This document shows positions 1 through 64,000 of a stretch of DNA of 64,000 nucleotides, in pieces. Numbering within the stretch: position 1 is the stretch's first letter; each line of letters opens with the position of its first letter. Origin of the DNA: Chrysiogenia bacterium (GTDB taxonomy: Bacteria; Acidobacteriota; Aminicenantia; UBA2199); the NCBI GenBank assembly GCA_043826505.1, contig JBDRQC010000004.1, forward strand, positions 315,419 through 379,418, read 5' to 3'. Below the pieces are notes generated by a model, which ran no database searches, was not told where the DNA came from, and saw only the letters and a list, made by a program, of their open reading frames with translations. The translations under genes and the position numbers were made by a program.

Positions 1-298
1 AGTAAAGATCAGTGAATCCTACCGCAATATGAAGGTCATCCTTGACAAACACCCCGACGTGCTGGCCAAAGCCGAACAGGCCGTGGCCATGGCCGGGCTG
101 AAACCCGAACGCGCCAGCATCCGCGGCGGCACCGACGGGGCCCGGCTCAGCTTCATGGGCCTGCCTACCCCCAACCTGTTCACCGGCGGCCACAACTTCC
201 ACTCCAAGCAGGAATGGATCGCCCTCGAGGACATGAAAAAGGCCTCGGAGGTGATCGTCAATTTGATGAAGCTATGGGCCGCAGAAAAGAAAACGTAG
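1..298 (+). CDS. pepT: Peptidase T (tripeptide aminopeptidase), 3' part; truncated by window edge
   Basis: C-terminal signature IRGGTDGARLSFMGLPTPNLFTGGHNFHS typical of PepT (M20B). Confidence 0.93.
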   Translation, partial: VKISESYRNMKVILDKHPDVLAKAEQAVAMAGLKPERASIRGGTDGARLSFMGLPTPNLFTGGHNFHSKQEWIALEDMKKASEVIVNLMKLWAAEKKT

Positions 299-343
299 CA
301 ACAGCGCTCCCTCAATCCCGATTTTCTTGAAAGAACAATAAAA

Positions 344-1990
344 TCAGAACATGCCGCTGATGTTGCCCTCGGCGTCTATGTCGATGCTTTCGGCGGCTGG
401 GTTGCGGGGCAGGCCCGGCATGAGCATGATCTCGCCGCATACCGCCACCACGAAGCCGGCCCCGGCCGCCAGGAAGACCCGGTCCACGTCCACGTCGAAA
501 TTTATGGGCCGGCCCAGGGCCTTGGGATCATCAGAAAGTGAGTTGGGGGTTTTGGCGATGATCACATGCAGCTGGTTATAGCCGAGATCGTTGAGCAATT
601 CTATATCCTTGCGCGCCTGGCGGGTGTAATTGATGCGGGCGGCGCCGTACATTTGGGCGGCAATGGTCTCGATCTTGCGGGGAATGGCCCAGCCCGGTTC
701 ATAATTGGGTTTGACCCGCGCCCCCGAACGCGTGGCCTGATCGACTTCCCGGGCCAGGTCCTGGCAGCCGTCTCCGCCCTTGTTAAATGGGTCGCAGACG
801 AAGGCCTTTACCTTCCGGGAAGCGACATGCTTCACGGTGAGTGCTAATTCCTCGGCGTCGTTGTCGGGGAAGTAATTGACGGCCACGATCAGGGGCACAG
901 CGAAGGCCTGCATGTTCTCGATGTGCTTGTCCAGGTTGTCGAAGCCCTTGACCAGGGCCTCCAGGTTCTTTTCGGCGAGGCTGTCCTTGCCGGCGCCGCC
1001 GTGATACTTCAAAGCCCGCAGCGTGGTGACCAGCACCACGGCGTCCACATTGAATTTTCCCGTCTGGCAAACAAAATTCAGGAATTTCTCGCCGCCCAGT
1101 TCCGAGGCGAAGCCGGCTTCGGTGACCGTGACTTCGGCAAGGGCGTGGGCCAGACGTATGGCCTGGATGGAATTTGTGCCGTGAGCGATATTGGCGAAAG
1201 GGCCGCCGTGAATGATGGCCGGCGTGCCTTCCGTGGTCTGCACCAGGTTGGGTTTGATGGCATCCTTCAGCAGCAGGGCCATGGAGCCCACGGCCTTCAG
1301 GTCGGCGGCAGTGATGGGTTTGCTTTTGGAGGTGTAGCCGATGACCATTTTGGCCAAGCGGTCCTTCAGGTCCTGAAAATCCTCTGCCAAACACAGAACC
1401 GCCATGATCTCCGAGGCTACTGAGATGTTGAAAGCATCCTCGCGGGCGAAGCCGTTCTGCCGGCCGCCCAAACCGATGACGATCTCACGCAAGGCGCGGT
1501 CATTCATGTCGATCACCCGCCGCCAGGCGATGCGCCGCGTGTCGATGGCCAGGCGGTTGCCCTGCTGGATGTGGTTATCGATCATTGCCGCCAGCAGGTT
1601 GTTGGCCGTGGTGACGGCGTGGATATCCCCGGTGAAGTGCAGGTCGATTTCGTCGGAAGGCAGCACCTGGGAGGCGCCGCCGCCGGTAGCCCCGCCTTTC
1701 ATGCCGAAGACCGGCCCCAGGGATGGTTCGCGCAGGGTGACGATGGATTTCACCCCGATGCGGTTCAGGGCCATGGACAGGCCGATGGCAGTGGTGGTCT
1801 TGCCTTCGCCGGCCGGAGTCGGGGTAGTCGCGGTCACCAGCACCTGCCTGCCGCAGCTTTCGCACTTGTCCAGACGCCGGGCCAGCGAAGGTTCCAATTT
1901 GGCTTTGTAGGGCCCGTAATAATACAGTTCCGCTTCGGCAATACCGAAACGGGCGGCCACTTCCTTGATCGCTAACATTTTTTCGGACAT
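344..1990 (-). CDS. fhs: Formate--tetrahydrofolate ligase
   Basis: Motifs TPTPAGEGKTTT, LREPSLGPVFGMKGGATGGG, HGGPFANIAHG; start moved to ATG 1990 behind a GAGGAG SD. Confidence 0.96.
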   Translation of the reverse strand: MSEKMLAIKEVAARFGIAEAELYYYGPYKAKLEPSLARRLDKCESCGRQVLVTATTPTPAGEGKTTTAIGLSMALNRIGVKSIVTLREPSLGPVFGMKGGATGGGASQVLPSDEIDLHFTGDIHAVTTANNLLAAMIDNHIQQGNRLAIDTRRIAWRRVIDMNDRALREIVIGLGGRQNGFAREDAFNISVASEIMAVLCLAEDFQDLKDRLAKMVIGYTSKSKPITAADLKAVGSMALLLKDAIKPNLVQTTEGTPAIIHGGPFANIAHGTNSIQAIRLAHALAEVTVTEAGFASELGGEKFLNFVCQTGKFNVDAVVLVTTLRALKYHGGAGKDSLAEKNLEALVKGFDNLDKHIENMQAFAVPLIVAVNYFPDNDAEELALTVKHVASRKVKAFVCDPFNKGGDGCQDLAREVDQATRSGARVKPNYEPGWAIPRKIETIAAQMYGAARINYTRQARKDIELLNDLGYNQLHVIIAKTPNSLSDDPKALGRPINFDVDVDRVFLAAGAGFVVAVCGEIMLMPGLPRNPAAESIDIDAEGNISGMF

Positions 1991-2060
1991 GGCTGATTTC
2001 TCCTCTTTTATTTTCTCCGGGCGCCCAGTCCTGCAAAACACTCAAGCACCACGATGCCTT

Positions 2061-4232
2061 TCAAGCCGGCAGTTCAATAATGAACCTGGCCCCCTGCGGC
2101 TGGTTGTCGGTAACCGAGATCAGGCCGTTATGCTCCTCGATGATGTTGTGGGCGATGGCCAGGCCCAGGCCGGTGCCGGAACTCTTTTTGGAAAAGTAGG
2201 GCAGGAATACTTTTTGCTTGTCCTCATCGCTGATACCGGGACCACTGTCGGCAATCTCGATGGTGATGAACTTGCTTTCCCCGTTGTAACTGGTGGAAAT
2301 CTCTATCTCGCCTTCCTTGCCGATGATCTCCAGGGCATTGTCCAGGACATTGACCAGCACTCTCTTGATCTGTTCGACATCGAGCTTGACCAGGGCCGGC
2401 AGCTCCACGTCGAGTTTGACCTTGAACTGGACGTTCTGGTAAATGGAAGTGTACACGGTTAGAAGTTTTTCCAGTATTTCATTGATATCGCCCTGGCTGA
2501 ACTTGATCTCGGGCAGACGGGCGAAATTGGCGAATTCCTCGGCCAGGTTTTTTATCGAATCCAACTCCTGGGAAATGATGTTCAGACTGTCCTCGACTAT
2601 GGCGCGGAATTTGTCCGGAGGCTGGTCCAGCGAGCGCAAGATCCTTTGGGAAGAGATCTGGATCGGGGTGAGGGGATTCTTGATCTCGTGGGCGATGCGC
2701 TTGGCCACTTCACGCCACACCAGCATGCGCTGGGCCTTGATCAGTTCGGTCAGATCGGTCAAAACCACCAGCAAGCCAGCGAAACGGTTGTTGATCGGGT
2801 TGCGCAACTGGGTGATCTTGACGGCCAGGTTGATGTACTTGCCCTTCAATCTGAAATCAATATCCTTTTCGATCAGCTTGAAGCGGGTTTCAAAGGCCTT
2901 GCGGATCAACACATGAATGTCCTGGTAAATGGTTTCCGAGATCACGGCCGCGAAATTTTTCCGCGCCACCGCTTCCATGTCCAATGACAGCATGCGCGAG
3001 GCCTCGGGATTGATGGCGATGATCTCGCCGTTGGCGTTCAGGGCCATGACGCCGGAAGTGATGTTTTTCAGGATGGTTTCGGTGATGCTGCGGCGGTGGC
3101 GCAGTTCGATGGTGCGCCGGTTCAGCTTGTCGCGGTTCTCCTTCAGGTCAAAGGCCATGCGGTTGAATTCATTGATCAAGGTGTTGAATTCATCCTTGGC
3201 CTTGTAATCGATGCGTACATCCAGGTTGCCCTTGGCGATCTCAGCAGTGGCCAATACCAGTTTTTCAATCGGCACGGTGATGCCCTTGGCCAGGTAAAAA
3301 CCGAGCCAGGAAGCGGAAAAGATTATCAGGATAGTGATGAACAAAAAAAGCAGGATATAAGTGTTTTTGACCGGATCGCGCAGGACGCGCATCTGGTTGT
3401 GCTTGCTGACCATGCCCGCTAAAGCGTTCAGGCTGCGGGTATAGCTTTCCGGAAAGTATTTCCCGGTGATGATCAGCATCTTGTCACCCTGTTCAATGTC
3501 AAAGGCCACGCCGTTGCGGATCAGTTCGGCGGTCTTCAAAGTATCGATGGTGGTGAAACCGGCCCCGCCCAGGCCGCGGTAGACTATGTTCAACGGCAGG
3601 TTCTTGTATTCCTGAATGGGGATGCGCGGGGAGATAAGGGAAAAGATCTCATTGCGGTTCTTGTAGATGTTGACCACATCAAGCTTGTACTCCAGCATCT
3701 TCTCCTTGAGCTTGTTCTTCAGGAAACTCTTGTTCTCATCGGTGTACATTTTCTTTTGCTGGATCATTACGGCGATCAGCTTAGAAAAATGCTCGAGGTC
3801 CCCGTTGATCTTGCCGTAGTAATTTTTTTTGACATCCTCGACATTGTGCATGATGTTCTCGATGGGGGTCTTGAACCACTGCTCGATACTCTGCGAGATG
3901 ACGTCAGTGGCGAAAATGAAGAGCAGCAGGGTCGGGACAAGGGAAAAGGCAATGAAAAAAAAGACCAGCTTGTTTTTGAAACTGTGCCCGGAGCCGCTCT
4001 GGTTGTTTTCAAGATACATTTTCAGTATATTGCGGGCCAGGATGAAAAGAAAGGTCAGGCCGAAAAGAATGATGATGATCCACAACCCGAAGATCCAGGT
4101 GCTTCCTTTCAGGGCCAGGGGCGAGAAATTCTTGCTTTCCTCAAAATAGAGGCGGATGATGACAAAAACGATAAAAAACAGAACCATGGCAGCCACGATC
4201 AAACGCACGCCCTTGATGTTTTTGCTTTTCAT
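2061..4232 (-). CDS. NtrY-like membrane sensor histidine kinase (TM, HAMP, PAS, HisKA, HATPase)
   Basis: H-box WREVAKRIAHEIKNPLTPIQ, N-box NVLDNA, DSGPG and GTGLGL boxes; NtrY-type N-terminal multi-TM region. Confidence 0.88.
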   Translation of the reverse strand: MKSKNIKGVRLIVAAMVLFFIVFVIIRLYFEESKNFSPLALKGSTWIFGLWIIIILFGLTFLFILARNILKMYLENNQSGSGHSFKNKLVFFFIAFSLVPTLLLFIFATDVISQSIEQWFKTPIENIMHNVEDVKKNYYGKINGDLEHFSKLIAVMIQQKKMYTDENKSFLKNKLKEKMLEYKLDVVNIYKNRNEIFSLISPRIPIQEYKNLPLNIVYRGLGGAGFTTIDTLKTAELIRNGVAFDIEQGDKMLIITGKYFPESYTRSLNALAGMVSKHNQMRVLRDPVKNTYILLFLFITILIIFSASWLGFYLAKGITVPIEKLVLATAEIAKGNLDVRIDYKAKDEFNTLINEFNRMAFDLKENRDKLNRRTIELRHRRSITETILKNITSGVMALNANGEIIAINPEASRMLSLDMEAVARKNFAAVISETIYQDIHVLIRKAFETRFKLIEKDIDFRLKGKYINLAVKITQLRNPINNRFAGLLVVLTDLTELIKAQRMLVWREVAKRIAHEIKNPLTPIQISSQRILRSLDQPPDKFRAIVEDSLNIISQELDSIKNLAEEFANFARLPEIKFSQGDINEILEKLLTVYTSIYQNVQFKVKLDVELPALVKLDVEQIKRVLVNVLDNALEIIGKEGEIEISTSYNGESKFITIEIADSGPGISDEDKQKVFLPYFSKKSSGTGLGLAIAHNIIEEHNGLISVTDNQPQGARFIIELPA

Positions 4233-4351
4233 TCTCTAATTCCTCTGCCGTCGCTGCCCGCTTTAGCCGAAAAACCGGCTGGCAGCCCCATTGTGGTCCG
4301 GCAGCGGCGGATATGTCTTTTCAACTTAACACGATTGCAGCCAAAGGTCAA

Positions 4352-4380
4352 TTGACACGGGCGGCGAAAAGTGATATTGC
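4352..4380 (+). promoter_or_regulatory. Candidate sigma70 promoter for tRNA-Arg
   Basis: TTGACA (4352-4357), 17-bp spacer, TG-n-TATTGC, just upstream of the tRNA. Confidence 0.5.
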
Positions 4381-4389
4381 TGTATTCTT

Positions 4390-4462
4390 GCGCCTGTAGC
4401 TCAAAGGATAGAGCATGGGATTCCTAATCCCAGGGTTGGATGTTCGAGTCATCTCAGGCGCA
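4390..4462 (+). tRNA. tRNA-Arg (anticodon CCT), CCA not encoded
   Basis: Acceptor GCGCCTG/CAGGCGC, D-arm GCTC..GAGC, anticodon stem TGGGA/TCCCA with loop TTCCTAA, T-loop TTCGAGT. Confidence 0.96.
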
Positions 4463-4476
4463 AAATTGAGGTAAAA

Positions 4477-5148
4477 ATGAAAAAAAAGGAAAAAGACCAT
4501 TTGAAGGCCGATCCGTTTCTCAATTTTTTTGAGAAAGCAATAACCTTTTTTTTAAATAACCGCCGGCGCATCCTCGCGGCTGCCGGCATCGCCGTTTTGG
4601 CCATCCTCATTCTGCTGGCCGTGTTTTTTTTCAGGAACCTGAGTTCCGCTGGTGAAAACAGGGTTTATAGCGAAGCTTTCCGTGTCCGCAACGACGCCAA
4701 ACTGAGCCTGGACCAAAAAATCAGCAAGCTCCAGGAAATGAAATTCAAAAAGGGGATCTCGGCTGCGGGAAGGTTGTTCATCGCCACCCTGTATTTTGAA
4801 AAAGGCGACATGCAAAAAGCCGAAGCTGCTCTGAAAGAGTTCCCCACCAGCCGCATCGCCATGCTCAATGATGAAAAGCAAATCCTCACCGCCACCATAC
4901 TGACAGCCGGCGGAAAAATCCAGGAAGCGGAAAGCCTGCTCAAGCGCATGTTGATCGATAAAAAGACAGCCATGGCCAAGGAGCTCATACTGATGCAACT
5001 GGCCAAAATGCAGATCAGGAACAAGCGGCAGGAAGAGGCGGCTGCGGGCTTGAAACGAATCCTATCCGAGTATCCCAACACACCCAGCGCCCAGGAAGCG
5101 CAGACCATTCTATCCTCAATAGAAGGCGAAAATCAGGCTCCCCAGTAA
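4477..5148 (+). CDS. Membrane-anchored TPR protein (YfgM-like)
   Basis: N-terminal KxD.F motif, single TM helix, TPR helices ending ILSEYPNTPSAQEA. Confidence 0.7.
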   Translation: MKKKEKDHLKADPFLNFFEKAITFFLNNRRRILAAAGIAVLAILILLAVFFFRNLSSAGENRVYSEAFRVRNDAKLSLDQKISKLQEMKFKKGISAAGRLFIATLYFEKGDMQKAEAALKEFPTSRIAMLNDEKQILTATILTAGGKIQEAESLLKRMLIDKKTAMAKELILMQLAKMQIRNKRQEEAAAGLKRILSEYPNTPSAQEAQTILSSIEGENQAPQ

Positions 5149-5252
5149 GGACGGTTCTTTATTATTCCGCGCCTTAAATCTCCACGCCGGCCCCCGGCAA
5201 CGATAAACCTTTCCTGTTTACAGCCACTGCAAAGCATGGCATAATGAGAGGC

Positions 5253-6023
5253 ATGCAAGACGAACGCGGCCTCATCGAGGAAGCCCGCTCCCTGGGCGGC
5301 GACTATTTCCTGCTGAAGATCGCCGCCCCCCGCATCGCCGCCGCGGCTAAGCCGGGGAATTTTGTCATGGTGCGCGTTTCTCCCTCCCGCGATCCCCTGC
5401 TGCGCCGTCCGCTGGGCCTCCTGGAAAGCCGGCCACCCTATATCTGGCTGTACTACCAAGTTCTCGGGCACGGCACACGGCTGCTCTCCGGGCTCCGCCC
5501 CGGCGACGGGCTGGACATCCTTGGCCCCCTGGGCAACTCATTTCCTGAACTGCCGGGCAAACGGGTCCTGCTCGTGGCCGGAGGCAGGGGCATTGTCCCC
5601 CTATTCCACTACGCTCGGGTCTATGGCGAGCGCCGGCCGCTGCTCCTGCTGTACGGCGGCCGCAGCCGGGCCGACCTGCCGCTGCTGGAACGCATAAAAA
5701 CCCTGTGCCTGCAAGGGCTGTTCATTTTCAGCGAAGACGGTTCGCTCGGACAAAAGGGGCTGCTGACCGACGGCTTGGAAAAGATCGTGCGCGAGGAGCG
5801 GGCCGACGCCACCATGTCGTGCGGCCCCGAGGCCATGCTGGCCCGTGTGGCCCTGCTGCTTAAATCGCGCGGCCTGGAGAACCGGGCCTCGCTGGAAGCC
5901 CTGATGGGCTGCGGTTTCGGCGCCTGTCACAGCTGCGCGGTCCTGGCCGCAGACGGCGCCTATCGCAAGGTCTGTGACGAAGGTCCCGTCTTTCCACTGG
6001 AGGATATCCAATGGCGGACCTGA
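5253..6023 (+). CDS. pyrK: Dihydroorotate dehydrogenase electron-transfer subunit
   Basis: LLRRP, GPLGN, VAGGRG, and 2Fe-2S motif MGCGFGACHSC...VCDEGPVF; adjacent to pyrD. Confidence 0.92.
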   Translation: MQDERGLIEEARSLGGDYFLLKIAAPRIAAAAKPGNFVMVRVSPSRDPLLRRPLGLLESRPPYIWLYYQVLGHGTRLLSGLRPGDGLDILGPLGNSFPELPGKRVLLVAGGRGIVPLFHYARVYGERRPLLLLYGGRSRADLPLLERIKTLCLQGLFIFSEDGSLGQKGLLTDGLEKIVREERADATMSCGPEAMLARVALLLKSRGLENRASLEALMGCGFGACHSCAVLAADGAYRKVCDEGPVFPLEDIQWRT

Positions 6024-6922
6024 CGGTCGACCTGGGATTCCGCACCCTGAAAAACCCGGTGATCACGGCATCAGGCACCTTCGGCTATGGCGAGGAGTTC
6101 CTGCCGTTCTTTGACCTGGATATCCTCGGTGCCATCATAATGAAGGGTATCTTCAGGGAGTCGCGGCCGGGCAACCCGCCGCCGCGCCTGGTGGAAACTC
6201 CGGCCGGAGTACTGAATTCCATTGGCCTGGCCGGACCCGGGAGCGAGAAACTGCAGGAAATCATCCGCCGCCTGCACACCAGGACCAATACGCCGATCAT
6301 CGTCAATGTCTGCGGAGAAGATGACCGCGAATTCGCGGAGGTGGCCGCCGTCTTCTCGGCCATGGACGAGGTGGCCATGCTGGAACTGAACATCTCCTGC
6401 CCCAACATGAAAAAAGGGGGCGCCTGCCCGGCGCAGGACGCCGGCCACACGGCCCGCCTGGTCCGGCTGGTCAAGCAGGTGGTAGACAAACCATTGATCG
6501 TCAAACTGTCGCCCAATGCCGCTGATATCGTCGAGGTGGCGCAGGCGGCCCAGGATGCCGGTGCTGACGCGCTCTCCCTGGTCAACACCTTCCTCGGCCT
6601 GGCCGTGGACCTGGAAAAGCGCAAGCCCGTGTTCGCCAACGTATACGCCGGGCTCTCGGGACCTGCCGTCAAGCCCTTGGCCCTGCGGCTGGTCCGCGAG
6701 GTATGCCGTCGGTCCTACGTGCCGGTCATCGGCATGGGCGGGATCAGCAGCGGCAGGGATGTCTTGGATTACATCCTGGTGGGTGCGGCCGCCGTGCAAA
6801 TCGGCACGGTCAATTTTTACGAACCGGGCGCGGCCGTGCGCATTATCGGCGAGATCGAAACAGAAATGGATAAATTGCAGATCAAAAATCTTTCCGAGAT
6901 CAGGGGGAAACTGCAGGCATGA
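6011..6922 (+). CDS. pyrD: Dihydroorotate dehydrogenase B catalytic subunit
   Basis: ASGTFGYG, GNPPPR, LNISCPN, GLSGPAVKP, family 1B motifs. Confidence 0.95.
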   Translation: MADLTVDLGFRTLKNPVITASGTFGYGEEFLPFFDLDILGAIIMKGIFRESRPGNPPPRLVETPAGVLNSIGLAGPGSEKLQEIIRRLHTRTNTPIIVNVCGEDDREFAEVAAVFSAMDEVAMLELNISCPNMKKGGACPAQDAGHTARLVRLVKQVVDKPLIVKLSPNAADIVEVAQAAQDAGADALSLVNTFLGLAVDLEKRKPVFANVYAGLSGPAVKPLALRLVREVCRRSYVPVIGMGGISSGRDVLDYILVGAAAVQIGTVNFYEPGAAVRIIGEIETEMDKLQIKNLSEIRGKLQA

Positions 6923-7004
6923 ACAAAACGATCGTCGTCACCAAATCCCCGATCCGGCCGCCGTATTCGCCCGCATTATTTCCGAGATCAATATCGACGG
7001 CTGA
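6919..7004 (+). pseudogene. pyrF: Collapsed remnant of orotidine-5'-phosphate decarboxylase (N-terminal and C-terminal stubs only)
   Basis: ATGA-coupled to the pyrD stop; reads MNKTIVV then, after a frameshift, PDPAAVFARIISEINIDG*, resembling both PyrF termini; canonical pyrK-pyrD-pyrF position. Confidence 0.6.
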
Positions 7005-7120
7005 CGTGTTAAACAGGGTTAAATAGAATTCCATCAGTCTGGTCCTCGGCATTCAAAAAAGGAAGAAGCGCCTGCCGCATATCTTCATTTCATTCTCGGG
7101 ATATGGTATGGATATCCTGA

Positions 7121-8191
7121 ATGGCAAAGCAGACAATTAGCAAAATGAATGCCTCGGATCGCAAGGCCAGCAAACTCATTAAGCATTTCATTGCCCCGAC
7201 CGCTGTTCTTTTGATCATTGTCCTTGTTTTTTTTCGCAGCATTTCCCCTGCCGATATCACAACCAACTTCTTAAAGATCCCCGCCGCCTATTTGATCGCT
7301 TTCATCCTGCTTTCGCTCCTGGGAACCGTGCTGCGAGCCTGGCGCTACCGCATCCTGCTGTCCGGCAAATTGGCATACAAAGATGTCTTCCTGATCACCC
7401 TGGTCAGGAACTTTTCCGTCGATCTCCTTCCGGGGCGCGCCGCTGCCCTGGGCTTTTACACCTGGCTGGCAAAAAAGCGGGGGATCGCCCTTGAAGAAGG
7501 CGCTTCCAGTTTCGTCATTTCCGTTTTTTACGATTCCATCGCCCTGGTGATGATGCTGGGAGGATTGCTTTTCTTTTTGGAAACCGAGATCAGCCGCTGG
7601 CCTTTTTACGCGGGCATGGCCATGCTTTTGTTTTTGTCGATCCTGGTGATTTTTTTCTCGGACCGATTTTTTCGTTTTTTATTAAAAGGAAATACATTGC
7701 GCCGTTTGCATCTGGCCGGGATCGCAGGGACGCTGGGCGCCATCAACGATTACCTGCAGGCCCACGGCAAAAACTCGGAAAGGCTGAAAATTTTTGCCGT
7801 CAGCTTTGCCTTGCGCCTCTGCAAATACTTGTACAATTTCATATTGTTCGAGGGGGTGCTGCACCTGGGAACCGGGCTGAAGAATTTTTCCCTTTTCAGC
7901 TTCGGTCTGGCCGCCACGGAACTTTCAGCGTTGCTCCCCATCCAGGGGCCGGCCGGTTTCGGCACCTGGGAACTGGCCTTCTCTTTTGTTTTTACTGCCC
8001 TGCATATCCCGGCGGCAAATATCAAGGAAGCGGGGATCGTGATCCATATTACCAGCCAGGCATGGGAATATGCGATCGGGCTGCTGGCCCTGGCCTATCT
8101 GGCGTTCAGCGGCAGCACAAGAAAAGCCGCCGCTATTCGGCCAGGGGCTGCTGGCCGACCCACAGGTCCGGATCCCAACCGCAGCCGATAA
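7121..8191 (+). CDS. Lysylphosphatidylglycerol synthase TM-region / flippase-like membrane protein (UPF0104)
   Basis: LRAWRY.ILL, LLPGR, LPIQGPAGFGTWE motifs; about 8 TM helices. Confidence 0.8.
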   Translation: MAKQTISKMNASDRKASKLIKHFIAPTAVLLIIVLVFFRSISPADITTNFLKIPAAYLIAFILLSLLGTVLRAWRYRILLSGKLAYKDVFLITLVRNFSVDLLPGRAAALGFYTWLAKKRGIALEEGASSFVISVFYDSIALVMMLGGLLFFLETEISRWPFYAGMAMLLFLSILVIFFSDRFFRFLLKGNTLRRLHLAGIAGTLGAINDYLQAHGKNSERLKIFAVSFALRLCKYLYNFILFEGVLHLGTGLKNFSLFSFGLAATELSALLPIQGPAGFGTWELAFSFVFTALHIPAANIKEAGIVIHITSQAWEYAIGLLALAYLAFSGSTRKAAAIRPGAAGRPTGPDPNRSR

Positions 8192-9107
8192 AAAAATATC
8201 CGCCCGTGGCGATTTTCCTCACGTGCATGCGCGTGTCGCCCGTGCTGCCGAACATGTGAACAGCGAAGTCTGCAAGGTTCGACCAGTTGAGGCGATACAA
8301 TTCTTCGCCAGGCGGGGCAAGAAGGTCCTGGAGAAATTGACCATTGGCGGCATTGTAAATCCGGTAACGGCTGTGCGGAGACGGCAGCCAGGCCGCCCGG
8401 TCGTCCGCGGCGGCGCAGGGCCGGCAGCTTTGGCCTTGGGAGATCCGTATTCCTTTTTCATTTCCCCCGAACGCTGTGACATAAATATTTGACCCATCGT
8501 CATAAACGACATACCTGCCGCTGCCGGTGATTTCACAATGCTTTTGGACATCCCCGCCTCCATAAGCTATTTTTACAACCGCAGGATCGGACACATTCAC
8601 CAGTATGACATTTTTATCAAGCCCAGGGCCGGCCAGCCAATCCATGCCGCCATCACGATACCAGCTCCATCTCGTTTCCTCGGAACAGTCCATTCGGCTG
8701 TTGATGATGACATGCTTGCGGCCGGATTCATCACAGACATACACCCTGTTATCGAAGCGGTAAACGAATTTTTTGCCGTCGGGAGCCCAGAACGGCCGCG
8801 GCGAAAGTCCGCGCAATTTCCGGCCCACAGCCCCGGCGACCGCCACCCCTGGGACCACTTTTTCAATCCCGGTCGTCAAATCAAGCAAGAACATTTTTGG
8901 CGGGCGGGCGAAAACGACTTTCCCCGGGCGCTTCCCCGAAAACTCGGCCCAGCCGGCCGCCATGACCCGGGCCGGGACATCCGATTCCCTTTCCCGATTG
9001 AATCCGCGCTGAAAATCAGTTCCCGGCAAAAAAAGCCAGGCAATTGCTGCCGCCAAAACAAGCAGCAGCACCGAGACAAGGATTGGATTTGCCGGCTTCA
9101 GTTTCAA
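8133..9107 (-). CDS. Membrane-anchored TolB-like beta-propeller protein (start uncertain)
   Basis: N-terminal TM; PD40-like PFWAPDGKKFVY and DPDLWV; TTG start chosen after TATAAT and AGGA. Confidence 0.6.
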   Translation of the reverse strand: MKLKPANPILVSVLLLVLAAAIAWLFLPGTDFQRGFNRERESDVPARVMAAGWAEFSGKRPGKVVFARPPKMFLLDLTTGIEKVVPGVAVAGAVGRKLRGLSPRPFWAPDGKKFVYRFDNRVYVCDESGRKHVIINSRMDCSEETRWSWYRDGGMDWLAGPGLDKNVILVNVSDPAVVKIAYGGGDVQKHCEITGSGRYVVYDDGSNIYVTAFGGNEKGIRISQGQSCRPCAAADDRAAWLPSPHSRYRIYNAANGQFLQDLLAPPGEELYRLNWSNLADFAVHMFGSTGDTRMHVRKIATGGYFFIGCGWDPDLWVGQQPLAE

Positions 9108-9189
9108 ATTGGGATCCTGGAGTCGATTATATTTCTGCCAAAAAAGCGCTTTTGATCTTCCATGCCGACAGTGCGCCGACATCGCCAAG

Positions 9190-9978
9190 TCAATGCTCCC
9201 CCACCCTGGGCAGCATGTCCTGCAACGACACTTGAGGATGGTGGTAGCGTTCGTAGGCCGGGGTCTTTTTACCGAATTGGATCGACTCCAGCGGGCACCA
9301 CTGGATGCAGGCCAGGCACTGCTCGCAGTGGTGATGCCAGACCGGCTTGCCTTCCTTTAATTCTATGTTTTTTGCCGGGCAAATTTGCACGCAGACAGCG
9401 CAGGAATTGCAATTGTCATCACTCCAGAAATCCTTGTCCATTTTATGGACCTGTTTGAATGTCATTTTATAGATCGCGGTAAAAACGATCCTTTGCCACA
9501 ACGGGCCCTTTTCGATGGGACCATCCCGGCCGCCGGCGATACAGGCCGCGGCTTCAGATATTTTAACTTGGGCATTTTCAAACCGGCTCTTTTGGCGCTC
9601 GGCTGGACCCGGACCGCCCCAGGGAATATAATTGCTGGGCAAGACAATGCTGAAGCCGGCGGCCAGCTTCAAGCCGCGCCCGGCCATCATTCTGCGCAAT
9701 TGGATCAGGGTGCGTGAAACCTGGCCGGCGTTGACAGCCAGGGCAAACAAGTAGACCCGCGGCCGCAATGACAGTTTTTCAATGAATTGAACGACCGGCA
9801 CCGGAATACCCCATACGTGGACCGGAAAAACGAAACCCACTGCTTCGGCGTCACCGGTTGCCAGGGCATCGGCTTTTTTCATCGGACGCAGACTGACATC
9901 AGCCAATCCTTGCGCCAGCAGCCGCGCCGACCACAGCGAATTGCCTGTCCCCGTGTAGTAAAAAATGACTGTTTTCAC
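9190..9978 (-). CDS. EFR1-family flavodoxin-ferredoxin fusion
   Basis: YYTGTGNS flavodoxin loop; two CxxCxxCxxxCP 4Fe-4S motifs; C-terminal RYHHP. Confidence 0.88.
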   Translation of the reverse strand: MKTVIFYYTGTGNSLWSARLLAQGLADVSLRPMKKADALATGDAEAVGFVFPVHVWGIPVPVVQFIEKLSLRPRVYLFALAVNAGQVSRTLIQLRRMMAGRGLKLAAGFSIVLPSNYIPWGGPGPAERQKSRFENAQVKISEAAACIAGGRDGPIEKGPLWQRIVFTAIYKMTFKQVHKMDKDFWSDDNCNSCAVCVQICPAKNIELKEGKPVWHHHCEQCLACIQWCPLESIQFGKKTPAYERYHHPQVSLQDMLPRVGEH

Positions 9979-10034
9979 TTTTCTGACCTCTGATTGAAAT
10001 CATTCTATGAAAAAATCCCCGAAGTTTCAAGAAG

Positions 10035-10229
10035 ATGGCCGAAGCGGGGCAGCTGATGGGCCAGGCCACGGGCCAGCCGAAAATCGAACTTTTCGCCGAA
10101 TCGTCAACTCATTTTTTCCTAAAGGTGGTCGACGCCCAGATTATTTTCGATATGGATGCCTCCGGCAAGATCACCGGCCTGACGCTGTTGCAGGGCGGCC
10201 AGAAGCTGCCGGGGAAAAAAATCAAATAA
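10035..10229 (+). pseudogene. Isolated DUF3471-like domain fragment
   Basis: GQATGQPKIELFAES..FFLKVVDAQI.F..GKITGLTLLQGG matches the C-terminal domain of serine hydrolases; its N-terminal part is absent. Confidence 0.6.
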
Positions 10230-10250
10230 TCCCTTGCAACCAGCCGGAGA

Positions 10251-11057
10251 TCATTGGGGTTGCTGCCGTTCCAGAACAGCTTTTTTCAGGCCCTCGATCA
10301 CCTTGACCCCATTGTCCTCGGCCTGCTTGAGGTATTTCAGCGCTTGGGTCGTGTCGCCTTTGGCGAAAAGGATGTTGATCAGGTTGTTGTAGGCGTTGGC
10401 ATGCCCCGGATCGGCCTGGACCGCGGCCAGGTAAAATCCCTGGGCCTGGTCGAAACGCTTCATTTTGAAAAGAATATTGCCGTGGATGAAATGATATTCG
10501 GCCGGCAGATCCATGGTGTCGGGGATCGGGTCGCGAAGCCGATTGTCGAGCGTAACCAGGTTCTGCTTGGCCTTTTCGATCTGATCCTGCAGCCGCCGCT
10601 TCTCATCAGCACTGGGCGCGTTTTCCATCATTTGCCCCAATTCGCTGATCTGGCTTTCCCGCCGGTCGCGCTCCTCGCGCAGGCGGGTGAGATACTCCTG
10701 GTAGGAAAACGCGTAAAATTTATTGAAAGTATCGAAAGCGGACTTGGCGGCTTCTATCCTTTTAAGGGCATCCTCGTACTGCCCCTGCTGGTATTGGATC
10801 TGCGCCACCAGTAAATGGGCGTCGGCAAAGCCGGAAAAAATCTCCAGACAGGCATCGGCTTCTTTCCGGGCTTTCTCCAATTTGCCTTTCTTTAAATGTT
10901 CGGCGCTCTTGAGAAAGTGCACCTTGGCGCGCTTGTATTTCTCGACGGTTTCCTTTTCTGTCTGGTTGAAGTCTTTCTGAGCCGACAGAGTAGGTGCCAT
11001 TACCAGCAGCAGCGCCGCGGCAAACAAGCACAGAGCGATTTGAACTTTGGGTTTCAT
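10251..11057 (-). CDS. Secreted tetratricopeptide-repeat protein
   Basis: Signal peptide, TPR motifs flanking a coiled coil; AGGAGG SD. Confidence 0.78.
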   Translation of the reverse strand: MKPKVQIALCLFAAALLLVMAPTLSAQKDFNQTEKETVEKYKRAKVHFLKSAEHLKKGKLEKARKEADACLEIFSGFADAHLLVAQIQYQQGQYEDALKRIEAAKSAFDTFNKFYAFSYQEYLTRLREERDRRESQISELGQMMENAPSADEKRRLQDQIEKAKQNLVTLDNRLRDPIPDTMDLPAEYHFIHGNILFKMKRFDQAQGFYLAAVQADPGHANAYNNLINILFAKGDTTQALKYLKQAEDNGVKVIEGLKKAVLERQQPQ

Positions 11058-11324
11058 TTCTCCTCCTTTTTCTCAAACAAAAAAAAATTGCCTCCAAAGC
11101 GGCAAAATGAGGATCATTTTTTTCGTAGCTTTATTTTGAATTTATTTTTCCGGAATGTCAATGAGCATGGTGGAATCCTTGCCGGCAAAAGCCGGGTGGA
11201 TTCGAAATAACAAACCCGAGGCCGCTTTTTTTCCCTTCTGGAAAACTTGACCATGCCGGCTGGAGCGGCAAGTTGCCCGCAGGGCAATTTTGCGCTACAA
11301 TGGAACCTCTCGAGAGGTGTGACC

Positions 11325-12716
<1,392 letters not shown>

Positions 12717-12730
12717 AAAAAGGAGGAAAA

Positions 12731-14014
12731 ATGAAAAAGATCATTTTACTGCTGGTTTGTTTTTCATTGCTCAATTTTGCCGGGCTCTCGGCCGCAAACG
12801 ATTCGAAAAACAAGGCGAAATACGAAAAAAGATATCAGGACCCCCTGCTGGAAACCATGAAAGAGGCCCGGGAAAAAGAACAGCGAGTCCTGGATGAGGA
12901 AACAGCTCAGATCCGAAAAAGACAATCCGAAGAAAAAGCCAAGGACAAGGCCCAGGCAAAAAACTTGCGGTCCGACCTGGCCGGGATATACCCGCCGCCA
13001 TCCCCGGCAGCCTGCAAACCGGTATTTCACTTTCCGCCAATTGCCCAGTACAACACCAGCACCTGCTGGAGCTTTGCTAACACCTCTTTTTATGAAACGG
13101 AGATCCACCGTCTGAGCGGGAAAAAGATCAAACTTTCCGAAATTTGGACCGTTTATTTCGAATACCTGGAAAAGGTCCGGCGTTTCGTTCAGGAACGCGG
13201 CGATTCGCTGGTGGCCGAAGGTGGCGAAGGCAATGCCATCAACCGCATTTGGAAAACCCATGGCATCGTTCCGGCCGCAGCCTATCCCGGCTATGTGAAC
13301 AATAAGGAAAAACTGGACCACGCCCTGCTGATCAAGGAGATCCGCGCCTACCTGGATTATGTGAAAAACAACGATTTCTGGAACGAAAAGGACGTGCTCG
13401 ACCATGTGACCGTGGTTCTGAACAAGCACCTGGGCATGCCGCCAGGGCGCTTCGTTTATAACGGCAAGGAAATGACGCCGCAGGAATTCCTGAAAAACGA
13501 AACCCCGCTGAACATGGACGACTACGTGGACGTGATGTCGACCAGCTACTATCCCTACTACACCTTCCAGGAATTCGCGGTCCCGGACAACTGGTGGCAC
13601 AGCAAGGATTACCTCAACCTGCCGCTTGACGAGTGGTATGGTCTGATCCGCAAGGCCATCAAGGCGGGCTACAGCCTCAGTATCGGCGGTGATGTTTCCG
13701 AACCGGGCAAGCTCAGCTTTCAGGATGTTTGCTTCATTCCCAGTTTCGACATTCCCCAACAGTATATCAACCAGGACGCCCGCGAATACCGCATTGACAA
13801 CAAGACCAGCGACGATGACCACGGCATCCATTTGGTCGGCTACAGCCGCATCAAGGGTCACGACTGGTTCCTTGTCAAGGATTCGAACCGCTCATCGCGC
13901 TGGGGCAAGTTCGAGGGTTATCACTTTTTCCGCGGCGATTTCGTCAAGCTCAAGATGCTGACCTTCACCGTGCACAAGGACATCGTAAGAAACATCCTGG
14001 CCAGAATAAAATAA
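12731..14014 (+). CDS. Secreted papain-family (C1) cysteine peptidase / aminopeptidase C-like
   Basis: Signal peptide; QYNTSTCWSF (catalytic Cys), DDHGIHLVG (His), VKDS. Confidence 0.85.
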   Translation: MKKIILLLVCFSLLNFAGLSAANDSKNKAKYEKRYQDPLLETMKEAREKEQRVLDEETAQIRKRQSEEKAKDKAQAKNLRSDLAGIYPPPSPAACKPVFHFPPIAQYNTSTCWSFANTSFYETEIHRLSGKKIKLSEIWTVYFEYLEKVRRFVQERGDSLVAEGGEGNAINRIWKTHGIVPAAAYPGYVNNKEKLDHALLIKEIRAYLDYVKNNDFWNEKDVLDHVTVVLNKHLGMPPGRFVYNGKEMTPQEFLKNETPLNMDDYVDVMSTSYYPYYTFQEFAVPDNWWHSKDYLNLPLDEWYGLIRKAIKAGYSLSIGGDVSEPGKLSFQDVCFIPSFDIPQQYINQDAREYRIDNKTSDDDHGIHLVGYSRIKGHDWFLVKDSNRSSRWGKFEGYHFFRGDFVKLKMLTFTVHKDIVRNILARIK

Positions 14015-14045
14015 TCCGGCCGATTTTTCGCAAGCGAGGCAGGCC

Positions 14046-14351
14046 ATGGGCAAGATCATCGCCGAAGTCACCGTGGTGCCGCTGGGTACCGCCACGACTT
14101 CACTGAGCCAATTTGTGGCCGAAGCTGAAAAGGTCCTGAAAAATTTCCCGACCGTCAAAGCCCTGCTGACGCCTATGTCGACCATCCTGGAAGGGGAAAT
14201 GGTCGAAGTCCTGGCCGCAGTGCAGGCCATGCACGAGGCGCCGTTCCGCATGGGTGCCCTGCGCGTCTCGACCACGTTGCGCATCGACGACCGCCGCGAC
14301 CAACAGATCACCATGGAGGGCAAACTGGCCGCGGTAAAAAGCAAAATGTGA
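14046..14351 (+). CDS. MTH1187/YkoF thiamine-binding family protein
   Basis: VVPLGT.T.SLSQFVA, TPMSTILEGE, RVSTTLRIDDRRD. Confidence 0.9.
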   Translation: MGKIIAEVTVVPLGTATTSLSQFVAEAEKVLKNFPTVKALLTPMSTILEGEMVEVLAAVQAMHEAPFRMGALRVSTTLRIDDRRDQQITMEGKLAAVKSKM

Positions 14352-14368
14352 ATTCCTGGCGGACGGCT

Positions 14369-14794
14369 TCAACCGTTTTTATAAACCTTGATGCGGCCGT
14401 ACATGGAGAGGACGACACGGTAAATCCTTTTTTGTCTTGTCAGGGTGATGGTGCACAGGGGCGAGACATTGCCCAGCGGCGAGAACACCGGGCGGCTGTT
14501 GGCGCTGACCGACAGTTTGTCACTTAAAGCGAAGTTGCGGACCACCTGCCAACCCTGGCCGTTGTCCACGCTGAGCAGCATGCGCCCGGTAACAATCTCT
14601 ACTTTAACCGGCTGGTTGTTCTGAATGGCCAAATAGCGGGCCGTGCTCAAAGCGGAGGTCAGGGTGCGCAGGCCGGTATGGATCTCCATGCGCACAAAAA
14701 ACGACTGCAGGCCCGGTACCATCACCGTGACCAGGAAGGAAAACAAGCTGACCGATATCAGCAATTCAAAAACCGTCAACCCTTTTTTATTCAT
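14369..14794 (-). CDS. FimT/GspH-like minor pilin
   Basis: Prepilin site KKG|LTVFELL; ARYLAI and GRIK motifs. Confidence 0.82.
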   Translation of the reverse strand: MNKKGLTVFELLISVSLFSFLVTVMVPGLQSFFVRMEIHTGLRTLTSALSTARYLAIQNNQPVKVEIVTGRMLLSVDNGQGWQVVRNFALSDKLSVSANSRPVFSPLGNVSPLCTITLTRQKRIYRVVLSMYGRIKVYKNG

Positions 14795-16124
14795 TTTCTC
14801 CCTCCTGGATGAAATGGACACGGAAATTTTTCAATAACTTGAAATTCGTCAGGCTCAGGTAATTGCTGAAAGCGAACCCACCGGCAAAGGCGTCGATCTG
14901 CAGCCGCCCCGAATTCTGGATATCGCCGGCATAGACACCGCCGCTGATCCTGACCGATCCTGCGCCGTTGATCAGCGTCCCGGCGGCAAGCAATTGAGCC
15001 TGAACCATGTTTTCCCCGCTCGTTTCCAGAACGATATCCCCGTTGACCTCGGCGCCGCTGAAAAAATCGCGGCCGCTGGTCATGAGCAGCAGGTTGGGCA
15101 ATTTTTTCTTTTGCAGGTCCAAATTTTCTCCTTCCAGCCCCGAACGCACGACCAGGCGGCCGCTGGCCAGAAGCTGGAGGCGGGAAGCATCCAGGAAGGC
15201 GAACGCGCCTTCTCTTTCAATGTCCCAGACATTGCCGTGCACTATGATCCTTTCAGCGAATACCTGACCCCCAACCGCTTCCGGCCCGCTCCAGACCAAT
15301 GACTCCAGGCCGGGCTGGTAACTGAGTTCGGACCGTCGGCCATCCTGTTGGAAGGAGACGGTCTGCCAGCCGTTGCCGGCAGCGAACTCCAATCGATCCA
15401 AATCGCCCTCGACGAAAACCGCCGCAACCTCTCCCTGGTCCTGCACCAGGTAGATCCCGGGCGGGATGGGGGCATCGGAAGGTTCGAGATTGAATTTTTC
15501 CCTGATCTGCCGCCAGTCCGGAATTGCAGCGCTCAAACCCAGGGCCTCGGCCAGCAGACGCCCGGTTGCGGAATCGACAGCCAGTTTGCCGATCAACGGC
15601 AACTGGACGCCCGGGTACTCCACGGCGCGGGCCGCCAGGTATGTGGCCGCATTTTCAGCGATTTCCTTGTTGATTACCAGCCCGAATTCGCCGGCCGGAA
15701 TATTTCCCTTGATCAGATCCACGCCGGCCTGGCCGGCAGCCAGCAAGCGGCTGCCCTTTTTCCGCACCTCGATGCGGTTGATAATGCGGATCAGACATAA
15801 ATTTTCCTTACTGCTCAGCACTTGCCTGCTGAAATGGTTTTGGCTCAGGCAGTCGCCGTTGCTTTGGTCGGGAAAAACCGTGTTGTTGAAAAAATCGGTT
15901 TCCGGCGCGCTGAAGACGTTCATATCCGCGCTGGCCAATTTCTCCCGATAATTATGAAGATTCAATATGAACGTTTGTTTGAGCTCGGTCGCTACCTGCC
16001 ACTTGTCTTTGCGGGCGACGATGATCTTGACATGGAGATCAGTGTGGGTCAGCAGGGCCAGTCCGGAAACGGAAAGCAGCAGCACGAGCAGCAGCGAAAG
16101 CACGATGTTGCCCCGGCACAACAT
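14787..16124 (-). CDS. Large PilX-like minor pilin
   Basis: RG|NIVLSLL prepilin-like N-terminus lacking Glu5, as in PilX/GspK; position in the pilin cluster. Confidence 0.65.
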   Translation of the reverse strand: MLCRGNIVLSLLLVLLLSVSGLALLTHTDLHVKIIVARKDKWQVATELKQTFILNLHNYREKLASADMNVFSAPETDFFNNTVFPDQSNGDCLSQNHFSRQVLSSKENLCLIRIINRIEVRKKGSRLLAAGQAGVDLIKGNIPAGEFGLVINKEIAENAATYLAARAVEYPGVQLPLIGKLAVDSATGRLLAEALGLSAAIPDWRQIREKFNLEPSDAPIPPGIYLVQDQGEVAAVFVEGDLDRLEFAAGNGWQTVSFQQDGRRSELSYQPGLESLVWSGPEAVGGQVFAERIIVHGNVWDIEREGAFAFLDASRLQLLASGRLVVRSGLEGENLDLQKKKLPNLLLMTSGRDFFSGAEVNGDIVLETSGENMVQAQLLAAGTLINGAGSVRISGGVYAGDIQNSGRLQIDAFAGGFAFSNYLSLTNFKLLKNFRVHFIQEGENE

Positions 16125-16126
16125 GG

Positions 16127-16816
16127 CTATACCAGGTTGAGCAGGAATATGTAACCGCGGACCTGCTCTTTTTTGTTGACTTCGATGCGGTAGAGAAGCG
16201 AATTGGCATCCGGGAAAAAAGTCACGTAGAAATCACTGACCTCCTCCAGCAGGGGCTGGAAATTCCCCTTGTCGGCCTTTCTTTTTAAAATCCGCTGGGT
16301 TGGATAATACTTGTATTCAACTTTTTTCAGGAGCACCACCGGGCTGTTGCGCCCAAAATCGTTTTTCAGCGCGTTTTTCAAGACCAGGGCACCGCCCAGG
16401 CAATCCCTTATCTCATTGAGTTCCCATACCCCTGCCTTCAGGTTATAGATCAGAATGACCTTGTCTTTTTTAAAAAAATCGTTCTGCTCGACCTTCAGGG
16501 TCTGCTGGCCGCAGAGGGCGCTTTCCAGCAGCAATTCATCGGCCAGACCGTATTCACATTTGAAGGTTCCCGCCGCGTTGCTGAAGCAGGAGATGTTGAA
16601 AAACTGCCGGGCTTCCTGCAGGCGCATGCCGCATTTGTTCAGGTCCGACTTGATGGTGTCCACGGTATGGAAGATCGCTTCCAGCCGTTCCTGGTTGCCG
16701 GTTATCTTTTTTGCCGCTTTGGCCGATTCCGTTGAATGGGCAATGATCACCGTCAGAACCCCCAATCCCAGAGACAGGGCGATCAGCATTTCCAGAATCC
16801 CGAATCCTTTAATCAT
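16127..16816 (-). CDS. PilW-like minor pilin
   Basis: KG|FGILEMLIAL prepilin motif; DLNKCG resembles the PilW DLRxAG motif. Confidence 0.75.
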   Translation of the reverse strand: MIKGFGILEMLIALSLGLGVLTVIIAHSTESAKAAKKITGNQERLEAIFHTVDTIKSDLNKCGMRLQEARQFFNISCFSNAAGTFKCEYGLADELLLESALCGQQTLKVEQNDFFKKDKVILIYNLKAGVWELNEIRDCLGGALVLKNALKNDFGRNSPVVLLKKVEYKYYPTQRILKRKADKGNFQPLLEEVSDFYVTFFPDANSLLYRIEVNKKEQVRGYIFLLNLV

Positions 16817-17171
16817 TTTGTACCTCCTGGAGAAATTTTGACTTGTAAAAAATAAGCGGCAGGGAATATTTCGCAGCCACTGCCAGCAGATCGATGCGTT
16901 TCAAAAAAGGCCCGGCCGCTGCCACCCGCCAGCTGATCCTGAATTCCCCGCTATCTTGCCGGTGCTCTCCCTCTGCCAGCTCGGGTGCGGCCATGGACAA
17001 CGAAGAGAGATAGTTCTTGCAATAATCCAGTTTTTCGACCAGGCGGAAACGCAGCTGCGAATTCCGCCCCTGCCCCAGGGCAAATACCGTGATGCGGGCG
17101 CTGAACAGGACCGCCAGTAATACCAGGGTCATGGCGACCAGCGTTTCGATCAAAGTGAAGCCTTTGTTCAT
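16809..17171 (-). CDS. PilV-like minor pilin
   Basis: NKG|FTLIETLVAM N-methylation motif; GGAGG SD. Confidence 0.82.
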   Translation of the reverse strand: MNKGFTLIETLVAMTLVLLAVLFSARITVFALGQGRNSQLRFRLVEKLDYCKNYLSSLSMAAPELAEGEHRQDSGEFRISWRVAAAGPFLKRIDLLAVAAKYSLPLIFYKSKFLQEVQND

Positions 17172-17193
17172 TTTTTCCTCCTGGCAACAGTGA

Positions 17194-17210
17194 TTCAAGT
17201 TCCTTGCCAA
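17194..17210 (-). promoter_or_regulatory. Sigma54-like (-24/-12) promoter for the pilin cluster
   Basis: TTGGCAAGGAACTTGAA on the - strand (GG-N10-GA), placed just upstream of the SD. Confidence 0.55.
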
Positions 17211-17410
17211 ACCTTGATTTTTTCAGCGAATGGCTCTGCCACAGGATTTTTACGTTTAAGTCTGCACTTGACCTGTTATTAAATGTTTACATAATGAGTT
17301 TATTTCGTATATTTATGTTTACTTAATCACAAAAGCCGAAAAATCCACAGCAAGTTTAAAACAACTGAGATATAGCCACTATACAATCCTTATGCTCTGG
17401 CTGCCAGGAT

Positions 17411-17427
17411 TTGGCAGCAATCCTGAT
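17411..17427 (+). promoter_or_regulatory. Sigma54-like promoter for comEA
   Basis: TTGGCAGCAATCCTGAT (GG-N10-GA), placed just upstream of the GGAGG SD. Confidence 0.45.
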
Positions 17428-17449
17428 TGAGCATGGGCAGGAGGTCAAC

Positions 17450-17749
17450 ATGACAAAAACCAACAAACTTCTCACCCTGCTGGTCATCCTGGCGATGACC
17501 GCGGTTTCCACGGTTTCCCTGGACGCGGCCGAAAAACAGGCGGCCGCCGGCGGCAGCAAGCTAATCAACATCAACAGCGCCGACGCCGGCCAGCTGGTCA
17601 AGCTGCCGCAGGTCGGTCCCAAGATGGCGCAGCGCATCCTGGACTTCAGGAAAAGCAACGGCAATTTCAAGCGCGTCCAGGACCTGATGAAGGTCAAGGG
17701 CATCGGCGAAAAGGTATTCGCCAAGCTGCAGCCGCTGATCACCATTTGA
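17450..17749 (+). CDS. comEA: ComEA-family helix-hairpin-helix DNA-uptake protein
   Basis: Signal peptide; ININSA...LPQVGPKMAQRI.DFR...F....DL..VKGIG. Confidence 0.92.
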   Translation: MTKTNKLLTLLVILAMTAVSTVSLDAAEKQAAAGGSKLININSADAGQLVKLPQVGPKMAQRILDFRKSNGNFKRVQDLMKVKGIGEKVFAKLQPLITI

Positions 17750-17754
17750 AAACC

Positions 17755-17786
17755 GGCGGGAGGGGGCCGCACGGTCCCCTCCCGCC
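17755..17786. terminator. Strong GC hairpin between comEA and the next gene
   Basis: GGCGGGAGGGG / CCCCTCCCGCC inverted repeat; no U-tract on the + strand. Confidence 0.5.
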
Positions 17787-17800
17787 ATCAGGAGGAAAAC

Positions 17801-18040
17801 ATGGAAGAAAAAATCAAGGAACTCAATTTACTGCTGCTTTTTTTGACCGGCTGGGAGGAGGATTCGCGCCAGAAACAGGGAGAAAAAGTCTTCTGTACCT
17901 GGAATGGCTATAGTTTTAAAATCCTGAACCAACTCGCCGATGAAAAAATGATCGTCCAGTTCAAGGAGAAAAAACTGGTGCTTGTAACCGAAGCGGGCAA
18001 GCAATTGGCCGAAAAACTCAAAGCCCAGTACCTGAACTGA
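17801..18040 (+). CDS. DUF6429-family small winged-helix-like protein
   Basis: KELNLLLLFLTGWEE...WNGYSF.ILNQL...VTEAG pattern; AGGAGG SD. Confidence 0.72.
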   Translation: MEEKIKELNLLLLFLTGWEEDSRQKQGEKVFCTWNGYSFKILNQLADEKMIVQFKEKKLVLVTEAGKQLAEKLKAQYLN

Positions 18041-18066
18041 TCCCTACCTATTTGTCCCCTTCCCTG

Positions 18067-18107
18067 GAGGCGCGGCGGATCCCGGATCCGGACCGCGCCT
18101 CTTTTTT
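18067..18107 (+). terminator. Rho-independent terminator
   Basis: GAGGCGCGG...CCGCGCCTC followed by TTTTTT, between convergent genes. Confidence 0.8.
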
Positions 18108-18157
18108 ATTTATTAGGTATGGGGCATCCTTGTGATCGCCCATAAGAATCAAGATTG

Positions 18158-20524
18158 TCACCGTTCGCGGTTGAGCACGCGGAAGCGGCGTTCGAGGCGG
18201 TGGCCGTCCTCGTCAATGAGCACCAATAAGTGTTCGCCGGGCCCGGGGTTCAGCGCCACCTGGTGGAAATGGCGGGTGGCGGTCAGATAACGCTCGTCCA
18301 GATGCCAGAAAATAGCGGTTTCGCGGCGGCGGTGGATGGCTTCGAAAATCACCTGGCCGGGTTTGCCGTCCAGATCGATCGGAATAAAAACCGCTGTTTT
18401 CACGTCAGGGTAGACCAGACTGATGACCTGTCGTCCCGACTCGGCCTGGAAAAAATCTGAACAATCCTTGCGGAAAGGGGGCAGGGTGCGGTATTCGGGG
18501 TGATAGCCACGGTAATAGTATTCCTGAACAGGCGGCAGGACGAACCATGGTTCATGGACCATGGCCGCGGGCGATTCGCAACTGGAATCAACCCGATAGC
18601 GCCTCGTCTCGTCCAGGTGCACCAGCCGGTGATAGGGACAGGCCTGCTGGAAGTGGCTCTCGACCGGCATGCTGACGCTCACGGCCGGACAGAATTCGCC
18701 GGCCAGGAAGCCGGAATCACGGCAGACCTGGATCTCTTTCAGCCAGAGCCTGGGGGCCGTGATCGAACCGCCCGTGTCAAGCGCCTGCAGGACCTCGAAA
18801 AGGACCGGTGCCGACGTGGACAGGCCGGTCAGGTCGGGATTGCCCTCGCCGTCGGCATTGCCGGCCCAGACGCCGACCGTGAAGCCCGGCGTCACTCCAA
18901 CCGCCCAGGCGTCACGCAGGCCGAAGCTGGTCCCGGTTTTCCAGGCCACCCACTTGGAAGAGGAGAACTGCTTCCAAAAGCCCTCCTGTTCGGGGCGGTT
19001 CACCTCGGTCAGGGCTTGCAGGGTAAGGTAGGCGGCAGCCGGGCTCAGGTCGCTCATTCTCGCTTTCCGGGGAACATCTCCCTTCAGCAGGCGGACCTCG
19101 CGCCTTTGTCCGGCATCGCCCAGCGCCTGCTGGGCCAGGCCGGCATATAGCCCGGTGACCTCGTAGAGCGTCGCCTCGGCGCCGCCGAGGACCAGCGTCA
19201 GACCGTAGCCGCCGGGGGAGCGGCTGAGCGTGGTAAGGCCCCATTTTTTCAGCAGGTTGTAGAAACGGGGGATGCCGAACTGCTGCAGCATGCGGATGGC
19301 AGGGATGTTCAGTGACCAGGCCAGCGCATCACGCGCCGGTACGGCGCCGCGGAAGCGCCGGTCGAAATTCTCGGGCACGTAGCCGGAAAAATGGGCCGGG
19401 GTGTCGGCAACCAGGGTCGCGGGTGTCAGCCCCCCCTCCTGCAGCATGGCGGCATAGAGGAAGGGTTTGAGGATGCTGCCGGTGCTGCGCGGACAGCGGA
19501 GCAGGTCCACATCCTGCCCGTGATCAGCCCGGGAATCACGCCGGACGTTTCCCACATAGGCCACAACCGTTCCCTGGCGGTTGTCGACGACCATGGCGGT
19601 GAGGTTGCGGATGTTGCCGGCCAGCAGCCTTTCGCCATTACCCTGGACGATCCGGGCCAGCGTGCCCTGCAGGTTGGAACGGATGAAGGAGAGGAACAGC
19701 CGCTCCCTGGGCTGCTGCGCCGCCAAAGTGTCGAGCAGGTGGGGCGCCAGCCGCGGCACCGTCCGCATCCCCCCGGGCAAGGGCTCGGCCTGCGCCAGGG
19801 AAAGCTCCAGGCGGGAGAGGAACTTCCTCTGCTCCAGGAGCCGTAGGAGCCGGTCGCGCTTCTGTTTCAGTAGCCGGCGGTTCTTCTCGCCGGCAATGAG
19901 CTTGGGATCGTTGGGCAGGACCGCCAGGAAGGCCGCCTCTGCCCAGCTCAGGGCTTCGGGACCGCGATCGAAATAGAACCAGGACGCCGCATCGATGCCC
20001 ACGATATTTCCCCCGAAGGGAGCATTGGCGGCATGCAGGTCCAGGATCTGCTTTTTCGAGTAGGAGAGCTCCAAGCGCAGGGCCAAGATCATTTCGCGGA
20101 TCTTTTCCAGGTAGGTGCGGCGCGGGTTCTTGCGGGCGATGCGCACAACCTGCATGGTCAGGGTGCTGCCGCCGCTGACAATGCGGCCGTTTTTAATATT
20201 CGTCCACATGGCCCGGGCGACCGCCCCCAGATCAACCCCTCCATGCCGGAAGAAACGGCGATCCTCATACTGGAGCAACGCCTGGAAAAACCGCTCCGGG
20301 ACCGTTTTCATCCTGGGAAAACGCCATTGCTCATCGGCTGCCAGGCGGGCGCCCAGCAGCCTGCCGTCCGCTGCAAACAAGACCGGGCAAAGCGGATCGT
20401 TGAAAAGCCGGCGCGGCAAAGCCAGCCAGAAAAGTACGGAAAGGACGAGCAGAACAGCGCCCAGGAGCAGCAGGGCCCTTTTGCGCTTGCGAAAGAAAAC
20501 GCTCACCGAGTGATTTCCACCCAT
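18158..20524 (-). CDS. pbpC: Penicillin-binding protein 1C
   Basis: Transglycosylase EDRRF and SGGSTLTMQV; transpeptidase SILK, SLN, KTG; directly downstream of a2M. Confidence 0.95.
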   Translation of the reverse strand: MGGNHSVSVFFRKRKRALLLLGAVLLVLSVLFWLALPRRLFNDPLCPVLFAADGRLLGARLAADEQWRFPRMKTVPERFFQALLQYEDRRFFRHGGVDLGAVARAMWTNIKNGRIVSGGSTLTMQVVRIARKNPRRTYLEKIREMILALRLELSYSKKQILDLHAANAPFGGNIVGIDAASWFYFDRGPEALSWAEAAFLAVLPNDPKLIAGEKNRRLLKQKRDRLLRLLEQRKFLSRLELSLAQAEPLPGGMRTVPRLAPHLLDTLAAQQPRERLFLSFIRSNLQGTLARIVQGNGERLLAGNIRNLTAMVVDNRQGTVVAYVGNVRRDSRADHGQDVDLLRCPRSTGSILKPFLYAAMLQEGGLTPATLVADTPAHFSGYVPENFDRRFRGAVPARDALAWSLNIPAIRMLQQFGIPRFYNLLKKWGLTTLSRSPGGYGLTLVLGGAEATLYEVTGLYAGLAQQALGDAGQRREVRLLKGDVPRKARMSDLSPAAAYLTLQALTEVNRPEQEGFWKQFSSSKWVAWKTGTSFGLRDAWAVGVTPGFTVGVWAGNADGEGNPDLTGLSTSAPVLFEVLQALDTGGSITAPRLWLKEIQVCRDSGFLAGEFCPAVSVSMPVESHFQQACPYHRLVHLDETRRYRVDSSCESPAAMVHEPWFVLPPVQEYYYRGYHPEYRTLPPFRKDCSDFFQAESGRQVISLVYPDVKTAVFIPIDLDGKPGQVIFEAIHRRRETAIFWHLDERYLTATRHFHQVALNPGPGEHLLVLIDEDGHRLERRFRVLNRER

Positions 20525-23500
20525 TTCCCGGTGCTGTTGGCGTGGAAAGACCGATCATACATGGATTCTACTGATATCCCCGGCTGGTAGAAGCGACCGC
20601 CGTACGAGGCGTTGAGCACAGCCGTAAAGGTTTTCCTGGCGCCCGCGCCCAGGCGGAAATAGGTGAGGATGCGATCATCACGGACATCCTGGTAATCGAA
20701 ATAGCCGCCGGCCGGTTCGTCGGTGAACAGGCGCGGGTTGGCGATCTGGCAGCCGGCGGGGACGATGTGGGTAAGGGCCAGGTTGCTCAGCGACTGCTTG
20801 CTGAGGTTGGTGATGTCCACCTTCACCTGGAAATCTCTCCCCTGGGTGAGGCTGGCCGTGTCCAGCGCCGCGCCGTTCAGGTCCAGGTAGGACACCTGCA
20901 GGCGCAGGTTGTTTTCATGCGCCTGCTCTCCGCCGGCAGGGGGAATGCCGGCGATGGCGGCGGTCACGTACAGCCGGCCTTCGCCCGGGTTGGTGACAGT
21001 CAGCGTGCGCTCCCTGGCGGTGAAGGGGGAATACTCTTGCTGAAAGAAGGGGACGACGGCCTCCACTTCACTGGGCTTCTCGCCCTGCCAGCCCGCCTTG
21101 AAGCGGAAGGGCTTGGCCGGGGAGCCCCCGTAATAGGAGGCGATGGCCATGAGGGCATAGGCGGTTTCCTGGGTGGAATACCAGGTGTCGCTGGCCATGA
21201 CCCCGACGATCTCTTCAAGAAATTTCCTGGCGCGGCCGGGCTGGCCCATGTGCACCAGCGTGCGCACCATGACGGCTTTATCGCGGAAATCTGAGCCGAA
21301 GGTGCGGCTGTCGTCTCGGTATTTCGCGATCTGCCACGTGCATTTCCGCAGCAGGTCTTCGGCGGCCTCGTCCTGGCCGCTGGCCTGGAACGCCCCGGCC
21401 AAAAGCACGGCGGCAGCGCTCTCCAGCCCGGTGTTTTCCCGCAGACGGTTCATGGCCCCCAGGTCGGCCGCCCCGGCCAGGGCCAAGGTATACAGGCGGA
21501 AGGCCTGGACCAGGCGGCCCTGCTCCGGACCCGCGGTCCAGGAATTGGCCAGTGTTTTCTGATGCTTTTTCCAGGGATCAATCATGGTGACCGGGACCCG
21601 GTAGCCGAGGCGGGAGGCCTCCAGCAGGAAATAGCCGGCATAGGCCGATGTCCAATGATGCACCTCGTATTCACCCGGCCAGTACGAGAACCCGCCGCCG
21701 GGCGCCTGGAAGCCGCGCATTTTTTCGATCGCCGTGGCAATATATGTTTCGATCTTTTTTTGCTGCCCGGCGTCCAGCTTTATCAGGTATTTCAGGTAAA
21801 GCTGCGGGAAGGCGGTGGAGAGGGTCTGCTCCAGGCAGCCGTGGGGATAGCGGATCAGGAACTGCAGCCGCTTCTGCAGGTTGAAGGGAGGCAGCATCGA
21901 GTACTCCAGGGTCACATCGTTGGTCCCCTTCAGTCCGAACGCCTTGATCACGATCTGGCGCGACTCACCGGGCGGCACCTCTGTATGCAGCGTCTCCAGG
22001 ATTCGCGGATTGGCGGCCAGGATGGGGATGGCGGTGCGGCTCTCGGCCTTGCGCGAGCCGGCCGTGGCCTTGATATAAACGGAACCCTGGCCAATGCCCG
22101 TGTTCACTGTAACCGGGAAGAAGACGATCTCGTCTCCCGGCTTCTTGAATTCGATAACCTTGATCTTCGGCCCGTCCACCAGGAACCGGTCACCGGCGTC
22201 GATCTGGACCTGCACCTTGCGGATGCCGGCATGGCTGACGAAGACCGAGACGGGGAGGTCGAAGGTCTCGCCCGGCCGGACGACCCGCGGCAGGGTGGGC
22301 AGGATCATCAGGTCCTGGCGCACCGGCACCGATTGCTCCGCCACGCCGAAGGCGCCGTCCCTCCCGGCCACGGCCATGACCCGCACTGCCCCTACATACT
22401 GAGGCATGGTGAATTTGTGTTCCGCTGTTTTCCCGGCTTCCAGAGAGAAAGGCCCGGCGAAAAGCACCACCGGCGGGAAACGCCGCTGCTTTTTCTCGGC
22501 GCCGGCGCCGGCGCCTTGTTCATCGCCGCCCAGGGCCAGGAGGCGCGAAAGATCCGCACCATACGCTTCGGCAATATCGTCAAAGAGGTCCCAGGTGAGG
22601 ACGCCCAGGGCCTCGCGGCTGTAGAACTTTCGGCGCAGGTCGGGAGCGGCGTAGCGCGTCAGCCCCAGCAACCCCTCGTCGACCACGGCCAGGGTATATG
22701 TCATGGCCCGCCCTGACTTTTCCTCCACTCCGACCTTGAACTCCTGCAGGGGCTTCAGCTCGCCGGCCACCTTGACCTTCGGCTCTAACCGCGTATGCGG
22801 GTTCTCCACCATGACCGGGATGACGCCGTACAGGCGGATGGGCGTATCGCTCTTCTTGCCCGAGTGGGGCTGCAGCAGTGTGACGTGAACATAGATGTTG
22901 GGGCTCATGCTCTCGTCAAGCTCAATTTCAAAGCGGTTTTCGCCTGCCTTGGTGCTCACCCACATTTGTTTCAGTATGCGAGAGTTGTTCTCCAGCGAGA
23001 CCAGCGCCCGCCCCTGGGAAGCGTCGGGGAGGAAGATGGTCGCCTTTTCCCCAACCTGATAATGCTCCTTGTCGGCGCTGAAATTGAGCCGCGTGGCACC
23101 GCTGCCCTTCTCCTCCCTGGCGCGGCCCGCCCAACCCGGCCAGTCGATGTAGATGGCCTTGCCGGCGGCGTGGCCGCTCTGCGGATCGACCACGCGGACC
23201 AAATATCGGCCCCACTGCGGGTACTTGATCTGGAATTTCCACTGGCCGGTGCCGTCGCGGGTCGCGACCTCGCCCTTCAGCAACGGAACATGACTGGTGT
23301 TGGCGATGTACTGGGCCAGCGAGTCGCCGCTCCTGTCCCACCACCACTTCCATTCAACCTTGTAGAGGCTGACCTCCAGCTTGTCACTGGAGACGGGTTT
23401 GCCCTCGGGATCGACGGTAACGATCTGCAGGAGATGCTCCTGGTCGGTGAGCAGCATGCCGCGCATCTCGTCGCCCTTGGGGACGCGGATGCCGACGAAA

Positions 23501-26025
23501 CTTTTATAAGGGTAAAAGGGCAGGGTCACAGCGTCGCTCGAAAAATCGCCGCTCTCCTCGAAGACACGGACAGTGAACTGGGCGTCCATCATCCCCGGCG
23601 CCGCCTCATCCATCTCGAGATTGATGGGAAAATTGGCAAGGCCATCGGCATCCAGCCGGCCGTCGGCAACCTTCTGTTCGGAGGCGGTGACCACACGGGC
23701 CGGGTCGTCGAAGACGTAGTCGGGCCAGCGCGGGAAGCTGGTGGGCCGCGGCGCCAGGCGCACCCTGGCGTCGAACTTAAGGTTGGCGGCCACGGCCCCG
23801 TGCAGCCACTGGCTGCGGAGAGCAGCTTCAGTATCCTTTTCCTTGACCAGTTTTTCCGCTCCCGGTTGAAAATCGATCTTCAGACGGTTGGGTACCACGG
23901 TTTCGATCTTGACATTCTGCTCGAAAGAGAGGCCGCCGACCAGTACCCTGGCCTTCCAGTTGCCGGTCGGGGCCGCTTCGGCCGTGCGCAGGCGGAAGGA
24001 ATGGAAGGCGTCAAGCGACCGGGCCGGTTTGCTGGTCTGGATCAATTGCCCCTTGGGGTTGTACAGCTCGAGGAGCACCGGGTGCTCGGCGGGCAGTTTG
24101 TGCTCGCGGTCGAAGAGGACGAATGTCAGGTACAGGTCGTCGCCGGGGCGCCAGACGCCCCGTTCGCCGTAAATGGTCCCCTTGATCCCTTTCTGCACTT
24201 TTTCGCCGCCCACATCGAAATGGCTTGTCGCCAGAGCACCCTCCTTGCTCAGGCGCAAGTATCCCCTATCCTTCCCCTGCGCGGCTTCTATGAAGAACGG
24301 CTGGCCGGGGAGCTTCAGGGTGAGGAACCCAGATCCGTCACTGCTGCCCTCACCGAGCAGCTGGTTCTGAAAATTGAAAGCGCGAACCAGGACCCCGGCC
24401 TGGGGCTCGGCCGTGCGAATGTCGGTCGTGACCACGTGCAGGTCGAAGCCATCACCGCGCTTGGCCACCAATCCCAGGTTCGAGGCCAGGAAGTTGCGGG
24501 CCTGAACCGCTCCGTTGTTGAAGCGCGGGTTGTAATAGGCGTCTTTGCAGGGATCGCTGCGGTCGGCCCATCCGTTTCTCCCTTCCTGGTAATAATAATC
24601 GTAGGAGTAATCCCAGTTGGAATAATCACGGTAGGAGACATCGTCCTGGTTCTGCAGGGAGGGTTCCGGGACCGGCGCATCGTTGTTGGTGCATGGATAA
24701 GCCGAATTGCCGCGGTTGAAGGAGAGGCTAATGCGAAAAATGCTTCCCGGGTTCTCACTCAGGAGCTGGGTCACGTCCAGGCTGTAGCGGCGCCAATTGC
24801 CGGTTTCCCCGGCTTGATCGCTGAGGGGCACGGTCCGGCGCCACAGGAAACGGCCGACCATGGAGAGATTTTCCCGGCCTTCCAGGTTGTTCTGCTGGAA
24901 GAACTGCGCCATATTGTTCTGGAAGATCTGGAACGTCGTCACCTGGATGGATCTGAGGCTGACCGCCTCGAAAGGAATGGTCAGTTTTTCCTTGTCGGGC
25001 AGTATGACGCCCTTGCCCACGAAACGGACCTGCGGCGACAGCCGCTGGAAGGATAACGTTCGCCTGAGATTCTTCTCCAGCCTGCGGTCGTTGAAATTGC
25101 GGACGCCGGGGTTGATGCTGACCTCGACCGCAGCGTCGAAACCTTTGCTGGAAAAGACACGGACCACGTTGTTGTCGATCTCGAAGGTGGGCTCGTGCCC
25201 CGGTATGGTGATCAGGCCCTTCAAATTCTGGCTCTTTTTCAGAGGGTCGGAAAAGCGCAGCAGGACACATGCGGCCGGCTCGAGGACCGCCTCGGCTTCC
25301 AGAAGGTCGAATTGGCCCAGCGAAGGCACATCGACCTGGCGCGAGCCCTTCTGTTCGGCGCCAACCGGAGAACCGTCCCATTTCACCTCGACCCGGCTGG
25401 GCTGTTCATGGCGCTGAATGGCCCGGATGACAAAGCTGTGGCTCCTCCCTTCGTTCTCGTGAGCCCAGTCTATGGCCAGGGCCTTACCTGCATGGCTGGC
25501 GGAGAGGATCTTTTTGACGGCAACGCCATCCTGTCTGTCGCGAGTGGTCAGCATGCCGCGCAGCAGGAAGCGGTTGGGCGATATCTCGTCGAGCGGAGCG
25601 AGCCCTTCCAGATTGATCGCCAGCGACTCGCGGATCACCGAAAAAGTGAACTCGAAGCGCGCATATGCCCGGGGCAGGCTCATGAATTTGCGGATATGCA
25701 AAACAGCGCGGTAGCTGGTTCCGGGAACCAGATCCCGGTCCGGGGTGAAGACCAGCTCCCGGGGCGATCGCCATTCTGTTTTTCCGGAAAGGGCCGGGCT
25801 GAATTCCAGGTAGTCTTCGAGTTCGGCAGGATCCTGGCCCTCAGTGCCGACGTTGCCCACAAAAAGGACCCGGACCTGGGCCTGACGGGAAATGTCCCCG
25901 GAGGTGTAGGCGCTGATATAGCGGTACCACTCCTGGTCCTTCGGGCTTTTGGCCTTTTTGCAGGACAACTGGAGAAACGTGATCCAAAAAATTCCCAGTA
26001 GAACAATGGTGCCGAATTTTTTCAT
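20503..26025 (-). CDS. Bacterial alpha-2-macroglobulin lipoprotein
   Basis: 1840 aa; lipobox LSC; ERGVWRPGD; thioester motif YPHGCLEQ; paired with pbpC. Confidence 0.95.
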   Translation of the reverse strand: MKKFGTIVLLGIFWITFLQLSCKKAKSPKDQEWYRYISAYTSGDISRQAQVRVLFVGNVGTEGQDPAELEDYLEFSPALSGKTEWRSPRELVFTPDRDLVPGTSYRAVLHIRKFMSLPRAYARFEFTFSVIRESLAINLEGLAPLDEISPNRFLLRGMLTTRDRQDGVAVKKILSASHAGKALAIDWAHENEGRSHSFVIRAIQRHEQPSRVEVKWDGSPVGAEQKGSRQVDVPSLGQFDLLEAEAVLEPAACVLLRFSDPLKKSQNLKGLITIPGHEPTFEIDNNVVRVFSSKGFDAAVEVSINPGVRNFNDRRLEKNLRRTLSFQRLSPQVRFVGKGVILPDKEKLTIPFEAVSLRSIQVTTFQIFQNNMAQFFQQNNLEGRENLSMVGRFLWRRTVPLSDQAGETGNWRRYSLDVTQLLSENPGSIFRISLSFNRGNSAYPCTNNDAPVPEPSLQNQDDVSYRDYSNWDYSYDYYYQEGRNGWADRSDPCKDAYYNPRFNNGAVQARNFLASNLGLVAKRGDGFDLHVVTTDIRTAEPQAGVLVRAFNFQNQLLGEGSSDGSGFLTLKLPGQPFFIEAAQGKDRGYLRLSKEGALATSHFDVGGEKVQKGIKGTIYGERGVWRPGDDLYLTFVLFDREHKLPAEHPVLLELYNPKGQLIQTSKPARSLDAFHSFRLRTAEAAPTGNWKARVLVGGLSFEQNVKIETVVPNRLKIDFQPGAEKLVKEKDTEAALRSQWLHGAVAANLKFDARVRLAPRPTSFPRWPDYVFDDPARVVTASEQKVADGRLDADGLANFPINLEMDEAAPGMMDAQFTVRVFEESGDFSSDAVTLPFYPYKSFVGIRVPKGDEMRGMLLTDQEHLLQIVTVDPEGKPVSSDKLEVSLYKVEWKWWWDRSGDSLAQYIANTSHVPLLKGEVATRDGTGQWKFQIKYPQWGRYLVRVVDPQSGHAAGKAIYIDWPGWAGRAREEKGSGATRLNFSADKEHYQVGEKATIFLPDASQGRALVSLENNSRILKQMWVSTKAGENRFEIELDESMSPNIYVHVTLLQPHSGKKSDTPIRLYGVIPVMVENPHTRLEPKVKVAGELKPLQEFKVGVEEKSGRAMTYTLAVVDEGLLGLTRYAAPDLRRKFYSREALGVLTWDLFDDIAEAYGADLSRLLALGGDEQGAGAGAEKKQRRFPPVVLFAGPFSLEAGKTAEHKFTMPQYVGAVRVMAVAGRDGAFGVAEQSVPVRQDLMILPTLPRVVRPGETFDLPVSVFVSHAGIRKVQVQIDAGDRFLVDGPKIKVIEFKKPGDEIVFFPVTVNTGIGQGSVYIKATAGSRKAESRTAIPILAANPRILETLHTEVPPGESRQIVIKAFGLKGTNDVTLEYSMLPPFNLQKRLQFLIRYPHGCLEQTLSTAFPQLYLKYLIKLDAGQQKKIETYIATAIEKMRGFQAPGGGFSYWPGEYEVHHWTSAYAGYFLLEASRLGYRVPVTMIDPWKKHQKTLANSWTAGPEQGRLVQAFRLYTLALAGAADLGAMNRLRENTGLESAAAVLLAGAFQASGQDEAAEDLLRKCTWQIAKYRDDSRTFGSDFRDKAVMVRTLVHMGQPGRARKFLEEIVGVMASDTWYSTQETAYALMAIASYYGGSPAKPFRFKAGWQGEKPSEVEAVVPFFQQEYSPFTARERTLTVTNPGEGRLYVTAAIAGIPPAGGEQAHENNLRLQVSYLDLNGAALDTASLTQGRDFQVKVDITNLSKQSLSNLALTHIVPAGCQIANPRLFTDEPAGGYFDYQDVRDDRILTYFRLGAGARKTFTAVLNASYGGRFYQPGISVESMYDRSFHANSTGKWVEITR

Positions 26026-26191
26026 GTGCCCCCTCCTCTGTCAAAGGGAAAATATATCATAAAAATTAGTAAAATAAATCACACTTGAACAATGCGGCCG
26101 TAAGTTTGAAGGAAACGCAAGTTATTTCTGCATGCCGGATGCGAACGGCGGGCCCTGGCGATTGCCAATATCCTGAAAATTGCTGCCATTT

Positions 26192-27757
26192 TTATCTTGC
26201 CAAAAAATGAAACTTTTGTCGCAACCAATCCCCGGGAAGGAGACCATGAATAAACCTGCGGTCATCGCTGTTCAGAACAAGCAAATAGACGGTGCCCAAA
26301 TAAAAGACAGTGCAGCCGCATAAAAATACCGATAATTCCAGCCAGCCGTTCACCGCGAATAAATCCGCAAGCATGAAGACGGCGACGGTCACAAAAATGG
26401 CGGCGGCGAATATCGCCATGGTCTTCTTCAGGTAGAACATGGCTCCGATCTTCTGGATGCAAGCGGAATAAATGGGAGTAAAAAAAAGCCCCCTTGCATT
26501 CAGGGAAATAATACCTGCCAGGGCCACACCGGTCAGGCCGAAGTCAAGCTTGACGAAAATCACGGCCAGGAGAATATTCATTATACCCAGCGCAATGGTC
26601 ACGATGGCCGGAATTTTTATTTTGTTATGGGCGAAATTCAAACCGTAAAACGGCCGGCAGACCGTCTCCATGAAAATGGAAAAAAGCATCATGACCAGTA
26701 AATAGTCCAACGCGGCAAAGTCCTTTCCCAGCCAGGTACCCAACATCGGCTTGGCGGCGCCGGCAATCAACGCCACGGGAAGCATCATCAACAATCCCAT
26801 CAATTTGACGGCCTGCGATGCTTTTCTAATCATTTTATCCCTGTCGCCATCGGCATAGAGGTTGATGAAGGTCGGTTGCAGTATCGTTCCAATTGAAAAC
26901 CCGAGATACTGGATCAATACTGAAAGCTGCATGACTGCTGCATATTTTCCTGCGGCCTGGGCGCCCAGCAGCATATTCGTCAGCAGCAGGCTGGACTTGA
27001 AAAAGAAGAAAGCTCCGACCTGGTTGACGATCAGCCAAAAGCCAAAAGCCCACAGCTTCCTTAAAACAACCGCGTCAAAAAAACCGAACGAAAGCTTTAT
27101 TTGCGGGGTCAATCTCCTGAAGGCAAGATAGTCCATGATAAGCCAAACAAGAGAAGCCGTTAAATAGCAGTTGGCGACAACGTAAAGGTTCGCGGAAAAA
27201 ATACGGAAAAACAGGACCAAAAAAAGCAAGCGTACAGTGAAATAGATGATCTGGTTGAAATTTTTTATGTCAAACCGGTTCCTGGCCCAGCTGGATACGG
27301 CAAAAGCGCTGCGGATAAATTGCAGCAAAAAACTGATGGCTACGACAATAAAGAGATAGCGCGAACTGGTTTCATGGCCTGAAGGAATGTCAAAGATCCT
27401 GGTGATAAAGATATTTACAAGAAAGACCAGGGGCAACAAAAGCAAGACCCACAAAATATTCCCGAAAAAAAGGGAGTTGAATGTCTTGTTCACCCGTTCC
27501 TGATCCCGGCTTTTGAGGTTCAGGATCAGCTCCCTGCCGGCGGAATTGTTCATGGCAATCGTAAAGACAAACACATAATTCGAGATGGAGACAAAAAGCA
27601 TGACTATGCCGAACAACTCAAGGTCCAGATGTCTGATCAAAAACGGCGTTAAAACAAGGGCGCTGGTTCCCTGAACAAAAATCAGGGCAAAGCTGGAAAC
27701 AAAATTGGGCAAAAACTGCCGCTTCAAACTCGTTGCTTCGGATTCTTCATTGTTCAT
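26192..27757 (-). CDS. Polysaccharide/oligosaccharide flippase (Wzx, MOP superfamily)
   Basis: 12-14 TM helices; LTPFLIRHL..E.FG N-terminal motif; lower GC than neighbours. Confidence 0.82.
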   Translation of the reverse strand: MNNEESEATSLKRQFLPNFVSSFALIFVQGTSALVLTPFLIRHLDLELFGIVMLFVSISNYVFVFTIAMNNSAGRELILNLKSRDQERVNKTFNSLFFGNILWVLLLLPLVFLVNIFITRIFDIPSGHETSSRYLFIVVAISFLLQFIRSAFAVSSWARNRFDIKNFNQIIYFTVRLLFLVLFFRIFSANLYVVANCYLTASLVWLIMDYLAFRRLTPQIKLSFGFFDAVVLRKLWAFGFWLIVNQVGAFFFFKSSLLLTNMLLGAQAAGKYAAVMQLSVLIQYLGFSIGTILQPTFINLYADGDRDKMIRKASQAVKLMGLLMMLPVALIAGAAKPMLGTWLGKDFAALDYLLVMMLFSIFMETVCRPFYGLNFAHNKIKIPAIVTIALGIMNILLAVIFVKLDFGLTGVALAGIISLNARGLFFTPIYSACIQKIGAMFYLKKTMAIFAAAIFVTVAVFMLADLFAVNGWLELSVFLCGCTVFYLGTVYLLVLNSDDRRFIHGLLPGDWLRQKFHFLAR

Positions 27758-27961
27758 GTAGTTTTTAAAAAGTGAAAATTGAAGTTTTGGAAATTCAACT
27801 TCGCTTTCAAAAGATTTTAAAGAGAATGGCTTCAAATTGCAACAAGTGGAGCGGATGGATTCGCGGAATTGACTGAAAAAGGATTTAAAAAAAGATGCAT
27901 GACCCAAAATCACCGATCATTTTTCAATCTATCCGCTGTTCCGGGCTGATATCGCAGCGAA

Positions 27962-28870
27962 TTAATTAACAAAGAGCAGGGTGACACCCAACAAGGCGAT
28001 CATGGTTCCGACAATTGCCCGAGGAGTGATTTTTTCTTTGAAGAGGAAATAAGACACCGGCAGCAAAATTACGGGAGTGAGGGACATCAGAGTGGAGGCG
28101 ACACCGATAGAGGCGTGGGCGATGGCCACCAATGACAAAACGACTCCCAGCGCCGGCCCGGTCAAAGCCCCGGCGGTGATCTCCAGCAGCGCTTTTTTAT
28201 CTTTCATTTTAGCCAGGTGGGCATGAATCTTGCCCTGGAAAAGACTGATGACCGCCAGGGCAAGGGCGGAGGCGCTGACGCGGACCAGGGTAGCGGAAAT
28301 GGCTGAATAGCCGCCCGCCAGTCCCAGCTTGGAGAACAGCAGCCCCACCGCCTGGCCTAAGGCACCGCCCACGGCCAAAAGGATGCCCAGGCGGTATTTT
28401 CGCGGTTCCCTGGAAGCGAACGACTCAACCGGAGCTATCTTCTCCGCCACCACCCAGGCAATACCGCCGATGGTCACCAGGATGCTGACGATTTCCAGTA
28501 CCGGCAGATTCTCTCCCAGCAGTAGCCAGGCCAGTACGGCGCTGAAAATCGGTACGAGCAGCGACAAAAGCATGGCCAGGCGGGGACCGATCAGCAAGAA
28601 GGATTCAAACAGCATGGCATCGCCGATGACAAATCCGATCAGGCCCGAGACCCCCAGGTAGAGAAAGCGGCGCGGCTCTGCATCGAAAGGGAACAGGGTT
28701 CCTAACAGCAGCAGATGAAGCAGGAGCAGGACCGGGAATGCGATCCACAAGCGGACGTAGTTGACGGTGACCGCCCCCACCCGCTTCCCGGCCCGGGTAA
28801 ATACAACCGAGTTGAACGCCCAGCAAACCGATGTCAGCAGCGCCGCGATTTCACCATAAACACTTGTCAT
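27962..28870 (-). CDS. DMT/EamA-family transporter
   Basis: 10 TM helices in two EamA halves; GLIGFVIGD..LF, FKEKIT. Confidence 0.9.
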   Translation of the reverse strand: MTSVYGEIAALLTSVCWAFNSVVFTRAGKRVGAVTVNYVRLWIAFPVLLLLHLLLLGTLFPFDAEPRRFLYLGVSGLIGFVIGDAMLFESFLLIGPRLAMLLSLLVPIFSAVLAWLLLGENLPVLEIVSILVTIGGIAWVVAEKIAPVESFASREPRKYRLGILLAVGGALGQAVGLLFSKLGLAGGYSAISATLVRVSASALALAVISLFQGKIHAHLAKMKDKKALLEITAGALTGPALGVVLSLVAIAHASIGVASTLMSLTPVILLPVSYFLFKEKITPRAIVGTMIALLGVTLLFVN

Positions 28871-29082
28871 TTCATTTTACCTGGAGGAAAGAGTCTGGAA
28901 GCTGAATGATAACAAGATTTAACTTTTAAAAAAAGGCTGGAAAATAATTTCGCCAGGTACTTCAGCATTGTCTTTCCGCCGACAATCCCTGAACCGGGAT
29001 CAATTATATTGGCGGACAGGCGTGTATGATATGTGAAATATCAATTAAAAGTGGTTTTGCAAGAATTGGTCCGGCTTTTCCT

Positions 29083-31362
29083 TCAATTGGCTATAAGGCC
29101 GTTTTTTCCTTTCTGCGGTTGGATTTCCATATCGGTGATGACGATTCTCTGACCGGCCCGAACGAACAGGATATCCTTGATTTTGTCAAAACCGGTGAAG
29201 AATTCACCTTTTTGCTCGGTAAGTTTTGTCAATGAAAACCCCATCATCACCAGATCGGCTCCTGCGGAATGCTCGTTCACCAATTCTTCGAAAGGGACTT
29301 TCTTCTTTTCCCAGGAAATCCTTTGAACATTGCTTTTTGATATGGGAATACGGCCGATGTCGATCAATTTGTTCAGATGGGCAACCTGGCGATCCAGTTC
29401 TTTTTCATCAAAAGCGGCAAAGAGGGTGATATCGCATCCCAGCCAGTCGCGATGCCCTTTCATTATATAGGCCAGCAGGATCATCAGGCTGGCATTACGA
29501 TAATCACCGGGAGTAAGCCAGATGTCTATCCTTTTTTTGTATCCGAAATGCCTCTCGGAGGATCTCAGCACGGCGATATTAAAATCAACGACAGCGGCAA
29601 AATGGCAGCCGCCGATTATTTCCTCTAAGGCGGCAGGTTTGCTTTCATGAAATTCAAAAAGGACGGTATTGTTTTCCATCCCGGCAATGCCGGGGATCTG
29701 GACAATCTGGGCCACGGCTGTTTTAAAAGAAGGAGAAATAATGGTGTCCACATATATCCCGGCCTGGCTCGTAGTGGCTTGTTCGATCAATTGGCCGAGT
29801 CTCAGTTTTGCCTCCTTTTTGGTGTCTTGATCGAGAGGACCTTTGATGAAATGCATGTAAGTGCCGAATCCATAATAATGCGAGATCCAGCGGAGCAAAT
29901 CAAACGGGGCCAGGCGCTCCAGTGAGGCTTCGGAAACCGCTATCAATGATGGCCGCCAATTTGTCAGTGTGACCTGCGGCCGTTTCTTCTGGATAATGAC
30001 CTGCAAGCGCCGGGTGGCTTGAAAGAGAACCCCTTTGATCATGGCCGACAGATCGTCTTCACCTTTCGACGATCTTTTCAGGCTGAAATAGATGCCGATG
30101 ATGGCCAACAGGGCGGCCAGGGCATACAGGGGCGCCATTTGAAACATCATGATGAAACAAGCCAAGGCGCCGATCAAGGAGAAATACCAGCGGGAGCGGA
30201 AGGTGGGGCGGTAGGAAGGATTGCCGGCAAAATGCTCCAGAAAACTGACCAGGCACAAAGACCCATAGGTTATCATGAAAAACATGCTGATGATCTGGGC
30301 AACGAAATCCACGCTTCCCAGCGACACAAAAACAAGCGCAATGACGGATGTGATCAGCGTGGCGTTGACGGGCTCATTCACATTGCCCCGGCCGGATTTC
30401 AGGAAATTATTGATGGTTTTTGAGGGGAACATGTCATCCGTTGCCAGGGCTTGCAGGGTTCTTGGGGCGATTAGGATGGAGCCGATCGCCGAAGAGATGG
30501 TGGCGGCAGCCAGGCCAATGGGAATGATCGGTCCCCATAAGGCGATTTTGCTCATGGCAAATTGATTGCTGGCCAATTCTGCGGGAGACAAGCTCAAAGA
30601 TAATTTGACGACCACAAAAAAATAGACAAGCATGCCGGTAATGGTTGCGGTGAGAGTGCCGAGGGGAATGGATTTTCGCGGGTTTTTCAGATCACCCGAC
30701 AGGCCCACGCCGGCAGTCATGCCTGTAAATGCCGGAAATACGATAGCAAAAACCAGGAAAAAACTGCTGGGATTTTCGATTTTGGCAAAAAAATCCAAAT
30801 TATGAATCGGCGTAGTCGATTTTCCCAGAAAGAAAAAAAACAATGATATCCCCAAGGTAACGACCACGATCCAAAGTAATGATACTCCCATATTGGCACC
30901 CTTTTTCAAAATGACCACTAACAGGATCAGGGTTGCCGGAATACTGATCATCCATAGTTTGGGATCAATATGAAGCTGGGAGCGAATCCAGGAAAAAGCC
31001 GGACTGAAAGCTTCGGCAAAAGCGATCATATAAAATGCCACCGATATGGCCTGGGAAAAATAGAGCGAGATGCCGATCGTCCCGCCGACAGTGCGGCCGA
31101 ATGAACGGCTGATGATGAAATACTCTCCGCCGCCTTCGACTTTCAGGTTGGTGGCGATCTCGGCGATGGCCAATGCCGTGGGAATGGTGATGGCATGGCC
31201 GATTAAAATGATCAATATCGCTCCGAATAAACCGGTATGGGCGACGGCAAAACCGAATCTGAGGAATAAAATGGCTCCCAATATGGTGCTGATCGCAGCC
31301 AGAAAAACCGGCGCTGTTCCGAAACCATGTCCCTGATCGTGTTTTTTATGATTCATTTTCAT
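29083..31362 (-). CDS. Cation-chloride cotransporter (SLC12/CCC-like APC transporter)
   Basis: ILFLR, GGGEYFIISRSFG, FPAFTGMTAG..LSGDLKNPRKSIPLGT, NWRP, plus a long cytoplasmic C-terminal domain. Confidence 0.85.
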   Translation of the reverse strand: MKMNHKKHDQGHGFGTAPVFLAAISTILGAILFLRFGFAVAHTGLFGAILIILIGHAITIPTALAIAEIATNLKVEGGGEYFIISRSFGRTVGGTIGISLYFSQAISVAFYMIAFAEAFSPAFSWIRSQLHIDPKLWMISIPATLILLVVILKKGANMGVSLLWIVVVTLGISLFFFFLGKSTTPIHNLDFFAKIENPSSFFLVFAIVFPAFTGMTAGVGLSGDLKNPRKSIPLGTLTATITGMLVYFFVVVKLSLSLSPAELASNQFAMSKIALWGPIIPIGLAAATISSAIGSILIAPRTLQALATDDMFPSKTINNFLKSGRGNVNEPVNATLITSVIALVFVSLGSVDFVAQIISMFFMITYGSLCLVSFLEHFAGNPSYRPTFRSRWYFSLIGALACFIMMFQMAPLYALAALLAIIGIYFSLKRSSKGEDDLSAMIKGVLFQATRRLQVIIQKKRPQVTLTNWRPSLIAVSEASLERLAPFDLLRWISHYYGFGTYMHFIKGPLDQDTKKEAKLRLGQLIEQATTSQAGIYVDTIISPSFKTAVAQIVQIPGIAGMENNTVLFEFHESKPAALEEIIGGCHFAAVVDFNIAVLRSSERHFGYKKRIDIWLTPGDYRNASLMILLAYIMKGHRDWLGCDITLFAAFDEKELDRQVAHLNKLIDIGRIPISKSNVQRISWEKKKVPFEELVNEHSAGADLVMMGFSLTKLTEQKGEFFTGFDKIKDILFVRAGQRIVITDMEIQPQKGKNGLIAN

Positions 31363-31535
31363 AAAAAAAAATCCTTTTGATCCTTATATTCCGGCGCTAT
31401 TGTATCATGGCTTTATGCCAAAATATACAATTCACTGAGCCGAGTCTTGAGTTTTTCAGGACAGAATTTGATTATACGGCCCCATCCGTCACCCGTTCAC
31501 CTGCCGATCCGCAGAATTTCCTGGCCCAGCCCTGG

Positions 31536-32096
31536 TTACTGCACGGTAAAATCGAATGTTTTCTGGATGGTTTGCTTCTTGTATTCATCCTTAACGGTAA
31601 TGGTAACGGTAAAGGTGCCGCTCTCCATCCCGGTCAGGCGGTTGGTGAAATAGACCGGCACAACGGGGGAGTCATAGTCATTTTTCAGCACAACCCAGTC
31701 TTTTTCGTCAAAGATCAGTTTGCCTTCCTTATCGATGACCCGGGCATCCTGGGCCAGGGAAACCCAATACTTGTCGCCGTCTTTTAAGGTATTGTAGCCT
31801 TCCACTTCGAAGTAGAGCAGAAAGGGCTCTCCCTGGGCCAGAGTGAAGCCGGGCTTGGCCTGGAAGTTGCGGTGGCCGTCAACGCGGTCGCACAGGCACA
31901 AATGGCTGATCTGCAGGGGCAGCTTCTTGTTGATCAGGGAGAGGGTTTCAAGGAGAAGGTCAATGGTTTTATGATAGGCACCGGCCCGATATTGCACCTT
32001 GGCCTGATCAAGCATGGTTTCAACCGTCTGTCCGGGCGTCAGGCCGGCAAATGCCAACAATGCCACCAGGACCAGCAGAAACATTTTTTTACACAT
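31536..32096 (-). CDS. Secreted hypothetical protein (helical N-terminus plus Ig-like beta sandwich)
   Basis: Signal peptide, GGAGG SD; C-terminal GTFTVTITVKDEY strand pattern. Confidence 0.65.
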   Translation of the reverse strand: MCKKMFLLVLVALLAFAGLTPGQTVETMLDQAKVQYRAGAYHKTIDLLLETLSLINKKLPLQISHLCLCDRVDGHRNFQAKPGFTLAQGEPFLLYFEVEGYNTLKDGDKYWVSLAQDARVIDKEGKLIFDEKDWVVLKNDYDSPVVPVYFTNRLTGMESGTFTVTITVKDEYKKQTIQKTFDFTVQ

Positions 32097-32182
32097 GGCA
32101 AACCTCCGATTCTTTTGCTTTGCGAGGACGCAAGGAACCAAGGTGCAGTTCTTGCCGTTCACCTGAAAAGCAACAATTTTTT

Positions 32183-32198
32183 TGCAAGCGTTGTTCCA
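32183..32198 (-). promoter_or_regulatory. Sigma54 promoter candidate
   Basis: TGGAACAACGCTTGCA on the - strand (GG-N10-GC), about 90 bp upstream of the 32096 start. Confidence 0.55.
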
Positions 32199-32356
32199 TG
32201 ATTTCACCTTCCAAGCGCTGCATCAATCAGGCGCGCTTCGGCAACTGCCCCTCAATGTCCACATCATGATCATGGTATTAAAACCCGGATAAATAGTCAA
32301 CAGCCGATTATGAACAGCCAATATCAAGAGCTATCCCAGAGGCCTTCTTCACCTTT

Positions 32357-32590
32357 TTATAAACCCTCCCCACGTTCTTCACCGACATACTCGAAGATAT
32401 CTTCGATCCCGGCCTGGAACACGCGGGCAATGCGGAAGGCCAGGGCCAGCGAAGGAACGTAGCGGCTCTGCTCCATGAGGATGATGGTCTGGCGAGTACA
32501 GCCGGCCCGGTTGGCCAGCTCTTCCTGGGTCATTTCGCCGGCATCAAAGCGATAGCGGCGGATCTTGTTGCGGATCTCAGCCTTGGCCAT
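32357..32590 (-). CDS. Cro/CI (XRE) HTH transcriptional regulator
   Basis: MTQEELA.RAGCTRQTI..MEQ.RYVPSL.LAFRIA.VF. Confidence 0.92.
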   Translation of the reverse strand: MAKAEIRNKIRRYRFDAGEMTQEELANRAGCTRQTIILMEQSRYVPSLALAFRIARVFQAGIEDIFEYVGEERGEGL

Positions 32591-33032
32591 GGCCGGACGC
32601 CTTGAATTCCAGGATCAGGGCGATCACCGAGGATGAGATGAAGGCGGCGAAGCTGGTGGAATAGGCCAGGAACCACATCCAGCCGACCGGGACGAAGCCG
32701 CTGCCCTGGAATCTCTCCCAGAGGATAATGGACAATGCAAAGACGTAGACGAGGACGAGGATAAAGGCCGAGGCGTTGGCGCGGTTGCGGATCTCCTCAT
32801 CCCTTTCATCCCTGCCGACAGCGTGGTCTCCGGGGCGGATGCGGGTCAGGAAGAGCATCAGGCCATACAAGAGATATCCGCAAGCGATAATGACCGCTCC
32901 GGCCAGGCGCCGCCATTTTTCCAGGGCATATCGTTCCGGCCCCGCTCCGTAGAAAAAGATGACCGAAAACACGGCCATTACCACTCCCCAGATCAGGAAG
33001 GTGAAGACAGCTCTTTTCCTGGTTTGTGTCAT
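32577..33032 (-). CDS. DUF2178-like membrane protein
   Basis: 4 TM helices with DERDEEIR.RA motif; coupled to an XRE regulator as usual for this family. Confidence 0.75.
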   Translation of the reverse strand: MTQTRKRAVFTFLIWGVVMAVFSVIFFYGAGPERYALEKWRRLAGAVIIACGYLLYGLMLFLTRIRPGDHAVGRDERDEEIRNRANASAFILVLVYVFALSIILWERFQGSGFVPVGWMWFLAYSTSFAAFISSSVIALILEFKASGHGQG

Positions 33033-33232
33033 TGCAACCTCCATTGTCATAATTTACATTCTTTTAGCATGATTTATATTACCTTTTGTAATATATTTAT
33101 TTCTTTTTGTCAATATGTAATTTCATTTTGTCTCGAATTTACCCTGGCAAACTTCCAGCCGTTCCAGCTCCCCCAACGATCCATCCATAGCAATTAACCT
33201 GTTTTTTTTCAGCTCCTGCTGCTGAATCTCAC

Positions 33233-33670
33233 TCAGAAACGGTGACCGATCCGCCGATGGCAATGTGTACAGGATGCGGCTTTTCGGCTTGCCGGCAACA
33301 TGGCTGTCAACATCTGATCATGACAGGAGCGGCAGTTGGCTTCGAGAAAATCGCGGTTCTTCGGGCGAATGCGGATCTGCTGGACCGTTTCGAAGGTGAA
33401 GACCCAGGAGTGACGGAAACCGTTTTCCATTTTGGCCAGATACTTGACGGCCCCATCCTGGGGCAGGTGACACTGATTGCAGGAAACATCGCGATGAACG
33501 GACCGCTCCCATGCTTTATATTGACCCTGCATGACATGACAGTTGACGCACACCTCGGGGCGGTTCGAAAGATAGGAGTATCCCTTGGCATACCAGAAAG
33601 TGAAGAGACCGACCCCTGCCGGTACGGCCAGGAGGATCAGGGGGAGTCGGGGGATGCGGAACTTCATCAT
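33233..33670 (-). CDS. nrfH: Cytochrome c nitrite reductase small subunit (tetraheme quinol dehydrogenase)
   Basis: TM anchor; SYLS..P..CVNCHVM; four CxxCH motifs. Confidence 0.93.
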   Translation of the reverse strand: MMKFRIPRLPLILLAVPAGVGLFTFWYAKGYSYLSNRPEVCVNCHVMQGQYKAWERSVHRDVSCNQCHLPQDGAVKYLAKMENGFRHSWVFTFETVQQIRIRPKNRDFLEANCRSCHDQMLTAMLPASRKAASCTHCHRRIGHRF

Positions 33671-34974
33671 TTCGCAGGGATAGCCCGGATGGCCGCGATC
33701 TCGGCCTGCCGGGCCAGGTCGACCGCGTCGCCCAGTATGCGGACCGACTCCTGCGGGCTGTGAAAACCCATGCTGTTCTCGGCGCTTATGAAATCCCAGC
33801 GCAGGGAGGCGCGGCGGTGCAGGTCGCGCGCCGAATCCAGGGCAGCTGCGGAGGCTCCCTTTCCCAGGGCTTCGCGAATGGCATCCAGTGCAGCGATGAT
33901 CGCTTTCTCGGATTTCTGCATGAGGTGGTAGGTGCGGTCCTGGATCTCCAGCACCCGTCCCCTTAATTCTTCACCTGCCAGGGGATGACATCCGGCACAG
34001 GAGGTTTCGGGCTCAGCAAGGGGAGTTCGGATCCAATGGTCGGTTATCTTCACTGCCCCCTGGCGCATGTAGGGCATGTGGCAGTCGGCACAGGCAACGC
34101 CGGCGCGGGCGTGAATCCCGGTCGACCAGAGCTCGAACTCTGGATGCTGGATCTTGACCATGGCAGCGCCGCTCTCGGCGTGGGTCCAATCCTGGAAACC
34201 GATCCCATCGTAGTAGGCCTCGATATTATCCACGGTCAGGCCGTTTTCCCATGGAAAGGTCAGGTATTTTTCCGCGCCCTTGAAGTAATATTCGACATGG
34301 CATTGGGCGCAGACATAGGTGCGCATCTGCTGGAGGGATGCTTCGGCCAGATTCACTCCACGACGGTCCATGGCCTCGCGGAAAGCGGGACGGGAGATGG
34401 CCAGGCTCATGGTGGCGGCATCATGGCAATCGGCGCAGGCGATCGCATGGCGGATGCCATGGTCAGCGATCAGCTGGTTGAAGCCTTTAGCATAAAAGGC
34501 GTCGGGTCCGATCTCCTTCATGATCCCGGGAACCTGGCTGCTTTTGCAGGTCATGCAGGCGCCCGGTTTCTTGTCACCGAGGCGCTTGCTGTTCCGGGCG
34601 TCCTCGACAGCCCGCAGGTGGCCCCGTTCCTCATTGTATTCGATGGCAAAGGCATAGCCGGCAAAGAGGCGGCGGGTGTCGGGATAGCGATCCAGTTTGG
34701 AAGAGGCCTCGGAACCGCCGAAACGTCCATACCGGCTGTATTGAATCATCTCCCCGGTATGCATGGTCTTCCTGTAGGCCTCGTACTGAGCGGGAAAATT
34801 ACGGCCCCAGACAGCAGGATCGGGTTCCAGGTCCGGGATAGCCGCGACCCTGAAGTAGCTTATTTTCTCTTCCTGCTTGTGTTCGAAGATATTGACCAGC
34901 AGCGCGGTTGCAGCCACGGTCATGACGATCACAGCCAATACCAGCAACAGAATACTTTTTATTTTCATGGGCAA
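33667..34974 (-). CDS. nrfA: Ammonia-forming cytochrome c nitrite reductase (c552)
   Basis: CMTCK active-site heme plus four CxxCH; CHVEYYF, KIQHPEFE, AENSMGFH. Confidence 0.95.
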   Translation of the reverse strand: MPMKIKSILLLVLAVIVMTVAATALLVNIFEHKQEEKISYFRVAAIPDLEPDPAVWGRNFPAQYEAYRKTMHTGEMIQYSRYGRFGGSEASSKLDRYPDTRRLFAGYAFAIEYNEERGHLRAVEDARNSKRLGDKKPGACMTCKSSQVPGIMKEIGPDAFYAKGFNQLIADHGIRHAIACADCHDAATMSLAISRPAFREAMDRRGVNLAEASLQQMRTYVCAQCHVEYYFKGAEKYLTFPWENGLTVDNIEAYYDGIGFQDWTHAESGAAMVKIQHPEFELWSTGIHARAGVACADCHMPYMRQGAVKITDHWIRTPLAEPETSCAGCHPLAGEELRGRVLEIQDRTYHLMQKSEKAIIAALDAIREALGKGASAAALDSARDLHRRASLRWDFISAENSMGFHSPQESVRILGDAVDLARQAEIAAIRAIPAK

Positions 34975-35270
34975 CTCCGGGCCAATTATCCCATATCCAA
35001 AAAAAAAGCAAAACAGCTCGTCCTTGATTTCTCAGTTTAACAATCCTTTACTCGGTACCTGAATGATTTTCTATTCAAGGTTTTTGCACTTTCATAAAAA
35101 AATCGGAATGTGCCAAAAATTGGACTTGGATACCGACATCTTTCACGACTGGATATTCGCCATGCATGTAAATTCAAGATATTGCAAAAACAGTTGTTTT
35201 CATCCGAAGGCTATGCTAATGTTTTGGCGTATTCATGCGATATGCTGCAGCCCGGGAGGCTATAGAAGCT

Positions 35271-36626
35271 ATGGCACACTTCAATCTGAAAAAAGGCCTG
35301 AATTTGCCGCTGAGCGGTGTTCCCCAAGAAACCCTGCAAGACGGAGCGCCACTCAGTCACGCGGCTCTGGTGGGCAGCGATTTCTGCGGACTTAAAGCCC
35401 GTTTGCTTGTGGCCGCAGGCGATCGCGTCAAGCGGGGACAAGCGCTGCTGGCTGACAAGACCCATCCCGAGATTCTTTACCCCTCACCCGCAGGCGGCGT
35501 GGTCGAATCGATTAATCGCGGCCAGCGCCGGGCGCTGTCATCAGTGGTCATCAAGCTGGACGCCCAGGAGGAAGTGCTTTCCTTTGCAGCATGCAGCGAG
35601 GCGCAAATCGCTGCTCTGAGCGCAGAAGAAGTGAAGGAACGCTTGCTCAAGTCCGGAGCCTGGATTGCTTTGCGACGCCGTCCCTTTGCCAAGATACCGT
35701 CGCCAAATGAGATTCCTGCGGCGATTTTTGTCAACGCCCACGACAGCCAGCCGCTGGCCCCGGCCAGCGCAGCGATCCTGTCCCGACAGGGGGCGTTTTT
35801 TTACAGCGGCCTGAGTGTTCTGCGCCGCCTGTTTGCCGGTCCGATCTATGTGTGCAGTTCCCCTGAATGGACCCAGACACTACCGCCTTTGCCTAATCTC
35901 CACCACGCGACCTTCAGTGGACCGCATCCGGCCGGAAACGTGGGCACCCATATCCATTTTCTTTATCCCGCGGACAAAACTCGCTTGGTATGGTACCTTG
36001 ATCTTCACGATCTGCTGTCCATCGGCCATTTGTTTGTCAAAGGCAGCTGGCCGGTCGAACGCGTCATTGCCCTGGGCGGTCCTGGCGTAAAATCGCCGCG
36101 CCTGCTGCTCACCCGCCTGGGAGCAAATCTGGATGAACTCCTGGTCAATGAATTGAAGCCCGGTTCCTTGCGGATCATATCGGGCTCGGTCCTGTCGGGG
36201 CGTACGGCTGCTGGATTCGAGGGATTTCTGGGTCGTTACCACCAGCAGGTTACGGTTCTGACTGAAAATTTCAAGCGTTCTTTTCTCGGTTGGGCCAATC
36301 CATTTCCGCGCCGGCTTTTTTCGCTGAAACGGGTGGTACTTGGTGCCTGGTTTCCTGCCAGGCCGAGGGAGATGACCACCAGCCGCTATGGCGGAATTCG
36401 GGCCATGGTTCCCTCGGATTCCTATGAGAAGGTGATGCCGCTCGACCTCATGCCCACTTTTCTGTTGCGGGCCTTGCTGGCCAAGGACATTGATGATGCC
36501 GAGGCCCTTGGCTGCCTGGAACTGGCCGAGGAAGACCTGGCACTTTGTTCATTCGTCTGCCCCTCGAAAATTGAGTATGGTGCGCTTTTGCGGGAAATGT
36601 TGGACCTCATTGAGAAGGAAGGATAA
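35271..36626 (+). CDS. nqrA: Na+-translocating NADH:quinone reductase subunit A
   Basis: [43 protein letters not shown]. Confidence 0.96.
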
Positions 36627-36627
36627 C

Positions 36628-37821
36628 ATGCTGCGCAAATGGCTTGATCGACTCGACCCCCATTTTGGCAATAATGGCAAGCTCAAAAGGTGGTTTCCCC
36701 TCTACGAAGCCATCGATGCGTTCCTCTACAACACCAATAGTGTCACCAAGGGCTCTCCGCATGTGCGCGATGCCCTGGATCTCAAGCGCATGATGACCAC
36801 CGTGGTCATCGCCCTCGGGCCGGCAGTTCTATTCGGTCTATACAATATCGGGTATCAGGTGAACCGTGTGCTGGCCGCGGCTAGCGAAGGTGTATCACTG
36901 CCCTGGCAGATGAAGCTGGCGGCACTGCTGGGCATCACCCCGGCGACCATATGGGGAGCAGTGCTGGTCGGCGCCATTTATTTTGTACCGGTTTATATTG
37001 TGTGCATGGCAGTAGGCGGAGCCTGGGAAGTCTTGTTTGCCGTGGTCAGAAAACATGAGGTGAACGAAGGTTTCCTGGTCACCGGCCTGCTCTTCCCGTT
37101 GATCCTGCCGCCCACCATCCCCTTGTGGCAGGTGGCCATCGGCGTTTCCTTCGGAGTGGTCATTGGCAAGGAAGTGTTCGGTGGTGTGGGCATGAATATA
37201 CTCAATCCCGCCCTGACCGCCCGGGTCTTTCTCTTTTTTGCCTATCCTTTGCAGATCTCCGGCGATGCCGTGTGGATCGGCCTCGATGGGGTCAGCTCGG
37301 CAACTCCACTAGCCAGGGCCGCTGAGGCCTTTCCGCAACTGGGAGCCTCATGGTGGGATGCGTTTTGGGGTTTCATCCCCGGTTCCATGGGTGAGACTTC
37401 GACCTTTGCCTGCCTGCTCGGAGCCTTGGTGTTGATCGTCACCGGAATCGGCTGTTGGCGCATCATGATCGCCATTCTGACCGGGATGACCGGCCTGTCA
37501 CTGCTGCTCAATCTCGTCGGCAGCGCCAGCAATCCCATGTTCGCCATGCCGCCCTGGTGGCATCTGGTGCTGGGCGGCTTTGCCTTCGGAGCGGTCTTCA
37601 TGGCCACCGATCCGGTCAGTGCCGCCATCAGCAATACCGGCAAGTGGATCTATGGCGTGCTCATCGGGGCCATGGTGGTCATGATCCGTGTTCTCAACCC
37701 AGCCTTCCCCGAAGGCATGATGCTGGCCATTCTTTTTGGCAATGTGTTCGCCCCCATTATTGACAAGCTTGTGGTGATGCGCCACATCAAGCAGAGGCGG
37801 TCAAGATATGAAAAAAGATAG
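36628..37821 (+). CDS. nqrB: Na+-NQR subunit B
   Basis: [15 protein letters not shown] site [22 protein letters not shown]. Confidence 0.96.
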
Positions 37822-38611
37822 TATCAAACGGACGGTGCTGGTCGCCCTGGCCCTCTGTGTGGTCTGTTCCATTCTGGTATCGACGGCAGTGGTGGTTTTG
37901 CGTCCGCAGCAGGATGAGAATCGCCGCATCGAGCAGTTGAAAAACATTCTCATTGCCGCCGGCCTTTATACGCAGGACAGTGAAGTGATCGGTCGCTATA
38001 ACGAATCCATCCGCCGCATTATGATCAAGCTTTCCAGCGGACAGAAAGCCGAGGCAGAAGTTGTTGCCGCCGGATTGTCCCCAGAACGGTACGACATGAA
38101 GGAAGCGGCTCAGAAAACACACAGCAGCGAAGCGATCGCTGCCGTTGATGATCTGGCCGGAATTAAGCGCCGCCCCAAATGGGTCAATGTCTACCTTATT
38201 GTAGACGCAGGAAAGGTTCGCGGCGTGGTCCTGCCGGTTTTCGGCAAGGGACTTTGGTCGACCATGTATGGTTTCATAGCCCTGGACATAGATCTGAAAA
38301 CGGTGAGTGGTTTCTCCTTTTACGAACATGGTGAAACTCCGGGTCTCGGTGGTGAAGTGGATAATCCGCGCTGGAAGTCGCTTTGGCCCGGCAAACTGCT
38401 GTACGACGAAAACAATGCCTATCGTCTGAAGGTTATCAAGGGCAAGGTGGACGCCAGCAAGCCGGAGCAGAAATTACATATGGTGGACGGCCTTTCGGGC
38501 GCCACTTTGACCACCCGTGGCGTGGATAACCTGCTGCGTTACTGGCTCGGTGAAAAAGGCTATGCTCCGTTCTTTGCCCGCCTGCGCCGGGGAGAGCTCA
38601 ATGAGCAGTAA
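37808..38611 (+). CDS. nqrC: Na+-NQR subunit C
   Basis: [19 protein letters not shown] site [10 protein letters not shown]. Confidence 0.96.
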
Positions 38612-39224
38612 ACTGAGGAAAGTTTTGCTCGATCCGATCTTCAACAACAATCCCATCACCTTGCAGGTGCTGGGCATCTGTTCGGCGTTGGCGGTCACCT
38701 CCAAGATGGAGACGGCTATGGTCATGTCGTTAGCAGTGACACTGGTCGTAGCCTTCGCCGACCTGGCCATCAGCGCCATTCGCAATCATATTCCAGCCAG
38801 TATCCGCATCATCGTCGAGATGACCATCATTGCTTCGCTGGTCATTGTCGCCGACCAGTTGATCCGGGCCTACTTTTTCGAGATCAGCAAGCAGTTGTCG
38901 GTGTATGTCGGTCTGATCATAACCAACTGCATCATTATGGGACGCGCCGAGGCCTATGCCCTCAAGAACCCGCCCTGGCAGAGTTTTCTCGATGGCCTGG
39001 GAAACGGTCTGGGCTACAGCTTCATCCTTATAAGTGTCGCCTTTGGGCGCGAATTGATCGGATCGGGAAAACTGTTCGGCATGACCGTCCTGGCGGCCAG
39101 GAACGATGGCGGCTGGTATCTGCCCAATGGACTGTTTCTGGTTCCGGCCAGCGCCTTTTTTCTGATCGGCCTGATGATTTGGGCTTTCCGCACCGTCAAA
39201 AAAGAACAGGTGGAAGAGGAATAA
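38601..39224 (+). CDS. nqrD: Na+-NQR subunit D
   Basis: [33 protein letters not shown]. Confidence 0.96.
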
Positions 39225-39225
39225 C

Positions 39226-39837
39226 ATGCTGGAACACTATTTAAGCCTCTTTATCAAATCGATTTTCATCGAAAATATGGCCTTGGCTTTTTTCTTGGGC
39301 ATGTGCACCTTTCTGGCCGTGTCCAAACGGGTGGAGACCTCCCTGGGCCTGGGTGTGGCCGTGGTTGCCGTGCAGGCCATCACCGTGCCCGTCAACAACC
39401 TCATTTACAACCATGTGCTGAAAGCCGGTGCCCTGGAATGGCTGGGTTTGGGCGAACTTGATCTGACATTTTTAGGGCTCATCACCTATATCGGAGTTAT
39501 TGCCGCCATTGTCCAGATTTTGGAGATGACCCTGGACAAATATTTCCCGGCGCTCTACAACGCCTTGGGCATCTTTCTTCCCCTGATCACCGTCAATTGC
39601 GCCATCCTGGGCGGCTCACTCCTGATGGTTGAGCGCAACTACACTTTTGGCGAAAGCGTGGTATACGGCTTCGGTTCAGGCATAGGTTGGGCGCTGGCCA
39701 TCATTGCCCTGGCCGGCATCCGTGAAAAGATGAAATACAGCAATGTCCCGGCTGGACTGCGGGGCCTGGGCATCACCTTCATCACCGCCGGCCTGATGGC
39801 CCTGGCTTTCATGCTCTTTTCCGGAATTCAATTGTAG
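39226..39837 (+). CDS. nqrE: Na+-NQR subunit E
   Basis: [30 protein letters not shown]. Confidence 0.96.
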
Positions 39838-39845
39838 AGGTCAAG

Positions 39846-41078
39846 ATGAGTGGAACGGCTCTGATTCTTTCCGGCGTTGTCATGTTCACCGGGATTGTGC
39901 TCTCCCTGGTGACGGTCATCCTCTATGCCAAGTCCAAGCTTGTTGAAAGCGGTGAAGTTACCGTGGTCATCAACGACAGCCCCGATCATACCCTCAAGGT
40001 GAATGCCGGGGCAAAATTGTTGAACACCCTGGCTGAGCAAAAGATTTTCGTCTCATCGGCCTGCGGGGGTGGCGGCACCTGCGGCCTGTGCAAGGTCATG
40101 GTTCATGAAGGGGGAGGCGATGTGCTTCCCACCGAAAGATCACTGCTCAAACGGCGCGAAATTAGAAGCGGCGTGCGTCTTTCCTGCCAGGTGCCGGTCA
40201 AGCAGAATATGCGCATCGAGATCGATCCGGAAGTCTTCGCTGTCAAACGCTGGGAGTGCACGGTGCGCTCCAACAATAATGTGGCCACTTTCATCAAGGA
40301 GCTGCTGCTGGAGCTTCCGGCCGGTGAAGATGTTCATTTCCGAGCCGGAGGTTTCATACAAATAGAAGCTCCGGCCCATGTCCTTGAATATAAGGAATTT
40401 GATGTGGAAGCGGATTACCGCGACGAGTGGGATCGCTTCAATATGTGGCGCTATCGTTCGCAGGTCGACGAAACGGTGACCAGGGCCTATTCAATGGCCA
40501 ACTATCCGGACGAGAAGGGCATCATCATGCTTAACGTGCGCATTGCTTCGCCGCCGCCGCAAAAGCCCAATGCCCCTCCCGGCCAGATGTCCTCCTACCT
40601 CTTTAACCTTAAACCGGGCGACAAGGTTTTCATTACGGGCCCCTATGGTGAATTCTTCGCCAGAGACACCCAGAATGAGATGATCTTTATCGGTGGCGGC
40701 GCAGGCATGGCCCCGATGCGTTCGCACATTTTCGACCAGCTCAAGCGCCTGAAAAGCGCGCGCAAGATGAGCTATTGGTATGGAGCCCGCAGTTTGCGCG
40801 AACTCTTCTATCAAGATGATTTCGCCCAATTGTCGGCCAAGTTCCCCAATTTCAGCTGGCATCTTGCCTTGTCGGAGCCGCAAGCGCAAGACAACTGGAC
40901 GGGCCATACGGGTTTTATTCACCAGGTGCTCTTCGATCAATACCTCAAGGATCACCCCGCCCCTGAAGATTGTGAATATTACATCTGCGGACCTCAATTG
41001 ATGCTGGCCGCGGTCTTGAACTTGCTCGATAACCTGGGTGTTGAGCGCGAGAATATTCTTTTCGATGATTTCGGCTGA
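39846..41078 (+). CDS. nqrF: Na+-NQR subunit F
   Basis: [12 protein letters not shown] 2Fe-2S motif, [22 protein letters not shown]-terminal FDDFG. Confidence 0.97.
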
Positions 41079-41082
41079 ATCG

Positions 41083-42111
41083 ATGAAAAGAATTAAACTT
41101 AACGCAGTTTTCTCTTTGGGTTTTATTCTACTGCTTTCGGCTTGCACCAAGACAGTTCCGTCCAGTCTTACTTTGGCTGAATTTCATGGTCCCACCATGG
41201 GCACCGCCTATACGGTTAAGGCAGTTCTGAGGCAGCCGCTTGCTCGGGAAAAGATCAAGGAACGCATCGACGAGACCTTGAGGCGGGTCAACAAACTCAT
41301 GTCCAATTATGACCAAGACTCGGAACTCTCGCGCTTCAACCGTTCCGCCGGCCAGGTCTGGTTCGCCATCGCCCCTGAGACCCATCATGTTTTCAAGGTG
41401 GCCATGGACATCGGCCAGTTAAGCGGCGGCGCCCTCGATATCACCGTTGGCCGCCTGGTCAATTTATGGGGCTTTGGTCCGGATAATCGTCGCGGCACCC
41501 TGCCGGCGCCTGAGGCTTTGGCTGCGGCCATGGAACTGACCGGGTTGCAGCGCCTGAAGCTCCAGGAAGAACCTCCGGCCGTTTGCAAGGAAAAAGCCGG
41601 GGTTTATTGCGATCTGGCCGCTGTGGCCAAAGGCTATGGCGTCGACCTGGTGGCCGAGGCTCTGGCCGGGCTGGGCATCTCCGCCTACATGGTCGAAGTG
41701 GGGGGAGAGGTGCGGGCTGCCGGCAAACGTCCGGATGGACAGTTCTGGCACCTCGGTGTGGCCGTCCCCGACGGTTCGCAACAGGTTTCACGCATCATCG
41801 ATATCAGTGATATGGCCATGGCCACCTCAGGTGACTATCAGAACTACTACGAATTAGATGGCAGGCGCTACTCGCATACCATCGATCCGCATCTGGGACG
41901 TCCGATCGAGCACAATCTGGCCTCGGTCACCGTGCTTCATCCCAGCTGCCTTGAGGCCGACGCCTGGGCCACTGCCCTGAACGTTTTGGGACCAGATAAA
42001 GGCATGGCCCTGGCTGAGAAACAAAAGCTGCCTGTCTTGTTCATCGTTCGAGAACCAGAGGGTTTTGTCGAGCGGCGCAGCACAGCCATGAAGGCCTATA
42101 TTATGGAGTGA
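41083..42111 (+). CDS. apbE: FAD:protein FMN transferase
   Basis: Lipobox LSAC; TMGT, DLAAVAKGYGVD, ATSGDY, SHTIDP. Confidence 0.95.
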   Translation: MKRIKLNAVFSLGFILLLSACTKTVPSSLTLAEFHGPTMGTAYTVKAVLRQPLAREKIKERIDETLRRVNKLMSNYDQDSELSRFNRSAGQVWFAIAPETHHVFKVAMDIGQLSGGALDITVGRLVNLWGFGPDNRRGTLPAPEALAAAMELTGLQRLKLQEEPPAVCKEKAGVYCDLAAVAKGYGVDLVAEALAGLGISAYMVEVGGEVRAAGKRPDGQFWHLGVAVPDGSQQVSRIIDISDMAMATSGDYQNYYELDGRRYSHTIDPHLGRPIEHNLASVTVLHPSCLEADAWATALNVLGPDKGMALAEKQKLPVLFIVREPEGFVERRSTAMKAYIME

Positions 42112-42115
42112 AAAA

Positions 42116-42271
42116 TTGTTGATAATAAAATTGGCAGTCGCTGCCTTGCTTCTCTTTGTCCTTTTTGGCGTAGCGCTCCTGTTCACCCAGCTGCGCAAAA
42201 AGAAAATAAGGCAAAGCTGCGCCGATAATGGGCAACACAGCTGCCAGAGCTGCAGTTGTGAGCGGTTTTGA
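42116..42271 (+). CDS. nqrM: NQR maturation factor NqrM-like (51 aa; absent from the ORF track)
   Basis: TTG start 7 nt after GGAG; MLIIKLAVAALLLFVLFGVALLFTQLRKKKIRQSCADNGQHSCQSCSCERF = TM helix, basic patch, four Cys; directly after apbE. Confidence 0.75.
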   Translation: MLIIKLAVAALLLFVLFGVALLFTQLRKKKIRQSCADNGQHSCQSCSCERF

Positions 42272-42458
42272 GTCCTGGCTGCTGATGAGAAATGCAATTG
42301 ATTCCATAAAGGGATAATGGAAACGCCTCCCGGGTTTTTAATCACATTTCTCCCCATTGCTGCCTGACCCCTTTATATAAAAGGCTTTCAGGGATTTAAA
42401 AACTACAAAAATCATTATTGTAATTCATTCATGAACAATACTATATTTTGCAAAATCA

Positions 42459-43175
42459 ATGAAAACATCGCAGCCACAGATTCTGGAAAACCAAAACACC
42501 GCCGCCTTGCTTCAACTCGAATGCAGCGCTGTCATTCCAGGTCCGCATGCCTGTCAGGGATCGAAAAAAATTTCCCTGCCGCTCCACCATGTGGATATCC
42601 GCTCCCGGCCCCGTTTTGAGGATGACATGAATCTAGTGCTGGGCTGGATGGCAGTAGAAAATCAAAATAGCATCGATAGAGGATACGGGGTGTTATTCAA
42701 GGAGCTGGGACCTGATGAGATACGCCTCGGCACGGAACAGCAGCTGTTGATCTTTTTTTATCTGTATCGCCGACTTTTGGGTTTTGTCCGGGTGATCGAA
42801 TTGGCCGAGAACCATTGGGAGATCGGCTCGGCCATTTCTGCCCCGGATTTCAGGCGATATTATTCTGGATTCAACAAGCTCTTCAATGCCAGTTCACTGC
42901 TGAGGATTTCCGCGAATACCGCCAGAGAAAACAAAGCGGCTGCCTGCGTCATGATTGTTACCTACAATGAAGGGGTCGCCCGCTCGGTCAGGAACCTGCT
43001 GCGGTCTCCCGCGGACCGGTTTTTCATTTTGAATAACCGCCGGTTCGATTTTTCCATGATCAAAGAACTGGTTCCGGAAAAAGAGGGAAAACTGATCGAA
43101 ATCTATGACCTGGGGGATAAACTGCTGGCAAGAGAAATGCTTTTTCTCTTTGATGTTTCGGCCTGCCTTGTATAG
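42459..43175 (+). CDS. Hypothetical protein with GNAT-like segment
   Basis: LLGFVRVIELAENHWEIGSAISAPDFRR resembles GNAT beta3-beta4/motif A. Confidence 0.5.
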   Translation: MKTSQPQILENQNTAALLQLECSAVIPGPHACQGSKKISLPLHHVDIRSRPRFEDDMNLVLGWMAVENQNSIDRGYGVLFKELGPDEIRLGTEQQLLIFFYLYRRLLGFVRVIELAENHWEIGSAISAPDFRRYYSGFNKLFNASSLLRISANTARENKAAACVMIVTYNEGVARSVRNLLRSPADRFFILNNRRFDFSMIKELVPEKEGKLIEIYDLGDKLLAREMLFLFDVSACLV

Positions 43176-43344
43176 CTTAAAATAACCATTGACAATTTTA
43201 GAATTTAAACCCTCCCCGGATGGTCTTTTGACACATGACAGCATTTTCTTTTAATATGTATTTTATGACTAAAATTGATTTTACTGTCAATTGTTAGTAT
43301 TTTGAGGTTCTTTTGAGATTACGTTTGGTTTAGGAGGTAAAAAC

Positions 43345-43776
43345 ATGGACAGCAAGTCCGGGAAGCAGATGGCCAAGATGGTGGACGCGGTTCAGCCTCA
43401 CTGCGACGAACCGATCGTTGCGGCGATGACATGCAGCCACGAGGGATCGATGAGCTCGACATTGATTTCCAAGTTTTTGGGTGGAGCCGGAGCAGGCGGG
43501 AAATCCTGCCAGCTCCCCAACCCGGTCTTCATCGCTGTCGGGGCCAACACCATTTACGCTTTCGATTATAGACCCCGGGGCTTCAGGTTCAAGATCAAGA
43601 AAGAAGTCGCTCGCTGGCCCAGGAATGAGATAACGGTTGCAGCCCAGGAGACAGGCATGATGTGCCACTTCACCATGACGACGAGCGCGGGAGAGAGCTT
43701 CGCCCTGGAAGTGCCAACGGTAATGGGCGGACAAGAACTGGTTCAGCTGTTCCTTGCCGCCATGGGAGCATCGTGA
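43345..43776 (+). CDS. Hypothetical protein (possible bacterial PH-like fold)
   Basis: AGGAGGT SD; beta-rich pattern FIAVG..TIYAF...VARWPR.EI. Confidence 0.65.
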   Translation: MDSKSGKQMAKMVDAVQPHCDEPIVAAMTCSHEGSMSSTLISKFLGGAGAGGKSCQLPNPVFIAVGANTIYAFDYRPRGFRFKIKKEVARWPRNEITVAAQETGMMCHFTMTTSAGESFALEVPTVMGGQELVQLFLAAMGAS

Positions 43777-43852
43777 GGGCAACCATATCCTCTAAACCAT
43801 GTAAGTTGTTAGTGTAACCGATAAAAATCGCATTTCAGGTTTTTATCGAAGC

Positions 43853-44818
43853 TCACTCCGAAACTGTTAGCGGTCCCGTATTTGCTTTGGAAGTTGACTG
43901 AGTACCGGCTGCCGCAGCCGCGATCCTCCCCCCGGAAAAGCTGTCCATCGGGTAGATAATAATTGTCGAGCTCTCTTCTTTTGAAATTTCCAGCAATGCC
44001 TGGATCTGCCTGAGTTCCATTGTTCCCGGTTGTGTGGAAAGGGTTTGGGCAGCCTCGGCCAGATTTTGGGCTACGGCCTTCTCTGCTTCTGCCTCGATCA
44101 GTTTTGCCCTGGCGCTCCTTTCCGCCCTGGCAATCACTGCCAGTTCTTCGATAAGTGTCGGCGGAGCACTGATATCGGTTATCCTGACCGCTCTCACGTT
44201 GACTCCAAAATCCTTTGCCGCTTCGTCTATCTCGGCTTTCACACTGATGGCAATATTTTCAGTATCACTAAGCAAAGGTCTCAGGTCATTTTTGCCTATC
44301 GAGCTTTTCAGTGCCTCCATGGAAGCCCACTCGGTGGTCTTCCAATAATCCATGACCCCAATGACCGCCTTCTCGGGATTCTCTATCTCCAATTCCACGG
44401 CCGCGATCACATCAATGGGTATGTTGTCCTTGGTAAGGGTTCGCGTTGCCTTTACTTCATAGGTAGATATCCTGATATCTACTATTCTGGCGATCGAATA
44501 AATAAAGGGCGGGATCAGGAAAAACCCGGGCCCCCTGACACCGACAGATCTTCCCAGACGCAGAAGCACAAGGCGCTCCCACTGCGGGATTATATTGAAC
44601 ATCTTGGCAATTGTATTGGCAAACCAGAGTATTAAAACAGTAAGAATTACCCCGAGTGCGATCTGTCCCGGTTCGGGAGGATTATAACGAGTCGGGTCAA
44701 ACTCACTCACTGGTCCCCTGAATATCGGCCAGACCAGAAAATACCACAATGGCAGGGCAATGCCCCATCTGAAAAAATTTCTTACAAATACTTGTACCGG
44801 ATTGCTTACTAATTTCAT
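43853..44818 (-). CDS. SPFH / stomatin (Band 7) protein
   Basis: QWERLVLLRLGR..GPG, TLTKDN, AERSARAKLIEAEAE, LRQIQAL; extra N-terminal TM. Confidence 0.9.
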   Translation of the reverse strand: MKLVSNPVQVFVRNFFRWGIALPLWYFLVWPIFRGPVSEFDPTRYNPPEPGQIALGVILTVLILWFANTIAKMFNIIPQWERLVLLRLGRSVGVRGPGFFLIPPFIYSIARIVDIRISTYEVKATRTLTKDNIPIDVIAAVELEIENPEKAVIGVMDYWKTTEWASMEALKSSIGKNDLRPLLSDTENIAISVKAEIDEAAKDFGVNVRAVRITDISAPPTLIEELAVIARAERSARAKLIEAEAEKAVAQNLAEAAQTLSTQPGTMELRQIQALLEISKEESSTIIIYPMDSFSGGRIAAAAAGTQSTSKANTGPLTVSE

Positions 44819-44913
44819 TTTTCCTCCATTTTTGACATAAACCATTCTATTGATAAAAAAATTAAATTCAAGCACTGATTCGAGAAACATAATACCATAG
44901 ACATTGGGGTAGC

Positions 44914-45082
44914 GGGGATAAGTCTGAATTGTGAAGTTATGTGCCGGAGATGCTCTGCCAGTGCCTATCCTGACTTCAATATCCGCCCCCGTTCACTGGC
45001 CGATGCGCAGCCTTGTCCGGACGGGCGCAATGCCTATTTTTCTCAAATTCCCTTGCGAACTTCAGAATGCAGACCCGACCCC
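44914..45082. repeat. MITE/REP-like element with 25-bp imperfect terminal inverted repeats (GGGGTC family)
   Basis: GGGGATAAGTCTGAATTGTGAAGTT (44914-44938) vs reverse complement of 45058-45082, GGGGTCGGGTCTGCATTCTGAAGTT (19/25). Confidence 0.65.
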
Positions 45083-45107
45083 GATGGCTCCTTTTAATGG
45101 CTTTGGG

Positions 45108-46211
45108 CTAAAAAATGAAAAAGAGTACTGCTACTGCAAGTAAAACTGCCAGGACAGTGACGATAATTTTAAAAACACTGTACGGACGTTCACCTTGCAC
45201 CTCTCCTGTCTGCCCATTGACCAGGAAGCGGTAGACTTTCTGATTGTAGCGGTAGGAACTTATCCAAACCGGCAAAAGGATATGCTTGAAGGTAACGCTT
45301 TGGTACCGGGAATTCAGGCTCAGGATACGCTGTTCATCCCCAGCAATATCCCGGCGGACACGATTATCGATCTCACGCTTCATCACCACTTTAGCCAGGT
45401 CCAATCCCGACTTTATATCGATCCCGTACGCCTCGCAACGAAATCCGCTTAAAAAGCGATCGTCATAGGCAGTGAGCTGGCTGAGATCCCAGGGATTGAG
45501 ATGTTTTATGATTTTTTCAGGCAAAGAGCGGGTAGCCGGGACCAGCACATCATCAAACAGGACCTCAACGTTGCCGGCGCATGGCGACCAGCTGACTTTT
45601 CTTATCTGGCGTGCCTTGTCGATCGTGCGGCCATTTTCTTTTTTGGCATAGTGCTCGGAGACATAATGATAGGTGCCCTGTAATCCCGTATATTGGTTGA
45701 AGGTTCGGGCATCATAGGTCCAGTACGGCACATACATGCCATCCATGGATTCACAGGCCAGGCGCGACATGAAATCACGCGGGGCAAACCAGAACTTTCT
45801 GATCCACTTTTGAAAAAACTCGCTGCTTTTTTGCTTGTCGATCACGAAAGGTACAAGAGACTTTGGCTTGATAAGGGACTGAGCGCCGCCATTGGCCACC
45901 ACCAGCCGGGTGTCGCAATATGGACAGGCCGCGGCCGTCACTTGATCGGCAAGGGTTGTCCGGGCGCCGCATCCCGGGCACTTGACGGTGCGGATGATGA
46001 GTTGTTCCGATTTTTCGGCTGGCTGAGATATGAATTTTTCGAGATCGATCTCTTCTACTGTTTCCCCGGCCTTTTCAACGAGATTTTCCGCCCCGCAATA
46101 CTGGCATTTCAGCGAGGAGGTGCCGGGATCGAAGTTGACGGTGGCGCCGCATTGCCTGCAGGTCAATTCCTGGTTGACGGCTTCGGTGATTTTCGGTTCA
46201 AATTGCGCCAT
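45108..46211 (-). CDS. Zinc-ribbon membrane protein (YdjG-like; family often mislabelled primosomal protein N')
   Basis: Four CxxC pairs (CRQC, CQYC, CPGC, CPYC), GMYVPYWTYD, HILLPVWI, NGQTGEVQGERP, C-terminal TM. Confidence 0.82.
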   Translation of the reverse strand: MAQFEPKITEAVNQELTCRQCGATVNFDPGTSSLKCQYCGAENLVEKAGETVEEIDLEKFISQPAEKSEQLIIRTVKCPGCGARTTLADQVTAAACPYCDTRLVVANGGAQSLIKPKSLVPFVIDKQKSSEFFQKWIRKFWFAPRDFMSRLACESMDGMYVPYWTYDARTFNQYTGLQGTYHYVSEHYAKKENGRTIDKARQIRKVSWSPCAGNVEVLFDDVLVPATRSLPEKIIKHLNPWDLSQLTAYDDRFLSGFRCEAYGIDIKSGLDLAKVVMKREIDNRVRRDIAGDEQRILSLNSRYQSVTFKHILLPVWISSYRYNQKVYRFLVNGQTGEVQGERPYSVFKIIVTVLAVLLAVAVLFFIF

Positions 46212-46250
46212 TGGTTATCCCCTTTATTTTACCATTTCCACCATCGCTCA

Positions 46251-47774
46251 TTACGGCATGGCGTTCGGCGCTTGCATGTATGGGCGGAGCGGATTGTCGA
46301 AGTCAAAGCCGAAGAGGCGCGGGTTCTCACCGATGACTGCAACGGAGAAGATTTTCAATACGTAGTCCTTGGTCTGTTTTGGAATGCGGTCGGCGAACTT
46401 GGTATAGAAGCGCCAGTAGTTACGGGCGGCGGGGTTCTGCGCCAGCTCATCCTCGGAGATGTCTTCCAGGCCCGGCAGCTCGCGCAGCCTGGAAACGATG
46501 CGATGCTCGCCCCAGTTGTATGAAGCCATGACCAGCAGCCCCGACGCCTGGGCCAGCTCGCTGTATATGTCGCGGAGATAGCGGGCCGCCGCCTTTGTCG
46601 CTTTCTCGAAGTTCTGCCGTTCATCAGAGGGGTCGACCCGTGACGTGTCGTGGCGGACACCGGGATCCAGGCCGTAGCGCCGGGCCGTGGACGGAATGAA
46701 CTGCCACATTCCCTTGGCGCGGCCATAGCGCGTGCGTGGCCCGACGGCAAGCGGGTCGAATCGGCTCTCCTGCAACGCCAGGTAAAAGAACTGCGGCGGC
46801 AGGCCGTGCTTCTGCATCGTCCGCACAATGAAAGGCGTGTAGCCTTTGGCCGTGGCCTCCTGAAAGATCCGCTTAAGGCTGTGACGCGCGGGGAACCAGT
46901 ACATCTTGATCTGCCGCAGCACCGCGGCGACGAAGCCCGCCGGCAATTGGATCTCGCTTTCGTTGAAGATGCGCGTGACCCGGAAGATCGCCCGCTCTTC
47001 CTTGCTGAGCCGATGGTAAATGCCGAGGTCGTCGAGAAAGTCATTGTAGCGGCTGGCCTGTTCCAGCCTGCCTTGCTCCAACCGGGCCAGCTGCTCCTCC
47101 AGCTTTGCACCGCCCTGCTCTTCAATGAGGATACGCAGCCGCGCCATGCGCACGTCCTGTTCCTTCATACTGTAGAAGATCTCCTGGGCGGCGTCACGCA
47201 TTTTTTCCAAATGGATCTCACGCCGGATGGCCAGACTCATCATGGTCAGGGCCACGGCCACGGCCGCCGCAATGAGCCCGCCGTAAAAGCGTTTCTGTTG
47301 CCGGCGCACCATCCCATAGGCGCGACGGATCATCATTGTATGCTTGCCGGACTGGCTGCGCTCGTTCCCTGCCTCCAGGTAATAACGGATATATTCGTTC
47401 AGTTCGCCCGAGGCATCCACGGCACCGGCGCTCCTTTCTATCGTGATCTGGAACTGCGGCCCCACTTTTCCCAGCCGCAGGGCATGGGTCCCGATCAGTT
47501 TCACCAGCTTGATGCGCTTGCTGTCAAGATACGAACCGTTGGTGCTGCCGAGGTCGCGCACCCACCAGGCCTCTTGATCAAAGAAGACCTCAGCGTGCCG
47601 GCGGCTCACGACGTCCTCCTGTTCAACTCGCACCTCACAGCTCTCGTCCCGGCCAATGCAGAACGACTCGCTGAAGCGGCGGTCGATCAGCGTTTGGCCG
47701 GATCTGCCGCCCTTGATATGGATGGATGGCGGCCGCGCCTGCTGCTGCCGCATCGGCCGTGTTGTAGGATCCAT
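46251..47774 (-). CDS. FHA domain - TM - coiled coil - lytic transglycosylase (SLT/MltD-like) fusion
   Basis: FHA: IGR, VSRRHA, DLGSTNG; TM FYGGLIAAAVAVALTMMSLAI; SLT: LALQESRF, AKGMWQFIPSTAR, SYNWGE. Confidence 0.88.
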   Translation of the reverse strand: MDPTTRPMRQQQARPPSIHIKGGRSGQTLIDRRFSESFCIGRDESCEVRVEQEDVVSRRHAEVFFDQEAWWVRDLGSTNGSYLDSKRIKLVKLIGTHALRLGKVGPQFQITIERSAGAVDASGELNEYIRYYLEAGNERSQSGKHTMMIRRAYGMVRRQQKRFYGGLIAAAVAVALTMMSLAIRREIHLEKMRDAAQEIFYSMKEQDVRMARLRILIEEQGGAKLEEQLARLEQGRLEQASRYNDFLDDLGIYHRLSKEERAIFRVTRIFNESEIQLPAGFVAAVLRQIKMYWFPARHSLKRIFQEATAKGYTPFIVRTMQKHGLPPQFFYLALQESRFDPLAVGPRTRYGRAKGMWQFIPSTARRYGLDPGVRHDTSRVDPSDERQNFEKATKAAARYLRDIYSELAQASGLLVMASYNWGEHRIVSRLRELPGLEDISEDELAQNPAARNYWRFYTKFADRIPKQTKDYVLKIFSVAVIGENPRLFGFDFDNPLRPYMQAPNAMP

Positions 47775-47840
47775 AAGGTGATGAAATCCTTAGCGGAGCG
47801 GACTTTTCGTCAGAATTGCCCCTCTATTGCACAATCGCGT

Positions 47841-48344
47841 TCAAGCGGGGGCCGCAGGGTCCTTCATGATCAGGATGTTCTGGTCGGGATTATCGTGCAT
47901 GTACTTGATCTGGACCTTGGTTCCTACTTCGAATTTCAGGCGAATGGCCAGGTCGGAGCTCACGTTGCTCTTGCGCCCCACCCTTTCGTTGCCGCTGCTG
48001 TCGCGGAACTTGAACTCGACAATGGAATAGATCGGCTTGTTGTTGACCAGCATGCCGTAATTCTTGTCGAAGAAGGTGATGGTCGCCTCGGCCGGCACGC
48101 CCATGGCGAATATCTTCTCGGCCAGGGCCTTGTTTTTTTTCCCCTGGACCAGGCTGCGGATGAACAGGATCGCGCCAATGATCATGAAGATCAGGCCCAG
48201 GCCCCCGAAGACGATCATGTTCAAATTCGCTAGATCCACTTGCAGGTTCCCTGAAAGCAGGTCGTTTACGAGACCGACCCCGCCGCCAACCAGAAAAAAG
48301 ATCAAACCGAACAAAAACAGAAAACCACCGATCAACATGCCCAT
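47841..48344 (-). CDS. DUF3592-like membrane protein
   Basis: Two TM helices, then GVPAEATI...VEFKF.D..G...VGTKVQIKY...NP. Confidence 0.7.
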   Translation of the reverse strand: MGMLIGGFLFLFGLIFFLVGGGVGLVNDLLSGNLQVDLANLNMIVFGGLGLIFMIIGAILFIRSLVQGKKNKALAEKIFAMGVPAEATITFFDKNYGMLVNNKPIYSIVEFKFRDSSGNERVGRKSNVSSDLAIRLKFEVGTKVQIKYMHDNPDQNILIMKDPAAPA

Positions 48345-48512
48345 GTTTTTTCTCCTTGCGCTCGACTTCATCCAGAAAGCGCATGCTTTTTTAAAACTTA
48401 ATTTTATACAAACAAGCGGGCATGGTCAACCGTCCCGGTTTTCATTTTTTGGCTGACAGCAGCCTGATCCATTGCCCGGCTATACCCGATCCCGACGGCT
48501 TTCCGCAATCCT

Positions 48513-49331
48513 TCAGTTGACGGTAAAAGGCAACTCCGCTTTGTTGTTGCTTTCGTTGGTCTCGACAAGGGAATGATCGCTGTCACAGACGGCCTTGGCC
48601 AGATAGTTCTGGGCAATGGAGAGTTTTTCAATGCGCTTGATGGTGAAAGGCATACCGGGATTGAGTGCCGGTACATTGAAAATACGCGGGTAAGTTTCTC
48701 CGCCGATGGCAAAGGAAGCTTTTGTTGGAGTCGATGCCACGGTGCCGATATTTTTGATTTCGGCAAAAAAGTAAATCTCCTGATTGATCCTAGGATTCTC
48801 GGGTTTCATATAGATCCTTGCTACCGTAAGATCGGGGCCTTGAATGGAGCAGCTCAACCTTTTGGTGAGCCGGTTATTCGCCTCATTGCTTTCGATGATC
48901 CTGGAATTGTCATCCACTGTGGCGGTGACGGAACTGACTCCGGCCGGCATGGTCGAGAAGCTGTCAGTAACAAACCATACGTGGGAAACAATGCCCCCCG
49001 GTTTTTTCAATTTCCCCAAGGGATCTACCTTGCGCAAATATCTTCCGACCGACGGAATACTTCCGATCGCAACCCGTACGGACGATGCTTTGCTGTCATC
49101 ACCTACCATTCCGTATTTTTCATCCGGGACACCGGCATTTCCCTGGTTCAATATGGTGATCTCTACTTTGCATTCTCCATTGATATGAACCACATTCATT
49201 TTGGTAATTGTCAGATCGGGCAATTTCAGCAATTGCGGGGTGGGAAGCGGTTTTTTTTGGATTTTTTCTCCGAATACATGGAAACTGGCAATCCCCAACA
49301 CCAGTAAAAAAACCAAGCTGTGTTTTTTCAT
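48513..49331 (-). CDS. Secreted protein with two CARDB domains
   Basis: Signal peptide; two repeats PDLT...N.G...D....I/VESNE.NN. Confidence 0.85.
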   Translation of the reverse strand: MKKHSLVFLLVLGIASFHVFGEKIQKKPLPTPQLLKLPDLTITKMNVVHINGECKVEITILNQGNAGVPDEKYGMVGDDSKASSVRVAIGSIPSVGRYLRKVDPLGKLKKPGGIVSHVWFVTDSFSTMPAGVSSVTATVDDNSRIIESNEANNRLTKRLSCSIQGPDLTVARIYMKPENPRINQEIYFFAEIKNIGTVASTPTKASFAIGGETYPRIFNVPALNPGMPFTIKRIEKLSIAQNYLAKAVCDSDHSLVETNESNNKAELPFTVN

Positions 49332-49567
49332 TTTTTCTCTCCTTTGCTTTCTTGTCAATTAAATAAAAGAAAGGCGGTTTTTATCTCAATATTGATTGAA
49401 TTGAATTAAGCTATCTGTGTCTTGTGCCATTTTTTGCATATTGTTCCGGCCTCAATGATTCTGCCCAATAAAACAGGGAGCGGGCGGGAGACGGACCGAT
49501 TTTTTTCAGCAGACAATTTCATTAATCCGCTATTTCGTATACAATGATTCAAACAGGAGGAAATGAA

Positions 49568-50344
49568 ATGCCAGACAAAGGTACGAAGAAAAAATTGACC
49601 CATGTAGAAGGCGGCGAATCGTCGGCCGAGGCCCGGGAGGCCAAGCCCTTCATCGCGACTCCGCAAAGCAAGGCCAAGGCAAAAAAACTGCGCATATTTT
49701 CGATCCTTTCCTGGATCGTGGCCATCGGCCTTGAGGTCGGCGCGATCCTGATGCTCAAAAAAGTGCCGGTCAATACCACCTGGCTCATCGTTCTGATCGC
49801 GGCCGATCTGATCTTCGCCGTTTTCGGCAACCTGCTCTGGAAGAAAGCCAACCGCTTCGATCCCGCCTCGGAAAAGGAGAAGTTCAAGTTCTTCGTCCAG
49901 AACCAGCTGGGCGCGATCATTGCCGTCATCGCTTTCCTGCCCCTGGTCATCCTGATCCTGACAAGCAAGGACCTGAAGGGCAAGCAGAAGGGCCTGGTCG
50001 GCGCCGTCGCCGTCATCGCCCTGCTGATCGCGGGATTCACGGGCATCGACTTCAAGCCGCCGTCCCAGGAACAGTACGCTGCCCAGACTGCCCAGGTCGA
50101 GCAGTTGACCGGGCAGAACCATGTTTATTGGACGAAGTCAGGCACGAAGTATCACCTGTTCGCGGACTGCTACCATATCAATACGAAAAGAACGGATGAG
50201 ATCTTCGAGGGCACCGTGGCCCAAGCCAGGGAACTTAAGAACATCAACGAACTCTGCAACACCTGCGAGCACCGCTGGAAAAAGGAAAAAGCCCTGCCCG
50301 CCGAAACCACGACCCCCGAGGTCGAAGAAGAGCAGACCGAATAA
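49568..50344 (+). CDS. 4-TM membrane protein with C-terminal metal-binding domain
   Basis: KKANRFDPASEK; VYWTKSGTKYH...C...LCNTC; AGGAGG SD. Confidence 0.72.
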   Translation: MPDKGTKKKLTHVEGGESSAEAREAKPFIATPQSKAKAKKLRIFSILSWIVAIGLEVGAILMLKKVPVNTTWLIVLIAADLIFAVFGNLLWKKANRFDPASEKEKFKFFVQNQLGAIIAVIAFLPLVILILTSKDLKGKQKGLVGAVAVIALLIAGFTGIDFKPPSQEQYAAQTAQVEQLTGQNHVYWTKSGTKYHLFADCYHINTKRTDEIFEGTVAQARELKNINELCNTCEHRWKKEKALPAETTTPEVEEEQTE

Positions 50345-50500
50345 TACAGACGTTCCCTGGACCATCAGATCGTTCCCCATACCGCTGAATTAATATATCG
50401 TCGCATAGTCAGCCACCAATTGAACAAGGCCTGGGTGCCCATCACCCAAAATGCGAAGCTGTCAGATCAAATGCAATATAAAAGACCCCGCACTCGGGCC

Positions 50501-50553
50501 CATTCAGCCTTATTCCCCATCCCCCTCAATGTCTATTATTGAGACCTGCCCCC
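50501..50553. repeat. Inverted-repeat element end (GGGGTC/TAGACATT family)
   Basis: AATGTCTATTATTGAGACCTGCCCCC (50528-50553) matches 58391-58416; 50501-50536 is an inverted copy of 44897-44931. Confidence 0.65.
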
Positions 50554-50581
50554 AATAGATTCCCTGAAAAACCGGGTTGGC

Positions 50582-51070
50582 TCAGGCGCTGAACACGCTG
50601 CCGCGCAGGCTGGTGATCTTTTCGATGAAGAGCCTTTTCTCCCCGGCGGGAACGGTAACGACCACCTCCTCGCCGACGGTGCGGTCTTGCAGCGCCCTGC
50701 CCACCGGCGAGCCAAGGGAGATTTTGCCTTCGGAAGGATCGACCTCGATGGGATGGACGATGGTGTACTCGCTGCGGGTGTTGGAGTTGAGCTCGAGCAC
50801 CACCACGACCGAGCCGAAGCCGACGGTCTTTTCGTCGGTATGGGACGAAGCCACATCGTTGTATTGGCTCACCAGGTGGCTCAGCTGGGCGATGCGGGCC
50901 TTGAGGAAAGCCTGCCGTTCGCGGGCGGCGTCGTATTCGGCGTTTTCGCTGAGGTCGCCCTGGGCACGCGCTTCGGCAATGCGTTTGGGCATCTCGACCT
51001 GGTACTCTTCGCGGAGCTTGTCGATCTCCTCCAGGAGCGCTTTCTTCTTCTGTTTGATTGAATCCGTCAT
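50582..51070 (-). CDS. greA: Transcription elongation factor GreA
   Basis: ARAQGDLSENAEYDAARERQ, ISLGSPVGRAL. Confidence 0.93.
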   Translation of the reverse strand: MTDSIKQKKKALLEEIDKLREEYQVEMPKRIAEARAQGDLSENAEYDAARERQAFLKARIAQLSHLVSQYNDVASSHTDEKTVGFGSVVVVLELNSNTRSEYTIVHPIEVDPSEGKISLGSPVGRALQDRTVGEEVVVTVPAGEKRLFIEKITSLRGSVFSA

Positions 51071-51330
51071 CCGTGACCGCCTCCAGGAACCTAAGGTATT
51101 CTGTCACAAGAATATACAACGGATCGGGAATAATTGCAAGCTCCTGCGCCGGTCCGCTGCGCCCTTAAAAACAGATTCTGCTATCTATACCATTTATTAA
51201 AATATTTGAAGCCCACAGTAAACACCGGGCCAGCTATTTACGTAATTGTATGCACCATCGCCAACGGGCGTCCATGAGCTCCCCTTAAACCCCAGCTTTG
51301 ACTTTGCGGAAAGTTGTCAAGAATTCAGGA

Positions 51331-51348
51331 AACGTCCCCGAGTTCCCC
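51331..51348. repeat. Solo GTCCCC-family repeat end
   Basis: AACGTCCCCGAGTTCCCC resembles CATCGTCCCCAAGCTTCCCC at about 56142. Confidence 0.4.
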
Positions 51349-51467
51349 ATGTTTCCGGCCTGGTTGTCACTTTTTACGGACATATTTTGCATATAAACTT
51401 GGAAACTAACTTGCTTAAATATTTTCGGCCTTGGAAATTGGATTTTATCATCGCCAGAGAGGTGACC

Positions 51468-52136
51468 ATGCGCCGAACAAGCAAGGGAGGTTCGTTCAGA
51501 GGAGCGACTCGCGGTGCGGGTCTTGCTTTTGCCGGGCTCTATGTCATGCTGGCCGCCGGCTGCGTGACGGTCCGGCATGGCATGCGCGCTCAGCCGACTT
51601 TTTCCCCCGCAGAACCGCTGAAAACGTACGAGCTGCGGCAAAGGGCCTGGACGCTGGGCGATCAATTCGTCATCGAGGACGAATGCCGCCGGCCGGCGTT
51701 CTACGTCAGGGGAAGGGCTTTTTCCGTGGGGGACAAGCTCTCCTTTCAGGATGCCGACGGCAACGAGCTGGCCTATATTTCCCAGAAAGTCTTGAGCCTG
51801 CGGCGGAATTACAGGATTTACAGGCGGGACCATTTGTTCGCCAGGGTCGTGAAGAAATTGACCCCTTTCCGGCAGCATTTTGTCGTGAGCGTAGCGGGGG
51901 CCGAGGATTACCGCGTACGCGGCAACTTCTGGAATTACGAATACACCTTCACGCGCGGCGGCAGGAAAGTGGCCGTTGTCTCGAAGCGGCCCTTCGCCTG
52001 GCCCGACGCCTACAGGATCGTCATCACGGCGGACGAGGACGACATCCTGATCCTGGCCGCGGCCGTGGCCATCGACCTGATCGCGCACGACGACCCGGAC
52101 ACAGCCGGCATACCGCCCTGGATTTGCCGCCGCTGA
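51468..52136 (+). CDS. LURP-one / tubby-C (scramblase-like) protein with putative lipoprotein signal
   Basis: GDQFVIED, FSVGDKL, V.GNFWNYEY, VSKR.F.W.D.Y; lipobox LAAGC. Confidence 0.85.
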   Translation: MRRTSKGGSFRGATRGAGLAFAGLYVMLAAGCVTVRHGMRAQPTFSPAEPLKTYELRQRAWTLGDQFVIEDECRRPAFYVRGRAFSVGDKLSFQDADGNELAYISQKVLSLRRNYRIYRRDHLFARVVKKLTPFRQHFVVSVAGAEDYRVRGNFWNYEYTFTRGGRKVAVVSKRPFAWPDAYRIVITADEDDILILAAAVAIDLIAHDDPDTAGIPPWICRR

Positions 52137-52289
52137 ACGCCGCCGTCAGGGCATTTTCAAGCCATCGAGCGGCCCCTCATCGGCGGCGCGGTTAGCATCT
52201 TCGGCCGGACCTTGCCCGGAGTGATGCGCCGCGAACGCTGAAGCTGGTTAGGTCAAGGATCAAAGGAGCGCGGGGACCGCGCTTCCCCC

Positions 52290-53150
52290 TTATCTCTTGG
52301 CCATGATCTCGGCTGAGACTTTTTTCATGTCGACTTCCCTTTTGTAAAGGGGAGATTTGTCTTTTTTATAGACTTCAAGATTTTCCTCGAAGGTGGCGCG
52401 CTGAGCGCTTTGGTACAGGATGCCCAGGGGAAACGGTTCTTCTTCAAGGGATTTTTTGAAGGCGGCGGTTTGGTTGGAAGGGTCGTAATCGTCAGGCAAA
52501 TAATTGGTGTTGTCCTTGAACCAACTGAAAGTATTGACCTTGTTGAATGAAAGGCATGGCTGGAATATGTCCACCAGGGCGAACCCCTTGTGCAGGATCG
52601 CCTTCTTCATTATTTCCTTTGTCCGCTCCACGTCACCGCAAAAAATTCTGGCCACGAAAGCCACATCCAGTGAGATCGCCAGGGCTATGGGGTTCAGCGG
52701 CTTTTCAAATACGCCGAAAACCTGGACCGGGGTTTCCATGCCCGGCCTTGAAGTGGGCGCGGCCTGGCCCTTGGTTAGCCCGTAGACCATGTTGTCATGC
52801 ACAAACAGCGTGATATCGGGATTGCGCCGGCTGGCGTGCAGCAAATGGTTTCCGCCCTCGCCGTACATGTCGCCGTCGCCGCCCACGGCGATGACCGTCA
52901 GTTCGGGATTGCACGCCTTGATCGCGGTCGCAGCCGGCAGCCCGCGTCCGTGCAGTCCGTTGAAAAAGCTCGTGTTAATGTATTGCGGCATTTTCGCGGC
53001 CTGGCCTATTCCCGAAACCAGCACCACATTTTCCTTGGCAAGATCGAGCTCCGCAAGCGCGGCCAGCAATGACTGGCGAATGGAATAGTTGCCGCAGCCG
53101 GGACACCAGGCGATATCGATCTTGTCCGCAAAATCAAAAATGTTTTCCAT
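52290..53150 (-). CDS. 2-oxoacid:ferredoxin oxidoreductase beta subunit
   Basis: WCPGCGN, GLHGR, TPP motif GGDGD...[10 protein letters not shown]. Confidence 0.95.
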
Positions 53151-54852
53151 GACGTCCTCCGGCTTGAAGCAACCTTTGAATTTCTTTTTTGACTTCTTCG
53201 ACCGAAAAAGGCAGGCCGTTGTATTTCAATATGGCCTGTTCAATGGCGACCCCGGTCGCCAGTTTGAGCAGCCGTGCGAATTGCGCCGATGCATTGTTTT
53301 CCACGACGATCAGGTTGGCCGCTTTCCTTAAATACTCGCCGGCCTTTTCCGGCAAGGGAAAGAGCCATGAGAAATGCAAAACGGCGAGTTCCTTGTTTCC
53401 CAGAGCGGCGACTGCTTCGCAGACGGTATGGAATGTCGACCCCCAGCAGACTACCAGTGTCTTGAAATTGCCGCTGCCGACCAATCGGGGCGGAATGATG
53501 TCCGCTCGAATCGCCGCTGATTTTTCAAGACGCTTGTCGACCATCTTGACCCGTAGATCGGGATCCTCGGTGATACGCCCGCCTTCGTCATGCTCGTCGC
53601 TGTCCACGCAGATATTGCCGGAACCGTAGCCCGGTATGCCGCGGGGAGATATGCCGTTTTGGGTCAGGGAAAAGCGCTTGTAATCTTTCCCGGTTTTGAC
53701 GATATGTTTTTCGACTTTGAGATCCGTGACAGCGAAGGCCGGGGTATTGTAGCGGCTGTCGACAAAAAACTGATCCGTAAGAATGAAAACCGGGACCTGG
53801 TATCTGGCGGACAGGTTGAAGGCCTTCTGGGTCAAAGCAAATCCTTCGGCCAGGGTTCCCGGCGCCAGGATGATGCGGGGGAAATCGCCGTGGCCTGCAT
53901 GCAGGACCAGTTCCAGGTCGCCCTGTTCGGTCCGGGTGGGGAGCCCCGTGGCCGGCCCCGGACGCTGCGCCAGGTGGAGCACCAACGGCGATTCGATCAT
54001 GCCGCCCAAGCTTATGCCTTCGCTCATCAGGGCGAACCCGCCACCGGAAGTCGTGACCAGCGCCCGGGCGCCGGCGTACCAGGCGCCAAGCGCCATATTT
54101 ACCACGCCGATCTCGTCCTCGACCTGCTCGACAATAATTGGAAATTTTTTGGCATAGGAGGCCATTTCCACAAGGACGCCCGTCGCCGGCGACATGGGAT
54201 AAGCGCATACGTAATCGCAGCCTCCGGCCAGGGCTCCCATTGCGATCGACTCGGAACCCGAGAGCAGCAGCTCCTTCTTCACGGCGGCGTCTTTTTCAAT
54301 GGCAATGGTGATCCCGGCCAGCCCTTTGCCAGCCGCGTAGCCTTTCCTGATCGCTGCAAGATTTTTGCTCCTGATTTCCTCGCTTTTCCCGGCGAAATAG
54401 TCAAGGATGAAGTCGGCGCATTCCTGTTCATCGACTTTCAGGAGTCCGCAGATGCAGCCGGCGGCGATCGTGTTGGCAAAAACGGCGCCGCCTATTTCCT
54501 TGGCCATCCCGGTGAACTGGATGTCGATCATGCCCTGGTGACCGATCTTCTCCTTTTCTCCGATCACGATCGTATGCGCCGTGATCCTCTTTTTCAGATG
54601 GGTGATCGCTTCCTTGTGCAGCGGGATCAAAATGTCGATGCGCTCAAGAAACCCGGCCGCCCTTCCGGCAGAGACACGGATCTCGGTGGAATTGGCGCCT
54701 CCCCTTACCCGCGACATGAACTCGGATGCCGAAAAATAATTGTAGCCGCTGTTTTTCAACAACTGGGCCAGGATGCTTTCGATCGATTGTATGCCCTGTC
54801 CGGCCTCCCCGGCCAGGACGATCACCAGGTCATCGGATATGGTTTTTATCAT
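53134..54852 (-). CDS. 2-oxoacid:ferredoxin oxidoreductase alpha subunit (gamma-alpha fusion)
   Basis: [37 protein letters not shown]. Confidence 0.95.
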
Positions 54853-54936
54853 GCTGTCCTCATCATCAGGTCGGCCCGGGCGAATCGGCTGCGGCAATTT
54901 GAGCAATTGCCGGGAAACCGTCGCGGTCCGGCCAGG

Positions 54937-55131
54937 CTAGTTGCTGCCGTCCGTCCCGTCGTTGCACGGTTCGTCGGCGGCAGCGGGGCGCGCCGTCTCG
55001 GCGTCAAAGGGCTTGCCGCAGCCCTCCAGTTTGGGCGTCATGGACAAGCCGCAGCATAAGGGTATTTTTCCGTTTTGAGAAATCGGTTTTTCCTTTCGGC
55101 ATTTTTCACAGCGGTACGTTTTATCATTCAT
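54937..55131 (-). CDS. Small desulforedoxin-like metalloprotein (64 aa)
   Basis: YRCEKC-x14-CCGLSM plus a C-terminal C...AETAR....DEPC segment; upstream of the oxidoreductase genes. Confidence 0.7.
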   Translation of the reverse strand: MNDKTYRCEKCRKEKPISQNGKIPLCCGLSMTPKLEGCGKPFDAETARPAAADEPCNDGTDGSN

Positions 55132-55204
55132 GATTCCTGCCCCCTTCTTTTGCATAAACTTTACTATGCCGGACAAAAAATAACAAGCAGATTTCAAAGA
55201 AGAT

Positions 55205-55358
55205 ATGGGAGGCTGCATGGTTTTTTGCCTGAACCCTGTTTCTCAATTTCGCACATGCCTGCCAGCCAGCCCGTACGATCAATAAAGTCAGCAGAAATTT
55301 TTATTCTTTTCTCAATTTGCAATAAATACATATTTGCCGGCACCGTCCTCAAACTCCC
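55205..55358. repeat. About 150-bp repeat element A, copy 1
   Basis: Highly similar to 58224-58376 (shared AACCCTGTTTCTCAATTTCG, ACGATCAATAAAGTCAGCA, CAATAAATACATATTTGC); ends degenerate. Confidence 0.85.
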
Positions 55359-55366
55359 AGAGAGCC

Positions 55367-55395
55367 TTGCTTTAGGAGGCCGCGGCTCCTATAAT
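55367..55395 (+). promoter_or_regulatory. Sigma70 promoter of the methyltransferase gene
   Basis: TTGCTT-17 bp-TATAAT, ending 9 nt before ATG 55405. Confidence 0.65.
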
Positions 55396-55404
55396 GAGTG
55401 CGGA

Positions 55405-56103
55405 ATGGAAGATTATTACGCCGAACGGCTGGCGGCGGAAAAGCTGCGCCGCTGCTACGAGATCGCCCCGCCGCGAATACGGCAGTACCTGCGCGCCGAG
55501 CTCGACTTCGCCCTGGAATTCTTCCATGCCGGCGATTCGATCCTCGACCTGGGTTGCGGCTACGGCCGCACCCTCCCGGAGCTGGCCGCGCGCGCGGGCT
55601 CGGTCACGGCCATCGACAATGCTCCGGCCAGCATCGCCCTGGCGCGAAAGACCGTCGAGAATTTCGCCAACGTCGAGGTCAGGGAAATGGACGCCGGCGC
55701 ACTGCAGTTCGCCGACGACACTTTCTCCGTGGTCCTCTGCCTGCAGAACGGCATCTCGGCGTTCCATCGCGACCCGGCAACGCTCCTGCGCGAGGCGCTG
55801 CGCGTCTGCCGCCCAAAAGGCACGGCTCTGTTCTCCACCTACACTGAAAAATTCTGGCCGCAGCGCCTGGTATGGTTCGAGCTCCAGGCGGAAGCAGGGC
55901 TTCTCGGCGAGATCGATTGGCAGCGGACCGGCAACGGCTTCATCGCCTGCAAGGACGGCTTTACGGCCACCACCTTCACGCCCGACCAGTTCCACTCGCT
56001 CGCCTCGGGCCTTGCTGCCGATCTCACCCTGAACGAAGTGGACGGCTCGAGCCTTTTTTGCATCTTGAGGAAATCAAATCCGGCAGTCACATCCCGGGCA
56101 TAG
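55405..56103 (+). CDS. Class I SAM-dependent methyltransferase
   Basis: ILDLGCGYGR, AIDNA, MDAGAL.F, EALRVCRPKG. Confidence 0.9.
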   Translation: MEDYYAERLAAEKLRRCYEIAPPRIRQYLRAELDFALEFFHAGDSILDLGCGYGRTLPELAARAGSVTAIDNAPASIALARKTVENFANVEVREMDAGALQFADDTFSVVLCLQNGISAFHRDPATLLREALRVCRPKGTALFSTYTEKFWPQRLVWFELQAEAGLLGEIDWQRTGNGFIACKDGFTATTFTPDQFHSLASGLAADLTLNEVDGSSLFCILRKSNPAVTSRA

Positions 56104-56160
56104 GTTGCCGCTAGCCATTAACTGAAAGTAACAAAGTCAAGCATCGTCCCCAAGCTTCCC
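56010..56160 (+). repeat. Repeat B copy 1 (methyltransferase 3' end plus GTCCCC end)
   Basis: Diverged direct copy at about 57395-57556; ends in GCATCGTCCCCAAGCT. Confidence 0.8.
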
Positions 56161-56246
56161 CAGCTCCACGCTCATGGCCAGGCACCGGCGCTTTTACGGC
56201 ATTTTTGTTAATGTCATGGAAATGTGATAACATTTACTTCACTGAA

Positions 56247-57293
56247 ATGGGGCTGCTATTAATATACTTGACCGTTGCCTTGGTATTTTCGTTCTTCTGC
56301 TCCCTGCTTGAAGCTTCACTGCTAAGCACTTCACCCATCTTCATTAACACCAAGATAAAAGAGGGAAAGAAGTATGCGAAAAGACTTCAGCAATTCAAGA
56401 AAAACATCGACTTTCCGTTGGCAGCCATTCTCACACTGAATACCTTTGCCCACACCATCGGGGCTGCCGGTGTGGGATCCCAGGCCCAGATCATATGGGG
56501 AGAGGAGTTTCTTACCATCGTATCCATTATCCTGACACTGGTAATACTGATCGGATCAGAGATCATCCCCAAAACACTGGGGGCCATCTACTGGAAAAAA
56601 CTGGGGGCATTTACAGTGGTTTCATTGAAAGTGATGATCTATTCACCATTGTATCCATTCATCCTGATGACCCAGCTCATCACAAGGATGTTGAAAAAAG
56701 GGAAACCACTCAATACAATCAGCCGGTCGGATTTCAGGGCCATTGCCGATTGCGTGATCGAAGAGGGCGTCATCAACGACGAGGAGTCCCAACTCCTGAA
56801 AAACCTGATGCGGTTCAATCAGATCAAGGTAAAAAGCATCATGACACCGCGTGTGGTTGTATTTGCGGCCGAGGAAAATACGGCGATTGAGGAGTTCTAT
56901 AGTTCGAACAGAGAGATCCGCTTCTCGCGGATTCCGGTATACGAAAAGGAGCTCGGTCACACAACCGGATTTGTGTTGAAGGATGAATTCATGGAAATGA
57001 TCATTGAGGGGAAGGGAGACAAGCCCCTGAAGGAGATCAAGAGGGAGATATTCACGGTGGTTGAAACCATGCCCATCATGCGGCTTTTTTACAAGTTCAT
57101 CGAATTAAAGGCCCATATTGCAATGGTGGTGGATGAGTATGGAACGGTATCGGGAATCGTAACCATGGAAGATGTGATCGAAACACTGATTGGCCTCGAG
57201 ATCATGGATGAAATGGATGACGTCGAAGACATGCAGGTACTGGCCAGGAAAGCATGGGAACAGCGGGCTAAAAAACAGGGTTTCATTAAATGA
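56247..57293 (+). CDS. CNNM/CorB (DUF21 + CBS) Mg2+ transporter / hemolysin-family protein
   Basis: SFFCSLLEASLLS, ILTLNTFAHTIGA, SEIIPKT, IMTPR, FSRIPVY, VDEYG. Confidence 0.92.
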   Translation: MGLLLIYLTVALVFSFFCSLLEASLLSTSPIFINTKIKEGKKYAKRLQQFKKNIDFPLAAILTLNTFAHTIGAAGVGSQAQIIWGEEFLTIVSIILTLVILIGSEIIPKTLGAIYWKKLGAFTVVSLKVMIYSPLYPFILMTQLITRMLKKGKPLNTISRSDFRAIADCVIEEGVINDEESQLLKNLMRFNQIKVKSIMTPRVVVFAAEENTAIEEFYSSNREIRFSRIPVYEKELGHTTGFVLKDEFMEMIIEGKGDKPLKEIKREIFTVVETMPIMRLFYKFIELKAHIAMVVDEYGTVSGIVTMEDVIETLIGLEIMDEMDDVEDMQVLARKAWEQRAKKQGFIK

Positions 57294-57394
57294 CGGCGTT
57301 TGACGCATTGAATTCAAACAGGATTGTCACTACGGCCCTGAATCAAACGAAGGGGCAATAGGGACGGATGGCAAAAAGACAAAGCTCGCTGTCT

Positions 57395-57556
57395 GCCCTG
57401 GCCGCCGGCATGCCTGCTGCCCTCATATTGTCCGAGGCGGACGGCTCGAGCCTTTTTGTGTCTTGAGGAAATCAAATCATGCGGATACATCCCGGACACA
57501 GGCTGCCGGCCGCCATTAGTTGAAAGCAACAAAATCAAGCACCGTTACCAGTTCCC
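57395..57556 (+). pseudogene. Frameshifted remnant of a paralogous methyltransferase 3' end plus repeat end (repeat B copy 2)
   Basis: LAAGMPA-LILSEADGSSLF aligns to LASGLAADLTLNEVDGSSLF; shared TCTTGAGGAAATCAAATC. Confidence 0.72.
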
Positions 57557-57592
57557 TTTTCCCAAAATCCCCCCGATCCGCCGGTGCCGTGT

Positions 57593-58096
57593 CTAATGGA
57601 TTAATCCCAATTGCTTCATTTGGGTAAAAGTGTCGAAATAGGTCCTGTCCTCGGCGACCAACCCATCAGGCCCGATCTTGAAGAGAGTCACGGATCGCAT
57701 TTTGACACTGTTGCCGGTGGGAGCCAAATCCCCTTCCGGAGTGGCCAGGGGGCCAGTAAACGTTCCCGAAATATTGAATTCGATAATGATCGTGTCCCCG
57801 GAAAACAGGATCGAGGTCGGCTCGCCTTTCAAATCCGGCACGGCCCTGAGGGTGGTCTGGTAGTATTTTAAAAAGGCCTCGCGGCCGCGCACCGGCTCCG
57901 GCTGGTCCGGGGTGATCATGACGGCGTCCGGCGCATAGGTGTTGGCCAGGGCCACGGGATCGCCACTGTTCATCGCTTCGATAATGTTTTTCGCGATCTT
58001 CTTCATGTCCAGCTTCGGCTCTTCCGCGTAGCCCCGGGCGGCAACCGCGAGCAGACAAACGCCGGCCAGAAAAATTACCAGGATTTTGTTTTTCAT
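57593..58096 (-). CDS. Secreted SnoaL/NTF2-like (ester cyclase family) protein
   Basis: Signal peptide; YAPDAV, VRGREA, GTFTGPL...APTG..V, EDRTYFD. Confidence 0.85.
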   Translation of the reverse strand: MKNKILVIFLAGVCLLAVAARGYAEEPKLDMKKIAKNIIEAMNSGDPVALANTYAPDAVMITPDQPEPVRGREAFLKYYQTTLRAVPDLKGEPTSILFSGDTIIIEFNISGTFTGPLATPEGDLAPTGNSVKMRSVTLFKIGPDGLVAEDRTYFDTFTQMKQLGLIH

Positions 58097-58189
58097 GATA
58101 CCCTCCCTTTCTATTGCCTGAAGCAATAATTTTTTTACTATAATTTAGGTCATTTTTAATGTCAAGCGCTTCAAGGAAGCATAGCTCCG

Positions 58190-58440
58190 GGGGTCAGATC
58201 CCGACAATAGACATTAAGCGATCAGCTTGGGGACGATGCAAGCATTTTTGCATAAACCCTGTTTCTCAATTTCGGACATGCATGCCAGCTGCCCGCACGA
58301 TCAATAAAGTCAGCATAAAATCTTATTCTTTTCTTAATTTACAATAAATACATATTTGCAAGCACTGTCCCAAGCTCCGTCAACTTCTTCAATGTCTAAT
58401 ATTGAGACCTGACCCCGATGCGATCTGACCCCGATGCGAT
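58190..58440. mobile_element. Nested MITE/REP-like element: GGGGTCAG-type TIRs enclosing element A copy 2
   Basis: Outer TIRs 58190-58215 / 58391-58416 (21/26); inner TIRs AGCTTGGGGACGATGC (58224-58239) / GCACTGTCCCAAGCT (58362-58376); tandem CTGACCCCGATGCGAT x2 at 58409-58440. Confidence 0.72.
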
Positions 58441-58529
58441 CCCAAAACGCGCCCCTGGATTATATAGTTTTATTTGTTGTGCCATGATCAAGTGAATCAG
58501 TGAAGAATGGGGACGCCGGGTCCGGCGGC

Positions 58530-59423
58530 TCAGGCTCGATGCATGGAGAGGTGCTCTTCCAGCTGGGTGAAATTCGCTATGGCGGGGACGGCGCTGGCGA
58601 TATATGGATTATCCGTCACCCAGCGCACGGCTCCGGCCAGGGAGGGTGCATCTCCCTTCCGCAGGGCATATGGCCCTGCCGAGCAGGTCTTCATGGCCAC
58701 GATGCCGATGCCTGCCGCATGGGCCCGTCCCATGAGCTTCAGCAGGCGCTCCTGGTCCCAATCCGCCAGCCAGCCGCCGATCGAATGGCGAAACCTGCCG
58801 AAAGGATTGAAAGGCAGCAGCACCACGTCGTAGTGTGCCGATTGCACGGCTTTTTCCAGAAGAGCCACATGGTTGCGGTGGCTGGAAAAACCCATGGCGC
58901 GAATCTTGCCAGCCAACTTGGCTTTGAAGAAAAAATCAAGCACGGTTTCATGGGCGAGTGCCGGCTCCGCCTCGATTCCATGCAGGAGCATGACATCCAC
59001 GTAATCGGTCCGCAGAGCTTTCAGGCATTTATTCAGCTCGCTTTCCAGGTGGGTTCTGACCTTTTCAGCCGAAACCGTTCCCGGGAAGCCCTCCGGCAGC
59101 TTGATCTTCGATTGGATGACCACTTTCTGGCGTTTCCCCTGCAGTGTCTGGCCGAGCATCTCCTCATTCCTGCCGTTCATGTACGAGCGTCCCGTATCCA
59201 GGAAATTGATGCCCTGTTCAACGGCTGCATGGATCAGGGCCGGTTCCATGGTCCGGGTAGCTCCCATGCCCAGCGCAGTGATCCTCAGGCCCGGCTTCTT
59301 TCCCAGATCCTTCATCGCCAGCGAACCCGCTTTCACGGCCGTTCCGGCTGAACGGGGGAAGCAGAAGCCAGCTCCCGCAATCCCCGCCAGGGATCGAAGA
59401 AAATTCTTCCGCGTGATCTTCAT
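58530..59423 (-). CDS. Aldo/keto reductase with Tat-like signal
   Basis: ITRKNFL leader; LGMG, FLDTGRSY, SKI, LRTDYVD..LLH, GIVAMK. Confidence 0.88.
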   Translation of the reverse strand: MKITRKNFLRSLAGIAGAGFCFPRSAGTAVKAGSLAMKDLGKKPGLRITALGMGATRTMEPALIHAAVEQGINFLDTGRSYMNGRNEEMLGQTLQGKRQKVVIQSKIKLPEGFPGTVSAEKVRTHLESELNKCLKALRTDYVDVMLLHGIEAEPALAHETVLDFFFKAKLAGKIRAMGFSSHRNHVALLEKAVQSAHYDVVLLPFNPFGRFRHSIGGWLADWDQERLLKLMGRAHAAGIGIVAMKTCSAGPYALRKGDAPSLAGAVRWVTDNPYIASAVPAIANFTQLEEHLSMHRA

Positions 59424-59657
59424 CGGACCTCCACTCTGACAAGCGCGGCCGCGGCCGTGACTGAAGTCTTGTTTTGCCTTTACCGCACCGCAGAAAAATG
59501 TAGCACATCACCTTCATTGGCGCAAGAAGATGTACGCGTCCATAACATATTGGACTTCTGCCAAGAATAGCTGACTTGCATGAAGATCGGAAATCGCTGT
59601 GCTGCCAGGCAGAGATCCTGGTTTTCCTTAAAGGAGAGAATGAATAAAAATTTTATT

Positions 59658-59700
59658 AACTAAGAATTTAGTTGACAAACTAAGTTTTTAGTTACATAAT
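59658..59700 (+). promoter_or_regulatory. blaI promoter with two palindromic operators
   Basis: AACTAA-N4-TTAGTT at 59658-59673 and 59678-59693, overlapping TTGACA-17-CATAAT. Confidence 0.85.
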
Positions 59701-59706
59701 TGTAGC

Positions 59707-60108
59707 ATGAAAGAATTAACCCGTGCCGAAGAACAGATCATGCATGTGTTGTGGGAGATCGAAAAGGGCGTGGTCAAGGACGTCCTCGACCGCCTGCCCG
59801 AGCCCAAGCCGGCCTACAACACGGTTTCGACCATCGTGCGCATCCTGGAAAAGAAGGGCTTCGTCGATCACGAGGCCTTCGGGAAAACCCACCAGTACTT
59901 CCCGCGCATCACCCTGAACGAGTACCGCCGCGGCTTCCTCAAGTCTTTCGTGAACCGATTTTTCGGAAATTCGTACCAGGAGATGGTCTCCTTCTTCGCC
60001 AGCGACCGCAAGATCACCATCCAGGAGCTCGAGGAGATGAAGTTCTCCCTGGCCGAAGAGATCGAACGCCATAAAAAGGTGGGACAAGATGGGAATGCAA
60101 TTGATTGA
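59707..60108 (+). CDS. BlaI/MecI/CopY-family repressor
   Basis: LTRAEEQIM.VLW, PKPAYNTVSTIVRILEKKGFV.H...GKTHQY. Confidence 0.95.
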   Translation: MKELTRAEEQIMHVLWEIEKGVVKDVLDRLPEPKPAYNTVSTIVRILEKKGFVDHEAFGKTHQYFPRITLNEYRRGFLKSFVNRFFGNSYQEMVSFFASDRKITIQELEEMKFSLAEEIERHKKVGQDGNAID

Positions 60109-61579
60109 TTATATATTCAAGGTGGCGATCTGTCTCGCCGCCGGCTACCTTTTCTACCATTTCCTGCTGCGCAACGACGTCAACTTCCTGGGCAACCGCC
60201 TGTTCCTGCTATTCATGATGCCCCTTTCCTTCCTGCTGCCCCTGGCCCCGCTGCAGTCGCCCTTCCGCTCCCTGACCATCAATCCCGACGTGCTCGCCGC
60301 CCTGCCGGCAGTCGAGACCCCGGCGGCCCCGTCGTTGGCCTCGATCATTGTTATCCTTTACTGGACGGGCGCAGCGCTCCTCTTGCTGCGCATTTTCTTT
60401 CATTTGTTCCACCTCTACCGCCTGCAGCACAGCCACCCCAGCGAACGGCTGCGCAACGTCACCCTGGTCAGGGTGGCAGCGCCCATTCCGCCCTTTTCCT
60501 TCTTCAACCGCATTTTTCTGCACACGACAAAAAACTCCGACGCCGGGGAGATCGAGCAGATCATCTCCCATGAATCGGTGCACATCCGCCAGCTCCACTC
60601 CCTCGACATCCTGGTCATGGAAGTGGTGGCGGCCCTGCAGTGGTTCAACCCGGTTGTCTGGTTCTATAAAAAGGCCCTTAAAGAGACTCATGAGTACCTG
60701 GCCGACCGCGAAGTCATTGCGCAAGGCTTCAGCCCGGACGGTTATAGACTGCTGCTGTTCGAACAGCAATTCGGCGCCAAACTGTTCGAATTTGCCAGCC
60801 ATCTCAAGCAATCGCAAATCAAAAGGAGGATGTTCATGATGAACAGAATGAAAACAGCGGGTAAAGCCCCGTACAAGATCATTTTGGCGCTGCCCCTGAT
60901 CGCCCTGCTGGCTCTGGCCTGGGCCAAGCCGCGGCTGATCATTGCCCAAGGCGCACCTGCGGATGACAAGCAGGAAGTAGCGCAGAAGCAGGACAAGCCG
61001 GCCATGAGCGAGCAGGAGCTCAAGGATCTCCAGGTCAAGCTCGAGGAAAAGGCGAAGGTTCTCGAGGAAAAGCTCAATTCGGCGACCGATCCCGAGGAGA
61101 AGCAGAAGCTGAAGCAATCGCTCGACAACGTTTACAAGAAGCGCCAGTACGTGATGACCGAGCTGGGCCTGGCACCGAAAGAAGCGGCCAAGGCCGACAA
61201 GCAGCTGGATGAGGAGAAGCTCAAAAAGCTGATGCTCAAGCTCGATGAAAAGGAGAAGACCCTCAAGGAGCTGTACAGCAGCGCCGACACTCCCGAAAAA
61301 AAGGAAAAGAGCAAGCAGGACCTGGACACGTTCTACAAGAAGCGCCAGGCCCTACTCACCCAGTACGGCGTCGCCAAGACAAGCAAGGCGCCGAGCAAGG
61401 AAGAGCTGGAGAAGAAACTGCAGAAGGTCAAGGAAATACGCCTGAAGCTCAAGCAGGCGATCGCCGAGGAAAAGGACCAGGAAAAGCTCAAGGAACTCAA
61501 GCTGAAATTCAAGGAACTCGGCGAGCTCGAAGAAAAGCTGAAGATCAAGCTCGACGAGAGCTCCCCAAAACGCCCCTAG
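60089..61579 (+). CDS. BlaR1-like M56 metallopeptidase with repetitive coiled-coil extracytoplasmic domain
   Basis: PFSFF, HESVH (HExxH), WFNP, HEYLAD, IKRR; C-terminal Lys/Glu-rich repeats. Confidence 0.9.
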   Translation: MGMQLIDYIFKVAICLAAGYLFYHFLLRNDVNFLGNRLFLLFMMPLSFLLPLAPLQSPFRSLTINPDVLAALPAVETPAAPSLASIIVILYWTGAALLLLRIFFHLFHLYRLQHSHPSERLRNVTLVRVAAPIPPFSFFNRIFLHTTKNSDAGEIEQIISHESVHIRQLHSLDILVMEVVAALQWFNPVVWFYKKALKETHEYLADREVIAQGFSPDGYRLLLFEQQFGAKLFEFASHLKQSQIKRRMFMMNRMKTAGKAPYKIILALPLIALLALAWAKPRLIIAQGAPADDKQEVAQKQDKPAMSEQELKDLQVKLEEKAKVLEEKLNSATDPEEKQKLKQSLDNVYKKRQYVMTELGLAPKEAAKADKQLDEEKLKKLMLKLDEKEKTLKELYSSADTPEKKEKSKQDLDTFYKKRQALLTQYGVAKTSKAPSKEELEKKLQKVKEIRLKLKQAIAEEKDQEKLKELKLKFKELGELEEKLKIKLDESSPKRP

Positions 61580-61593
61580 AAGAAATGTACCAT

Positions 61594-61627
61594 GTGCCGG
61601 GGCGGTTTTCTAAAAACCGCCCCGCAC
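61594..61627. terminator. Hairpin after the M56 gene
   Basis: GTGC-CGGGGCGGTTTT / AAAACCGCCCCG-CAC inverted repeat. Confidence 0.65.
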
Positions 61628-61632
61628 AACCC

Positions 61633-61776
61633 ATTATTGAGTTCAAACGCAAAACGGTCCTCTTTAATCAATTGGACGGCAACTATAGAATCGTAGTTGG
61701 TTTGGATACTACCGGCGTAGTAACCGAATCCAACGAATCAAATAATGTCACGAATATCCCTTATAAGGTCGATTGA
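61633..61776 (+). pseudogene. Orphan C-terminal CARDB-domain fragment
   Basis: GNYRIVVGLDTTGVVTESNESNNVTNIPYKVD* resembles the end of the 48513-49331 CARDB protein; no credible start. Confidence 0.62.
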
Positions 61777-61814
61777 ATAATCATTTTTCAGCAGGGAAAG
61801 TCACAGGAACCTGC

Positions 61815-62366
61815 TTAAAAAGCATAATACATGCCGCCATAGAACTTGACGTAAGAGAGATTCTCAATTGGATCAAATATGAGTTTAAATGTGCTGCCAA
61901 CTCGGGCGCCTATTCTTTTGCCCAGAGCGAATTCCATGCCGGCACCGGCATTGAGTCCGATCTGAGAATCTGATTCGAGGGTAACGTTCCCATAGGAAGC
62001 AGTTAGGGAAGTTGAGGAAAATCCCGCCTTGACGAACATTTTTGTTTCATTTGACATTTTTATCTTATACACGCCGTTCATACTGACACCAAAAGCGGTG
62101 TTGGTGACAGATGACTTGATTGGATTGACATTAATGTCTACCTCGATCTCGCCAAATAAGTCCGGAGTGAACCCATATTGAAACCCGAATCCAATCAAAA
62201 AACCCTTAAAATCACCTGTGGCCAAACCCAGGTCAACGAAAACATTCATTCTCGATTCCTTGACAGAGGCATTTGGTTTCGGACTTTCGTTATCTTCGAT
62301 GGGCAGGGAAAAACTCAACGATACCAGCAAGAGAACAGCCAGAACGATTGGTACTACTTTTTTCAT
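61815..62366 (-). CDS. Outer-membrane 8-stranded beta-barrel protein (OmpA-like/porin family)
   Basis: Signal peptide, alternating beta strands, GLNAGAGMEF, terminal GMYYAF. Confidence 0.82.
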   Translation of the reverse strand: MKKVVPIVLAVLLLVSLSFSLPIEDNESPKPNASVKESRMNVFVDLGLATGDFKGFLIGFGFQYGFTPDLFGEIEVDINVNPIKSSVTNTAFGVSMNGVYKIKMSNETKMFVKAGFSSTSLTASYGNVTLESDSQIGLNAGAGMEFALGKRIGARVGSTFKLIFDPIENLSYVKFYGGMYYAF

Positions 62367-62506
62367 TTATCCTCCAGAACGGCATTATATCAGGATTCAT
62401 CTAAAAAGCAATTTTTGCCGAGCGCACCGTTCACAAAACGAAACGGCAGGTTTGATTTTGTCTCAAATTAGAGTAAAATACGCCCTCAATAAAAAAAGGA
62501 GAGAAA

Positions 62507-63577
62507 ATGGCACCATTGAATCTATGTCAACCTGAAAGGAAACGCCCCGATTTTTTTGGCAGAACGAAATATTTCATGATGATTCTTTTTATACTGCCTT
62601 TGCTGGTCCGGGCCGATGTCTATGAAAAAATCGACGGATTGAGTAAGAAATGCCAGGCAGGAAATATGCAGGCATGCACCGAGCTCTCCGACATTGCCAA
62701 GAACGACAAAGACGGTAATGTGCGTCTGGCGGCAGCGGCAAAGATGAGCGACAACTCCCTGGCGCAAATTATTATTGCCAGTATCGCCAAGTATGACAAA
62801 GACAGTGCAGTACGCGAGGCCGCGGTTGAAAAACTCACCGACCGGGATCTCCTGGCCAACCTGGCACAGTATAGTAAATACAGTTCTATACGCCTGGCCG
62901 CTGAAAGAAAACTCAACGGCCAGGATCTCCCTGCCGGGATGGCCAATGATGAAGAAGCGCCCGAGGAAGTCGAACCGACTATCCAGGACAACGAACCGGC
63001 AGTTACACCGGATCGCAAGCGGGAAGGGGCCGACAAGAAAATCGGTCTTTATACATTCGAACTCCCGAAAATGAAACACGCAATAGGAATAGGAATCCTG
63101 GGAATTATTGAGGCGGAGGCGCATAATTCCAATGCGCGAGCAGCCATGCCCTATTTAGCGAAACTGCGGATGGAACTCATCAAGGTTGCAGAGGCTGCTT
63201 TAAAGGACAATGTAATTTTTAATTTTATCCCGATAGAAAAACTGGAATATATGCAAGCGGACCAAATTATTCTCCCGGATATTTTTATCACAAAAAATGA
63301 TCTCCATGCATCTCTGAGCGTGAAAATAGAGAGTTGGGGAGGCAATCTGGCAATCAAAAAGAAAATGATTATGAAGATGCAATGGAAAATCAAAAACTCT
63401 TCGGGTTATGAAGTGAAAATTAAGACATATTGCAAAACCAAGGACACCTTTGGATTGTTTCCCGACCCCAACGATCCCAAGTTTGAGCCTGTTTTGGTCG
63501 AACTTGCAAAGGAGAGCACCCAGCAGCTTCTGGAAAAGCTTGCCGTATTAATTGAGGAAGACAAGAAATTGCTTTAA
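62507..63577 (+). CDS. HEAT/LRV-like repeat protein, probably exported (start uncertain)
   Basis: Repeats IAKNDKDGNVRLAAA / IAKYDKDSAVREAAV / LAQYSKYSSIRLAAE after a hydrophobic segment. Confidence 0.6.
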   Translation: MAPLNLCQPERKRPDFFGRTKYFMMILFILPLLVRADVYEKIDGLSKKCQAGNMQACTELSDIAKNDKDGNVRLAAAAKMSDNSLAQIIIASIAKYDKDSAVREAAVEKLTDRDLLANLAQYSKYSSIRLAAERKLNGQDLPAGMANDEEAPEEVEPTIQDNEPAVTPDRKREGADKKIGLYTFELPKMKHAIGIGILGIIEAEAHNSNARAAMPYLAKLRMELIKVAEAALKDNVIFNFIPIEKLEYMQADQIILPDIFITKNDLHASLSVKIESWGGNLAIKKKMIMKMQWKIKNSSGYEVKIKTYCKTKDTFGLFPDPNDPKFEPVLVELAKESTQQLLEKLAVLIEEDKKLL

Positions 63578-63622
63578 GTAGCCTGGGGCAAAAAACAATT
63601 ATTTTTTTCTTGCATTTCATGC

Positions 63623-63638
63623 CGGCATCAGGCTTGCA
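63623..63638 (+). promoter_or_regulatory. Sigma54 promoter candidate
   Basis: CGGCATCAGGCTTGCA (GG-N10-GC) upstream of the ferredoxin-subunit gene. Confidence 0.55.
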
Positions 63639-63700
63639 ACAATCGTGAATATCTGTTAAGTTAGCGTTTCGGACTCAAATTTAATGAGGAGGTCAGGCAT

Positions 63701-63904
63701 ATGCCCGAAATCCGAGTCGATGAAACCCGCTGCAAAGGATGTGAGCTGTGCGTCACGGCATGCCCCCTGAAATGCATTGCCATGTCCGAGACTTTCAGCG
63801 TGACCGGGTACTACCCGGCAAAATTGGCAAAGCTGGAGTGCTGCACCGGCTGTGGACTCTGCGCCCAGATCTGTCCCGATCTGGCCATCGAAGTGTATAA
63901 ATAG
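63701..63904 (+). CDS. 2x[4Fe-4S] ferredoxin subunit (delta) of a 2-oxoacid oxidoreductase
   Basis: CKGCELCVTACP and CTGCGLCAQICPDLAIEV; GGAGG SD. Confidence 0.9.
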   Translation: MPEIRVDETRCKGCELCVTACPLKCIAMSETFSVTGYYPAKLAKLECCTGCGLCAQICPDLAIEVYK

Positions 63905-63966
63905 CCCGGGCATTTTTTGCCCGACAAGAATCAGGGAATTGAAAAATAATAAATTGGAGAAAAAAC

Positions 63967-64000
63967 ATGGGTGAAAAGATCTTGATGAAAGGCAATGAAG
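63967..64000 (+). CDS. Start of a VorB-like 2-oxoacid oxidoreductase alpha subunit (truncated by window edge)
   Basis: MGEKILMKGNE after a GGAG SD and the delta-subunit gene. Confidence 0.7.
   Translation, partial: MGEKILMKGNE

Follow-up and report, generated by a model that had tools for sequence, protein, structure and literature searches.

The window analyzed here is a 64,000-nt stretch of DNA that carries nitrite reductase and NQR genes (32.1-43.8 kb), POR genes (52.2-55.4 kb) and a CNNM/CBS gene (56205-57293). An earlier note had described two interleaved families of inverted repeats in its right-hand part. The repeat-related features are as follows.

42357-42371: family-1 core match, probably chance
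44890..45082, strand unassigned: degenerate family-1 element, 193 nt
44897-44905, within that element: TAGACATT piece of another family-1 arm
44908-44942: its weak, degenerate left arm, GGGGATAAGTCTGAATTGTGAAG, pairing with 45058-45082
45058-45082: its right arm (core 45068-45082, minus strand, 3 mismatches)
50526..50553, minus strand: solo family-1 end, GGGGGCAGGTCTCAATAATAGACATTGAG (core 50539-50553, minus strand, 1 mismatch)
51277..51346, strand unassigned: doubtful family-2-like end, ACGTCCCCGAGTTCCCC near 51331, of which only ACGTCCCCGAG matches
55207..55350, plus strand: family-2 miniature, copy A, with degenerate subfamily 2c ends, GGGAGGCTGC... / ...GCACCGTCCTC
56125..56151, minus strand: solo family-2 end, subfamily 2a, GGGGACGATGCTTGACTTTGTTACTTT on the minus strand (56141-56151 exact)
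57398..57549, plus strand: diverged duplicate of 55999-56151, 73-82% identical
57398-57463, inside the duplicate: methyltransferase C-terminal fragment
57523-57549, inside the duplicate: degenerate 2a end
58190..58218, plus strand: family-1 left arm, GGGGTCAGATCCCGACAATAGACATTAAG (core 58190-58204, plus strand, 3 mismatches)
58229..58371, plus strand: family-2 miniature, copy B, nested between two family-1 arms (end 58229-58239 exact)
58386..58416, minus strand: family-1 right arm (core 58402-58416, minus strand, exact)
58410..58441, minus strand: tandem 16-nt junction duplication, TGACCCCGATGCGATC twice
58418-58432, minus strand: family-1 core, 3 mismatches, partial tandem copy

The family-1 core, GGGGTCAGGTCTCAA, has 18 copies at no more than two mismatches in the whole 2.0-Mb genome (9 exact, 6 with one mismatch, 3 with two), whereas the reversed motif, used as a control at the same threshold, has none. 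Of the 301 genomes of the class, 41 contain the exact motif, and the control has no match. Six matches at up to three mismatches were found in the window against 1.74 expected, and 1 of 100 shuffles reached six. Twelve of the 18 genomic copies lie outside ORFs of at least 200 aa, though such ORFs make up 86% of the genome, and the copies cluster in four regions of contig C4 (199-204, 360-374, 384-390 and 548-553 kb). The family-2 core is GGGGACGRTGC... In this genome the short core alone is not above chance (18 matches versus 16 for the reversed core); the longer conserved extensions and the copies in relatives show that family 2 is real. A core scan for family 2 did not pick up the end at 51277..51346.

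Both families exist, as the earlier note had claimed, but some of the copies that it listed are degenerate. For family 1, 45058-45082, 50501-50553, 58190-58215 and 58391-58440 hold cores, but 44897-44938 contains only a degenerate arm and a piece. For family 2, the sites at 56141 and 58224 are exact and those at 55340 and 58362 are the right ends of ~143-bp elements, but the site at 57539 is a degenerate copy in the 150-nt diverged duplicate of 55999-56152, and that at 51331 is doubtful. Motif scans agree that the first 43 kb has no clear copies. Gene fragments do adjoin the repeats, 57398-57463 being the remnant of a methyltransferase C-terminus, and GC content does differ, but modestly (0.475-0.591 per kb).

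Transposase units bounded by the two families

Inverted family-1 copies lie at both ends of a 1076-bp unit elsewhere in this genome (C1:67643-68718), which contains a 325-aa ORF. They likewise bound a 1076-bp unit with a 325-aa ORF in the related genome G010, and in G013 an inverted motif pair with the same 1076-bp spacing encloses a full-length gene that is 85% identical. The gene is single-copy in this genome, and its neighbour gene matches that in G010. The ORF matches Pfam Y1_Tnp above cut-off (E 1.1e-12); its top NCBIfam match is REP_Tyr_transpos (E 9e-18), with a score under the NCBIfam RAYT cut-off (64.5 versus 80 bits), and its Pfam DnaA_C match is also under cut-off (21.4 versus 31.5). 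All 10 aligned homologues share residues H60-Y61-H62 and Y119 without exception. A predicted model (mean pLDDT 77) matches best, among solved structures, the E. coli REP-associated tyrosine transposase (4ER8, TM 0.76 of target), followed by IS608 and ISDra2 TnpA (2VJV, 2XMA), and its C-terminus matches DnaA domain IV with a TM of 0.80-0.81. The 325-aa protein is thus a HUH/Y1 transposase with a DnaA-like C-terminal DNA-binding domain.

Family 2 is found with paralogous genes. Among seven loci examined with paralogous hits in relatives, five have family-2 type ends. Three of these (G021, G012 and G043) have a called 300-309-aa TIRYT-like ORF with family-2 ends on both sides; the G015 locus shows one end, where the contig stops, and the G020 locus has ends on both sides with no ORF called by the script. 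The one family-2-flanked paralogue that was aligned is 24% identical to the family-1 transposase. The 27-nt arm of subfamily 2a that makes up the solo end at 56125..56151 also lies on both sides of a 302-aa Y1 transposase gene in G012 (L100 790/1769) and occurs three times in G020:C246. Family 2 comprises two sub-types, each tied to paralogous units that relatives carry in intact form. A search of this assembly, which is 68% complete, turned up the family-1 gene and two fragments but no intact transposase of family 2; given that completeness, the family-2 copies of the window may be fossils. The likeness to HUH/Y1 (RAYT-like) flanks that had been suggested holds for both families.

The limits of a unit are visible in G012, where two copies at different loci share 95.4% identity across 1087-1088 nt. 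The match runs exactly to ...CCCC at one end and to within 6 nt of GGGG at the other, and a search for a flanking direct repeat (target duplication) around the two copies found none. The ~10 nt outside GGGG are semi-conserved (consensus GGAAGCATC, 50-68% per position), so that the true end and the target preference are only provisional. Insertion polymorphism between species is seen in the window itself: at the site of the element at 44890-45082, the orthologous sequence of G015 and G010 runs unbroken (...GAAACA/AT/GATGGC...), and the flanking genes are 91-93% identical. A relative's contig in run X6 joins 44895 to 45043 through 148 different letters. The anatomy, the protein family, the unit boundaries, the lack of target duplication and the insertion polymorphism are all direct observations of this analysis, as are the descent of the miniatures from full units and the clustering in variable regions described below.

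With a probability of roughly 85%, we regard both families as the terminal inverted repeats of two TIRtron lineages, together with gene-less derivatives, which is a known kind of repeat and not a gene-capture system. A TIRtron is a ~1-kb unit with one RAYT-like HUH/Y1 gene (TIRYT) between 25-30-nt inverted ends that start with GGGG, and the family-1 ends belong to the unit at C1:67643-68718. Tn3-family ends likewise start with GGGG, and the arm at 58190-58218 finishes in TTAAG, as might be expected if the ends were those of a DDE-type element (Tn3-family ends or an IS-derived MITE) with the Y1 gene as a mere passenger. However, no full unit examined has any ORF but the Y1 transposase between its ends, the two G012 copies have no target duplication, the arms measure 25-30 nt and each family goes together with a Y1 paralogue of its own, which makes a DDE-type origin most improbable.

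Solo ends and miniature derivatives

The window copies are solo ends and gene-less miniature derivatives, without a transposase. The solo family-1 end at 50526..50553 is 90% identical to 58389-58419, and its spacer has other inserts in relatives: G011 and G008 carry a family-2 element there, and G010 a gene for a MATE transporter. The 70-nt stretch at 51277..51346 has an 84.5% match in G011 that adjoins a family-2 element. Copies A and B of the family-2 miniature, both ~143 bp, are 85-89% identical. Copy A aligns at both ends with the termini of the family-2 transposase unit of G021, and its orthologue was found in G015:C156; copy B (58229-58371) also aligns to both ends of the G021 unit and has relatives with unrelated flanks in G015:C419, G011:C99 and G008:C11. 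The left arm at 58190..58218 is 79% complementary to 50525-50553, and the minimum-free-energy fold pairs it with 58386-58416. The two families look interleaved because copy B sits inside this family-1 arm pair.

Six copies of the family-2 miniature share a common ~143-nt core, with unrelated flanks at at least four loci. What the family-1 miniature at L001 9866-10024 retains is the left and right ends, the start codon and parts of the gene's first 30 nt. By sequence comparison, the miniatures are internal-deletion derivatives of full transposase units. A 62-nt family-1 dimer folds into an almost perfect DNA hairpin (z = -5.3; none of 200 shuffles does as well), and the composite at 58180-58445 folds no better than shuffles (z = -0.98).

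Some copies might in addition have acquired a regulatory or structural role in the host, which is compatible with a transposon origin. Terminators, mRNA stabilisers and promoters are roles proposed for REPs. Across species, the family-2 miniature has a strongly conserved interior (79 invariant alignment columns in the six copies); it is located in spacers on the promoter side of genes, such as that upstream of the methyltransferase gene, a position kept in G015; and a family-1 miniature piece (L001 4833-4950) abuts the start codon of a CAAX-protease ORF. An Rfam scan of 43-64 kb found no family at E up to 1, however, and the conservation may reflect recent spread alone. We consider host use unlikely.

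Variable DNA around the repeats

The repeat clusters at C4 199-204 kb, 548-553 kb and 359-376 kb (the last being 43.8-60.2 kb of the window) were compared with relatives; the cluster at 384-390 kb was left out. All three are scattered in relatives and lie in poorly conserved, rearranged regions, as against one of six repeat-free controls. Genome G041 covers them to 38%, 11% and 31%, in a patchy and non-collinear manner, whereas five of the six controls are collinear at 68-92%. Two blocks of the window are extra relative to G008: 52.2-55.4 kb (POR genes), which ends with family-2 copy A, and 56.1-57.5 kb (CNNM gene), which has a family-2 end at its start and 150-nt direct repeats around it. This comparison of few, non-independent regions speaks to association and not to cause. 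As an association, the link between the repeats and variable DNA is real, and variable DNA also occurs without repeats.

The association and the repeats at the borders of these two blocks are what integron-like sites that capture and shuffle genes at repeat ends, without attC or a nearby integrase, would lead one to expect. Nevertheless, none of the 24 ORFs scanned at 43.8-63.6 kb is a recombinase, and the copies occur in both orientations, solo and nested, not one per cassette. The CNNM gene is bracketed by 55999-56151 and its duplicate, a sequence with only two copies genome-wide; these are 73-82% alike and contain a gene fragment, which argues against a defined site, and in G008 the methyltransferase and SnoaL genes are adjacent, with one copy of the 150-nt repeat. 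Gene content varies at the same spots without repeats: the extra MATE gene of G010, in the spacer that corresponds to 50526..50553, has neither motif in the 3.2 kb examined, and 32.1-43.8 kb has no counterpart in five relatives and no repeat copy. Because the repeats are fully accounted for as transposase-unit ends of a described class and their deletion derivatives, the proposal of an undescribed capture system was not upheld, and we rate it very improbable. The ends essentially match those of an ordinary known IS, an outcome that the earlier note had itself named as contrary to its proposal.

It is also unlikely, though less so, that the copies are passive transposon debris in which similar sequences provide homology for ordinary recombination and so add indirectly to the rearrangement and turnover of the islands in which they lie. 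The clustering in four C4 regions, of which two and the window stretch are scattered in relatives, would fit, as would a 118-nt stretch of L001 whose two copies, 5 kb apart at 4833 and 9866, are 100% identical. Most window copies, however, are 73-90% alike and at most 150 nt long, which makes them poor substrates for homologous recombination, and no rearrangement junction was traced to a copy pair. Under the TIRtron reading, copies build up between the genes of accessory regions that change fast and tolerate insertions, and imported DNA may carry its own copies into such regions.

Comparison with TIRtrons and related systems

TIRtrons and their TIRYT transposases were described by Di Nocera, De Gregorio and Rocco (2013, BMC Genomics 14:522; PMC3733652), with the end consensus GGGGWSAS. 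There, as in our genomes, a RAYT-like Y1/HUH gene lies between long terminal inverted repeats and not REP hairpins, the ends form moderately abundant families whose dispersed members are single, dimeric or clustered, and several TIRYT lineages with their own ends can coexist in one genome group. The family-1 end, GGGGTCAG, fits the published consensus, but family 2 (GGGGACGR) is off the motif at positions 7-8 and agrees at only 6 of 8 positions. Set against that account, small copies here are demonstrably internal-deletion derivatives that keep the first codons of the gene, one family is nested in the other, and 11% of ends carry a junction duplication.

In the most likely mechanism, the cognate TIRYT would recognise its own ends, which may pair as a hairpin in single-stranded DNA, and would use its HUH and Tyr active site to cut where GGGG begins or ends the unit. 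It could then move the full unit or, in trans, any DNA with two ends; no target duplication would arise, and a ...GCATC flank would be preferred. In the literature searched, two papers use the terms TIRYT or TIRtron, and no experiment shows a TIRYT cutting or moving DNA.

Subclass 2.1 of TnpA_REP, in which 20 of 26 TIRYTs were placed, has a Bac_DnaA_C/HTH C-terminal extension (Quentin et al. 2018, BMC Genomics 19:475; PMC6006769). The 325-aa protein resembles it, by domains and not by tree, in its N-terminal Y1 HUH domain and C-terminal DnaA-domain-IV-like helix-turn-helix. Near subclass 2.1 genes no REP-like sequences were reported (PMC6006769), whereas the flanking ends here are clear and dispersed.

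The REP/REPIN elements with single-copy RAYTs (Bertels and Rainey 2011; PMC3116915) are similar in protein fold, in a single-copy gene bracketed by its own repeats and in non-autonomous doublets that fold as hairpins. They differ in that the single arms here are non-palindromic and without a GTAG or CGTC tag, in numbering hundreds of copies per genome rather than ~20, and in the score of our protein under the RAYT cut-off. Nunvar, in 2010, reportedly also linked REP elements with single-copy RAYTs. In G012, unlike in these systems, gene and ends are multi-copy, so that the TIRYT unit is still insertion-sequence-like.

IS200/IS605 elements (IS608, ISDra2) share a Y1 HUH transposase and the lack of target duplication. 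IS608 has a fixed target flank on one side, which the one-sided conserved flank here (...GCATC) may recall. Those elements have sub-terminal hairpins without terminal inverted repeats, whereas the units described here end in inverted repeats of 25-30 nt and encode a protein with an additional HTH domain. Integrons and CALINs (attC arrays) likewise have short imperfect repeats between unrelated genes in a variable region, but the region here lacks an integrase, and the repeats are transposase-unit ends in both orientations, solo, paired or nested.

The recurrent 16-nt junction duplications fall outside what the TIRtron model explains. Each 16-nt unit at 58410..58441 consists of 7 nt of element end and 9 nt of flank. 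Such duplications, of 14-18 nt, occur at 11 of 102 distinct family-1 ends (11%), against 20 of 20000 random positions.

Two families of GGGG-headed repeats in the window

Two kinds of short GGGG-headed inverted repeat, placed by the earlier note in a gene-shuffling region, were borne out between 44.9 and 58.4 kb when the claimed sites were read and repeat searches were run, and the observation is largely real. The core of family 1 is GGGGTCAGGTCTCAA, frequently followed by TATTAGACATT.

Matches to the family-1 core in the window (position, strand, match)
58402-58416, minus strand, exact
50539-50553, minus strand, one mismatch
58190-58204, plus strand, three mismatches
45068-45082, minus strand, three mismatches
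58418-58432, minus strand, three mismatches
42357-42371, three mismatches, probably a chance match

These six matches compare with an expectation of 1.74, and six were reached in 1 of 100 shuffles. The source genome as a whole (G000; assembly of 2,008,426 bases in 9 contigs, 68% complete, with the window at C4:315419-379418) contains nine exact copies, six with one mismatch and three with two, and none of the reversed motif. Family-1 copies are scarce in long ORFs: although ORFs of at least 200 aa cover 86% of the genome, 12 of 18 copies fall outside them. A further copy proposed at 44897-44938 does not hold as a full copy and stands merely as a degenerate arm.

Family 2 reads GGGGACGRTGC... 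and is exact at 56141-56151 and 58229-58239. Two elements of about 143 bp, 55207-55350 and 58229-58371, mutually 85-89% alike, have their right ends at the sites proposed near 55340 and 58362; near 57539 there is a degenerate copy, and the site near 51331 is doubtful. The short family-2 core alone was not above chance against a reversed control in the source genome, and the strict pattern AAGCATCGTCCCCAAGC matched only 5 of 28 genus genomes, too narrow for use; family 2 is validated by its longer extensions and by copies in relatives. The pairs 55207-55348/58230-58370 and 55999-56152/57398-57550 each have just two copies genome-wide. At 58190-58441 two family-1 arms enclose a family-2 miniature, with a 16-nt junction duplication after them, and this nesting is why the two families appear to be interleaved. 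An Rfam scan of 43-64 kb with E values up to 1 matched nothing.

Parent units, their transposases and the class to which they belong

The window repeats come from TIRtrons, a class that received its name in 2013, and are their ends and their miniature derivatives. According to Di Nocera 2013 (PMC3733652), RAYT-like genes with terminal inverted repeats (TIRs) instead of REPs are termed TIRtrons and their enzymes TIRYTs; their ends share the motif GGGGWSAS, which is true of many but not all, and form moderately abundant families scattered as single copies, dimers and clusters. In Quentin 2018 (PMC6006769), 20 of 26 TIRYTs are placed in TnpA_REP subclass 2.1, the members of which bear Bac_DnaA_C or HTH tails. 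In the literature searched under both names, these two papers alone mention the class, and no experimental test of it was found.

The relatives G010 and G013 each contain an inverted family-1 pair exactly 1076 bp apart, enclosing a single 325-aa ORF in G010 and a transposase gene in G013. The source genome has its own unit outside the window, at C1:67643-68718 (ORF 67702-68679), and its neighbor gene matches the neighbor gene of the G010 unit. Inverted family-1 ends lie 1088 nt apart with the transposase gene between them in G041, and G012 has two such bracketed copies. The family-1 protein matches Pfam Y1_Tnp with 48.6 bits (E = 1.1e-12), passing the 23-bit cut-off, and the HUH triad (H60, Y61, H62) and Y119 are invariant in all 10 aligned homologs. 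Its match to Pfam Bac_DnaA_C is weak, with 21.4 bits under a cut-off of 31.5 bits. Among solved structures, its AlphaFold model (mean pLDDT 77.3) is matched best by 4ER8, in which the E. coli RAYT is bound to a REP hairpin (TM 0.76 of target), and next by IS608 and ISDra2 TnpA, and the C-terminus of the model resembles DnaA domain IV in 3PVP and 1J1V (TM 0.80-0.81 of target). A phmmer search of solved-structure sequences returned nothing, and a profile of 10 homologs retrieved DnaA 2Z4R alone, weakly (E = 0.0088); the link to RAYTs needed the fold search. No other Y1_Tnp match was found in the 68% complete source assembly.

A search of the genus with the family-1 protein also retrieved paralogs of about 35% identity. 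Family-2 type ends are present at five of the seven paralog loci examined, those of G007 and G009 being without them. At three of the five (G021, G012 and G043) they lie on both sides of a called TIRYT-like ORF; in G015 the contig stops and so shows just one end, and in G020 there are ends on both sides with no ORF called by the script. The 300-aa paralog of G021 is bracketed by inverted GGGGACGGTGCTTGTATTTTTGCATAAAT..., with an 80-bp miniature beside it. Sub-type 2a (...GCTTGACTTTGTGACTTT), found in G012, G015 and G043, equals the solo ends 56125-56151 and 57523-57549 of the window, and sub-type 2c (...GCTTGTATTTTTGCATAAATCATG), found in G021 and G020, equals the ends of the window elements 55207-55350 and 58229-58371. 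Two short fragments (C2:32746-32934 and C4:384060-384149) and the family-1 gene were all that the family-2 paralogs matched in the source genome, and an intact family-2 enzyme was not found in the assembled 68%. A third GGGG-headed type of end, GGGGACGGTTCTTGCATTCTTGACATC, occurs at C2:31856 and C2:32989 of the source genome, adjoining the C-terminal TIRYT-like gene fragment C2:32746-32934 near the end of that contig.

The units thus share with TIRtrons a Y1 HUH transposase with HUH motif and catalytic tyrosine, bracketed in both families by TIRs rather than REP hairpins, and ends dispersed as singles, dimers and clusters. The family-1 end, GGGGTCAG, agrees with GGGGWSAS at 8/8 positions, and positions 0-7 are 94-100% conserved among 102 ends; the family-2 end, GGGGACGR, agrees at 6/8. 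Likeness to TnpA_REP subclass 2.1 lies in a C-terminal Bac_DnaA_C/HTH extension, seen as a sub-cut-off Pfam match, the 2Z4R profile match and the DnaA fold. The RAYT-like half of the earlier reading was right, since family 1 flanks a Y1_Tnp gene and family 2 its paralogs. As to a REP-RAYT pair (REPtron), REP-associated tyrosine transposase is the best NCBIfam match, but the protein falls below the cut-off of that curated RAYT model (NF047646, 64.5 vs 80 bits), and REPs are 20-40-nt palindromes with a GTAG/CGTC tag, whereas single arms here have self-complementarity of no more than a 4-bp stem and none begins with GTAG. IS200/IS605 elements carry sub-terminal hairpins and lack TIRs, whereas the present units end in 25-30-nt inverted repeats. 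A DDE-type IS or its MITEs would have a target duplication, of which neither G012 copy shows any, and a DDE transposase in the parent element, where the sole ORF here is the Y1 transposase.

Miniatures, element boundaries and junctions

Alignment shows the small copies to derive from full units, and they have moved. A family-1 element of 159 bp lying 10 kb past the window, at 9866-10024 of the adjoining stretch G000:C4:379419-393000 (L001), corresponds in alignment to the leftmost 100 nt of the full unit, retaining ATGTCGCGGCCGTT from the gene start, and also to its rightmost 35 nt. Element 58229-58371 stands in the same relation to the G021 family-2 unit, aligning with the two ends of that unit, and six family-2 miniatures from four genomes have a common core and unrelated flanks. 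The 193-nt element 44890-45082 is absent in G015 and G010, where the flanks are joined as ...GAAACA|AT|GATGGC.... The two full family-1 units of G012, at different loci, are 95.4% identical over 1087-1088 nt, with identity stopping exactly at ...CCCC on one side and at most 6 nt from GGGG on the other; no direct repeat flanks either copy. The empty site, the G012 copies and the moved miniatures indirectly indicate a putative action of the TIRYT on its own ends, by cleavage or mobilization. In the source-like public sequencing run X1, a single contig runs through the entire stretch, and neither an excised nor an empty-site form was observed; as contigs drop rare variants, absence of within-sample forms says nothing about mobility. 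A composite transposon from 44908 (plus) to 50553 (minus) was rejected, as G015 and G010 keep the gene order without the 44890-45082 element.

Family-1 dimers in G019 are 62, 113 and about 175-213 bp long. The 62-nt dimer has a near-perfect DNA hairpin fold (z = -5.3), that of a 176-nt family-1 miniature is moderate (z = -2.6), and that of the composite 58180-58445 is not above shuffles (z = -0.98, 31/200 shuffles as good). A 118-nt piece of family-1 miniature is 100% identical at L001 4833 and 9866, and the copy at 4833 adjoins the start codon of a CAAX-protease ORF. Inside the family-2 miniature (58229-58371 with its five related copies) conservation across species is unusually high, with 79 columns invariant among the six copies and TTCTCAATTT present twice; this conserved interior could hide a promoter or small RNA.

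A tandem duplication of 14-18 nt (mode 16) is found at 11 of 102 distinct family-1 ends, compared with 20 of 20000 random positions. The duplicated unit consists of about 9 nt of local flank and the first 7 nt of the element (GGGGTCA). Since the duplicated flank differs from locus to locus, each duplication arose locally, and may be a scar of transposition chemistry.

Sites of junction duplication
58410-58441, in the window
C1:68718 side, of the source-genome unit
L008, L011, L051, L055, L063, L066, L068, L085 and L091, individual loci

About 10 nt outside GGGG are semi-conserved, with consensus GGAAGCATC, and an end with its flank can read ...GCATC|GGGGTCAGGTCTCAAAATT.... The GATGGC next to 44890-45082 is already there at the empty site, and this points to some preference for the target.

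Within the genus, 14 of 24 further genomes contain the exact family-1 motif, and a first draw of 16 genomes from other families contained none; across the class its occurrence is patchy, in 41 of 301 genomes, with no control matches. Such a distribution points to horizontal movement or to repeated loss. G230, from another family of the class, has 29 exact motifs, mostly as 64-nt inverted dimers, and G297, also from another family, has eight; most genomes in their families have none.

Within one genus, family 1 and the two family-2 sub-types coexist as three types of end, each with its own transposase lineage; derivation of miniature from parent is traceable at base level, unit boundaries and the absence of target duplication are defined, and the 16-nt junction duplication, which recurs, offers a hint of the enzyme's mechanism. 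Together these make the group a workable model for a first biochemical study of a TIRYT.

Variable gene content and the question of gene capture

The region is variable between species, in line with the gene shuffling first described for it. G015 and G010 are without the CARDB gene at 48.5-49.4 kb. In G011 hardly any sequence separates the gene 50563-51161 from the BlaI gene near 59.7 kb, and in G008 the LOR, methyltransferase and SnoaL genes are adjacent and the POR and CNNM genes absent. Direct repeats of 150 nt, 73-82% alike, lie on either side of the CNNM/CBS transporter gene (56205-57293; whole stretch 55999-57550), and the second of them holds a remnant of the methyltransferase C-terminus, LAAGMPAALILSEADGSSLFVS* (intact gene, LASGLAADLTLNEVDGSSLFC...); G008 has a single copy of this repeat, with methyltransferase and SnoaL adjacent.

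A small synteny test compared repeat clusters and repeat-free regions against G041, G012 and G021. All three repeat clusters were patchy and scattered.

Cover of repeat clusters in G041
C4:196-206 kb, 38%
C4:545-556 kb, 11%
Window 43.8-60.2 kb, 31%

Five of six repeat-free regions were collinear on one contig, with 68-92% cover in G041, and the sixth, window 23.8-43.8 kb, was 15% covered. The repeats thus mark accessory DNA, and repeat clusters in rearranged regions are a practical marker of accessory islands in these genomes.

The earlier note had proposed an undescribed integron-like system that captures genes at repeat ends. An integron would have an IntI-type tyrosine recombinase beside its array, and a CALIN a series of attC sites, one to each cassette and all in one orientation. 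Neither the 24 ORFs of 43.8-63.6 kb nor the 17 of 26-43.8 kb include a recombinase, and the repeats are of mixed orientation, solo, paired or nested. Some variable DNA is also without repeats: window 32.1-43.8 kb, with nitrite reductase and NQR genes, and the 50.4-50.6 kb spacer, where G010 has an extra gene for a putative MATE transporter and no family-1 or family-2 motif in the 3.2 kb examined. Because of this and the lack of a recombinase, we read the association as repeats building up in DNA that is tolerant or imported, perhaps with copies recombining to some extent, rather than as a capture system. With the repeats being TIRtron ends and derivatives, the integron-like half of the proposal is unsupported; the TIRtron reading explains most of the odd repeats here and removes the candidate "new system". 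That TIRYTs and their ends are active agents of island turnover, moving DNA between compatible ends or from one, strikes us as very improbable. If it were true, neighboring genes such as that of the methyltransferase (between ends 55207 and 56151) or the CNNM gene would be carried along as cargo, such events would have left the 16-nt junction duplications as their scar, and uncultured bacteria would gain genes in accessory regions by an HUH-driven, single-strand route.

Several further features of this DNA were observed. In place of the CARDB-domain gene (48513-49358, in the stretch 48450-49555), G015 and G010 have about 100 nt and a relative's contig from the public run X6 has 108 nt; no repeat copy was found at the borders of the gene. 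Window 32116-43800 encodes NrfA/NrfH-type cytochromes, a six-gene NQR operon and ApbE; it has no DNA-level counterpart in the five relatives searched and no repeat copy. Where the source genome has the solo family-1 end 50526-50553, the G010 locus (L041, G010:C133) has a 466-aa ORF at 764-2164, which we take, from reading its sequence by eye, to be a MATE-type transporter. Beyond the window, asparaginase 3'-end pieces lie at L001 3297-3335, 5909-6030, 7289-7559 and 12527-12797, three of them fragments scattered over 9 kb near the intact gene (L001 12529-13560).
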